A DNA stretch of 64,000 nucleotides from Macrostomum lignano (taxonomy: Eukaryota): the NCBI GenBank assembly GCA_002269645.1, contig NIVC01001810.1, positions 62,001 to 126,000 on the forward strand. Reading direction: 5' to 3'. Below, piece after piece: positions 1 through 64,000 of this stretch (position 1 is its first letter; the number at the start of each line of letters is the position of its first letter). The position numbers and the translations under genes are program-made. The notes beneath the pieces are model-generated. The model made no database searches. It was not told the DNA's origin and was given only the letters and a program-made list of their open reading frames with translations.

Positions 1-390
1 TAAGGAAGCCAAATGGGAAATCAGAGGTTAAGGAAGCCAAATGGGAATCGGGGATTAAGGAAGCCAAATGGGAATCGGAGATTAAGGAAGCCAAATGGGA
101 AATCAGAGGTTAAGGAAGCCAAATGGGAATCGGGGAATAATTAGGAAGCCAAATGGGAAATCGAGGATTAAGGAAGCCAAATGGGAAATCAGAGGTTAAG
201 GAAGCCAAATGGGAAATCGGGGATTAAGGAAGCCAATTGGGAAATCGAGGATTAAGGAAGCCAAATGGGAATCGAGGATTAAGGAAGCCAAATGGGAAAT
301 CAGAGGTTAAGGAAGCCAAATGGGAAATCGGGGATTAAGGAAGCCAAATGGGAAATCGAGGATTAAGGAAGCCAAATGGGAAATCGGGTT
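1..390. repeat. Tandem minisatellite, ~29-30 bp unit (TAAGGAAGCCAAATGGGAAATCGGGGAT), truncated by window start
   Basis: About 13 consecutive copies visible directly. Confidence 0.95.
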
Positions 391-1448
391 GCCAAATGGA
401 AGGTAGATAGGTGTGCACTCTGCGCAGAAATCAGTTCGAATTTAAACGGCTAGTCAGTGTATTAAGTAATTGTTTGTTAAGCTTACTGTTTATTGAATTT
501 CTAAGAACTCACGTATCCCCCGCTCCCAACTCCTGCGCCTTCGACCGTCGATACATCAGTTCTGTTCTGCACGTGGACGGAACAGCCCAGCTGAAATAAA
601 TTAATTAGCCACCCTGAAATTGTGGAATGCTTGGATCGCAGGTTTGCAGGTGGAGTCAGGTGGACAGTTCAATGAGAGGCTTATTCTAAATTTCGCCATG
701 CCAATTTGCCAAGGTTTCTTGGGAGGAAAAGAAAAGGCTGAAATTTCGCACTTCGCTAGAAGCAGCTTTGCAGTTTTCCTGGCTTATTTCGCTTCATAGA
801 AATACAGACTGACTGATTCGCGGGTTGAGGGAGCGCAATTTACACGCGCCCTCCTAGCGCCTGTGGAACTGTGGCTTGCTATTTTTCGGCAAGACGGACG
901 GTTGCCCCCTCCCTGTGTTTCATTGAGAATTGATAAATAAGTGCACGCTGTAATCAAGTTTTCCTCGCGCCCGCCCGGCTGGCGCGAGCTACGCGGAGTT
1001 GGAATTTTAGGGGGGTTGGGGTGGGGGGCTGCGACTGAGGCCGGCCCGGGCGGGGAGGTTTAGAGATAAAATAAGGAGGGTGAGAAATGAAAGCCCTGCA
1101 CAGCCCGCCCGCCACCCGCCACCCCCCCACTTCACTACTTGTATTGTAAAGTGAAATGAGCGACCGTTGCGGACCCTCAAATAAGCCTTCCCTCTCTTCC
1201 CTCCAAAACCCTCCCAGGCGCGGCCACCCAGGCCCGCTCCCTCATTGGCTGCTCGAGGGCGCTCCCCCATCCCAGGTCCCAAACTGAGGCCCCATAAAGG
1301 CCCCCGCTTTATCTCCGCTCTGTTTCCTCAGACCGAGAGCCGCCTCTTGTCCCAGCCCAGAACTGAATAAACAACTCCGGTCACACCTGACTCTCTCCTG
1401 CCATCGATTCTCACTTACCTCGGATCAGATTGACTTGAATCCCCCGCT

Positions 1449-4400
1449 ATGTCGGCTACAGTGTTGAACTCCTGCAACCTGAGCTTCTACCAGCTGCAGT
1501 CCTACCTGCAATCCTGGCACGCAGCCAACGCCAACCGCGCCGCCGCCAAGGAGAACCTGAACTACGGAGGAGCTGCTGGGACATCGCCGAGCACGTGCCC
1601 GCCTCAGGCGCAAAGTGTAAGTGGCTTCTAAACTATCCTCACCTTTCTATTTATTATTTCCTATTATAGTGCTCAATGACCCTGACTTTATATACTTGAG
1701 CCGTCATTTACCTGTTATTAGTGTTTATTGCAGTCGCAGCCTCGCGGTTTACTAAGTTGTGCAAAATTACAATTTAGCTGTGCTCTAGATATGCTTGTGA
1801 TAGAACATTCACATTTAGGTATTTCACATCTCAATTTTTTAAACGTTTGCTTCACTAATCACCGTTCAAATTAGTTTCTTTCATTCTGTTTTTGAAAGAC
1901 ACGAATACTCGTAAAGTGATTAAAAAGCAAGACTGGGGGAATGCGGTGTCGGTGCTTGTATGAGTCAATCAGTCGGTTGAGTCCAGTTGTCTCTCAGCGG
2001 CAATAGCGTGGGTTGCAGAACATTGTCCAGTCATGCCTCTATCCCTCTCCTGCATGGCAACACGGGGACTGCGGTGAGACTGACTGTTTGCCTGCGTCAG
2101 GAGGACCGGGGCAGGAATTCCTCCACGCCGTCTCGTGCGGCTTAAGGGGGGTTTTAATTAGGGGCAGATGGTCGAGTCCGAGCAACTTACTCCACGCTGG
2201 CGAGCTCGGGTCCCAGCGACCCCCACCCCGCCCTGCCCCCATTGTTCCCAAGGCAGCCCTGCAGCGGGGTGGTGGAGGGGGTGCTTAAAGAGATTTCTCG
2301 GCGAGCGAGCACAGACCCGAATCCCGGCCGGGCCCCCGCAACCAGTCCAGTGCTGGCTTTGTTTGCTTGTCCCTGCGTCAGCACGCCCTGGGCCTAGGAA
2401 AGCCTGCAGTTGCTAGGGGGAGGGGCGGCACAGCGCCTCTGGGAGAACTCGGAACTCGGAGATCACGCTGCAGGGGGAGAGCAGGGGAATGCTGCGAGTG
2501 AGTCACACTGCCTGTCTGTGCCTGCCTTGACCCTCTCCCAAGAGTTGCCAACCTGCAGCCACGCGGTTAGTAAAAGCCGACTCAAAGGCAGCAGAGAAAT
2601 TTGAGTTCCCCAAAATTGTTTTCCTGACAGTATTGAAATTGATCCGGGTGGAGACTTGCTTGGTTAATTTTGTTCAGCTTACATTTCATACATTTCATCA
2701 GACTGATTCTGTGACGGTTTAGATTTTGTAAATTCTAGCGGAGCCCCCCCCCTCTGTAGCTGGCCTCCCCTCTGTAGCTGGCGTCCCCTCTGTAGCTGGC
2801 GTCCCCTCTGTAGCTGGCGTCCCCTCTGTAGCTGGCGCCCCCTCTGTAGCTGGCGCCCCCTCTGTAGCTGGCGCCCCCTCTGTAGCTGTCGTGGCGCCCC
2901 CTCTGTAGCTGGCGTGGCGCCCCCTCTGTAGCTGTCGTGGCGCCCCCTCTGTAGCTGTCGTGGCGCCCCCTCTGTAGCTGTCGTGGCGCCCCCTCTGTAG
3001 CTGTCGTGGCGCCCCCTCTGTAGCTGTCGTGGCGCCCCCTCTGTAGCTGGCGTGGCGCCCCCTCTGTAGCTGGCGTGGCGCCCCCTCTGTAGCTGGCGTG
3101 GCGCCCCCTCTGTAGCTGGCACCTGCTTACATTGCCTTCAACTTGCAATAGAAATTGAATGACTAGACTGCGCCCTCTGTTACCAGCTCCCTTTCTTCCT
3201 AAAACAGTATTTTTCTCTCGCTCCATTGCCCCGGCTCCGGTCTCGCATGGGGTGTTCTCAGTCTATAGAAATCTCAGACCGCAACCCCGCACACAAGGCA
3301 CGCAAAGCCCCCCCCCCATTCGAAAAAGGCTGCGGACTGCGGAAGAGAGGTGAAGGATGGCAGTGGCGCGGACCTCACTGCATTTCAATCTTTCCTATTG
3401 TGAGGAGGGTCGGTGTGATACCTTCGCCACTTTGTGCTCTGGCCCGGCCCCCTTCTGCTCTCGGGGTTTTTAGTCCCTTAGTTAGCTGCTTTCTTTCATC
3501 TTGCATCCATCCTCTGTCGGTCCTGCTCTCTTGTTGCAGCCTGCAGGCTTCACAGCTCAGTAATTGCGCAAGGCCTAACAGAGACTGCCCCTTACTCTGA
3601 GAATGCAGCCTAGTGGGGTTCGGGTCCCCGGCCGGGTTGGGGTGCAGGTGCTCCCGCCTGCGGCAAAGTTTTCTTTGTGTCTGATGCAGGCCTGGCCTTC
3701 TAGATGGAAAGATATAATCCTAATGGCCCTTTGCTACAGGTAATTTATTTGATAAATAATCTTAAGCCAGCCGTGACTTCTTGAGCGTGCCAAACTGATA
3801 CACAATAATGTAGAAGTGTATACAATGTCAAAGCCATTATAGACAGGCCTTGGGACCGCCGGCTTGCGTCAGAGAAGGAAATATTCGCTCGCTCATTCCC
3901 CCCCCCTGGCCGTTGGGTTCCAATGGCTGGGGCTCGGGCTGCAGGCCTCTGCATGCGCGCATTCTGAACCGGGTTAAGCAGCGCTGCTGATAAGGGGGGG
4001 GGTCCGGATGCCCTCCCTGTCCCTGGCATGGGACTAAGCCACTCATTACACTCCTCCCAACTTGTGCGCGCGCCTGTGTGTGTGTGCAGCAGCAGGTAGT
4101 TCGGGGAGGCTTGAGCCGCGCAATGCCCGCGGGCCCGGAGCCGAAGGAAGGCCAGATAGGATCTCGCCTTGGCCCATTGGGAGGGGGGTAGGGAAGGAGA
4201 GGAAGGCGGGCTGCTGCTGCAGAGCGGGTCTCCGCCCTCCCCTGCTGCAGCGGTACTGTATAAACAGGGGGGAGAGGCTTGGGGACTGCAGCGGTGCTTT
4301 CGCTTTGCCTTATCCTTGCCACCCCGGGCCTGAGAGACAGAGAGACGCGCAGAGACTTCTCTTTTTGCTCGAGCTCGGGTTCTGCAGTTACCGGCCTGGT

Positions 4401-7400
4401 TTCCGAGATTCTACACGCAAGTTCGCTCTCTGCTGCACAGGCCCACAGCTCTCTCTCTCTCACCCGCTCACCCTCTGCGCACAGGATTGAAGTGCCGGCA
4501 AAGATTCTCTACTCCCCTCCCCCGGTGAGTGCAGTTTGTGCTGCGTCGCATTCCTACTAGGCTATTGTAGGCTGTTGGCCTCTGCTTGCTGCAGACCGCA
4601 TCCCCCCGGTTGGCGTGAGAGAGTCGCTGAGACAGGAAGGATGCAAATCGGGTCTGGGGCGAGCCCAGTGCATTGGGGAAAGGAGAGGGAGGGGGGATTT
4701 GCGCAGTAAGGAGGCTTTTGCTGCAGTTTTCACAGAGCCGCGGCACGCAGGAGAGCCCCCATGAAGCTCCCCAAAATTGCCATGCAGCTGCAGCAGCTCG
4801 CACAGCAACAAATGCTGGGGTTTCTCGCACTCGCATCTGTCAGCGGCTCGGCTTATCGTTCGATTTTCGAGCCCGAGCCGGCGGAGCTGTGCCGCCCTCT
4901 TTATCTGCCTGTCCTGAGCTTCTGGGCTCCCGGCCTTGTTGCTACCCGCCGCTCATTCCTGGGCAGGCCCCCGGCTTCTGCAGCAGCAGCTCCCCAAGGC
5001 GGATGCCAGAACTCTCTGGAGCCGCCCTCCCCTCCCCCCGTTCTCAATCCCTTCCCCCAGGGGAGTCCGGTTACCGCCCGCCTGCCCCTTATCACTTAGC
5101 GAGCTGCTTGAGCTCCTCAGTTGCTAGGGGGGGGGGGGAGGCGCCCCGGTCTGTGAGCTGGTGCCGGCCGGGAATGAGAACCAGAGTAGATAGGGGACGG
5201 GCTGTGGCTGCTGAGTCATTGCCGGCCACGCTCCCACAGTGAGCTCCTGAGCTCCCTTTCTGGCACGCTCTGGTTGCCCAGCCGCGCCCAGCCCCCTCCC
5301 GAGTTTCAGAAGCAGAAGTTTTTCTTTAACTAGCATGACTCACTCTGGCTCCCACGTTCTTATAGTCTCCAAGTCTCAGGTAGGGGGGATATTCAATTAT
5401 GCCTTGCTTTTATTTATGGTGTTTAACTTGCCTGCTCGGCCTATGGATACAGAGACCGGGTGTGAGCTCCCCTGCAATCTCCCCGCGATTCTTGAATCCC
5501 AAGACGGGAGCCAAGTTATGCTTGTAAATGGATACGTGACTTCTGGCTGTCTCTCGGCCATAGACTGTCGCGGGTGTTGCAGAGCTGTAGCGATAAGGGG
5601 GCCGCCTGACTGACTGACTGACTGTCTGACTGCGGCAGAGCATGGCGGGTGGGATTGGATTTCAACTGGGGAAATCACGGTTCTGAGCCTCAATGATGCA
5701 GTGAAGGATTGCTACACTAAATATTATGGCTGGCGCTAACACCAACAATAACTGTAAAAGGAAAATTGGGGGGAGGGGGGCAGAGAGGCGCGTGGATCCC
5801 CCCACTTGCACAGTGCGCAGTTGCAAGCGCTTGAATGCGATGACACACAGGAAGCAGGCGGCACAGTCACACAGGAAGTGCTGGGCCCCAGTAAGCTGAC
5901 ACTTTCACTCCCCTCTCTCTGCTAAGGATCAGTTAGTTCGGGAAGAGGCACGGATTTCTATTTAGTCCTGGCGCTGTGTCCCACAATGGTGCTGTGTCTA
6001 ATTATAAGCTTTTAAGGGGAAATTGAGCCGAGTGGGCCCTGCTTTGCATATTCCTGCCTGCGGATGACTCAGCCGTGCCACAGGTGCCGCAGTGCAGCAG
6101 CAGCAGCAGCAGACTTTGCTTTGATCCTGTGCTCTCTCTAAAATCTCCTTCACTCACTTCTTGAGGATAACAGCAGATGATAAGAAATGTGTTTAGGGAC
6201 TTCCTGTGTCTGCCACTTCCTGCCCTGTGGAGCTTGCAGAGGCGCACAGGATGTATATTGTGCAGCTGGGATGCAGCAGCCTGGCTGGCAGTTGCTATGT
6301 GACCAGTTGGCTTGTATAGAGGGGACTGTGACAGATTCTTATCCTGGGGTGTGCGCGCCTTTGTAGTTTTGTATACACAATCTGCAGTCACATTTAGGGG
6401 CTCCTTCCGGTTCTGGGCTTCAATCAAACATTCCAATTTTTCTGACAATTCGCTGCTATTAAGAAGTCTGAAAATATTTATTGCATTTGCTACTATTGCC
6501 TGCTTACTGTAAGTAGCATGTGCAGAATCGCTCATCGCTCATCCTCATAATCTGCTACCTGCAGCCCGAGCCCGCCGCAGCGGACCTGAGCGGCGCCAGC
6601 AGTAGCGGCAGCAGCGGCAACGACAGCGGCGTCATCAGCGAGATGGACAAGGCCAAGTTCAAGGCCCGCCTCATGGAGCTGGTGCGCGACACCTTCGACT
6701 TCGACACCAACGCTAGGGTCACCCTGCTCATGAGCGTCCGCTTTGACGACCAGACTGAGGCGCTGAATGTCGAGGTGTCCGAGGAGCTCCCAGCCAAGCC
6801 CGCTTGCGGCCCCGTCGCCGCCGCCCCGCCCGCTGGCAGCGCCAGCGTTGGCGGCAGCAAGCGGAAGTCGCAGGCGCCGCAACGGATGGTGCCGTCCGGC
6901 GAGGACTCCTTCGTGCCCGCCCCAGCCGCCGCCACCGCCCCGTCTCGCGACGCGTCCAGCAGCTTCGGCGTGGATCTGTCGACCCCCGGCACGGCCGCCG
7001 CCGCCGCCGTCGCCGCCGAGGACGAGGAGCCGCAGCCGCTGAACCTCAGCCGCCACGGTTCGCCGTCAGTCGGCGCTGCCGGCTCCTCGTCGACTCCACT
7101 GAAGCCGGCAGTCTCCACCTCCGCCGCCGCCGCCTTCCAGCTGAACAACCCAGACCTGGCCTTCCACCCGTACCTGGCCGCCGCGGTGCAACAGCGGGTT
7201 GTCAGGCCGCCGGCCCTGCTGAGCGCTGCCCACCTGCCCGCCCTCGCTCCCGCCGGCCTTCAGCTGCCGCCGCCGCCGCTGTCGCAGCAGCCGCAGTCTC
7301 AGCGGCCGCCGCAGCCGCAGAAGCCGGCAGCTCCGCGCCAAGTGCGGTCGCGCCGGCCCGGCAACCGGACCTTCCCGTGCAACCAGTGCGGCATCGTGTT

Positions 7401-8016
7401 CCAGTCCCTGGCTGGCCTGTCCAAGCACACCTTCACCACGCACAAGGTGTACAAGTGCACCTTCTGCGCCGCCAGCTTCACCCAGCGCTCCAACCTGCAG
7501 CGCCACTCGCTCAAGCACGTCGGCTTCAAGCCGTTCGAGTGCCGCTGCTGCCGCAAGTCCTACTACCGCAAGGACCACCTGGTGCGCCACATCGAGGTGA
7601 CGCATCCCGGCTTCGACCCCAAGCTGAGCATCGACACCCGGCTGAGCAGCGCCGAGTGCCTGCAGTACCTGGAGCGCAAGCACGAGAGCCGCGACTACAC
7701 CTGCCTGAGCGGCGTCGTGCTGTCCGCCGCCACCGCCGCCGCTTCCGCTTCCGAGGGCGGCATCTCCACCGAAGCCGCCGAGATTGCCGAAGTTGCCGAG
7801 GCCCCCGCTGCTGCTGCCGGCGAGGCCACCGCCAGCATGGAGGGCGAAGGCGAGACCGAGGAGCTGCTGATGCTCGACGAGGAATTCGACGAGGCCGAGG
7901 CGGACGCCGAGTTCGATGAGCCAATGGATGAGGCGGAGGCTGAGGAGGACGCTGAGATCGACGTTGTGGGCAGCGAGGAGGCGCAGCCGATCCTGCTGGA
8001 GCAGGCGGCCGAGTGA
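1449..8016 (+). CDS. zfp-1: C2H2 zinc-finger transcription factor, three fingers, flatworm zfp-1-family-like; exons 1449-1616 and 6565-8016
   Basis: Exon 1 ATG 1449, donor AGT|GTAAGT after 1616 (phase 0); acceptor CCTGCAG|CCCGAG at 6565 in frame. Fingers: CNQC..HTFTTH, CTFC..QRSNLQRHSLKH, CRCC..RKDHLVRHIEVTH; acidic C-terminus; high GC3. The zfp-1 assignment rests on recalled QRSNLQRH/RKDHL helices and needs a phylogeny; exon 1 linkage is inferred. Confidence 0.8.
2740..3122. repeat. Intronic minisatellite, 18/23-bp units (CCCCCTCTGTAGCTGGCG / CCCCCTCTGTAGCTGTCGTGGCG)
   Basis: Direct tandem copies; explains ORFs 2679-3122 and 2735-3226. Confidence 0.95.
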
Positions 8017-8777
8017 TGAAGCCGCTCGGTCCCAGCCTCCCAGTCAGATAGAGTCGAAAATGATTCAATTCGGCGCATTTACACCGCAGGACAGAATTTT
8101 ATAAACTGCCGATATGTATCGAAAATGGCGAAATTTTGATTGGAACAAAGACTATTGGCCGATCTGTCTCACTCAGTACTTAATCATAGTCAGTCGCTCT
8201 CAATTCTCGTGTTATTGTAGTTCGCGTACCGCTCAACAGGTGCTAAATTTGCTGCATGCTGCTGCTGTCTGTTGTTTAAAAATCATATTTTGTCACATTA
8301 ATTCTGATTATAAATCATTTTTTACTGCGCATAGAGCCACCCAGTCCCCGCTGTGTACATACCGCTCACGAAGCTAATAGGGAAACATTTTGCGTTGCTA
8401 AACCAGTGCAGATGAGCAACTAATTAATAATTAATATCCTTATTGCGTAATATTCACCCGCTGACCTTCAGCTTTTGTTATTCGTTTTTAACAGAAAGAC
8501 TATTGTTAATAATAGCGAACTGCGTTTTTACCTGAACTTTGAGCTGCATCCGGCCCCCAATGTTGTAACCGCTGCCCGCTTCATTATTTAACCAATCAGC
8601 TCAGCTTCTGCCGCAGTTTTAACCAAAATTGCTATGATTTCATTGAGCGAGTGAGCACTGATGAGTTTTACTGCACTGGCCCCCGGGCCGCCTCACTGCG
8701 ACTTCTTGTCGATAAATAAAACCTATTGCTAGCCAACTAATTGCATCCGTGAGACTGAACTCTGGCTTCATCTTTTG

Positions 8778-10982
8778 CAGATTCGCTGTACATTCTAGAT
8801 GTAGATATGAGTCACTGAACTCACATTCTAGATGTAGATATGAGTCACTGAACTCTCATTCTAGATGTAGATATGAGTCACTGAACTCTCATTCTAGATG
8901 TAGATATGAGTCACTGAACTCTCATTCTAGATGTAGATATGAGTCACTGAACTCACATTCTAGATGTAGATATGAGTCACTGAACTCTCATCCTAGATGT
9001 AGATATGAGTCACTGAACTCTCATCCTAGATGTAGATATGAATCACTGAACTCTCATTCTAGATGTAGATATGAGACACGGAACTCTCACCCTAGATGAG
9101 ACACCGAACTCTCACCTAGATGAGACACAGAACTCTCACCCTAGATGAGACACCGAACTCTCACCTAGATGAGACACCGAACTCTCACCTAGATGAGGCA
9201 CAGAACTCTCACCCTAGATGAGACACAGAACTCTCACCCTAGATGAGACACAGAACTCTCACCCTAGATGAGACACAGAACTCTCACCCTAGATGAAACA
9301 CCGAACTCTCACCCTAGATGAGACACCGAACTCTCACCTAGATGAGACACCGAACTCTCACCCTAGATGAGACACCGAACTCTCACCCTAGATGAGACAC
9401 CGATCTCTCACCTAGATGAGACACAGAACTCTCACCCTAGATGAGGCACAGAACTCTCACCCTGAATGAGACACCGAACTCTCACCCTAGATGAGGCACA
9501 GAACTCTCACCTAGATGAGACACCGAACTCTCACCCTAGATGAGACACCGAACTCTCACCTAGATGAGACACCGAACTCTCACCCTAGATGAGACACAGA
9601 ACTCTCACCCTAGATGAGACACCGAACTCTCACCCTAGATGAGACACCGAACTCTCACCTAGATGAGACACCGAACTCTCACCCTAGATGAGACACAGAA
9701 CTCTCACCCTAGATGAGACACCGAACTCTCACCCTAGATGAGACACCGAACTCTCACCCTAGATGAGACACAGAACTCTCACCCTAGATGAGACACCGAA
9801 CTCTCACCTAGATGAGACACAGAACTCTCACCCTAGATGAGACACCGAACTCTCACCCTAGATGAGACACCGAACTCTCACCTAGATGAGGCACAGAACT
9901 CTCACCCTAGATGAGACACAGAACTCTCACCCTAGATGAGACACAGAACTCTCACCCTAGATGAGACACAGAACTCTCACCCTAGATGAAACACCGAACT
10001 CTCACCCTAGATGAGACACCGAACTCTCACCTAGATGAGACACCGAACTCTCACCCTAGATGAGACACCGAACTCTCACCCTAGATGAGACACCGATCTC
10101 TCACCTAGATGAGACACAGAACTCTCACCCTAGATGAGGCACAGAACTCTCACCCTGAATGAGACACCGAACTCTCACCCTAGATGAGGCACAGAACTCT
10201 CACCTAGATGAGACACCGAACTCTCACCCTAGATGAGACACCGAACTCTCACCTAGATGAGACACCGAACTCTCACCCTAGATGAGACACAGAACTCTCA
10301 CCCTAGATGAGACACCGAACTCTCACCCTAGATGAGACACCGAACTCTCACCTAGATGAGACACCGAACTCTCACCCTAGATGAGACACAGAACTCTCAC
10401 CCTAGATGAGACACCGAACTCTCACCCTAGATGAGACACAGAACTCTCACCCTAGATGAGACACAGAACTCTCACCCTAGATGAGACACAGAACTCTCAC
10501 CCTAGATGAGACACCGAACTCTCACCCTAGATGAGACACCGAACTCTCACCCTAGATGAGACACCGAACTCTCACCTAGATGAGACACAGAACTCTCACC
10601 CTAGATGAGGCACAGAACTCTCACCCTGGATGAGACACCGAACTCTCACCCTAGATGAGACACCGATCTCTCACCTAGATGAGACACCGAACTCTCACCC
10701 TAGATGAGACACCGAACTCTCACCTAGATGAGACACCGAACTCTCACCCTAGATGAGACACAGAACTCTCACCCTAGATGAGACACAGAACTCTCACCCT
10801 AGATGAGACACAGAACTCTCACCCTAGATGAGACACAGAACTCTCACCCTAGATGAGACACAGAACTCTCACCCTAGATGAGACACAGAACTCTCACTCT
10901 AGATGAGACACAGAACTCTCACCCTAGATGAGACACCGAACTCTCACCCTAGATGAGACACAGAACTCTCATCCTAGATGAG
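8778..10982. repeat. Compound satellite: 33-bp unit (8778-9070) grading into a 23/24-bp unit (GAACTCTCACCCTAGATGAGACAC) with a 693-bp higher-order duplication
   Basis: Rare variants GATGAAACA (9292/9985), CGATCT (9402/10095) and CCTGAATG (9464/10157) each recur 693 bp apart. Confidence 0.95.
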
Positions 10983-11426
10983 ATAGCCAAAATGCACAAA
11001 AATGAACAACTTCAAAAACACGACACGGATAATTTTGGTTAAATCAGTCAAATTAGATGAACAAATTAGTGAAATTTATTTAAACAGACAAAATGAAGGC
11101 AAACGCAGCAATGACCCAAACACACAAGGCATGAAAACTGCGGTACGTATGGAGTGAGTAATAAATGAGTTTATTAATGACTGAAACAAACAAACTGTCC
11201 GGGCAGTTATTCGAGCCATAACAATTTTCTTGTTCAGTAGGGGCGAAGGAAACTTCGGGGATAATTTAGAGAGACACAAAGAGAAAACAAACAAGAAAAA
11301 CAATTCCTAAGGAACAAACAGGTCACCGACTAAAAGAAGAAGCTAATGCTGAGAGCAGATGACTGGCACATTGGATTCAGTCTTTGTTCAAGTCTTCGTT
11401 CTCACTGTTCGACTTGCACAGGCTGC

Positions 11427-14400
11427 TCACAGCTCCTCCTTGCCCGCCGGCAGGTTGGCCTTCAAGAATTTCTCCAGCTGGCCGGAGTCAAAGCCGGATC
11501 CGTTGAAGCGAATCGGCGAGTCCTTGCGGCCGGCCGCGGCCAGCAGCAGCAGCGTGGGCGAGCGCTCGGTCGGGTTGAAGAAGTACGCGCCGGGGGCGTC
11601 GTTCAGCGCCGTGTCGAGGTGCCCGACGGTCAGGCCGGGGAAGGCGGCCTTGGTGGCCGGGCTGGCGGCGAACTCGGACAGCTGAAGGATGGCGTCCGAG
11701 CATTCCGGCTTGTCCCGGTCGCACTGCAGCACCAGGCAGCTCGGCCGGCCGGCAGCGAGCACCTGCGCAGGAGGTAAGTGGCGGCTTCTGTGAGCTCTGC
11801 GTCCCGGCTGGCCTCAGCTCAGCTCTGCTCACATCTCACTCTGGGTGATGGAAATCTCACCCTGGGTGATAGGAATCTCACACTGGGTGGTGGGAAATCT
11901 GACCCTGGGTGATGGAAATCTCACCCTGGATAACACACCAAAAGCACAGGTGAGACACTGAAATCTCAGGTGAGACGCTGAAATCTCAGATGAGACACTG
12001 CAATCTCAAGCCAATCATCACCCAGGCACCCACCTGCTCCTGGAAGCTGGCCCCGGTCAGGTACAGCAGCGGTCCGGACTGCGAGGCCCGGGCGGTGGCC
12101 GAGCGAACCACGGGGGTGGCGCGGCCGGCCAGCACGCTGGAGACGAACTCTGCGATCTCGTCAGCATCGAAGCTGTCAAGCTCGGAGGCGAAGCGGCGCT
12201 TGTCGGTCCCGTAGCAGCCGAGGTTCAGGTCCGAGCCGCTGTCCTCGAACCTGGGCGGGGAGATGAGTTGAGACTTTGCTGAGCTGGCCAGCTGAGTCCC
12301 AGGGTAACTGATCCCGGCCTAATAAATGTGATACTGATCCCAATAAATCTGAGAAATCGATTCCAATAAATCAGGGATATTGATCCCAATAAATCAGGGA
12401 TATTGATCCCAATAAATCAGGGATATTAATCCCAATAAATTTAGAAGATTAAACTAATTGAATAAAAAATCAATCTTTAATCTATTATTTTACAAGCCCT
12501 ACTCGCTACTCGCTACTAGAGTAGTGCAACTCGCGCCTCACTTGAATTTCTTGGCCTCGTCCTCCTCCTGCTCATCGTCGGCCATGGCGAACAGCGCCTT
12601 GCCGGAGAACCTGGCGGCCACCTTGGCGAACTTGGAGTGCCACATCCGCGTGGAGGTGCGCAGCTCGCCGGAGAAGTCGACGGTGAGGAAGAACAGGCAG
12701 ACGGGCAGCTGAGAGGACAGGTAAGTCTCCTTCGAGCCGAAGTTGTACTGCCCGACAAGCGGCAGCTTGTTGGCTTCGTAGAATTTGAGTAGCTCGGCGC
12801 CGCTGCTCTGCGAGCCCGAGTACTTCACCAGGCTGGCCTCGCCCTCCGCTGTCAGCTTCACCGGCTTGCGCAGGTAAATCTGCCGAGTTTGAGGAAGGTA
12901 ATGATGAAGCCCGCTCCCTCAGTGCCTCACTCAGTGTCTGAATCTGCCTCACTCAGTGCCTGAATCTGCCTCACTCAGTGCCTGAATCTGCCTCACTCAG
13001 TGCCTGAATCTGCCTCACTCAGTGCCTGAATCTGCCTCACTCAGTGCCTGAATCTGCCTCACTCAGTGCCTGAATCTGCCTCACTCAGTGCCTGAATCTG
13101 CCTCACTCCAGAGAACAACAGGGCCATCGGCGTCCGGGCACTCACAGTGTTAATCTGGAGTCCCAGCTGCTTGGCCAGGTCCCCAGATTCAATCAGCGCC
13201 CCCTCCACCCGGTTCAGGTGCACGTGGCTGGACTCGCGCAGGAAGTTGGCCAGAAACTCGGCCGACTCGATGGAGTCAAAGTGGCCAATCAGCAGCGACT
13301 CGGTGCCGCTGGCGATGCTGTCCAGCTCGGCCAGGGACTTGGCCCGAATCACGCTGTCCGGGACCGTGTGCGCCTGGTAGAAGCCGGCCAGGGCCTGACC
13401 TGTGGCCTCGTGGATGAAGCGGACCGGCCGCTGAGAGTCGCGCTTGATGACCAGGTAGGTGGGCAGGCTGGTGGCCTGGGAAGGTGCGAGAGAACACTGA
13501 TTTTGGCCTTCGATTTGCAGTTATTTCGCGAGTTATTTGAAAATGGATACCCATGTGCTAGACAGGCGAGTCTGCGACATTTGACTGTCAGTGAAAATTG
13601 ACTGTCAGTGACATTTGACTATCAGTGACAATTGACTGCAGAAAAGCAGTACAAAGGAGACAAGTGCTCACCCCGTACAACTGGGCCAGCTCAGCGTCCT
13701 CTCCGGCCACCTCAACATATCCCACAGCCTTGGGCTCGCGGCCCATCTTCAGCTGGTCGGCTGCGGCGTCCAGCAGAGCCAGGGTGTCGCTGCGGTCGGC
13801 GGCGGCCGGGTCAAAGAAGCCAACAAGCCAGGCGGACTGCTTGTCCAGCTGCTCGGTCAGGTTGGCCTTGGCCAGCTTATGGAGGCCCTTCAGCACCCGC
13901 GGCGGCTTCCAGTCGGGCAGGGCGACTGTCTCCATGAACTTCACGATGCCCTCCGTGTCTCTCGGCCCGTTGTAGTCAAAGAACTCGCCAGGGAAAGCCT
14001 TCTTGTAGATCTTCATGGTGGGGTAGCCTTGCACCTCGTGCTGGGCAGCCAGGGACTCGTGCACGGTGGCGTCCACCTTTGCCAGAGCAATGCCCTTGGC
14101 CTTCAGACGGGTAGCAGCGGCAGAGTACTGTGGCTCCAGCTGCTTGCAGTGACCACACCTGAAAATGAATGATATCATATCATTGTCTCCATCTAAACAG
14201 TTTAATTTCTAGAGAAGCAAAGAATAGATGACCTACCAAGGTGCATAGAACTCCACAAGTAGGGTCTCCTTCTCATTAACCACTTCTTGAAAATTGTCCT
14301 TGCCAAGAACCAGTACATCGCCTTCTTCTTTCACTTCAGCCAATGAAGACAAAGCTAAAATTAAAATTAAATATCTAAAATGAATGACTATCATACACTC

Positions 14401-15035
14401 GTATTAAAATATTTCAAAACGAAAATACAAACATTTATTTTTTTGTTACTTTATAGACTTAATGGTCAAAATTGTTCATTTAATTGGAAAAAAATCAAAT
14501 ATTAAAAGGAAACTAATTGTTTGATTCTATTGATATTAATATGATAAAAATATGATATTAGAAAATAACTATATTACTTAAATAACTTATTGCTTAAATA
14601 ACTATGAATAAAAATAGATTTCATAAATAAGCTAGGCCTATTGAGTTTGAGTTTGAACATTTTTCTAAAACCAGTGGCACAACCAAGGCAGGGAGGGGAC
14701 TCAGAATAAAAGAAAGAGATCAAAAATTTTTTAGAAAAATGCAGATGCAGGCTAGCACTAGCACAACTTTTGTCATCTAAAAGGGCTTAAGGTTATGAAA
14801 CTCCTTTGGCCCAGGGAAGAAAAGGATCCACAATCCTTGAATATTTGACTGCACCATTGTTTTATTTCTGTTAATGTGTGTCACGTTTTAAAAACATCAC
14901 AAAAGAATAGAAAAATGAAATAAAAGTTTATTTTATTTGAATTTTACACTTTTACATTTGTTGCTTGCAATGTAACTTACCAAGAAGGGGGAGCAGGAAA
15001 AGTGCAAGGAATATGTCACTTGACTTTTGAAACAT
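11427..15035 (-). CDS. PDIA4: Protein disulfide isomerase, ERp72/PDIA4-like; exons 15035-14981, 14354-14237, 14158-13672, 13475-13146, 12879-12542, 12250-12034, 11762-11427
   Basis: Signal peptide MFQKSSDIFLALFLLPLLALSSLA; LLVEFYAPW|CGHC across an intron; AKVDAT, VQGYPT, YNGPRD; PDWKPP linker typical of ERp72; C-terminal KEEL; all introns GT-AG with matching phases. Confidence 0.88.
12915..13110. repeat. Intronic 22-bp tandem repeat (CCTCACTCAGTGCCTGAATCTG)
   Basis: About 8 near-identical copies in a PDI intron. Confidence 0.95.
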
Positions 15036-15929
15036 TGTTGCTTGATTAATTTTTTTATTTCAAGCTAAATTAAATACAATGAATCAGTAGAAGATTTTTT
15101 GTTATCCAAAAGTGTGAATTGTTTTAAAGTTTAAAGTTTTAGACGTCGAAAAAGTCCTTTTAAAAAAATTTCATAAACGTGTCACGACGCTATTCCACGG
15201 TTAATCATATCAACAAATATTTCAGCATAAAAATAGTTCACGCGAACAGAAAAAGTTCTAACTAAATGCTTCAAAATAAAACTTATAAAGAGATAGGTAA
15301 GTTTTGCTTGCAAAAATGTCTACCTCTTCATAGTACAAAATTTAATAATTTCTGAGAAATAAGTTGCATCGAAAAGTAGTAGAACTCAAGAAGAAATTAA
15401 GTTAGGCCTAGCTTCTCATTAAAGTTAGAGATTAATGGTGTGTACTTAAAAATGAGTGCAGGGTACTCCAATATGCAAAATTTTTTTTCTCTTGAACTGA
15501 ACTAAATTATCACATTAGCGCAGTAACGAAGGATATAGCCGAAGGCCAAAGTCCAAAGGTGTAAATTGTGCATTGCAAGCAGCCATTAATTTGAATGGCA
15601 AGATCAAGATGTTATATAGTAATAATTGCAAGAGGGCTGTGGGCACCCTGAAGCAACGCCTTCGGCGACATTTTTCCTCACAAATAATTATTATAAAATT
15701 AAGTTGATTGATAAAAAAATGTATATAAAGAAAATAGGCTAACATTGATAGAAAATATAAAATTAATTAGGCCTATTTATTCAACTATCTATATGCCAAT
15801 TAAAAATATTCAGGCCTACTTTAATTTCATTTAAGAGAGTCTTTCAATTTTTCAATCTTTCAATTCAACAGTCCATGAACTTTCAAAGCTTCTCTACAAC
15901 CTTACTAGCTGTGTTTACAATCTGACACT

Positions 15930-17460
15930 TGTTGTTGCTGAATAGTAGGCCCTACTAAAGCCTTTTTTATAATTGTTGATAGTTGGAACAAATTCTATTC
16001 CATAAGTGGGACATATAAAACATCACTTACCTTATGCCATTTCTAACTAGAACTAGGCCTAATATAGATATATAACCAAATGGTTCCCTTTCTGATGGCT
16101 TTAAGCTTTAATTTTTATTGGACAAAATGGAGATGTAATAATAATATCATTATCATTATCAATATCAATATTGAAATGTATACTAATACTAAAAAATCTT
16201 CAAATTTCTCAAAATTTGTCTAATCATTAGTCATATGATTCATTGCGCCTGAGTCTACAATTTATGTCTTAGCATTAGGCTCATTAGCTGTTGATGATAC
16301 ACCTCAAAACAATGCTAGAATTGCAAAATCTTTCTTTATCTAAAGCTAGAAAATCCTTTAAACCTTTTGCTAAGGCATCTGCAATCCTTACCTATTGCCT
16401 TCTATTAGATATATTTAAATCCTAGGCCCTATGGTTTTGAGTTTGTGCTCAATTCACCTGTCACTAAGAGGCTATTCTTGAATTTGTAACATTGCTTCTT
16501 TAGGTGACTAGGCTTATTGCAGAAAAAAACATACCTTTGCCTTGGTCTAGTGCTATTGCTTATTGAATCTAACAAGAGCCTTTGAATTGCTGCTAGGTCC
16601 ACAGCTTTCTTGTTCAAATTGTTTTGACTCTTTGTGCAAAAGCTGCTCAATTATAAAATTCATTATCAAATTGTCCACTTGCAATTCTAGAGCAATAATC
16701 AACCTATCATATGACTTTGACAAACTATTTGTCAAAATTGTGACTTGATAGTCTTCTAGAACATCTGCCCCAATAGCCAAAAGTCATTTATAATATCCTT
16801 GAATTGATTAGGCCCTTAACATGCTCTTGCATAGATGAACCTTCTGCCATCTTGAGCACTTGTAGTTTCTAATTAAGAAACAATTTATTTGCTAGTAAAC
16901 TCTGCTCAAATAATCAAATATGCTTAAAGCTTATCCCATGCTTCCTTCAGAGTTTCTGCATCCTCAATTAGATAAATTTGACTATCCACAATAGCCAATA
17001 AAATAGTTGCTAGGGCTTTATTTGCATACCACTTGAACTGCACTTTGATCTCATTGGTTGCATCCTTAGCAAGTGTCTCAGCACTATTAACAACTTCCAA
17101 AAGTTCTCATTCCATTAGGACATTCTTTATCTTGAACTTCCAAACAGTATAATTAGAACTATCCAACTTCTCAACTAGTATAGTTTGACTTTGAAAGACA
17201 TTGTGTCAATCCACCAGCACAACTGACTGCTAAGCTTGAACTTTCTGAGAGATGGAAGAGCCTGACAATCATGCCAACTGACATACTGCCACTAAAGCAG
17301 CTTGTTGAGGAGTGCAAGGCCCATAACCTATTAAGAAAGTCTTATTTGATTGCAGTAACTCTGTGTTTATTGAGAGTTTTGAGAAAGAGAGTGACAGAAG
17401 GTTAACATTGAATTTAGCTCTGGTGCAGCTCAAACAAAGCTTAGTTGTACCAGTTAGGAG
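15930..17460 (-). mobile_element. Degenerate Ty1/Copia LTR retrotransposon relic (putative 5' LTR, PBS, gag, protease)
   Basis: Minus strand: LVEKLDSSNYTVWKFKIKNVLME*, KALATILLAI, EAWDKL*, LANKLFL, KMAEGSSMQEH, AIGADV..LTNSLSKSYDRLIIALE (Copia gag); eroded knuckle FFCNKPSHLKKQC; protease *IVDSGAMNHMT (~16220-16265); VSDVLYVP..NLF; PBS GGTTATGGGCC at 17328-17318. Many stops and frameshifts. Confidence 0.85.
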
Positions 17461-17687
17461 GGGGAGACCATAGACATAATTAGGAATTTTATTCTAGAAA
17501 ATTCTGTAAGGGAAACTGGGATTCACTTACCATAAATAGAGGTGTCTATTTACTATTTTAATGCAAACTATAACTTATTAAGATAATATAATATAATTTA
17601 ATATTAAGATTAAGATAATATTTGACATTTCAGCCTTTTCTTAATCTTAGAGCACAATATATTTTAAGGATTGCAAGGCAATTCAAA

Positions 17688-20468
17688 ATGCAGTCAAGTG
17701 CAATATCCAATATTTCAGGTATGCTTGACTATTTTTTTATTTATTTATATTTTACAGCCTATATTCTATTTAATAATGAATTTACTTTCACCTTTGCCTT
17801 TGTATCACCAGACTGGCGCAAGCCATATGCTGAGCGCAACCAGCTGGAAGACCTGCTGCACTCAATCCCAGCGCCAGCGCCCTACACAGTCTGGCTGCGC
17901 TGGTTCGAGCAGGGCACTGCCATCATCAAGGAGACAAACTCGCCAAATGAGCCCAACCAGATGGCACTGGCTACCGCCACCAGGTGGGGACTTACAGCTT
18001 TATGGTAGAAAGCTAAGGGCTTGTGTTCAGTCTTTTTTATTATATATATCTGAAATTCTGTAAATTCGTGGGATCCGGGATTTTTGTGAAGCATCTGTGA
18101 ATTCAGAGTTTGACTCCTGATTTAGGGCTCTTGAATTTTTGTGAATCTGGAAATCTTGGATTTCTTTGAATTCGGAAATCTTGGATTTCTTTGAATTCGG
18201 GAATCTGGGATTTCTTTGAATTCGGGAATCTGGGATTTCTTTGAATTCAGGGATCTGGGATTTCTTTGAATTCGGGGATCTGGGATTTCTGTAAATTCGA
18301 AGATCTGAGACTTCTGTGAATCATCAGGGATTTTTGTGACTACAGGGATCTCTGGGATTTTTGTGAATTTGGAGATCTGAGACTTCTGTGAATCATCTGT
18401 GATTTTTGTGAATTCGGGGATCTTTTATTTTTGTGAATTCTGGGATCTGGGATTTCTTGTGAATTCGGGGATCTTTTATTTTTGTGAATTCTGGGATCTG
18501 GGATTTCTTGTGAATTCGGAGATCTAGTATTTTTGTGAATTAGGGTATCTAGGATTTCTGTGAATTTGAGGATCTGGGATTTTTGTAAATTTGGAGATGT
18601 GTGATCTTGTGAATTCGGGGAGCTGGGACTTTTGGAAATTAGGGGATCTGGGATTTCTCTATTGGCGCGCTTATACGTGATCGGGAGTCAGCCGAATGGA
18701 CAGAATTTCCTGAGTGGCGATATCGCCGAAGGCGCTGCTTCAGGGTGCCCACAGCCCCTGCAATTATTACTAAATAACATCTCGCTGTTTAAATGAACGG
18801 CTGCTTCATTGTTGCCATAGCAACAGTACTGCGTCTTCATAATTGTTGTTTTCTTTTGACCAACTTGCAGGGACGGCTGTCCGTCTGTGCGCTACGTGCT
18901 GCTGAAGGGCCACGACGAGAGGGGCTTCTATTTCTACACCAACTACAGCAGCCGCAAAGGCAAGGAGCTGGTGAGTGGCTGCCCAGCTTATTTCTTTACA
19001 GTAGTTGCTCTGCTTGCGTAATCATTTTTCAGATGCTAGAAATTAACAGGACATATGTGTTACAGGTGGTCAGGTGGACACATTGACAATTAGACAGGTG
19101 GACACATTGACAATTAGAACGGTGGACACATTGACAATTAGACAGGTGGACACATTGACAATTAGACAGGTGGACACATTGACAATTAGACAGGTGGACA
19201 CATTGACAACTAGACAGGTGGACACATTGACAATTAGAAAGGTGGACACATTGACAATTAGACAGGTGGACACATTGACAATTAGAAAGGTGGACACATT
19301 GATAAGAAGACAAGTAGACACATTGACAATTAGACAGGTGGACACATTGACAATTAGACAGGTGGACACATTGACAATTAGACAGGTGGACACATTGACA
19401 ATTAGACAGGTGGACACATTGATAAGAAGACAAGTGGACACATTGACACTTAGACAGGTGGACACATTGACAATTAGACAGGTGGACACATTGACAACTA
19501 GACAGGTGGACACATTGACAATTAGAAAGGTGGACACATTGACAATTAGAAAGGTGGACACATTGATAAGAAGACAAGTGGACACATTGACAATTAGACA
19601 GGTGGACACATTGACAATTAGACAGGTGGACACATTGACAATTAGAAAGGTGGACACATTAACAATTAGACAGGTGGACACATTGACAATTAGAAAGGTG
19701 GACACATTGATAAGAAGACAAGTGGACACATTGACAATTAGACAGGTGGACACATTGACAATTAGACAGGTGGACACATTGACAATCAGACAGGTGGACA
19801 CTCGATTAAACAGGTGGAGACAGATATTTGACAGTTAGACACATTCATAGTTAGACAGGTGGACACATTGACAATCAGACAGGTGGACACTCGATTAAAC
19901 AGGTGGAGACAGATATTTGACAGTTAGACACATTCATAGTTAGACAGGTGGCCACAAACAATTGGGCAGGTGGACATCAAGGACTGCTTAAGTGAAATGA
20001 CGGAAAACTTCCGTATGTCCTCTGTGCATTTATTCCAATCCGCAGGCGGAGAACCCGCGCGCCAGCCTGTGCCAGTATTGGCCGGAGCTGAACCGGTCCA
20101 TCCGCATCGAAGGCCGAGTCGAGCGCACCTCGGCGGAGAACAGCGAGGCCTATTTCCGCAGCCGGCCGCTGCCCAGCCAGATTGGCGCCGCGGTCAGCCC
20201 GCAGAGCCAGGTGGTGCCATCTCGCGATTTCCTCGAGGACCGGCGTCGGGAACTGGACGCCCGGGTTAGCCAAGGCGAGTCGGTGGCCAGGCCGGAGAGC
20301 TGGGGCGGCTACTGCGTGCTGCCGACCAGCTACGAGTTCTGGCAGGGCCAGCGGGACCGCCTGCACGACCGGGTTCGATTCCGCAGGCGGCAGGACCTCA
20401 CCGAAGAGGAGATGCGGATGGCTCAGCCGGCCGAGGGCGACTGGGTGTGCGAACGGCTCGCTCCGTAA
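17688..20468 (+). CDS. PNPO: Pyridoxine/pyridoxamine 5'-phosphate oxidase; exons 17688-17718, 17812-17983, 18871-18970, 20046-20468
   Basis: [85 protein letters not shown] stop; phases match across introns. First exon/start least certain. Confidence 0.93.
18130..18655. repeat. Degenerate intronic tandem repeat (GTGAATTCGGGGATCTGGGATTT-like)
   Basis: Repeated GAATTC/GATCTGGGATTT motifs in PNPO intron 2. Confidence 0.85.
19065..19950. repeat. Intronic 24-bp minisatellite (GACAGGTG-GACACATT-GACAATTA, three 8-bp subunits)
   Basis: More than 30 copies in PNPO intron 3; explains ORFs 19029-19838. Confidence 0.95.
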
Positions 20469-23400
20469 GCGCGACTCGGACTGGCTCAAGTGCATCCGTA
20501 CTTTTAGAGTACATTTGAACTGATAAAGTGCGTCTCTACTTGTAGAGTACATTTGAAATGGCGAAGTGCATCCGTACTTTTAGAGTACATTTGAACTGGT
20601 GAAGTGCGTCTGTACTCGCTCATGTATTTGTATTAGTGGTATTTCATTATGTGTGCGCATTAGTTAGAAATGAAAGTATTTATAATAAAATAAATAAAAA
20701 AGAGCTTGTTGATTTCTTCTTGTCAAGCAATAGATTTTTTTTAGTTTTACCGTTTCCTAGCGTTAGGTCTTTTTGGTAAATCTCGGCGTATAATTTAGGA
20801 GTGCACTTGATGCTAATTTTTGTATTCCAAATTTAACTCGATTGATCGAATTTCTATCTGGTCCATTTAAATGCAGATTGCAGCATACACCAATAGTTGA
20901 TTTCGAGGTTGATTTCTTAGTCCGAAGTTTGCTTAGTACGAGCAATTGTGTATTAGATCTTAATTGATTAAGTGCATGTATATTGCTACCATTTAAATGA
21001 AGCTACCTGGAAATTTATTCTGTTTGCACTCGTTACCTGCCGTTCACTTTCCTTGTCAAGTGGACCTTCTGCAATGTGCGAAATTAAGATAAACAAAGTA
21101 ATTAAATATCTGTTAAATGTACTGGCTAGTTATTGTGTGTTTTTATTCATTAGTGTCTAATCTAAGAGTTGGATTTCAGAATGAAAAAATCAATTTTCTT
21201 CATACTTTTATAATGAATTTATGAATTTATTAAGGAGAATTTCTAGTACCTTTCACATGTGAATTTTTGTATTTTTTAAATAAATAATGCTCCGAAATAT
21301 TCGTTATACAATGAAGCTGCGGCTGCGCTGATTTGTCAATTTTTTATTTAAGGATGAAGTTAAAGGCTTGGTAAATTTTATCTTGTTTTATCTGTTTATT
21401 TCTTCTAAAGTGTAGGCTAATGTACCGTCTCATTCGACTACTCGACTAGCATTCACGAAAACGGAGAGGGTGCAAGAATGGGAAAACGAGCGTCATTTTT
21501 TCAGTTGAGTGATGCTGACGTGAAGACAAACTAATATATTGTCAAGAGGTTGTGTCTGAATATATAATCGATGAAATCAGTAACAAAACATGTGCATGCA
21601 CATCTATGTTAGAATTTATTTTCATGAATTATACGAAGCACGTGTATATATATAATTCCCGACAATCCGGTCGTCCGGAATCAAGGTGCCATTGAGTTCA
21701 ATAACATTGTATGTGTTAATTTCAACATCGAGGTTTTCATGGACACTAATTAATAAAAAACTATCGTTTTCCATTTTATCGTTTTTCTTAAATACTTTGG
21801 GCCTTTCAAATGACGTACTATTACACCCCTAATGAACCAAGGACTACTAACGAAGTGACTTCAGTGGTCCTTGTAATGAACATGAAAAAATGAGACGTCT
21901 TTTTTGAAGAACAGAATTTTTTGCGTCTTTTAAAAATGCTAGACGATGAATTGGACCAAATACCAAAATTTTTGGCTCCTGTTTAGAAAAAATGCTGAGA
22001 CAATACCAGCGTGTTTGTTTTAAAAAGCGCAGTAAGCGAACCCTTAATGTACACTTTTGTTTACCATTGCCATTAGTCGTAATAACTTAGGATAAGGAAA
22101 AAATCGGATTGATTAGTTTAAAATATTGAAAGTGTTTTCCTTTTACGTTTTAGTTTTATAAAATTGTTTTATAAAACATATTTGAAAAAAACGTTTCGTA
22201 AATTCGTTTTTAGAAAATGTTTTCATTTTACTGTAGGTTATCGTGTCTCGCGAAATTAGTTGGTAACCATTCAAAATTTTCCATATAAATCCGATTGGCC
22301 CAACGTTGCATGCTTGGAGTTACAATTAATTGTGCAACAGCACTACGAAGTTAACATGAGTATATTTTGCCCTTTCATGTTCACATTGAACTCTTCATTT
22401 TTCTAATATATTTCTGGACAGACTTGAAGTCGCTACTTCAAGATAAAAATGCATATATATAACTTAAACCTTTAGTCTGCTAGGAAGACCGTGAGCTGAT
22501 AGTGAAGTTATATTGAATTTTAAACTCATTTAGTTGATAATATTTAAAGGCCTATAGTTAAATTCTGTCTATATTTACATGTATATTAATATGCCATTTT
22601 GCTACTAAGTACTACAAGACCAGGGCTTAGTTATAATTATAATTTAATAAAAAATAAATTTATCCTAGCCCTAGGTCTCAGAATTGTTTATATCTAGATA
22701 TTAAAAAGGCTATGCCTATGTTCTATAGATTTTTTTTTATTATAATAAAGTTTTCCAGATAAAAAATTTACTTGCATTACTGTATATATTGCAATTCATA
22801 CTAGTATTGTAATATTTTTGAAACCATTATATATTTGTTAAGTATTCACATTTCTAATCTATTTAAGTCATTGCTATGCCATTCATGTAAAAATGGTGTA
22901 ATTTTCTATGACTATGAATTTGTTGCTTCATTAAAATATTTGGTTAAATTTATCTAATAAAATTGTTTTCTATTTTTTATTTATTATTTACTTTCTATTA
23001 TAAAACTAAGCAAAAATAATATTACTATTATATATAAATATGTGTTTTATATAAATCTAAATATAACACTTTCATTATCTAGAATAAGACTAGATAAAAT
23101 AATTTTCTTGCTCTAGGCTTGAGAGAATTGTCTATTCTATTTACTACTATGGCTAATATACATTTACTAATTGGTTAGATTTTTACTTATTAATTAGATA
23201 TATAAACAAAAATGCTATATATAGCATGATATATACTGGCTTAGTATAGCAAAAGAAGAAAACCATATTATAATATAGTACTAGATAACTTAATAAATAA
23301 GTTGATATATTGTTTTTTGCAATTAAAGCTATATATCATATAGTATAAAATTTTTTATTTTAAATGTAATTAGGTTATTTGGTTTTTTATACAAAGTTGT

Positions 23401-23768
23401 CATATTTCACAACATTTGAAAGCTTTTGGGTTTATATATTTTGTAAGGAAATTCTCAATTTAGCAGTATAGTAAGTCAAAACAAGTTTTAGTAATAGAAA
23501 ACATTTTTAGTATATTGGATTGATTGAATTTAATTGTATCAAGATATATATACCTGATCAGCTTATATTTGAATATGTTTTTTTATTTGTTTTATTACAG
23601 AAACTAACAAAGTGCTTTATTAAATATGACTTGTTTTAGTAGAAAATATTTTAGTGTACTAATAAATAATGGAATCCCAATCTTCCTGCCTCAGCTGTGA
23701 ATCGGCTGTTGCAAAAATTATTCTTAACCACAAAGCCAACTGCTAAAGCAGAAATCAAGCAAGTTCCA

Positions 23769-26700
23769 ATGTCTGAATCAGCCGATCTCGAGGCTGGAGT
23801 GGCCAACCTGGCCGTGGACTGTCCAGAGCAGGCGGACCGAGTTGGCAAGTGGCTGGCCCGCAATGACCGGTTCTGCCGCCGCTCTCCAACTGCCAGCAGC
23901 GCCGCCCGCGAGGAGGCCGCCTCTGACGACAGCGGCCGGCCATCCAGCGTGGACACTGACGCCGCGGCCAGCCCGCGCCAGCAGCAGCAGAAGCAGCAGC
24001 AGCAAAAGCAACAGTCAGCAATTGCTGCCAAGAACCCCGGCGAACCGTCCTCATTAGCAACTGTTGCTAACCAGGACCAACGTGCTAGATTGATTGTCCG
24101 CGGCGCCTCGCCCGTGCCTGGCGACGAGAACGATATTGTGCACCAGTTCCTCATCCCCAACAAGCTGGGCGGCTCCATGGTCGGCACCCGCGGCCGCAAC
24201 ATCAACTACATCCGGGCCAAGTCGGGTGCCTCCGTCTGGATCAGCCGGAACTTCTTTGACAAGAAGACGCAGGTTGTCAATGTGCGAGGTGAGCTGGAGA
24301 TACAAACGGGTAGCCCTTCAGTTTGCACTCTTCAATTTGCACTCTTCAATTTGCACTCTTCAATTTGCACTCTTCAATTTTCGCTCTTCAGTTTGCACTC
24401 TTCAATTTGCACTCTTCAATTTTCGCTCTTCAATTTGCACTCTTCAATTTGCACTCTTCAATTTGCACTCTTCAATTTTCGCTCTTCAATTTGCACTCTT
24501 CAATTTGCACTCTTCAATTTTCGCTCTTCAATTTGCACTCTTCAATTTGCACTCTTCAGTCTGCACCTTCAACTGGCACCGAAAATGCAATAAAGGCCTC
24601 AAAACGGCACCAAGATACACATACTTATGGCCTTAAGAACATGACTAGTTGCGCACTTTTACAAAGACAAACCCCTGCCTCATCGCCTCGAGATCTGACT
24701 AACTAATTAAAATGTATTTTGCTTCCCTTTTGCTCTGTGAGATTAGCCTTTTTGTCTGATCTGAAAGCAAGAAGCTTCAGCGCGGTGAATCCTTCAGTTT
24801 CTAAATTGAACTGGGCTTCAGCTCCTGTCCTGAGCTGCTTCTAAAAGCTGAGCTCTGCCTAATCATTGCCCCGCAGGCCCCGTGAACTGCGTGAAGATCG
24901 CGCTGCAGGTGATCAAGAAGCGCTTTCCCGAGCTGGACGTGAAGCCGATCAACACCGCCGTGCCCATCCAGCGCAACCCGGCGCTGCAGCCCACCATGTG
25001 CCAGGTACGTAGGTTGTTTCAGTTGCAGTCTGCTGCATCTGTTTGACCTCAAGTGACCTCAGTTAACCTCCGTGTCTTTGGGAATGCCCGATTGAAAATA
25101 AATATTCATGTCATGCTAGTCATGAGGATGCAGAATTTCACTGCCTTCCTGTTCCTCATCTGTCTCTTGGCCGTCTCCCCCAGCATCCACTCCATGCCTG
25201 TCGCCTATTGTGTTGCCCAAATTCCCATTGTTCATATTCTCTTTTTCTGAATCGGCTCTCTGCATCACTGAGTCTTGGCACCCGCCTGATAATAGTCCCA
25301 TTGTAATTTTCTATACATATCGGTAGATGAGATAATAGTCCCATTGTAATTTTCTATACATATCGGTAGATGAGATAATAGTCCCATTGTAATTTTCTAT
25401 ACATATCGGTAGATGAGATAATAGTCCCATTGTCATTTTCTATACATATCGGTAGATGAGATAATAGTCCCATTGTAACTTTCTATACATATCGGTAGAT
25501 GAGATAATAGTCCCATTGTAATTTTCTATACATATCGGTAGATAAGATAATAGTCCCATTGTAATTTTCTATACATATCGGTAGATAAGATAATAGTCCC
25601 ATTGTCATTTTCTATACATATCGGTAGATGAGATAATAGTCCCATTGTCATTTTCTATACATATCGGTAGATGAGATAATAGTCCCATTGTCATTTTCTA
25701 TACATATCGGTAGATGAGATAATAGTCCCATTGTCATTTTCTATACATATCGATAGCTAAATCAGAAGCGCCTGTCTAGTCACGAGAGCCGGCCACCCCT
25801 CCCCACTTCTGGAAAATTCCACGCCGCAGAGAAACTTTTTGGGCGCCGGGCGGTGACCTCTTCTTTCTTCTCTGACCTAAAAATAGCATTTCTAGCAAAA
25901 CAGCTCGCACTTCTCTCAAGTAAATTTTGAAAAAAATTAAGTTGGAAACTTCAAGGTGAGCCCCTCACAGCCCCGCTATCCTATCTCGCATTGTTTTTCT
26001 CTCCGTTGCTTTCTTATATGCTCGAGACTTGCTGAAAAAAACCCTGCTTTGACTTGGCTGGTTCGGCGTCATGTGACTCTGGGGTGCCTTGTGTTGTTTT
26101 TTTGTACTGCCAGAGCGCAGCCCCGCCCCCCCCCCCCCTGCCCGTTCATTAAGAGTTTAGACTCGCCCGACTGTTAAAGTAGCCAGAGTTTATCTCATTT
26201 GCTGGTCCTCAGGAATAGCTGATAATCTAGAATAGCTGACAGTCTAGAATAGCTGACAGTCTGGAATAGCTGACAGTCTAGAATAGCTGACAGTCTGGAA
26301 TAGCTGACAGTCTGGAATAGCTGACAGTCTGGAATAGCTGACAGTCTGGAATAGCTGACTGTCTGAATGCTGACTGTCTGGAATAGCTGACAGTCCGAAA
26401 TAGCTGACAGTCTAGAATAGCTGACAGTCTAGAATAGCTGACAGTCTAGAATAGCTGACAGTCCGAAATAGCTGACTGTCTAGAATAGCTGACTGTCTGG
26501 AATAGCTGACTGTCTGGAATAGCTGACAGTCTAGAATAGCTGACAGTCTGGAATAGCTGACAGTCTAGAATAGCTGACAGTCTAGAATAGCTGACAGTCC
26601 GAAATAGCTGACTGTCTAGAATAGCTGACTGTCTGGAATAGCTGACTGTCTGGAATAGCTGACAGTCTAGAATAGCTGACAGTCTGGAATAGCTGACAGT

Positions 26701-29700
26701 CTAGAATAGCTGACAGTCTGGAATAGCTGACAGTCTGGAATAGCTGACAGTCTGGAATAGCTGACTGTCTGGAATAGCTGACAGTCTAGAATAGCTGACA
26801 GTCTGGAATAGCTGACAGTCTGGAATAGCTGACAGTCTAGAATAGCTGACAGTCTGGAATAGCTGACAGTCTGGAATAGCTGACAGTCTAGAATAGCTGA
26901 CAGTCTGGAATAGCTGACAGTCTGGAATAGCTGACTGTCTGGAATAGCAGACAGTCTGGAATAGCTGACAGTCTGGAATAGCTGACAGTCTGGAATAGCT
27001 GACAGTCTGGAATAGCAGACAGTCTGGAATAGCTGACAGTCTGGAATAGCGGACAGTCTGGAATAGCTGACAGTCTGGAATAGCTGACAGTCTGGAATAG
27101 CTGACAGTCTGGAATAGCTGACAGTCTGGAATAGCTGACAGTCTGGAATAGCTGACAGTCTGGAATAGCTGACTGTCTGGAATAGCTGACAGTCTGGAAT
27201 AGCTGACAGTCTGGAATAGCTGACAGTCTGGAATAGCTGACAGTCTGGAATAGCTGACTGTCTGGAATAGCTGACAGTCTGGAATAGCTGACAGTCTGGA
27301 ATAGCTGACAGTCTGGAATAGCTGACAGTCTGGAATAGCTGACAGTCTGGAATAGCTGACAGTCTGGAATAGCTGACAGTCTGGAATAGCTGACAGTCTG
27401 GAATAGCTGACTGTCTGGAATAGCAGATTTCTGTTTCAAAGACATATTTATGCAAGTTTCAGGCAGACTGAGGGTGTGGCCAATGTTGTTAGGCGGTCTC
27501 TCCTTTGAAGTTTTATTTTTCCCGTCGATAATTATTTTTGCTAATTTAGCCTAGCGGGAGCGAATGCGTTTTACAGTCACGAATGCTGCTGGAAGGTCAC
27601 GGCTGCGGTTTAGGGGGGGGGCTTCTGAGCTTTGTTTCACTTCCTGGAATTGAAGCAATGGATGCAGCAGCTTGTGAGCTCTATTGTGGGGGGTCACGCT
27701 TTTGAGCTTACTCATGAGGTCAATTTTTCATAGAGTAAGACGCGGTTGGCTCTCGATTGTGTCCTGGGTTCGATTCTACATTATTTTATTTCGCGCGATT
27801 TGCGCTTATGTGAGTCAAACCCACATGGCAGAGTTGTGCATTGCAGCAGAATTTTCAGAAATTGGGTTGCTGGCTCGCACGCTTGCTATCGGCTCTTGTC
27901 TGGGCGGTCTCACCTTTCTGTCCCGGTTGCCTTCCGTGAACTGGGAGACAACCTTATGCCTTTATGGGGATTTGAGAAAAATTTGGTATTTCAAAATCGC
28001 TAGCGTTTTATTGAGATCGGGGAGGAGGAGCCGGTTGCGCCTGTCAGCTGACTCGGGGCTCCGTATGCTGGCCTGGAGTCGGGGGGAGGGGTAACGCTCA
28101 GCCATTCTCTGCCATGGAGTGCTAGAATGCAGCATCTGGAGTGGAAACCAGCGCTGAGGTAATTCTGCGGCCATTCCGGTGACTCCTGAGTACACACCAC
28201 GTACGGAATCGAACCCTGGCCCGAGAGTCACACGCGCTTACCGCTGAACTGCTCCGCCCCACCCCCTGCAGACCAGTTACAACGAAGGTCGTTTTGGTTC
28301 TTTGAGTCCAGCATCATCTTTTTATCGATTAAAAACTGGGGATTCCGAGAAAAGAAGTTTTCAAGCCGGTCGCAGTCTTTGTAGTCTGCAGCAAAATCTG
28401 TTATGTCGCATTGCTCAGTGTTAAGCAGAGCTGCACTGCTCTGGCCCTGTTAATGTGGTCATTTTTATGAGAGGAAAGTTTCAATATGCAGAGACAGAAC
28501 GGAGAGACAGGGCGCTCTCTCATTTGTAGTGTAAAGTGAAGTGTTTCTGTCTGTCTGCTGCCAGTGTGGAGCTCCCACAGCCGCCAGAACTCTCCGATCC
28601 AGGCACTGAGCACTCGGCTTGCCCTCGCGCAGCTGGCCCGAGCTCAAGTTTGCTGTTTGAATTTCCTTTTCTGTCTGTATTTGGCCTCCCTCCCCCCGGT
28701 GACCTCCCCCGCTGTAAAAGGTTTTGCTTGCCCCGGGATTCACTAACGAACCCGGTGCTGCGTCTGTGAAAGTTTTCTCCTGTGCCTATCGGCTTGCGTT
28801 CTGCTGGGGGGCCTGCAGGAACTTTCATTTCAATAATTTTGCTTTCATTATATGCATTCTAATGTCAGCTTTTCCTCTCTGTCCAAGTAATTAACGTCTG
28901 CTGCTTTGCAAAATATTGTAAGAGAATTAATAACTTTTGCCAGGAACTGCACTGGCTGGGCGTAGGCTAGAGAATACTTTGGTGTCTGCGAATACTCTGA
29001 CTTGATACAGCTCTGTCTGCGCAAGTGAATGTGGGTGAAGAATGGGTCTGTCTGCGCAAGTGAATGTGGGTAAAGAATGGGTCTGTCTGCACAGGTGAAT
29101 GTGGGTGAAGAATGGGTCTGTCTGCACAGGTGAATGTGGGTGAAGAATGGGTCTGTCTGCGCAAGTGAATGTGGGTAAAGAATGGGTCTGTCTGCACAGG
29201 TGAATGTGGGTGAAGAATGGGTCTGTCTGCACAGGTGAATGTGGGTGAAGAATGGGTCTGTCTGCACAGGTGAATGTGGGTGAAGAATGGGTCTGTCTGC
29301 GCAAGTGAATGTGGGTGAAGAATGGGTCTGTCTGCACAGGTGAATGTGGGTGAAGAATGGGTCTGTCTGCACAGGTGAATGTGGGTGAAGAATGGGTCTG
29401 TCTGCACAGGTGAATGTGGGTGAAGAATGGGTCTGTCTGCGCAAGTGAATGTGGGTGAAGAATGGGTCTGTCTGCACAGGTGAATGTGGGTAAAGAATGG
29501 GTCTGTCTGCACAGGTGAATGTGGGTGAAGAATGGGTCTGTCTGCACAGGTGAATGTGGGTGAAGAATGGGTCTGTCTGCGCAAGTGAATGTGGGTAAAG
29601 AATGGGTCTGTCTGCACAGGTGAATGTGGGTGAAGAATGGGTCTGTCTGCACAGGTGAATGTGGGTGAAGAATGGGTCTGTCTGCGCAAGTGAATGTGGG

Positions 29701-32700
29701 TGAAGAATGGGTCTGTCTGCACAGGTGAATGAGGGTAAAGAATGGGTCTCCCAGTGCAGAGCAAGACTTGATGCAGATGAAGAATGAATGCAGAGGTGAA
29801 TCTGCATTCAGAGGTGATGAAGAATGAAAGCAGAGAAGAATGAATGCAGAGTGCCTTCACTGCACAGGTGAATGCAGATGCTCTGTCTGCACAGGTGAAT
29901 GTGGGTAAAGAATGGGTTTCTCAGTGCAGAGCAAGACTTGATGCAGCTAGGCTGACTGTATCGAGTATTTTATCGCGTGACTCTTACGCTCGTAGTAGCG
30001 TTTTATATTGCCCTGTCTTATCCCTGTCGATCAAACTTTGGGATATCAGCGCCATACGGACTGAAACTCGAAGCCTCTACTGCCGGGTGGTCTTTATTTA
30101 TTCAGCAGTCCATGGCTTTAGTGGCCCGTGAGTTTGCTATATGCTCCAGGATTGGAGAGCCATCGGCTGCATAAGAGCTTCCAGTCAGTGCGGGGGAGGC
30201 GTGCGAACAAAACCAAGGCAGCGCAGGTTCTGTGTGCCCAGTCGGCCAGGTGGGAGGGGAGGGGGGCCAGGCAGTGTCTGGCAGATCTCGCACTCCATTG
30301 TAGCTTCTGCTAATAGACTACTTTTTCTGGGGGGGTAAACAGCCGATAAGATAGAATGGAAACTCGTTCCAGTTTGCTGTGTATTTTAATCTGCAGAAAT
30401 CGATAGCAGGTCTGTTCGGTTAGGTACAGTACGGCTTCTGCTCTGCAGTTCAATGCAGCCAAGTTCTGTTCATATCAGCCTTGCGGCTTGACCCACGTGT
30501 TTAGCGCTGGATTGCTAGCCGGGCTTGACCTTCACCTTCCTAAGTCTGATAGTCTTCCTACACTTTAAATGCTGTCAACAAGCTTTTTGTTATCTCAAAT
30601 TTGAAGGCACCTTTGATCGCTGGTCTGGTCGTTTGTTTGGTCACAGAGAATTCACATGCCACTTGGATCATTTCAAGTTGATTAGATCACCGACAACAGA
30701 CAGAGTCACCGGTTGGGTCACTGGTCACTTGGTTGGGTCACTGGTCACTTGGTTGGGTCACTGGCCACTTGGTTGGGTCACTGGCCACTTGGTTGGATCA
30801 CTGGTCACTTGGTTGGGTCACTGGTCACTTGGTTGGGTCACTGGTCACTTGGTTGGGTCACTGGCCACTTGGTTGGGTCACTGGTCACTTGGTTGGGTCA
30901 CAGACATCAGGTGATTAGTCACTTGGTTGGGTCACAGACATCAGGTGATTAGTCACTTGGTTGGGTCACTGACATCGAGTCACTGGTCTTTTGGTTGGGT
31001 CACTGAAATCGGGTCACTGGTCACTTGGTTGGGTCACTGGTCACTTGGTTGGGTCACTGGTCACTTGGTTGGGTCACTGGTCACTTGGTTGGGTCACTGG
31101 TCACTTGGTTGGGTCACTGGTCACTTGGTTGGGTCACTGACCTCTGGTCACTGGAACTGGATCACTAAACCGCTTTCTAACCGCTGACCCCGCCGCTGTC
31201 TCCAGCTGAACCTTCCAGTCGGCGCCCTGGTGGACGTGATCGTGTGCGCCATGTGCCGGGGCACCACCCTGTTCATGCAGCAGCCGACTCACCCCAGCTT
31301 CCACCACCTGGAGAAGATGGATTTCTCCATCCAGAAGCACTACGCCGACCAGGCCGCCGTGCCCTCGCTGCCCCGCCCGGTGAACCCCGGCGCCGTCTGC
31401 GTGGCGCCGTTCGGCTCCGCTTGGCACCGGGCGATCATCGCCGATGTGTTCCCGGAGGACGACATGGTGCTGATGAAGTACCTGGACTGGGGCGGCTACG
31501 AAAGGATGCCAGTCAGCTGCCTGAAGCAGATCCGGTGAGAGCAGTGCCACAGTCTATCCCCAGCTCGAATCCCCATTCCCAGCTGGAATCCCCATTCCCA
31601 GCTGGAATCCCCATTCCCAGCTCGAATCCCCATTCCCAGCTGGAATCCCCATTCCCAGCTGGAATCCCCATTCCCAGCTCGAATCCCCATTCCCAGCTGG
31701 AATCCCCATTCCCAGCTCGAATCCCCATTCCCAGCTCGAATCCCCATTCCCAGCTGGAATCCCCATTCCCAGCTCGAATCCCCATTCCCAGCTGGAATCC
31801 CCGTTCCCAGCTCGAATCCCCATTCCCAGCTGGAATCCCCATTCCCAGCTCGAATCCCCATTCCCAGCTGGAATCCCCCTTCCCAGCTGGAATCCCCGTT
31901 CCCAGCTCGAATCCCCATTCCCAGCTCGAATCCCCATTCCCAGCTGGAATCCCCGTTCCCAGCTCGAATCCCCATTCCCAGCTGGAATCCCCATTCCCAG
32001 CTCGAATCCCCATTCCCAGCTGGAATCCCCCTTCCCAGCTGGAATCCCCATCCCCAGCTCGAATCCCCATTCCCAGCTGGAATCCCCATTCCCAGCTTGA
32101 ATCCCCAGCCAATTATTATTTAAAATCCTCATTCGATTCCCTTTTTGCAATTGAAATTCAATCCCAATTTCATCCTCTACTCAAATCCGCAATATCTGCA
32201 GTCGATTGAAATCCCCTCTCTCCAATAACAGCCGCAGCTATTTTATCAATTAATCCCCCTTAGCCATGTATTTCCCCCTGAATTTCCCGTCTGCCAGCTT
32301 GCGGAGACAGACGGCTTAGCCCTGTGTGTGTGGGAATTTCACCTCCTGCGTAGGCTGCTGGCTGAGCTGAGTTTAGATTGTCCTGCCTGCCATATTTGGC
32401 AGTCCCACCCGCCCAGTGTCTCTTGGCGATTTTTTGAGTCCCCAGCTGGGCTGACGACTGGCCAGGTAGAGAGTTTCACCCAGCCCAGGTGGGCAGCGGG
32501 GTCAGTGAATTAATCTGGATTGCAGCTGATCCACTGCTGCTTCTGCCACCTGCGGTTTAATTGTCCTTTGGCTACTAGATATCTTCCCCATATCTATTCT
32601 CCCCTTGCCTGACACCTTCCCCATATCTATTCTCCCCTTGCCTGACACCTTCCCCATATCTATTCTCCCCTTGTCTGCCACCTTCCCCATATCTATTCTC

Positions 32701-34402
32701 CCCTTGTCTGACACCTTCCCCATATCTATTCTCCCCTTGCCTAACACCTTCCCCATATCTATTCTCCCCTTGTCTGACACCTTCCCCATATCTATTCTCC
32801 CCTTGCCTGACACCTTCCCCATATCTATTCTCCCCTTGCCTGACACCTTCCCCATATCTATTCTATCCTGTGTTTAGCATATTCCCATATCTATTCCCCC
32901 TGTGTTCTGCATCTTCCTCTTATCTATTCTCCCATTGCCTGTCCCTTGTCTAGTCTCAGCTTGGGAGCTGCCTCCACTTACCGTGTTTGCCCCGGTCAGT
33001 TCCATTAGGCGCCGTGATCAATGGGATTTACAAACAACAGGATTGAAGCTTCACGAGTCCCATCGCATTCCTGGAGCCTGTTTGGGAAGAATGAATTTTA
33101 TGCTCTCCAGGAGCTCCGCGGAATTGAAGGAATGTCTGGCGTGTTTGCTTTAGCCTCCAGACCGAGCTCGTAAATGCAGTCTTTAATTGCCGCCGCTTCA
33201 GCTGTTCCAGCTTGCTTTTGAGTGCGCCAGATCCCATAGCCGGAACTCAGATCGGTCAGCTGCGGACTATCGCAATAACCGATTTTCCGCAGGGTAAAAC
33301 AGTTGGCCTGACTGGTGCCTCTTTTCTGCGATGTACCGCACCTTATCCCCCTTCCCTACTCACCCGCTCTGTTTCTTTTTGTGGCTTTTTCTCTCTCACG
33401 TTTTCCCATCTCCGCTCCCCATTTATTTACCTTCTCCAATCCATCTCCAATTTTCTATCCACCCTCTGTCCGCCCCATCTGTGCCTTCCTATCCGCCACT
33501 ATCCGCCCCCTGCGGTCCATCTCCGCTCCTCTCCGCTCCCTCTCCGCCCCTCTCCGCTTCATCTCCGCCTTCCTATTTGCTCCTCTGCTCCCCTCTCCGC
33601 CCCCTATCCGCCCCCTGTCCGCTCCTCTCCGCCCCTCTCCGCCACTTCTCTGCCCCTCTCCGCCTCATCTCCGCCCCTCTCCGCCCTTCTCCGCCCCTCT
33701 CAGCCCTTCTCCTCCCCTCTCCGCTCCCTCTCCGCACCTCTCCGCACCTCTCCGCACCTCTCCGCCCCTCTCCGCACCTCTCCGCCCCTCTCCGCACCTC
33801 TCCGCACCTCTCCGCACCTCTCCGCCCCCTCTCCGCCCACCTCCCCGCTCCTCTCCGCCCCTCTCCTTCCCATCCCCGTCTTCCTATCTGCCCCCATCTC
33901 CCCGGGGCCCTCCGCTTCCCTTGTAGCTTTTTCCCTGAAGCTCTGAATAAAGAGCTGCTCTACATATCGGCAGTCAGGCCAGCAATCAATGGCTGTTTCA
34001 TACCCCTCTCGAGCAGCTGCAGAGCCCCAGCCAGATGCGCGGCCAATCAAGCTCCAATTAAATGCCCGCCCCCGCCGCTCCCGCAGCACGGAGATGATGC
34101 ACCTGCCGTTCCAGGCGGTCGAGGGTCACCTGGCCTACGTGTCGCCGGTGCTGACGCAGGACGAGGATCCGGAAGCTCAGCTGGACGCCTTCAGCCGGAT
34201 GGTGCACGAGCAGTTTATCGGGTCGCGCAGGCTGAAGTGCCAAGTTGTGTACTTTAACGACGTCAACCAGCCCTGCGTGTACGTGTACACCAGGGAGGGC
34301 CAGTCGGAGCCCTGGCGCTGCCTGCAGGACGAACTCGTAGCTGCCGGGCTAGCGCAGTGGTTCCCGGTGCCGCGGGTGCCACCGCAGATGCCGCAGGCGT
34401 GA
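23769..34402 (+). CDS. AKAP1: KH + Tudor domain protein, AKAP1/Spoonbill-like; exons 23769(exon from 23695)-24288, 24877-25004, 31206-31534, 34087-34402
   Basis: KH: HQFLIPNKLGGSMVGTRGRNINYIRAKSGA..ALQVIKKRFP; Tudor: FMQQPTHPSF, AWHRAII, YLDWGGY, LKQIR|TEMMHLPFQAVE, typical of the AKAP1 family; GT-AG introns in phase. Start codon uncertain. Confidence 0.88.
24318..24562. repeat. Intronic short-unit repeat (TTCAATTTGCACTC-type)
   Basis: Tandem copies shortly after the KH exon donor. Confidence 0.9.
25290..25752. repeat. 43-bp tandem repeat (ATAATAGTCCCATTGTAATTTTCTATACATATCGGTAGATGAG)
   Basis: About 11 copies, period 43. Confidence 0.95.
26212..27425. repeat. 17-bp minisatellite (GGAATAGCTGACAGTCT)
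   Basis: About 70 copies. Confidence 0.97.
28190..28260 (-). mobile_element. tRNA-related SINE-like head (Pol III A and B boxes)
   Basis: Minus strand GGGGCGGAGCAGTTCAGCGGTAAG..GGGTTCGATTCCG: A-box-like AGTTCAGCGGT and B box GGTTCGATTCC, with no intact acceptor stem. Confidence 0.55.
28990..29750. repeat. 35-bp minisatellite (GTCTGTCTGCACAGGTGAATGTGGGTGAAGAATGG)
   Basis: About 21 copies. Confidence 0.96.
30705..31150. repeat. 20-bp minisatellite (CACTGGTCACTTGGTTGGGT)
   Basis: Tandem copies just upstream of the Tudor exon acceptor. Confidence 0.95.
31555..32110. repeat. 19-bp minisatellite (GAATCCCCATTCCCAGCTG/C)
   Basis: About 29 copies starting ~20 nt after the donor at 31535. Confidence 0.96.
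32580..32865. repeat. 33-bp tandem repeat (CCTTCCCCATATCTATTCTCCCCTTGCCTGACA)
   Basis: About 8 copies. Confidence 0.93.
33500..33900. repeat. Pyrimidine-rich ~10-bp repeat (CTCCGCACCT/CTCCGCCCCT)
   Basis: Degenerate tandem copies. Confidence 0.88.
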
Positions 34403-34625
34403 CAGTAGGGCTCGGAACTGGGTGTCACTGAGTGCGCGTCTCCGTGCTGGCTTGCTAAAGGCTGAGCTGCAGATTGAAGTTTGTCACTCCGTTTGAGGTG
34501 AAATTTTCAATCTGTCAATCCAGTGTGACTCACCCTTCAGCAAGCCAGCTGCAGCTCCATCTGTTAGTCATCGAGTCATCCTCAGATTAACCATTGATCA
34601 CCGTACTGGCTTTCTAACCGATCAG

Positions 34626-34870
<245 letters not shown>

Positions 34871-35473
34871 CCGTTTTGCCGTGGCGCCTGCATTTTCGCC
34901 CCATTCTAATCACCTATCCTTTTATCTGCTATTCTTCATTGGTGTTCAAACGCTTCACAGATGATATAATTCATTCACAGGCATATTTAATTACTCTCTT
35001 ATCAGTTTCGGTGTTGGATTATTGCTATTTTCAGTGTCTATACAATCGCATATTTTATCCTCCATACGGCTATAATTGTTGCCCACTGTTGGTGTCGTTT
35101 CCTACGCGTGCCTGACAGATGTTTTATTTAACTTAAATATTTTAGCTAGCAGCAGCGTATTGCTTCACTGCGGATCGTGTCCGAACTGCACTACTAGCCC
35201 GCCCTGTTCAGTAGCATCCCATGAGCCTGTAAAACTAGATTTTTCATGTTTACTCTGAAGTTTGCTCATCCTCTTTTTCGAATTTAAAATTAGTGAATAT
35301 CGTTGAGAGCGCATTGCACCGTGTTTTTATTGCGTTTTCTGGCACTCTCGCCTGCACTTTAAATATTTTAGGCACCTGTGTGAATGGCTGGGGCTGCGCT
35401 GCACATGCTGGGGACAGGAGGCCGCCCTTGTGCAATTCCTGATGGGGCTTGGCAGCTGTACAGAGGTGCTCTT

Positions 35474-36183
35474 TGGGCCAGCCTCCCAGATCCTCAGTTG
35501 CTGGGCCAGCCTCCCAGATCCTCAGTTGCTGGGCCAGCCTCCCAGATCCTCAGTTGCTGGGCCAGCCTCCCAGATCCTCAGTTGCTGGGCCAGCCTCCCA
35601 GATCCTCAGTTGCTGGGCCAGCCTCCCAGATCCTCAGTTGCTGGGCCAGCCTCCCAGATCCTCAGTTGCTGGGCCAGCCTCCCAGATCCTCAGTTGCTGG
35701 GCCAGCCTCCCAGATCCTCAGTTATTGGGCCAGCCTCCCAGATCCTTAGTTGCTGGGCCAGCCTCCCAGAGTGTCAGTTGCTGGGCCAGCCTCCCAGATC
35801 CTTAGTTGCTGGGCCAGCCTCCCAGATCCTTAGTTGCTGGGCCAGCCTCCCAGATCCTTAGTTGCTGGGCCAGCCTCCCAGAGTGTCAGTTGCTGGGCCA
35901 GCCTCCCAGATCCTCAGTTGCTGGGCCAGCCTCCCAGATCCTCAGTTGCTGGGCCAGCCTCCCAGATCCTCAGTTGCTGGGCCAGCCTCCCAGATCCTCA
36001 GTTGCTGGGCCAGCCTCCCAGATCCTCAGTTGCTGGGCCAGCCTCCCAGATCCTTAGTTGCTGGGCCAGCCTTCCAGATCCTCAGTTGCTGGGCCAGCCT
36101 CCCAGATCCTTAGTTGCTGGGCCAGCCTCCCAGATCCTCAGTTGCTGGGCCAGCCTCCCAGATCCTTAGTTGCTGGGCCAGCC
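35474..36183. repeat. 28-bp minisatellite (GGGCCAGCCTCCCAGATCCTCAGTTGCT)
   Basis: About 25 copies. Confidence 0.96.
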
Positions 36184-37147
36184 TGTATGTATGCACAGGT
36201 ATTTGCACAGGCGTATGCACAGGTGTTTGCCCGCCATCGCACAGTTCCATGTTGTCCCATCACTTCTTTTCCGTTATTCGAAAAAAAATATTTTTATCTG
36301 CAATGCAAGACCTCTTCGGAGTTGCCGCCTCTCAGGAGAGAAAAAGTTTTTTTTCTGATTTTTTTGTTCAAGGCTTTTCTGCCCATACTACTGCTACTAA
36401 CCCGTCTAAGTAGTGCAGTGCAGATGCGTTTTTTTCGATGTTTTGCAAGTTTTTTTAGCGGAAGCGTTCTGTGCGGCTCTGCTCCTTTTCCTATATGTCA
36501 ATCAGCTTTAGTTATTTATTATGCTAACCAAATTAATTTACAGTTATTGTTGAACTCGGGTCCGCTTGCATTCTGTGTAGATCGTATCAGTGCTCCCATG
36601 CTTGTAGCAACAGCTACTCCCCGATATTTGTCTCCGCTTGAAACTGCAGTGTGTTGTGCTTGAGCCGTTTCTCCGTGTCCTGTTTATTTCCTATAATTTG
36701 TTAATGCTGCTATACTCAAATTTTACTAGCGTTCCCAATTGTACAAACCTTTCGAGACGATAAAATTGAGCGACGTAAATTCAGAAAAAAATATTTTTAA
36801 TCCATTATAGTTGGTCATCCAGACTCCCCCATCTTTCCCCTTGGCATCAAACATTTTATTGGTTTTTTAACTCGCCGCCATGTCACACGAGCTTGGGGGT
36901 TGCCTTTTTTTAATCTGCAACAGGAATTGTGTTTTTGCTGGTGTTCAAAGTGTCCCGACTGTTGGATTTATTGATACCATTTCATTTTTCTCGAGTCAGC
37001 AAAATATTGTTAGACTTTTTGTTTTGGACTTTTTGAAGAAAATTTTAAAGATAAAGACCGAAATTCTACTCGCCTATCGTTAATTAAGCTTTAAATGACT
37101 TGTGCTTTCTGGCCGCGTTGCTCTTTTGTGGGGACTCTAGATGCAAG

Positions 37148-39556
37148 TCCAAGCTCTGATGGAGAGGCAGATTCAAGCTCTGATGGAGCGGAGAGGCAGG
37201 TTCAAGCTCTGATGGAGCGGAAAGGCAGATTCAAGCTAGCTCTGATGGAGCGGAGAGGCAGGTTCAAGCTCTGATGGAGCGGAGAGGCAGATTCAAGCTC
37301 TGATGGAGCGGAGAGGCAGATTCAAGCTCTGATGGAGCGGAGAGGCAGATTCAAGCTCTGATGGAGCGGAGAGGCAGATTCAAGCTCTGATGGAGCGGAG
37401 AGGCAGATTCAAGCTCTGATGGAGCGGAGAGGCAGATTCAAGCTAGCTCTGATGGAGCGGAGAGGCAAATTCAAGCTAGCTCTGATGGAGCGGAGAGGCA
37501 GATTCAAGCTAGCTCTGATGGAGCGGAGAGGCAGGTTCAAGCTCTGATGGAGCGGAGAGGCAGGTTCAAGCTCTGATGGAGCGGAGAGGCAGATTCAAGC
37601 AACTGATGGAGCGGAGAGGCAGATTCAAGCTCTGATGGAGCGGAGAGGCAGATTCAAGCTAGCTCTGATGGAGCGGAGAGGCAGATTCAAGCAACTGATG
37701 GAGCGGAGAGGCAGATTCAAGCTCTGATGGAGCGGAGAGGCAGATTCAAGCTCTGATGGAGCGGAGAGGCAGGTTCAAGCTCTGATGGAGCGGAGAGGCA
37801 GATTCAAGCTCTGATGGAGCGGAGAGGCAGATTCAAGCTAGCTCTGATGGAGCGGAGAGGCAGGTTCAAGCTAGCTCTGATGGAGCGGAGAGGCAGGTTC
37901 AAGCTCTGATGGAGCGGAGAGGCAGGTTCAAGCTCTGATGGAGCGGAGAGGCAGATTCAAGCAACTGATGGAGCAGAGAGGCAGGTTCAAGCTCTGATGG
38001 AGCGGAGAGGCAGGTTCAAGCACTGATGGAGCAGAGAGGCAGGTTCAAGCTCTGATGGAGCGGAGAGGCAGGTTCAAGCTAGCTCTGATGGAGCGGAGAG
38101 GCAGGTTCAAGCTCTGATGGAGCGGAGAGGCAGGTTCAAGCTCTGATGGAGCGGAGAGGCAGGTTCAAGCTAGCTCTGATGGAGCGGAGAGGCAGGTTCA
38201 AGCTAGCTCTGATGGAGCGGAGAGGCAGGTTCAAGCTCTGATGGAGCGGAGAGGCAGATTCAAGCTCTGATGGAGCGGAGAGGCAGATTCAAGCTCTGAT
38301 GGAGCGGAGAGGCAGATTCAAGCTCTGATGGAGCGGAGAGGCAGATTCAAGCTCTGATGGAGCGGAGAGGCAGGTTCAAGCACTGATGGAGCGGAGAGGC
38401 AGATTCAAGCTCTGATGGAGCGGAGAGGCAGATTCAAGCTCTGATGGAGCGGAGAGGCAGATTCAAGCTCTGATGGAGCGGAGAGGCAGGTTCAAGCACT
38501 GATGGAGCAGAGAGGCAGGATCAAGCACTGATGGAGCGGAGAGGCAGGTTCAAGCTCTGATGGAGCGGAGAGGCAGGTTCAAGCACTGATGGAGCAGAGA
38601 GGCAGGTTCAAGCTCTGATGGAGCGGAGAGGCAGATTCAAGCAACTGATGGAGCAGAGAGGCAGGTTCAAGCTCTGATGGAGCGGAGAGGCAGGTTCAAG
38701 CACTGATGGAGCAGAGAGGCAGGTTCAAGCTCTGATGGAGCGGAGAGGCAGGTTCAAGCTAGCTCTGATGGAGCGGAGAGGCAGGTTCAAGCTCTGATGG
38801 AGCGGAGAGGCAGGTTCAAGCTCTGATGGAGCGGAGAGGCAGGTTCAAGCTCTGATGGAGCGGAGAGGCAGGTTCAAGCTAGCTCTGATGGAGCGGAGAG
38901 GCAGGTTCATGCTCTGATGGAGCGGAGAGGCAGGTTCAAGCACTGATGGAGCAGAGAGGCAGGTTCAAGCTCTGATGGAGCGGAGAGGCAGATTCAAGCA
39001 ACTGATGGAGCAGAGAGGCAGGTTCAAGCTCTGATGGAGCGGAGAGGCAGGTTCAAGCACTGATGGAGCAGAGAGGCAGGTTCAAGCTCTGATGGAGCGG
39101 AGAGGCAGGTTCAAGCTAGCTCTGATGGAGCGGAGAGGCAGGTTCAAGCTCTGATGGAGCGGAGAGGCAGGTTCAAGCTCTGATGGAGCGGAGAGGCAGG
39201 TTCAAGCTCTGATGGAGCGGAGAGGCAGGTTCAAGCTAGCTCTGATGGAGCGGAGAGGCAGGTTCAAGCTCTGATGGAGCGGAGAGGCAGGTTCAAGCAC
39301 TGATGGAGCGGAGAGGCAGATTCAAGCAACTGATGGAGCGGAGAGGCAGGATCAAGCACTGATGGAGCGGAGAGGCAGGTTCAAGCTCTGATGGAGCGGA
39401 GAGGCAGGTTCAAGCACTGATGGAGCAGAGAGGCAGGTTCAAGCTCTGATGGAGCGGAGAGGCAGGTTCAAGCACTGATGGAGCGGAGAGGCAGGATCAA
39501 GCTCTGATGGAGCGGAGAGGCAGGATCAAGCACTGATGGAGCGGAGAGGCAGATTC
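37148..39556. repeat. 29/33-bp satellite (TCAAGCTCTGATGGAGCGGAGAGGCAGAT, with AGCT-insertion variants)
   Basis: About 80 copies between the convergent AKAP1-like and TRPM-like 3' ends. Confidence 0.97.
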
Positions 39557-40232
39557 AGCATATCAGAGAGATTCAGTGGCTACGTGTGTTCGTACAGGTA
39601 GAATTTGTTTGAAAAAAATCGAGCAGCTGAGGCTGCAGTTTCCATGGCTAAAAAGTGGCAGCCGAAAAATAAATTCAGTAATTTATTGGATAAAAATAAA
39701 ATTATATTTCTGTTAAACAACATTTTCTATTTTTGGTATGCGAGCTTACTTCAAAGCGTTTAGGTTTATAAGTAGCAGAGAAGTGTATCTGCGAAGTTTC
39801 AGTTTTCATAATTTCAAAGGCAACAAAAATGACTACAAAAAACACGGGCTATGCAGGTAGGTCGCAGGTAATAAAGCTCTCTGATAAGTGAATAAGTATA
39901 TCTTATCATTGAAAAAAGTAGATTTTAGCAAACTATGCAATAAATATGCTAATAGTAGACAAGAGTGGTTTTTATAGGATTTATCTAGAGACTCTCGCAT
40001 CATAGAGATTATCGTCGAAGGCAAGAAGTACTAGTTTTTTGGATAGAGATAAACTAAAAGAGTGATGAGAAAAAGTGAAATCTAAATTCAGAGAGGATTA
40101 GCATCTGTTTCTGAGAATATAATGAAACAGTGATAGCGGCAGAAAACCATTCAATAAGACATTCGGCAGTCAGGAGCTCGTCAAAAAGCTTAAAGTTAAC
40201 TTTGCATCAGTGACTACTCATTCAGCTGGCCG

Positions 40233-43200
40233 TCAGTAGTACGCGTTGCGCAATTGGATCAGCTTCTCCAGGCAGCGCCAGTGTCCGGGCGGGAACTTGC
40301 TCTCGGACTTGTGGGACAGCTCAGTCCAGCGGGGACGGCTCTTGGAGTCCAGCTGCGGGAGTGGGGGGGGGCAATGGGCTGATGACCTGCTGCTCGAAAG
40401 CCTGCCTGGCCTGCCGCTTATCTACAGCCTGCTGCTGGCCTGCCGCTTATCTGCAGCCTGCTGCTGGCCTGCCGCTTATCCACAGCCTGCTGCTGACCTG
40501 CCGCTTATCTACAGCCTGCTGCTGACCTGCCGCTTATCTGCAGCCTGCTGCTGGCCTGCCGCTTATCTACAGCCTGCTGCTGGCCTGCCGCTTATCCACA
40601 GCCTGCTGCTGACCTGCTGCTTATCTACAGCCTGCCTGGCCTGCCGCTTATCTACAGCCTGCTGCTGACCTGCCGCTTATCTGCAGCCTGCTGCTGATCT
40701 GCCGCTTATCTGCAGCCTGCTACTGACCTGCCGCTTATCTGCAGCCTGCTTCTGACCTGCCGCTTATCTGCCGCCTGCTGCTGACCTTTCACCCCAACAG
40801 CACCCCCGACTGGACTCTCATCCCCCCAGCATCACCCCCGACTGCATATGGACTCTCACCCCCCAGCATCATCCCGGCCGGACTCTCAACCCCCAGCATC
40901 ATCCCGGCCGGACTCTCACCCCCGAGCATCACCCACTGCCGGACTCTCACCTTCAGCCGGACGCCGTCCCACAGCCCGCCGGTGTCGTCGTGCAGGCAGA
41001 AGGCGCGCAGCTCCAGCCAGGCGCTGTCGGTGTTCAGCTCGTCGTCCAGGTAGGCGCCACCGAAACCGGGGCCCGCCGCGGCCGTCACCTCGCTGAGACG
41101 CGCCGCGGCCGCCTCCGGGACCGTCAGCGGCGCCTGGCCGCCCTGCCGCTGCTGAGCGTCGGCCAGAAGGCGGCGACAGTCGCCGTCGATCGGCAGGCGG
41201 CGGGCGGGCAGCTCGGAGCGCGGTAACCGCCTTCGCCGGAGTCGGCGGGCAGCGCCAGCAGCTCCAGGGCGCGCTTGCCGCGGCGCTCCTTGTCTGACCA
41301 GCGGGTGACGAGCAGCAGGGCGCGGTGGTTCGGGCCCCAGGCGGGCAGGCGGCCGCGCCCCGCCAGGCCGGTGCGACCGGCCGGGTTCAGCGGCCGCCCG
41401 GTGGCCGCGTCCAGGCTGTAGGGGGCCGCGGCGAAGCTGCGCCGCTCCGAGCCGCTGGCCTCGTCGAAGGTGTTGAAGGCCAGACTGCAGGGGAGCGGAA
41501 AAAAGGGTGGCTTGGGGATCCAACTCGGACTTGCAGGGTTGGTTACCGAGGCTGAGGTTACTGGGGTCACCACCGGTTTCTGGGGTCACCACCGGTTTCT
41601 GGGGTTACCATCGGTTAATCACCCAGCCCCCCAAACTCACCCAGCCCCCCAGACTCACCCAGCCCCCAGACTCACCCAGCCCCCAGACTCACCCAGCCCC
41701 CAGACTCACCCAGCCCCCCAGACTCACCCAGCCCCCCAGACTCACCCAGCCCCCCCAGACTCACCCAGCCCCCCAGACTCACCCAGCCCCCAGACTCATC
41801 AGCCCCCCAGATTCACCCAGCCCCACAGACTCATCAGCCCCCCAGACTCACCCAGCCCCCAGACTCACCCAGCCCCCCAGACTCACCCAGCCCCCAGACT
41901 CATCAGCGCCCCAGACTCATCAGCCCCCCCCCCCAGACTCACCCAGCCCCCCCAGACTCACCCAGCCCCCCAGACTCACCCAGCCCCCCAGACTTACCCA
42001 GCACCCAGACTCACCCAGCCCCTCCCCCCAAACTCACCCAGCCCCCCCCAGACTCACCCAGCTCCCCCCCAGACTCACCCAGCCCCCAGACTCACCCAGC
42101 CCCCCAGACTCATCAACCCCCAGACTCACCCAGCCCCCAGACTCATCCAGCCCCTCAGACTCACCCAGCCCCCAGACTCACCCAGCCCCCCAGACTCACC
42201 CAGCCCCCCAGACTCACCCAGCCCCCCCAGACTCACCCAGCCCTTCCCCAGACTCACCCAGCCCCCCAGACTTACCCAGCACCCAGACTCACCCAGCCCC
42301 TCCCCCCAAACTCACCCAGCCCCCCCCAGACTCACCCAGCCCCCCAGACTCACCCAGCACCCAGACTCACCCAGCCCCTCCCCCAAACTCACCCAGCCCC
42401 CCCAGACTCACCCAGCTCCCCCAGACTCACCCAGCCCCCCAGACTCACCCAGCCCCTCCCCCAAACTCACCCAGCCCCCAGACTCATCAACCCCCAGACT
42501 CACCCAGCCCCCAGACTCACCCAGCCCCCAGACTCAACCAGCCCCCCGACTCACCCAGCCCCCCAGACTCACCCAGCTCCCTAGACTCATCAACCCCCCA
42601 GACTCACCCAGCCCCCAGACTCACCCAGCCTCCCAGACTCACCCAGCCCCCCAGACTCACCCAGCCCCCCAGACTCACCCAGCCCCCAGACTCACCCAGC
42701 CCCCCAGACTCACCCAGCCGGATCATCCCTGTCCACCTCGCCGTCAGCGTCGGGCTCCGGAGCGCTGAACTCGGGCGGCTTGTAGCCACCGGGCAGTTCG
42801 GCAGCCCAGGCCAGCTGGTCGGGCCGCAGCGGCAGGCGCGCCGGGCCGCCGGCACCAGGGTACGGCGACGTGAGCGACAGCGTCTGGCTCGGAGTCCCGC
42901 CCTTGCCTACTGCACCGTGGCTGAATGAGGGCTCCATGGAGTCGCCGTCGGCGTCCGCCTCTCTGGGTCGGCTGTGGCCGCGCCTTCGGTGGCCGGGTGA
43001 ACCTGGTTGATGATAAACAGGAGTGAGTGCCATTTGATCTCAGTGAGTGCCATTTGAGCTGAGTGAGTGCCATTTCAACTGAGTGAGTGCCATTTCAACT
43101 GAGTAAGTGCCATTTCAGCTGAGTGAGTGCCATTTCAGCTGAGTGAGTGCCATTTCAGCTGAGTGAGTGCCATTTCAGCTGAGTGAGTGCCATTTCAACT

Positions 43201-46200
43201 GAGTGAGTGCCATTTCAGCTGAGTGAGTGCCATTTGATCTGAGTGAGTGCCATTTCAACTGAGTGAGTGCCATTTCAACTGAGTGAGTGCCATTTCAGCT
43301 GAGTGAGTGCCATTTGATCTGAGTGAGTGCCATTTCAACTGAGTGAGTGCCATTTCGACTGAGTGAGTGCCATTTCAACTGAGTGAGTGCCATTTGATCT
43401 GAGTGAGTGCCATTTGATCTGAGTGAGTGCCATTTCAACTGAGTGAGTGCCATTTGATCTGAGTGAGTGCCATTTCAACTGAGTGAGTGCCATTTGATTC
43501 GAGTGAGTGCCATTTCAACTGAGTGAGTGCCATTTCAGCTGAGTGAGTGCCATTTGATCTGAGTGAGTGCCATTTCAACTGAGTGAGTGCCATTTCAACT
43601 GAGTGAGTGCCATTTCAACTGAGTGAGTGCCATTTCAACTGAGTGAGTGCCATTTCAACTGAGTGAGTGCCATTTCAACTGAGTGAGTGCCATTTCAACT
43701 GAGTGAGTGCCATTTCAACTGAGTGAGTGCCATTTCAGCTGAGTGAGTGCCATTCCAAGCTCACCTCCGGAGCTCTCGGTGGCCGCCTTGAGCGACTGGA
43801 CGGCGGTCATAAGGCTACTCAGGGTGCTCGTGACACTCTCGAACTGGAGCAGGAAGGTGGTGAAGCATTTGAAGGTTGAGAGTACAGTGAATCTGGGGAT
43901 GTAATTCGAATACCCGGTGACGCACTTGGCTCTCCAGTCTGGCGATTCGGTCGGCAACTTCCGGTGACATTTTGGCCACAACCATGTGCGGCTGCTGCTG
44001 CTGGGGCGGCGGCAGCGGCGGCGGCGGCAGCGCGGCCTGGGAGCCGGCCGAGGCAGCGGCTGGCAGCTGGTCCACTTTCTTGGAAAGGTTGGACAGCCTG
44101 CGGGGGCGGTGATGGAGATGGCTGCAGCTGCCCTGGGGTTGTTCGAATTACTGTTGACCTCAACTGACGTCATGCATGTAAGGCCCCGATAATCTATACT
44201 CATACTCATTCGATACTCATTCACCTCAATGAGTCACCGATAATCTCTATTGACCTCAATTGGTCGTCGATGACCTTCATTGACCTCAATGGGTCGCCGA
44301 TGACCTTCATTGACCTCAATGAGTCACCGATGACCTTCATTGACCTCAATGAGTCACCGATGATCCCTATTGACCTTAATGAGTCACCGATGACCTTTAT
44401 TGACCTCAATGAGTCACCGATGATCTCTATTGACCTCAGTAAGTCATCGATGACGTGCATTGACCTCGAGGTGTCACCGTTAACCTCAAATTGATTTCAC
44501 CTCTTAACCTCTTGGCTCAGAAAAATGGCTTCTAATTCATCGATGACCTATTTTGTGAATCCTATAGCTTTGAGATACCCGATGGACCTCAGTTAAATAA
44601 GCAATCATGATGAGCAAGTGCTCAGATGCATGAGCACTGCCACCCGCCAGCAACTCACTGGTCATTGCACTTCCTCAGGATGTTTTTATCGGCATCGCTA
44701 TTGGCCTTCTTCATCCTGCGCGTAATCTCCAGGATATGCAGGCACTCCCAATTCTTCAGCTGCCGTTCGACTGACTCGGAGAATCGGTGCTCTGCAATGT
44801 TTTATTGGCCGATATGTATCGAAATTATACTTTACACGATTGTTTGTTGATGCTAATCATACTACTAAGTAGATTGTAGAGATTCTCGCAATTAAAAAAA
44901 CTTCAAGAGGTATTTTCAAGAACAGAAAATAAAAAGACAAGCCGATATGTATCGAAAACAGAATAATGAATTGAAAATTGCTTATGGATGGGATTATTAG
45001 TAGTTACTCGGCTGAAGAAACTGTCGGAACATCTGACCAAGGACCACGAATGCCAAAGCTAAGAAATTAATTTATTTCACTAAATTTATCAATTCCATAA
45101 CTTTGACGTCTTACGCCTTTTTTTCTGTTAATTCCCCAATAAAGATTGTGGCAGCTAAGCGGAATCGAACCCGGGACCTTCAGAGCGAGGCTTGGGGACT
45201 CACGCAGCGGGCTCCTGGTGTTGTAGCCGCAGCCGCAGCGGTGATTGGAGCAGCGCCAGCAGCGCTTGCACAGCAGGCGGATGAGCTGGTAGGCGTGGGA
45301 GAAGATGATGAGGGGCGGCGGCAGGCAGGGCTTCTCCGAGTACTCCCGCACCAGGCTGATCCGCATGAACCGCCAGGTATCGTTTGTGTGGCCCTTCAGC
45401 GTGTTGAAGGTGTGCGCGAAGGTGGCGATCAGCAGGTTGAGCATGAGCACGTTGGCCAGGATGATGTAGGCGGCCAGCAGGATGGGGGAGATCCAAGTGC
45501 CCTCCGGCGTGGCGCACCGCGGCATGGTGTTGTTGGCCCACTCATCCTCATCGAAGGTGCACGGCAGCTCGCCCTGCATGATGTCCAGCTGGAACTCGCC
45601 GAAGATCTGGTAGAAGGCGCGCTGGTACACGTCCTTGATGAGGCCGGCTTCTTTGAAGGAGTTGGGGAACAGGATGGCCTGCTGGGCGATGCCGTAGCCC
45701 GTCACCAGCACCAGGAACACCACCCAGAAGTGGAACAGGTCCCGGATCTGCGGGATGACGTGGCGTTAATTAAATCATTTTGGGATCAGAGTGAATCATT
45801 TTGGGATCAGAGTGAATCATTTAAGGATCAGAGGGAATCATTTGCGACATTAGAGTGAATCAATTAGGGATCAGTGTGAATCATTTTAGGATCAGAGTGA
45901 ATCATTTGTGGGATCAGAGTGAATCATTTTGGGGTCAGAGTGAATCATTTGTGGGATCAGAGTGAATCATTTTGGGATCAGAGTGAATCATTTGTGGGAT
46001 CAGAGTGAATCATTTGCAATCCGAGGATTAGCCGGGCGCTCACCATCCGGCCGATCATGACCAGGTACGGTCCGAGCGCGGAGTCCAGCGAGTAGAAGTG
46101 CAGCAGCCGGAAGAAGAACAGCACCAGGTCGATGGCGTAGAACACGCGGCCTGCGGCGAAGCCGTCCTCTGTGGGCTGCACGCGGCACACAATGCCCAGC

Positions 46201-49200
46201 AGGAACAGCACCAGGATGACCATGTCCATGATGTTCCACGGGTCCGTGGCGTACTCGATCAGCTTCTCGCGGAACGTGTGCCGGTTCACGAATAGCGCCT
46301 GGGGATTCGGGGAGGTGGTAGTTTGGGGAGATTATGGGATTTGGAGATTGTGGGATTTGGCAGCTCGAGGAGAGGAGAGGATTTTGGAGATTATGGGATT
46401 TGGAGATTGTGGGATTTGGGGAGTTCGATGAGATTATGGGATTTTGGGAGTTGAGGAGATTGTGGGATTTTTGGAGATTGTGGGATTTGGCAGCTCGAGG
46501 AGAGGATAGGATTTTGGAGATTGTGGCATTGCAAGAGATTGTAGGGTTTGAGAGGATTTGAGACTTACAATAAGAATTTTCAGAGCACTCACCTGGCGGA
46601 TCTCCTCCACAATGAGGGTGCCAATCCAGATCATGAGCATGATCTCGGAGGGGTGGATCACCGGGTTGAACTCGGTGAGGATCACATAGGTGTACAGCAG
46701 CAGGAACATCAGGTAGAACAGGTAGTTGTACATGAAGATCACCCGCGGCGACTGGTGGAATTCCAGCAGCTTGCGGCAGCAGCTGAGGGTGGAGCTGCCG
46801 CTCAGGAACCGGATGTTCTCCTTGGCCAGGCCGGTCTCCAGCTTCCGCCATCGGCGCGACAGGTCCCCGCCAGCCTCGGCCCGCCGCAGGAACAGCTCCT
46901 CGATGTCCTGGTCGGCGTCCATCTGCTGCAGCTGGGCGAGGCGCCGCTGCCGGGTCTCGGAGCTGTACACCGTGCCGAGCAGGGCGCCGATGAGGTACAG
47001 CGGGAAGCAGGCGATGGTGAGCACCACGTACACGAACAGCTTCAGCGTCGCGTTCTGGCTGGAGATGCCGCCGTTCCAGACGTCGTTGAGCAGCCGCTGC
47101 GGGGCGTCCTGGCTGACGAAGTCGAGGCTGTGCGAGTAGCTCGCCAGCTGCAGCGGCGTGGAGCTGCCGAAGAACTCGGAGACGCGGATGAGCAGCAGCT
47201 CGGAGCGGATCGGGTCGCTCTTGGACGTCTCGTTGCTGAGCTGGATGGCCAGCTGCTCGAACTCCCTGCCGGAGTTTTCGACAGACAGGGGGAGGGGGTG
47301 ATGGAGCAGTAGGAGGCGGATGCTGAGCAGCTCAGTGAGAGGCGAGGCGTCTGAGTCTCGGGCCAGATGCACCTGAGCTCGATTCCGTGCGCGGCCCGCA
47401 TTCAACTCAATCGGTGTGAGGCTTGAGGGGGGAGAGGGAAAGGGAGAGAGGAGATGGAAAGAGGGAGAGAGAGGGAGAGTGAGAGAGAGAAGGAGAGGGA
47501 GAGAGGAAGAGAGGGAGAGTGAGAGAGAGAAGGAGAGGGAGAGAGGGAGAGAGGGAGAGTGAGAGAGAGAGGGAGAGGGAGAGAGGGAGAGAGGGAGAGA
47601 GAGGGAGAGAGAGAGGGGGGAGAGAGAGGGAGAGAGAGAGGGAGAGAGAGGGAGAGAGAGAGGGAGAGGGAGAGAGGGGGAGAGGGAGAGAGAGGGAGAG
47701 GGAGAGAGGGAGAGAGGGAGAGAGAGGGAGAGGGAGAGAGGGAGAGAGAGGGAGAGGGAGAGAGGGAGAGAGAGAGGGAGAGGGAGAGAGAGAGAGGGAG
47801 AGGGAGAGAGGGAGAGAGGGAGAGGGAGAGAGGGAGAGAGAGAGGGAGAGGGAGAGAGAGGGAGAGAGGGAGAGAGGGAGAGGGAGAGAGGGAGAGGGAG
47901 AGAGGGAGAGGGAGAGGGAGAGAGGGAGAGGGAGAGGGAGAGAGGGAGAGGGAGAGAGGGAGAGGGAGAGAGGGAGAGAGAGAGGGAGAGGGAGAGAGAG
48001 GGAGAGAGGGAGAGAGGGAGAGGGAGAGAGGGAGAGAGAGAGATCGGGAGAGGGAGAGAGGGAGAGAGGGGCAACACAACAGAAGCTGAATCTGCCCGAT
48101 CAGCTTTTTTAGTGAAATAAATTGTCTGCGTATCCTTTTTTAAGCGTCAATCAGGTAAGAGAAGATAATGATCAAGGTAGGCTGCGGGGAGATGAGAGAA
48201 GGATGTGAAGGAAGGCACTCACCTGGCCGCATCTCGGATCTCCTGCTGTTCACGCATGTCGTCCTCGATGTTGTCTGCGATTTCGCTCCACACCCGATGG
48301 GCGAAGAGGGCGGCGGTGAGCGGCTCGGACACCTCCTCCCAGAGCAGGCGGGCCATGGACAGGCGGCTGGTGAGCACACTCCACACGAACAGGTCGTTGT
48401 AGGGATCGTCAAAGTGCGGCAGGGTGGCCTCCTGCTCGTCCTCCCCTGCAGCAGTAAAATAAATAATCTTGCTGAAAATATTCTAGTAGCCTACTTTCAG
48501 TAGATGCAGTGTGCGTAAATAGATTTATATAGACAGATTTATAGGAGATTGAAAGCTACATGCATGCGGATAACGGATAATATAGCCAGAAACGGAGGTA
48601 TAAGACAGCTGAGCGCATATAAATCAAGGACGCAGGCCTAAAGAATCTGATTGGTCAATATTAGTCACGTGATTCGACAGATCGGGGTAGAAAATGTGGG
48701 GTTGCTTGCACGATTTTGTAAAAAAGCAACCTCTCATAGCCCACCAACCAATCAAATCAGTTCGTCTAATATTCAAGTGGCACTTGGTCAATACTAAATT
48801 TCTAGTGTCTTAGTGGTCGTTGCTTAGTCCGGAGTCTATAGCAACTAATATAAATGTTGCTCAAAGAACATTGCGTGTTATGCATTGTGCATTAATAATA
48901 GCAGATGACTATGAGTAGAGTACAGAGGGATTTAAGCGTGGTAACTCACAACAAATCCGTTTGAACTCTGAAAAAACAGCGGTGAAGGTTAGAGAGTGAG
49001 TGTGATTGAGTTACACCTGTCAAGTCAAGCAATTCAATTAGTCGCTTAATTGGAGATTTTTAACTTTTGATTGAAATGAGTTTGTTAATAATTAATTCGA
49101 ATACGGCAGGTTTTTACTAACGAAAAACGGCAAAATGTATTTTAATCGATCAGTCGTAGATTTTAGCATAAAATAAACCTGTGAATTTAGAATAATCTAC

Positions 49201-52200
49201 CACTAGATTATAACAAAAATCAAACAGTAACTTTTAAAAAATAATCAGCCAGTAAATTATAACAAGAAATAAACTAGCGGAATTCGTCAACGTCCATCCA
49301 GTAGATTATAACAAAATCCATTCCATAGATTTAAATAATTTCGGCGGATTTTAAAATTAACACTGCCCCGTCAGTTTTAACAAAAAAGCCACGCAAACCG
49401 GAAAAAACACGTATTTTACCGCCGGTTTTAGGAAAAAATGCCTACAGTTATTGAAAAAGGTTAGCAGATGGCTCAAAAACATTAAATTGAAATTAGAAAA
49501 AACTGTCTAGAAATAAATTTCCAAATAAAATTATTGTTTCAAATATCCATACTCACTCTGAACATAGATGGGCAGGCGGGCGTTCTTCAGTATGGGCAGC
49601 TTCTCCTTGGTGTCCTGGTCGCCCACTGGGCCCGGCTCGTCCGGCCGGATGATCACGTCCGGGCACAGGCCGATGTAGCGCGGGTCGCTCAGGTAGGGCG
49701 ACTGGAAGAACTGGCCGGCCACCGACTCCAGCACCTCGCCGACGTCTTCTAGCGAGAAATAGCGCTTGCCCTGGGGTTTGATGGCGTCAGGGTGTGGGAG
49801 TTCAATGCATGGGTGACAGGGTGTGGGGAATTCGATGCTTATAAAGTGTCATTATGTGGGGAATTCGATGCTTATAAAGTGTCAGGGTGTGGGGAATTCG
49901 ATGCTTATAAAGTGTCAGGGTGTGGGGAATTCGATGCTTATAAAGTGTCAGGGTGTGGAGAATTTGATGTTCTAAGGTGTCAGAATGTCTCACCTTGTCC
50001 CTCATCTTCATGAACACCTTCCAGATGTACTCCTTGGCTCTGTTGTCCGGGTAGATGGTGTTGTAGAGGAACACCAGCTTCTCAATGCTGAGAAACTCCT
50101 TCATCATGAAGTTGTTGTCCAGGAAGATCTTGACGAACTTCGGCCTATCCAGCACCAAGGCCTTGTACATGAAGGGCTCCAGGGAATGGGTCTGCGGCGG
50201 AGGGGATGAATGGTAGGTTCGAGTTCAACTGTGCCTGTTCTGAAACTTTTTATTTTGACATGAGAACAGAGAATTTCCGGATTGACTCACCGACCACTCG
50301 AATTCGCCGTCGAACACGATCTTCCTGGCGATGTCGTCCCGGTTCAGCGTCAGGGCGAGCTTCAGCTGGTCCTCCTTCTTGTGATTGGCTGCGCAGTTGC
50401 GGAGGCAAATGGGGGTGGGGTTAGTTTGCAATGTACATTAGCCTGACTACTCTAGGGCCAAAGCAATGTACATTAGCCTGACTACTCTAGGGAAAAAGCA
50501 ATGTACATTTAACTACGAATCCTATGTAATCTCGTAATTATTATTATAGGGCCAAAGCAATGTACATCTAACTCATTTTTCTAGGGCCAAAGCAATGTAT
50601 ATCCAACTAATTATTCTAAGGCCAAAGAAATGCACATCCAACTAATTATTCTAGGGCCAAAGAAATGCACATCCAACTAATTATTCTAGGGCCAAAGCAA
50701 TGTACATCCAACTAATTATTCTAGGGCCAAAGAAATGCACATCCAACTAATTATTCTAGGGCCAAAGAAAAGTACATCCAACTAATTATTCTAGGGCCAA
50801 AGAAAAGTACATTAGCTTAGTTTCTCTACTGCCAAGTGACAGAATCAGGGTGTCCAATTCTCTCGAGTGCACGAGAACTCAAAAAGCTTGCAAATAAGCG
50901 CAGTTCACCTTTCATAATGGCCTGCAGGATGGCCACATCCAAGTTGCACGAGAAATCGTCGCTCTCCAGCTCGTACACGCTGACCAGGTGGTCGTACTTG
51001 AGAATGGTCTCAATCCAGTCCATGAGCTCCGGCACGCGCTTGTCGCCGAACTCGCCGCGGAGTCGGCTGGTCAGCTGGCGCACCTGGTCCTCGGTGAGCT
51101 GCCGCTCCACGCTGCGGATTAAAACAAAATTGCCAATGGATTTGAATTCGAGCGTAGAGGAATGCAAGGGCTGAGATGAGAAAGTATTGTATAGGATTTC
51201 ATTTGGATACTTTTAAAAAATTATTAGATCATGGAGCAACGTGGTTTCACGAGTTTACCGAATCATTTGGGACGTAGCCAAAATCTGGTGCCCCCTTCAC
51301 AGCAGCTGAGGCGCCCCTTGATGCTGGCGGCCTGACAATGGTGCTCCTGGATGGTACTGCCCCTAGGATGGCTGCCCTCCACAATGGCGCCCCCACGATG
51401 GCACCCCCAGAATGGCGCCTCCCCAGAATGGCGCCTCCCCAGAATGGCGCCTCCCCAGAATGGCGCCTCCCCAGAATGGCGCCTCCCCAGAATGGCGCCT
51501 CCCCAGAATGGTGCCTCCCCAGAATGGCGCCTCCCCAGAATGGCGCCTCCCCAGAATGGCGCCTCCCCAGAATGGCGCCCCTCAGAATGGCGCCTCCCCA
51601 GAATGGTGCCTCCCCAGAATGGCGCCCCTCAGAATGGCGCCCCACAGAATGGCGCCTCCCCAGAATGGTGCCTCCCCAGAATGGTGCCCAACCCCAGAAT
51701 GGCTCCTCCCTAGAATGGCACCTCCCCAGAATGGCGCCCCCAGAATGGCGCCCCCTCAGAATGGCGCCCCCCAGAATGGCGCCCCACAGAATGGCACCCC
51801 CAGAATGATGCCCAACCCCAGAATGGTGCCCAACCCCAGAATGGCTCCTCCCTAGAATGGCGCCTCCCTAGAATGGCGCCCCCAGAATGGCGCCCCCAGA
51901 ATGGCGCCCCACGATGGCACCATGATGATTTACTGGCCTCATCGATGGCGGCCACGCAGCACTTTTGCAGTCCCCATTCTCCCAACAATCCATGCAAGCC
52001 TTGCTGAGCATCTCAGAGGTGCCGAAATGACAAGCACTGAGTCCGTGATTTGAGTCTCGTGAGAATTAGCATTGTCAGCTTGCAGGAGAGGGCACCCTTG
52101 CAGATGCACCCGTATACAGGTACATAAGCAGCGGCTCTGACTTTCCCATTGTCAGGCAGTGTGCACTCACCGCACTACCTCGTTGCCATCGGAGTCCTCC

Positions 52201-54460
52201 ACCACCGCCTTGCTCGGCCGGCTGTGCGCGTAGGCGTAGGCCAGGATGTCGGCGGCTCCCTGGCTGCCGTGGACCAGCAGTACTGGGGTGCCCTGCTCCA
52301 CGGCGCACTTCACCGTCTGCACCGTGCCGGGGCCGCCCTGCACCACCAGGCAGACGGTGGGCACCTGGCCGGTGTCTTTGGCCGAGTCAGCCAAAGCGTG
52401 CTCGATTCGAGCTCGGGCGGGGATCTCGGCGCCGAACCGAAGCTGGGTGCCGTTGTCAACCAGCAGGAAGTGGGTGTGGTTCACGTCCAGATTGCAGGTG
52501 TGCGGCAGCAGGCGGTAGCTGTGCCTGTAGGCCACCGGCTGCCCGCCGTGGCTGTCGCACAGCAGCTGATCTCTGCGGAGTTGGTTGAGGATGAGGCGGT
52601 GCTTGTTGGGGATTCTGGGTAGCGGCTGCAATGTCTGACCAGCATGTATGACCATCTCATCATTACCATGACAAGCATGTATGACCATTCAATCATTGCT
52701 GTGACCAGCAGGCATGACCCCCTCATCATTGCCATGACTAGCATGTATGACCATCCAATCATTGCTGTGACCAGCAGGCATGACCCCCTCATCATTGCCA
52801 TGACCAGCATGCATGACCATCTCATCATTGCTATGACCAGCATATATGACCGTCCAATCATTGCTGCGACCAGCAGGCATGACCCCCTCATCATAGCCAT
52901 GACTAGCATGCATGACCATCTCATCATTGCCATGACCAGCATGCATGACCATCTCATCATTGCTATGACCAGCATGTATGACATTCCAATCATTGCTGTG
53001 ACCAGCAGGCATGACCCCCTCATCATAGCCATGACTAGCATGCCTGACCATCTCATCATAGCCATGACCAGCATGCATGACCATCTCATCATTGCCATGA
53101 CCAGCATGTATGACCATCCAATCATTGCTGTGACCAGCAGGCATGACCATCTCATCATTGCCATGACCAGCATGTATGACCATCCAATCATTGCTGTGAC
53201 CAGCAGGCATGACCCCCTCATCATAGCCATGACTAGCATGCATGACCCATCATCATCCTATCATAGCATCATCCTATCATAGCATCATCCTATCATCATC
53301 CTTTCATTTCTCTTGAACCAGCGTGCCCCCATCTCATCTCACCTGTCAGCCACGGTGCCCCAGGGCGCGATGCCCAGGCAGACCACTGGCCGCCCGACCC
53401 CGGATCCGTAGTCCTTGACCGCCTTGCCCGCCAGCTTCATGACGCCCTCGGAGGTGCCGCCGGTGATAATCCAGGCTCCCGTAGTCTTGGCGGCGTCCAT
53501 CAGGCCTTTTTTGAAGGCCTTCTTCAGCCGTTTGTTCAGCTTGAGCTTCTTGGCGCCGCCAGTGACTGAGATAATCATGTTGGGAGGCTGGAGTCCCCAA
53601 ATCTCCATCAGAAGTGACTTCACCGTCTCTGGATCGGTCGCGGCGTCCATACGGACGTACTGGGGGCAACAGTGAGAAATGATATGGTTGCAATGCACTC
53701 GCAATAGCACAGAATTTCATGAAGCCAGCCAAGCTTCCTCCTCGCCTCACCTTAGAAATCTTGCCGCCAGGGAGCAGCATCTCTCCGCAAGCGTTGGTGG
53801 GGCCGCTGTCCGCGGTGCAGGTGTCCTCGCGCCACTTCTCGCCAACTCCGCCTGACCTGACATGGTCGCCGCCAGCCGGGTAGCCACAGGCGCAGACCGC
53901 GTCATCGCTGATGGGGAGCATGTTTTGTTTATAACGATTTCAGTTGGCATCAGAGAATGCTAATAGCGTTACTAAATAAAAAGACCAACCTTGAGTCGTC
54001 ATCCGGTCCGTAGACGAACTTGACGCAGGATCGCTTCTTAAAGTTCCTCCGGATCCATTCTAACTCGGGATCGGCATCTGCCTGTCTGCCCCTGACACCA
54101 GACTCCATAGGAATGTCCTCTACCTGGCCGTGCTCGTTAGAACGAAGGTCCGCGCCGCTGTCCTGCACCTTGTTGCTCCCAGCAGGTGGGCGCCTAGATA
54201 TCTAATACAGCCAAGAATGAAGCGAAAAAATTTATAAAAAGTAAAGTAAAAATATGAGTAAGAGTAAAATTTCCAAATTTTCCAGCTTTTGAGAAATATT
54301 TTCTGACTCATTTATTAATCACAATCACAAAATCCCCAGTATTATTAATTATTGATTACACTAGCTCAACCTCAATGCATCTTTTGAAAAATGCTAAATC
54401 TAAGCAACAACACTAAAAAGCAGAAAAGACACGTACCCCAAATTTAGACTTTCCGGTCAT
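40233..54460 (-). CDS. TRPM2: TRPM2-like cation channel with C-terminal NUDT9-homology domain; exons (minus) 54460-54437(tentative), 54201-53990, 53907-53751, 53659-53343, 52572-52171, 51111-50909, 50388-50291, 50191-49994, 49770-49557, 48445-48223, 47265-46593, 46298-46044, 45747-45204, 44791-44659, 44097-43926, 43843-43765, 43002-42714, 41484-40951 (contains 1-nt frameshift), 40352-40233
   Basis: MHR: [52 protein letters not shown]; TM: [40 protein letters not shown] box WRFMR, LPPP; NUDT9-H: [33 protein letters not shown]. Splice phases match throughout. Confidence 0.92.
40398..40790. repeat. 29-bp minisatellite (CCTGCTGCTGGCCTGCCGCTTATCTACAG)
   Basis: About 13 copies in the last TRPM intron. 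Confidence 0.93.
41620..42713. repeat. 17-19-bp minisatellite (CCCCAGACTCACCCAGC); minus strand is the repeated splice donor GCTGG|GTGAGTCTGGGG
   Basis: About 60 copies starting at the real donor (42713). Confidence 0.96.
43020..43756. repeat. 20-bp minisatellite (GAGTGAGTGCCATTTCAACT)
   Basis: About 37 copies filling a TRPM intron. Confidence 0.97.
44215..44480. repeat. 30-bp repeat (GAGTCACCGATGACCTTCATTGACCTCAAT)
   Basis: About 8 copies. Confidence 0.9.
45770..46018. repeat. ~21-22-bp repeat (GGGATCAGAGTGAATCATTT)
   Basis: About 11 copies filling a TRPM intron. Confidence 0.9.
47425..48072. repeat. GA-rich polypurine low-complexity tract
   Basis: Almost exclusively G/A for ~640 bp. Confidence 0.97.
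49790..49985. repeat. 33-bp repeat (GGGTGTGGGGAATTCGATGCTTATAAAGTGTCA)
   Basis: About 5-6 copies filling a TRPM intron. Confidence 0.9.
50425..50820. repeat. 35-bp repeat (CTAGGGCCAAAGCAATGTACATCCAACTAATTATT)
   Basis: About 10 copies. Confidence 0.9.
51380..51920. repeat. ~16-bp minisatellite (ATGGCGCCTCCCCAGA)
   Basis: About 33 copies. Confidence 0.94.
52640..53250. repeat. 33/36-bp minisatellite (CATGACCATCTCATCATTGCCATGACCAGCATG-type)
   Basis: Tandem copies filling a TRPM intron. Confidence 0.93.
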
Positions 54461-56382
54461 TATATAGTTCTCAAACTGATGCTTTCATCAGTCAGATTGC
54501 TTGTCTTTTGATATAAATTGCAAATATACTACGATCAAAGAAAACGATTTTTTCCAATATTCACAAAACACACTCTCGAAAGAAATTTAAAAGCGGCTGT
54601 AGTCAAGACAGAGCATACACATAAACATTTTACCAAAAAAGGTCAATGATATATTTCGTTTCGAAAAAAACTTTAAATACCAAACTTGTTTAATTTGTTC
54701 AATAAAAATTTATTATCAAATTAATATTATTTGTTATTATAAACAACACAGCTAAGAATCCTTTTCCTGGAAAAGGCCATCGTGCGAGCGAAAACAATAA
54801 CCTTGTGTAAGTAATAGGCCTATATAATACTTTAGGCCTAATGGGCAACGGCTAATATAGCTAGTTGCCTCAAAGGTTCTAAATTTCTTTTCATAATATC
54901 TTTCCTTGTATAATTTTTTGCTTACAGTATTTGCTGAGTCACTGCTAGCCACTGGTATTGTCATTGACATCATTGACATTAGTACCTCTTATTTCAATTT
55001 TAGAAGGATTTAGATTTAGATAGATTATTAGATTTAGGATTGTGGTGTGTGCCAATCTAATGTAAGGCTAGGCTATGCACTATTATGGCAATAGCTGTAA
55101 ATAATGCCAGTAGCATTAAGCTATTTTTATGTGTAAAACAATTTACATTTACTTTGGTCATAGTTTAGTGACACCCATTTTGGTGACAGGTTAGGCCTAC
55201 TTTGGTGCCAAATATATGTAATGTATGGAGCATTCACTTCACTGTCGATGATTATTAATACATTTTAAAGGTGATTTAAGCATATTTCTAGTTTATTGTG
55301 TTAAATTATTTTGCCCTAATCTATTCAAGGGTGGGGGGTTGGAATATAATAAAGTAAACTAGAACTATGCCATGATTTAAAAAACATACAAATTTCTATG
55401 TACACTGAAGAAAATTCTCCAATATGCATCTCAAACCCTATTGCAGCAAATCTAAAAAATGTATGGATGCCCTGTTTGTTGTTTGGTACACAGCTGTGCA
55501 AACTAAATTTTATCAGAGGCGCATAGCCACACATTGCACAGTGCATATATCATTCGCCAACACTACAATGCACGCAGCTCCATTTCATATATATAAGTGT
55601 GCTTACAAAAAATCTATTGGTGTGCAAGCATGCCAATAGATTTCCAAAATTTTCATATGCATGCAGGACACCATCCATGCATGGGTGTCATGCATGCAAG
55701 ATCCACTATGCACACCATCCATGCAGGGTGTCATGCATGCAGGACACCTTTGTTCACTGCAATAGGGATCTCAAAGTATATTACACAAAGATTCTATTTG
55801 CATCCATTGTACAAATCAAATGCCAATTGCAAGTACATATGTTACAGTTAAGTGAACTATGTAAGGGTTTCTCGACAGATATTCAGACAGACATTCAAAA
55901 TGATTATCCATAACTTTTAAGAAAATTGACCTGCTTTAACCATATTTTTAGCAAAGCTTTATGCAATTGTTTGGCATCTAATAATCATTAGTTTATTTTC
56001 TAAAGTTAAAATTCTATCAAGATAAATTGATTCAAATATTGCTTAGCAATACCTTGATTTGACTATAACTAATCAGGCCTACTAAGTAGAGGGTCCAGTG
56101 AGATTTTTTAGAAATCTTGAGTTTCAATAATATCACTTTATAGCTTTATATGTTCTAAGTGTAACAACTCCAAACTTTTTAAAATTAGACATAAGTCATA
56201 AGTTATAAGTTATAAAGAATTTAATGATGTTAAGTAATGTTTTCTCTCTTTAATACATAGAGCTACCCATTTTTGTTCCTCAAAAACAACTTTTTGGGAC
56301 ACTCATATTTTTAGCCATAAGATTCAAAGGATATCTTATCCTACCATTTACCTAGAACATGCTTGGGCGCAACCTTGGGATT

Positions 56383-56506
56383 CACCCGGCCGTTTCTATT
56401 GGCAACACACACATGTAAATCGCTATTGGATGGAATAGTAGTCACATGACTGCTCTCAGCCAATAGCAACTTACATGTGTGTGTTGCCAATAGAAATGGC
56501 CGGGTG
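56383..56506. mobile_element. Long imperfect palindrome, MITE-like
   Basis: CACCCGGCCGTTTCTATTGGCAACACACACATGTAA.. is inverted as ..TTACATGTGTGTGTTGCCAATAGAAATGGCCGGGTG; ~47-bp arms. MITE identity is inference. Confidence 0.6.
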
Positions 56507-57119
56507 ATTACCAAAGTTGTGCATGTGTGACCTAGAATTATATTAATTTTGCTTAGGTTTCTATCATAGGTAGGTCACATTTTTAATCTTTTAAAGTTTT
56601 AAGTTGCATGGCCAGTATAAATCAGGGAGGTTATATATGTATATAGTGTAGTATGATATACCTAAAATTATAATAGTGGTATCCTGTCTTTAAAGCTATA
56701 ACGAGTCTAACCTTTGGCTTTCTATAAGCAAGCCCATTAAATTAGCATCTTATAAGTCTGATTTCTAGACTATCTTAGATTTGAAATTTTAACAAAAAAT
56801 TAACACTGAGCTGAAGATTACATGATAACTTTAAAACACAAATCTTTGACATAGCTCGTAAGCATAGCAAGCAAAGCAAAAAGAGAGAAAGGGTGATGCC
56901 CTTGCCCCTAGCTAGACCAATAAACAACTTTACTTTATTTTTGCCTTCTTGTGCTCAACTTAAACTTTTTCTTTAATATTTTATGTGACACTTCAGACAA
57001 ACTACTGAAAGAAGAGTATTCTAAGGCAAAGAATTTTGTTTACATAAAGTTTTTAAGCCTAATGACTCACAAAGTGCATACTTAATGGTTACTAATTTTA
57101 TAATTTCAATGATGAATAA

Positions 57120-57990
57120 AACTTGTCTATTTGATGGAACTGTCTTCAGGATAGTGGTGGAACCTGATAATATTTGTAATTGTCTATTGGATGGAACTGT
57201 CTTCAGGATAGTGGTGGAACCTGATTATATTTGTACAAATTGTCTATTGGATAGAACTGTCTTCAGGATAGTGGTAAAACCTGATAATATTTGTACAAAT
57301 TGTCTATTGGATAGAACTGTCTTCAGGACAGTGGTAAAACCTGATAATATTTGTACAAATTGTCTATTGGATGGAACTATCTTCAGGATAGTGGTAAAAC
57401 CTGATAATATTTGTACAAATTGTCTATTGGATGGAACTATCTTCAGGATAGTGGTGGAACCTGATAATATTTGTAATTGTCTATTGGATGGAACTACCTT
57501 CAGGATAGTGGTGGAACCTGATAATATTTGTAATTGTCTATTGGATGGAACTATCTTCAGGATAGTGGTAAAACCTGATAATATTTGTACAAATTGTCTA
57601 TTGGATGGAACTATCTTCAGGATAGTGGTGGAACCTGATAATATTTGTAATTGTCTATTGGATGGAACTACCTTCAGGATAGTGGTGGAACCTGATAATA
57701 TTTGTAATTGTCTATTGGATGGAACTATCTTCAGGATAGTGGTGGAACCTGATAATATTTGTAATTGTCTATTGGATGGAACTACCTTCAGGATAGTGGT
57801 GGAACCTGATAATATTTGTAATTGTCTATTGGATGGAACTACCTTCAGGATAGTGGTGGAACCTGATAATATTTGTAATTGTCTATTGGATGGAACTACC
57901 TTCAGGATAGTGGTGGAACCTGATAAAATTTGTAATTGTCTATTGGATGGAACTGTCTTCAGGATAGTGGTGGAACCTGATAATATTTGT
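57120..57990. repeat. 57/60-bp tandem repeat
   Basis: About 15 copies (TTGTCTATTGGATGGAACTATCTTCAGGATAGTGGTGGAACCTGATAATATTTGTAA). Confidence 0.95.
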
Positions 57991-58125
57991 ATATTTTGTT
58001 ATTTTTTACTTTACTATTCATTAGGCCTCATGCCTAATGAATCCATTAGTCATCCAATAGTCTTGTAGCAATATGGGGCTGCTTGGTCATTTCTTTAGCC
58101 ATGACACTGTGGGCATGCGGATTAC

Positions 58126-58225
58126 AGCCATTGTTTGTGATGGGGCTGCAGCCATTGTTTGTGATGGGGCTGCAGCCATTGTTTGTGATGGGGCTGCAGC
58201 CATTGTTTGTGATGGGGCTGCAGCT
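58126..58225. repeat. 24-bp repeat (CAGCCATTGTTTGTGATGGGGCTG) x4
   Basis: Direct. Confidence 0.9.
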
Positions 58226-58267
58226 CACCACAGCCAATCAGAATCAGAAGCAGAAGCATTCCTCTTC

Positions 58268-61200
58268 ATGAAGCAGCCACAGCAGCAGCAGCAGCAGTCA
58301 CCGCCGCTGGTTCCACCATGCCGCAGGTGCGCCAACCCGTTGCCAGACACAGACAACATCGACGCTGCCGACTCGGCTGTCTTCGACTCCGATGAGCCCC
58401 GGCTGCGCCGTCTGGCACCACCGCCCGACCGCCTGCTGCCCGGCGAGCGCCTGCTGCATGTTGGCGCCTCCTCTGATGGCGGCGCCGTGGCGCTCACCAA
58501 CTACCGACTGCTGCTGATCGGCGCCTGCGGCCGCCTCTCCGCCTGCCTGCCCGCCGGCATCCTGGAGCGGCCTGCCGTCATCGCCGACGCCCCCACCGCC
58601 TACCTGCTGAATGGCGGAGCCGCCGAGCCTGCCGACTCCGCCGCTCCGACCGAGGCTCAGCCCGATGACGAACTTGCCGACTCGAGAGGTTGGTTGCGGG
58701 TTCGAATTCCAGACTCTGAGTAGGGATTTGAGATACTCGACATCCCAGATTCTAGTTCGGATTTGAGAAATTCTACATGTCAGATTCACTCAGATTCTAA
58801 GTTGGGATTTGGGACAGTTGATTGACAGCCCTGATTCTGAACAGGGGTTTGGGAAATTTTATTTCCAAGATTGAGTTTTATGATAACATGATGGTACTTT
58901 TAAATTACGAACTCGACATCACACATCCGACATCCCAAATCTGACATACCAAATCCGACATTTCCAATCCGACATCCCAATCCGACATACCAAAATTCGA
59001 CATCCCAATCCGAAATCCCAAATCCGAAATCCCAATCCGACATCACACATCAGACATCCAAATCCGACATCCAAAATCCGACATCCCAATCCGACATCCA
59101 AAATCCGACATCCCAATCCGACATCCAAAATCCGAAATTCGAAATCCGACATTGCTGATCCGATATCCCAATTCGACATCCCAATCCGACATCCCAAAAT
59201 CCGACATCCCGATCCGACATCCCAATCCGAAATCCCAAATCCGAAATCCCAATCCGACATCACACATCAGACATCCCAATCCGACATCCAAAATCCGACA
59301 TCCAAAATCCGACATCCCAATCCGGCATCCAAAATCCGACATCCAAAATCCGAAATTGCTGATCCGACATCCAAAATTAAATCCAACATCTCCGCCCCCC
59401 GCAGCCGACGCCGCAAAGCCCGGCCGTCGCGAGGCCTCCCGCTGAAACGACAATTTATACGGGTTTTTCCCATATTATCGTTTCCTTCTGCCAACAGTTC
59501 AGGAAGACAACGAACAATGGACCTGAATGGTAACTTTCTCTGTGTGATCTCTAGAGTCACATTCTCAAACTTCAGGCGAGGATCTTTCCTCTTCAATCAG
59601 TATATTTTATAAGCTAGCACACTGTACGCGAGCAACGAGGAATAGGAGCAGTAGGGGGAAAGAGTGGGATTTCGAGGCCCAATAGGCAGTGTCGGTCAGA
59701 GGTTGTGCATGCATCACGCGAGGGTCGCATGGCTGGGCTTCTTGCTCGCCGATCATCAGGACTATTTTTAGGCATGCAGATCTTGTGCATCTGGGGAGTT
59801 GCTGCCAAGGCTGGATGCTTGTTCACGCATCACGCGCGTGTCGGCTGATTTCTCCTATCCTCTTGCTAACGGCGCCTTCGTTTCACTTCAGTCGCTCTTT
59901 TTTCAGGGAAGCGAGGCCCTCCGAGCTCTGTTGAAAATAAGCTTGGAGCAATGATGACATGGCGTACAGTTGTGCATTTGCTTGCGATACGCAGTCCCAC
60001 TTGGTAACTTGCAGTTGAGTTGATGTTGTTGAAACACGAAACTTGGTCAAGGGGCAAAGTGAACTTGTGACAACAGTGGATGAATTGTACCAGCATATCC
60101 TCTTGACTATTTAATCAGATCTGAGAGGGGGATTGACGTGAACTCGGAAACTCGACAAATTGAATGGGCTTTTCGATGCCCTAAACAGTGACGCAAATAG
60201 GACTGGACACGGAGACTCGACAAATTGAAACAGCGTCTGGTAGACAGTCAGATCGGGATGCTGGCTGAAGGTACATTGCAGTTAAATAGGACGTCGAAAA
60301 ATACCGTCTTGACCAAATTGATTGTGTAGATCTCTCAACGAAAGTTTCTTCTTGGAAGGGTAAACTGCGTCGCTTCTTGATCTTCGTCCATTGGTCTTGT
60401 TTAGTTCGAAGTTTTCCTTTACTGAAGGCAGGAAAGTCTCAGTTCTCGATTTACTCGGATGGCTGTGGAAGACATGCAGCAGAGCGATAACTGCATGGTG
60501 TCTGAGACTTCTGTCTAGCGGTGACTCACGCGGTCAGTGGAACCAATTGAAACGAAAAATTTATATGGGTTTTTCCCATATTATCGTTTCCTTCTGCCAA
60601 CAGTTCAGGAAGACAACGAACAATGGACTCGATGGTAACTTTCTCTGTGTGATCTCTAGAGTCACATTCTCAAACTTCAGGCGAGGATCTTTCCTCTTCA
60701 ATCAGTATATTTTATAAGCTAGCACACTGTACGCGAGCAACGAGGAATAGGAGCAGTAGGGGGAAAGAGTGGGATTTCGAGGCCCAATAGGCAGTGTCGG
60801 TCAGAGGTTGTGCATGCATCACGCGAGGGTCGCATGGCTGGGCTTCTTGCTCGCCGATCATCAGGACTATTTTTAGGCATGCAGATCTTGTGCATCTGGG
60901 GAGTTGCTGCCAAGGCTGGATGCTTGTTCACGCATCACGCGCGTGTCGGCTGATTTCTCCTATCCTCTTGCTAACGGCGCCTTCGTTTCACTTCACCGCC
61001 TCCTGCTGGCCAGCCGGACCGGCCGCGTCCCGCTCCGCCTCGGCTTCCCCCGGCCTGGCGACGCGGCCATCTGGGCTGAGCGGCTGGACCCGGCCGGCCC
61101 GCTGGCCTGCAGCTCGGACAGGGCCGGCGTTGGCGCCGCGCTCCGCTGTCAGGCCGATGATCGCCGGTTCGACTTGTACGCTGCCGAGCTGAGCAGGGAG

Positions 61201-61956
61201 GAGTTCCTGGTTGGTGCCGACTGACTGCGGCTGGCTTGGGGCCGGAGGCAGAGAGGGGAAGCACCACGCAATCTCTTGGTTTGAGGAGGTTGTCATGCGA
61301 TTTAAACCTTGTGAGGGCCGACTCCGAACACAGCTATATAGAGCTGCTGTACACCCTGAGTGAGCGTGTGCATGGGTGCACATACATGCGCAACCCCCTG
61401 ATTTACATCGACCGTGCAACTGACCAAAATTCGTAATTTTGGGTAAACAGCAGGAGTAACTATAACTGTACTAGTAAGGTTAAATGCCTCGTCATCCAAT
61501 GAGTACGTTTCTCTTATTTTTGGGTGGACCCGCGAATATTTATCTGAGGTAGAGAGAAGCGAGGAGGCCACGCACTCCAAAGCTCAAAAAGAGACAATAA
61601 CATGACCTTCAACTGTCCCGCCGGGCTCGCAGGCTGAGCAAGTTCGCCTCGGCCTGATCAGCCCTGGCAGCTCCGAACCCGGCCAGTGGCGCCAGGCGGA
61701 GTCGCCTGCCGGCCTGTGTCCGAGCTACCCCAGGCTGCACATCCTGCCCGCCGGCCTGTCCGACGCTGAGCTCGCGCTGTCCGCCAAGTACCGTGCCAAC
61801 GGCCGCTTCCCCAGCGTGGTCTGGCGCTGCTCCACCACCGGCGCCGTGCTGGCGAGGTCTGCACAGCCGCTGGTCGGGCTCGCCGGCCTGCTTGGCTGGC
61901 GCTGCGAGGCTGACGAGAAACTCGTGAGATTGCTGACGCCCAGGCCGGAGAGCAAG
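58268..61956 (+). CDS. Myotubularin-related phosphatase (MTMR3/4-like), 5' part; exons 58268-58688, 59405-59442 + 61000-61209 (split by LTR insertion), 61633-61956; continues beyond window; disrupted, possibly pseudogenised
   Basis: PH-GRAM: LLPGERLLHVG..GAVALTNYRL, LGFPRP..WAERL; phosphatase N-terminus: WR..LCPSYP..LP..SD..L..AKYRANGRFPSVVWR..GAVLARSAQPLVG..GWRCEADEKL. Phases match once the insertion is removed. Confidence 0.85.
58915..59390. repeat. Degenerate ATCCGACATCCCA-type short-unit repeat
   Basis: Intronic tandem copies ending at the acceptor (59404). Confidence 0.9.
59443..60995 (-). mobile_element. Non-autonomous LTR retrotransposon (TRIM-like): LTRs 59443-59890 and 60548-60995, internal region 657 bp, TSD CCGC
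   Basis: Two 448-bp direct repeats bounded by TG...CA; CCGC at 59439-59442 and 60996-60999; minus-strand PBS TGGTTCCACTGACCG 2 nt after the LTR (resembles the complement of the tRNA-Glu 3' end with one bulge); PPT GAAAAAAGAGCGAC next to the other LTR; no long ORF. Confidence 0.93.
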
Positions 61957-61967
61957 GTGAGGCTGGT

Positions 61968-64000
61968 GGCACTGAGATAAGCACTGAGATGGGTACTGAG
62001 ATGGGTACTGAGATGGGTACTGAGATAAGCACTGAGATGGGCACTGAGATAAGCACTGAGATGGGCACTGAGATAAGCACTGAGATGGGTACTGAGATAA
62101 GCACTGAGATAAGCACTAAGATAGGCACTGAGATAAGCACTGAGATGGGCACTGAGATAAGCACTGAGATGGGCACTGAGATAAGCACTGAGATAAGCAC
62201 TGAGATGGGCACTGAGATAAGCACTGAGATAAGCACTGAGATGGGTACTGAGATAAGCATTGAGATGGGCACTGAGATAAGCACTGAGATGGGTACCGAG
62301 ATAAGCACTGAGATGGGTACTGAGATAAGCACTGAGATAAGCACTAAGATAGGCACTGAGATAAGCACTGAGATAAGCACTGAGATGGGTACTGAGATAA
62401 GCACTGAGATAAGCACTGAGATAAGCATTGAGATGGGTACTGAGATAAGCACTGAGATGGGCACTGAGATAAGCACTGAGATGGGCACTGAGATAAGCAC
62501 TGAGATAAGCACTGAGATGGGCACTGAGATAAGCACTGAGATGGGTACTGAGATAAGCATTGAGATGGGCACTGAGATAAGCACTGAGATGGGTACTGAG
62601 AAAAGCACTGAGATGGGTACCGAGATAAGCACTGAGATGGGTACTGAGATAAGCACTGAGATGGGTACTGAGATAAGCACTGAGATGGGTACTGAGATAA
62701 GCACTGAGATGGGTACTGAGATAAGCACTGAGATAAGCACTGAGAAGGGTACCGAGATAAGCACTGAGATGGGTACTCAGATAAGCACTGAGATGGGTAC
62801 TGAGATAAGCACTGAGATGAGCACTGAGATAAGCACTGATATAAGCACTGAGATAAGCACTGAGATGGGTACTGAGATAAGCACTGAGATAAGCACTGAG
62901 ATAAGCATTGAGATGGGTACTGAGATAAGCACTGAGATGGGCACTGAGATAAGCACTGAGATGGGCACTGAGATAAGCACTGAGATGAGCACTGAGATAA
63001 GCACTGAGATAAGCACTGAGATGGGCACTGAGATAAGCACTGAGATGGGTACTGAGATAAGCATTGAGATGGGCACTGAGATAAGCACTGAGATAAGCAC
63101 TGAGATGGGTACTGAGATAAGCACTGAGATAAGCACTGAGATGGGTACTGAGATAAGCACTGAGAATGGTACTGAGATAAGCACTGAGAAGGGTACCGAG
63201 ATAAGCACTGAGATGGGTACTCAGATAAGCACTGAGATGGGTACTGAGATAAGCACTGAGATGGGTACTGAGATAAGCACTGAGATGGGCACTGAGATAA
63301 GCACTGAGATGGGTACTGAGATAAGCACTGAGATGAGCACTGAGATAAGCACTGAGATGAGCACTGAGATAAGCACTGAGATGGGTACTGAGATAAGCAC
63401 TGAGATAAGCATTGAGATGGGCACTGAGATAAGCACTGATATAAGCACTGAGATAAGCACTGAGATGGGTACTGAGATAAGCATTGAGATGGGTACTGAG
63501 ATAAGCACTGAGATGGGCACTGAGATAAGCATTGAGATAAGCACTGAGATGGGTACTGAGATAAGCACTGAGATGGGTACTGAGATAAGCACTGAGATGG
63601 GTACTGAGATAAGCACTGAGATGGGTACTGAGATAAGCACTGAGATGGGCACTGAGATAAGCACTGATATAAGCACTGAGATAAGCACTGAGATAAGCAC
63701 TGAGATGGGTACTGAGATAAGCATTGAGATGGGTACTGAGATAAGCACTGAGATGGGCACTGAGATAAGCATTGAGATGGGCATTGGGATGGGTACTGAG
63801 AAAAGCACGGAGATAAGCATTGAGATGGGCACGGAGATAAGCATTGAGATGGGCACTGAGATAAGCACTGAGATAAGCACTGAGATAAGCATTGAGATGG
63901 GCACTGAGATAAGCACTGAGATAAGCATTGAGATGGGCACTGAGATAAGCACTGAGATGAAGTGGGCACTGAGATGAGATGGGCACTGAGATGAAGAGGT
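61968..64000. repeat. 12-bp satellite with two unit types (CTGAGATAAGCA / CTGAGATGGGTA), runs off window end
   Basis: About 170 units starting ~12 nt after the donor at 61957. Confidence 0.97.

What the first reader, a model, noticed from the sequence alone, without database searches (positions are those of the whole stretch)
59405..61209. Complete mini LTR element inserted inside a myotubularin coding exon
The exon starts at CAG|CC 59405 (A-DAAKPGRREASR) and is cut by TGAAACG..., which puts an immediate in-frame TGA after CGC. Removing 59443-60999 (element plus one CCGC copy) restores GCC TCC CGC CTC CTG CTG = EASRLLLASRTGRVPLRLGFPRP in frame and in phase with both flanking exons. The element has all cis signals (TG/CA ends, PBS, PPT, 4-bp TSD) but only 657 bp of non-coding interior, so it needs an autonomous partner. 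The largely identical LTRs and intact TSD indicate a young insertion that probably inactivates this gene copy. It is a possible undescribed TRIM-like family primed by tRNA-Glu.
Basis: partly seen in the sequence, partly recalled or inferred. Interest (0 to 1): 0.8.

Follow-up and report, generated by a model that had tools for sequence, protein, structure and literature searches.

The report
Small non-coding LTR retrotransposon splitting an exon
A 1.55-kb LTR retrotransposon with no genes of its own sits, in antisense orientation, inside a coding exon of one copy of a myotubularin-type phosphatase gene of the flatworm Macrostomum lignano; other copies of the gene lack it, so this is a real, recent but ordinary transposon insertion.

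Summary
There are two 448-bp direct repeats, 59443-59890 and 60548-60995. They start TG and end CA, differ at 6 positions, enclose 657 bp and are flanked by a 4-bp duplication, CCGC. Removing the element plus one CCGC restores an open exon that is in phase with both neighbouring exons. The spliced product is a myotubularin-related phosphatase (Pfam 1.2e-19) and matches Macrostomum lignano proteins almost exactly. Two M. lignano gene models (A0A1I8F317 and P0003) read straight across the empty site. A third (A0A1I8F4C9) starts inside the LTR and is 100% identical to the window over 78 residues. No canonical intron could produce the empty junction, so occupied and empty copies both exist in the species.

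The element runs on the minus strand, antisense to the gene. Its primer binding site (TGGTTCCACTGACC, 2 nt from the LTR) and its polypurine tract (GAAAAAAGAG, 4 nt from the other LTR) fit only that orientation. The interior has no coding capacity, so the element needs Gag, reverse transcriptase and integrase supplied in trans.

Three things could not be tested here: family size, the autonomous partner, and tRNA-Glu priming. No M. lignano genome or tRNA set was reachable.

It is a new member of a known kind (a TRIM-like non-autonomous LTR element) and of modest interest.

The parts
59439..59442 (.). Target-site duplication, left copy (CCGC). It is also the last 4 bases of the upstream half of the exon.
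   Evidence: The empty-site models read ...GCC TCC CGC CTC..., which contains a single CCGC.
59443..59890 (-). 3' LTR in the element's own orientation. 448 bp, TG...CA ends, with TATAAAA at 59611-59605.
59895..59904 (-). Polypurine tract GAAAAAAGAG, 4 nt (CGAC) upstream of the 3' LTR.
   Evidence: Read directly from the sequence.
59891..60547 (-). Non-coding interior, 657 bp. It contains a 26-nt direct repeat (60139-60164 and 60204-60229, 88% identical).
60532..60545 (-). Primer binding site TGGTTCCACTGACC. The plus strand reads GGTCAGTGGAACCA, which is the sense of a tRNA 3' end. The site is separated from the 5' LTR by 2 nt (AT, 60546-60547).
60548..60995 (-). 5' LTR in the element's own orientation. 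448 bp, with TATAAAA at 60716-60710.
60996..60999 (.). Target-site duplication, right copy (CCGC).
58268..58688 (+). Upstream coding exon of the host myotubularin-related gene. It carries the motif LLPGERLL...LTNYRLLL and ends in phase 1 at G|GTTGGT. The start at ATG 58268 is tentative.
   Evidence: P0003 residues 2-59 are 100% identical to the window here.
59405..59442 (+). First 38 nt of the interrupted exon (acceptor ...cgcag|CC). It encodes (A)DAAKPGRREASR and is followed by the element's TGA.
61000..61209 (+). Second part of the interrupted exon. It encodes LLLASRTGRVPLRLGF...SREEFL and ends at the donor |GTTGGT.
   Evidence: It is 100% identical to P0001 and P0002.
61633..61957 (+). Next exon, which begins the myotubularin phosphatase domain (CPSYPRLHILPA...RSAQPLVG...).
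   Evidence: Pfam PF06602, E = 1.2e-19. Matches MTMR1 and MTMR2 structures at E = 1e-13.

Best explanation
It is a non-autonomous LTR retrotransposon. It is TRIM-like in the broad sense: 1,553 bp in total, with 448-bp LTRs and a 657-bp non-coding interior.

Shown:
- It integrated into a coding exon of one copy of a myotubularin-related phosphatase gene of Macrostomum lignano, in antisense orientation.
- It has LTRs, TG/CA ends, a TSD, a PBS-like site and a PPT, and lacks coding capacity.
- An empty site exists in other gene copies.
- It places an in-frame stop directly after the insertion point.

Inferred mechanism:
- Transcription starts in the LTR at 60548-60995 (TATA at 60716-60710) and runs towards lower coordinates.
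- The RNA is packaged by the Gag of a related autonomous element.
- A host tRNA whose 3' end reads ...GGTCAGTGGAACCA, probably tRNA-Glu, primes minus-strand synthesis at the PBS.
- The polypurine tract primes the plus strand.
- The partner's integrase joins the cDNA at a 4-bp staggered cut, which gives the CCGC duplication.

Inferred consequence: this gene copy is truncated within its N-terminal PH-GRAM region. The loss is tolerated because the DV1 genome carries near-identical uninterrupted copies.
For: - LTR geometry, identity and TSD.
- Orientation: only the minus strand has TGG 2 nt after an LTR, continuing into a tRNA-3'-end complement, together with a purine run next to the other LTR.
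- No coding capacity.
- The R-U5-PBS leader region (my tentative assignment from the TATA position) folds more stably than shuffled sequence, z = -3.3, with 0 of 100 shuffles as good.
- Host gene identity: Pfam Myotub-related, E = 1.2e-19; MTMR1/MTMR2 structures.
- Organism and empty site: P0002 (A0A1I8F317) reads GRREASRLLLASRTGRVP across the site. P0003 reads the same DNA with a 1-nt frameshift. P0001 (A0A1I8F4C9) begins GAFVSLH|RLLLAS, i.e. inside the LTR, and is 100% identical to window 60976-61209.
- None of the five possible excision registers has GT/GC..AG ends, so the empty junction cannot be a splicing product of the occupied locus.
- The DV1 assembly is known to be redundant, with 180 Mb in blocks at least 95% identical, and 21% of the genome is LTR retrotransposon (PMC5730564).
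Against: - Only one copy was seen, so propagation as a family is not shown.
- The LTRs are not identical, and all six differences lie within 85 bp at one end. A simple clock of post-insertion mutation does not predict that pattern.
- No canonical AATAAA signal lies in the LTR.
- The tRNA was not identified against the host's own tRNA genes.
- ML2 and Mlig_3_7 were both built from the same PacBio reads. The occupied junction is therefore confirmed by a second assembler, not by independent reads.
Confidence: 0.9

Rival explanations
1. It is a one-off, internally deleted copy of an autonomous Ty3/Mdg4-type element. Gag-pol would have been lost by template switching during reverse transcription or by a later deletion. 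On this reading it is not a member of a self-sustaining non-autonomous family.
For: - Only one copy was seen.
- No LTR-derived peptides appear in other M. lignano models.
- A 657-bp interior could be just a 5' leader joined to a 3' untranslated region.
- M. lignano has hundreds of autonomous families (409 initial families; PMC12801592).
Against: - The interior holds no trace of gag or pol in the sense frames, although the LTRs are young.
- The search power was low, because no genome was available.
- The element is non-autonomous by definition either way.
Confidence: 0.3
2. It is an assembly artefact, for example a chimeric read or a mis-join, and the insertion does not exist in the animal.
For: M. 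lignano assemblies are error-prone. Only 64% of Mlig_3_7 bases and 32% of ML2 bases were judged error-free by REAPR (PMC5730564).
Against: - A perfect 4-bp TSD and exact TG/CA ends lie at a site that closes to an open reading frame.
- The same LTR-exon junction appears in gene model P0001. Its underlying DNA differs from the window by indels in the next exon, so it comes from another assembly or another locus.
Confidence: 0.04
3. It is a 1,105-bp tandem duplication (1.4 units) in a genome rich in tandem repeats, not a retroelement.
For: The window is full of tandem arrays (49 TRF rows).
Against: - The empty site lacks the whole 1,553 bp, not just one unit.
- TG/CA ends, a tRNA-like PBS, a PPT and a TSD are all at the expected positions.
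Confidence: 0.01
4. The insertion is harmless to the gene, because cryptic splicing removes it and an essentially intact protein is made.
For: In-frame, stop-free combinations exist, but only with GC donors. One example is GCC|GCAAAG at 59412 paired with acceptor TTTTTAG| at 60876.
Against: - No GT donor lies upstream of the stop.
- Every combination either adds LTR-derived residues or deletes residues conserved in the paralogue P0004, such as WAERLDP.
- Skipping the 248-nt exon shifts the frame.
Confidence: 0.1

Closest known systems
ta-TRIM of taeniid tapeworms (Koziol et al. 2015, PMC4558846)
   Same: - A flatworm non-autonomous LTR element.
- TG...CA LTRs.
- A non-coding interior of about 600 bp (590 there, 657 here).
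- The PBS lies a few bases after the 5' LTR and the PPT a few bases before the 3' LTR.
- The TSD is 4-5 bp.
- It must be mobilised in trans.
   Different: - The LTRs here are 448 bp, against about 198 bp.
- The PBS is of tRNA-Glu type, not the 9-nt tRNA-Leu site.
- The host is a free-living macrostomid.
- ta-TRIMs were reported as restricted to Taeniidae. Sequence similarity was not tested here, because no ta-TRIM sequence was available.
Plant TRIMs and LARDs, in the classification quoted in PMC4558846
   Same: LTRs, a PBS and a PPT, with no coding capacity. By the size rule (<4 kb = TRIM) this element is a TRIM.
   Different: This element is 1.55 kb with 448-bp LTRs, so it falls between a classic TRIM and a small LARD.
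Autonomous M. lignano LTR retrotransposons (Mag, CsRN1, Gmr1/Osvaldo, Copia and Bel/Pao families; Ustyantsev et al. 2025, PMC12801592)
   Same: Same host and the same general LTR architecture. These families are the likely source of the proteins needed in trans.
   Different: Those families were mined by starting from a reverse transcriptase domain, which this element lacks. No canonical three-unit heat-shock element is present in this LTR. Which family is the partner is unknown.
Myotubularin-related phosphatases MTMR1/MTMR2 (the host gene)
   Same: The start of the phosphatase domain aligns (PF06602; PDB 5c16 and 1zsq). The uninterrupted copy P0002 carries the active-site motif VHCSDGWDRT.
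   Different: Only the N-terminal third of the gene lies in the window. The assignment of the interrupted exon to the PH-GRAM region rests on position and motifs, not on a significant alignment.

Membership tests
LTR retrotransposon (structural definition) | Two long direct terminal repeats that begin TG and end CA | tested here: met
   The LTRs are 448 bp each and 98.7% identical, starting TG and ending CA.
LTR retrotransposon (structural definition) | A short target-site duplication and a matching empty site | tested here: met
   CCGC flanks both ends. P0002 and P0003 read across a site with a single CCGC. No canonical intron could mimic this junction.
LTR retrotransposon (structural definition) | A primer binding site complementary to the 3' end of a host tRNA, next to the 5' LTR | tested here: inconclusive
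   TGGTTCCACTGACC lies 2 nt after the LTR on the minus strand. It resembles the complement of tRNA-Glu 3' ends that I recalled from memory: an exact 3'-anchored run of 7 nt, and the best local score among 9 tRNAs. No M. lignano tRNA gene was available; the window contains none.
LTR retrotransposon (structural definition) | A polypurine tract next to the 3' LTR | tested here: met
   GAAAAAAGAG lies 4 nt upstream of the 3' LTR.
TRIM / non-autonomous LTR element | No gag or pol coding capacity | tested here: met
   The longest interior ORF is 76 aa. The six frames give no credible Pfam match, only one hit at E = 0.21. No homologue was found for the three sense frames.
TRIM / non-autonomous LTR element | Miniature size | tested here: inconclusive
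   At 1,553 bp the element meets the <4 kb rule quoted in PMC4558846. It exceeds the typical 0.5-1 kb, and its 448-bp LTRs exceed the 100-250 bp I recall as typical.
TRIM / non-autonomous LTR element | Multiple dispersed copies mobilised in trans by a partner that shares LTR ends, PBS and TSD length | not testable with these tools
   No M. lignano genome was reachable. All of these returned nothing: the window, the JGI metagenome scan, exact ORF look-ups, contig look-ups and an LTR six-frame protein search.
Myotubularin family (host gene) | Myotubularin-like phosphatase domain | tested here: met
   PF06602 scores 70.8 bits against a cut-off of 25, E = 1.2e-19, covering profile positions 26-123. 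MTMR1 and MTMR2 structures match at E about 1e-13.
Myotubularin family (host gene) | An N-terminal PH-GRAM domain that contains the interrupted exon | tested here: inconclusive
   There is no significant Pfam or PDB alignment upstream of the phosphatase domain. The assignment rests on position, about 90-100 residues before the phosphatase start, and on the LLPGE...LTNYRL motif.

The most novel reading that the evidence does not exclude
The element is one copy of an undescribed TRIM-like non-autonomous LTR family that was recently, or is still, active in Macrostomum lignano and is primed by tRNA-Glu. Published screens would have missed such a family: one used LTRharvest with a minimum TSD of 5 and discarded unclassified elements, and the other started from reverse transcriptase domains. 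It would be the first such family in a free-living flatworm. Because the species can be made transgenic, the family could serve to pair a TRIM with its autonomous partner experimentally.
Probability: 0.4. Interest if true: 0.35.

Novelty: new member of a known kind. Interest (0 to 1): 0.25.

Why it matters
- It documents an exon-disrupting retrotransposon insertion that differs between near-identical gene copies of a regeneration model. This implies recent LTR-element mobility in the sequenced DV1 line.
- It shows that one annotated 'protein' (A0A1I8F4C9) is a truncated model that starts in an LTR.
- Non-coding LTR elements like this one are invisible to the published M. lignano screens. The 2017 LTRharvest run required a TSD of at least 5 bp and dropped unclassified elements. 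The 2025 screen started from reverse transcriptase domains. The 21% LTR fraction and the family catalogue are therefore likely incomplete.
- Beyond that, it is an ordinary transposon insertion.

Tried and rejected
- Other copies or solo LTRs in the window: none (blastn, word size 9; 36-mer probe).
- tRNA genes in the window, to test the PBS: none.
- Rfam on 59300-61100 at E <= 5: two chance-level hits only, no tRNA-like or other RNA family.
- Pfam on the six frames of the interior: only one chance-level hit, E = 0.21.
- Protein search with a six-frame composite of the LTR and a three-sense-frame composite of the interior: no hits. This means no detectable gag or pol relic, and no other M. lignano gene model that contains this LTR.
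- Exact-sequence look-ups of 18 window ORFs in and around the element: none is in the collection.
- Contig look-ups for P0001 and P0002: not on record. The empty-site DNA itself could therefore not be fetched.
- JGI metagenome scan with a 26-mer from the LTR: 0 matches.
- Literature string searches for the PBS and LTR-end sequences: three unrelated papers for the PBS strings and none for the LTR ends.
- No searchable paper combines Macrostomum with non-autonomous transposable elements.
- Supplementary consensus sequences of PMC12801592 are not held.
- Plus-strand orientation was rejected. No TGG follows the left LTR, and GGTCAGTGGAACCAAT is not a purine tract.
- A heat-shock element in the LTR, as in some M. 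lignano families: only a two-unit TTCnnGAA, and it lies downstream of the TATA box.
- The tandem-duplication and splicing-artefact explanations of the empty site were rejected.
- The PH-GRAM domain could not be confirmed by sequence alignment to solved MTMR structures.
Full report
**Observation**

The region 59443-60995 consists of two 448-bp direct repeats, 59443-59890 and 60548-60995, around a 657-bp interior.
- A global alignment of the repeats gives 4 substitutions and 2 single-base indels, about 98.7% identity.
- Each repeat starts TG and ends CA.
- The tetranucleotide CCGC lies directly before the first repeat (59439-59442) and directly after the second (60996-60999).
- A 36-nt probe from the repeat matches exactly twice in the 64-kb window, with none expected by chance.
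- A sensitive blastn of the whole element against the window finds nothing beyond the element itself.

**Orientation and cis signals**

Written on the minus strand, the element reads in this order:
- the 5' LTR, corresponding to window 60995 down to 60548;
- a 2-nt spacer, AT;
- TGGTTCCACTGACCGCG, where TGG is the complement of a tRNA CCA end and the plus strand reads GGTCAGTGGAACCA, which is the sense of a tRNA 3' end;
- the interior;
- GAAAAAAGAG, then CGAC;
- the 3' LTR.

On the plus strand there is no TGG after the left LTR and no purine run before the right LTR. The element is therefore antisense to the host gene.

A TATAAAA box sits at position 280 of each LTR. No canonical AATAAA signal and no three-unit heat-shock element are present in the LTR.

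I tentatively call the stretch downstream of the TATA box the R-U5-PBS leader. It folds more stably than shuffled sequence (z = -3.3; 0 of 100 shuffles as good). This fits a structured retroelement leader but does not prove one.

**Coding capacity**
- The longest ORF in the interior is 76 aa.
- The six reading frames give no credible Pfam match; the only hit has E = 0.21.
- A composite of the three sense frames finds no homologue among 5.8 billion proteins.
- Rfam gives only two chance-level hits, at E above 1.

The element cannot encode Gag, reverse transcriptase or integrase. It must use proteins supplied in trans.

**Host gene and organism**

The plus-strand exons are ...58688, 59405-59442 joined to 61000-61209, and 61633-61957. 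Spliced together they give an open frame.
- The product matches the Pfam myotubularin phosphatase domain at E = 1.2e-19.
- It also matches solved MTMR1 and MTMR2 structures.
- The best database relatives are all Macrostomum lignano proteins.
- Where the reading frames agree, the match is 100%. The window therefore comes from this flatworm or a nearly identical line.
- The window's heavy load of intronic minisatellites agrees with the published description of that genome: 15% simple and tandem repeats and 21% LTR retrotransposons (PMC5730564).

The interrupted exon lies about 90-100 residues upstream of the start of the phosphatase domain. It follows the LLPGE...LTNYRLLL motif, so it most likely encodes part of the PH-GRAM domain. 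No significant alignment supports that assignment.

**Empty and occupied sites**

Three UniProt gene models cover this locus or its duplicates.
- P0002 (A0A1I8F317) reads DAAKSRGRREASRLLLASRTGRVPLRLGF..., straight across the insertion point.
- P0003 reads EASRSCWPAGPAAS, which is the same DNA with one base missing.
- P0001 (A0A1I8F4C9) has no start methionine and begins GAFVSLHRLLLASRTG.... Its first residues are translated from the end of the LTR, and it is 100% identical to window 60976-61209.
- P0001 differs from the window by frameshifts in the next exon. It therefore derives from another assembly or another locus, not from this very sequence.

I checked all five registers in which the element plus one TSD copy could be removed. 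None has GT/GC...AG ends, so the empty junction in P0002 and P0003 cannot result from predicted or real splicing of the occupied locus.

The species therefore holds both occupied and empty versions of near-identical gene copies. This fits the known redundancy of the DV1 genome, which has extra large chromosomes and 180 Mb in blocks at least 95% identical. M. lignano is also described as a hidden allotetraploid (PMC12801592).

**Effect on the gene (inferred)**
- The element's first three plus-strand bases, TGA, are in frame, so translation stops after ...EASR.
- No GT donor lies upstream of that stop.
- The only stop-free, in-frame cryptic combinations use GC donors. They would either add LTR-derived residues or delete residues conserved in the paralogue P0004.
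- Skipping the 248-nt exon shifts the frame.
- This copy is thus most likely a null or truncated allele. Intact copies that carry the active-site motif VHCSDGWDRT, seen in P0002, probably buffer the loss.

**What it is**

It is a non-autonomous LTR retrotransposon.
- By the size rule quoted in PMC4558846 (TRIM <4 kb, LARD >4 kb) it is a TRIM. It is larger than typical TRIMs.
- Its closest described analogue in flatworms is the ta-TRIM of taeniid tapeworms. That element has LTRs of about 198 bp, an interior of about 590 bp, a PBS a few bases from the LTR, a PPT three bases from the LTR, and a TSD of 4-5 bp.
- The PBS differs. ta-TRIM uses tRNA-Leu. Here the site ends ...GGAACCA in tRNA sense, the ending I recall for tRNA-Glu.
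- Among nine tRNA 3' ends that I wrote from memory, the three tRNA-Glu versions gave the longest 3'-anchored exact run (7 nt) and the best local scores. This is a lead, not a test.

**Novelty**
- The 2017 genome paper screened with LTRharvest using -mintsd 5 and removed unclassified elements.
- The 2025 LTR-retrotransposon catalogue started from reverse transcriptase domains and required RT, RNase H and integrase.
- An element with a 4-bp TSD and no coding sequence would escape both screens.
- No searchable paper links Macrostomum with non-autonomous elements.
- The 2017 paper does mention a '2-kb long LTR retrotransposon' at a transgene integration site, so short LTR elements have been seen in the repeat annotation.

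I could not reach any M. lignano genome sequence. Copy number, solo LTRs and the autonomous partner therefore remain untested.

**Unexplained detail**

All six LTR differences lie in the 85 bp nearest 59443 and 60548. In the element's orientation this is the end of the LTR next to the PBS, which is the U5 side. The other 363 bp are identical.
- If the differences count as four events, the chance that all fall within any 85-bp window is about 0.03.
- Possible causes are gene conversion with another copy, read-through of minus-strand synthesis into the U5 of a second packaged RNA followed by mismatch repair, or polishing errors from reads of other copies.
- None of these could be tested here.

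**Verdict**

The claims about a family and about tRNA-Glu are plausible but untested. The finding is a new member of a known kind, of modest interest.

Noticed in passing
window 59443-59527 versus 60548-60632: All six differences between the two LTRs cluster in the 85 bp at the U5 (PBS-proximal) end. The remaining 363 bp are identical. This is not the pattern expected from uniform mutation after insertion. Gene conversion, recombinant reverse transcription or polishing error are possible causes.
   Followed up: partly
window 58914-59377, 61969-63958 and many other sites: Nearly every intron carries a long minisatellite array. TRF reports 49 rows scoring at least 200, for example a 14/27-nt array directly upstream of the interrupted exon and a 24-nt array of 83 copies downstream. 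This is typical of M. lignano.
   Followed up: partly
window about 45067-54168, minus strand: A multi-exon TRPM-type cation channel gene. ORFs at 52167-53710 match the 'SLOG in TRPM' domain at E = 8e-36 and 5e-27. ORFs at 45067-46289 match the ion-transport domain.
   Followed up: partly
window 6520-8016 (+), 13588-14178 (-), 23697-24593 (+): Three other host genes: a C2H2 zinc-finger protein in a single 498-aa ORF, a thioredoxin-fold exon (PDI-like is my guess), and an exon encoding a KH domain.
   Followed up: partly
UniProt A0A1I8F4C9 (P0001) and P0003, compared with window 61633-61957: The public M. lignano gene models for this gene carry frameshifts relative to the window. P0001 also starts inside the LTR. 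These database 'proteins' are partly artefacts of indel errors and of the transposon insertion.
   Followed up: yes
window 60139-60164 and 60204-60229; 59703-59727 and 59819-59843 (repeated in the other LTR): There are short internal direct repeats. One is a 26-nt pair (88% identical) in the interior. The other is a 25-nt pair (84% identical) 116 bp apart in the part of each LTR upstream of its TATA box (the presumed U3). They may be packaging or enhancer elements.
   Followed up: no
window 58125-58224: A perfect 24-nt repeat of 4.2 copies lies just upstream of the first coding exon and is in frame with it (it would encode AAAIVCDG four times). It is unclear whether it is coding, 5' leader or intron.
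   Followed up: no
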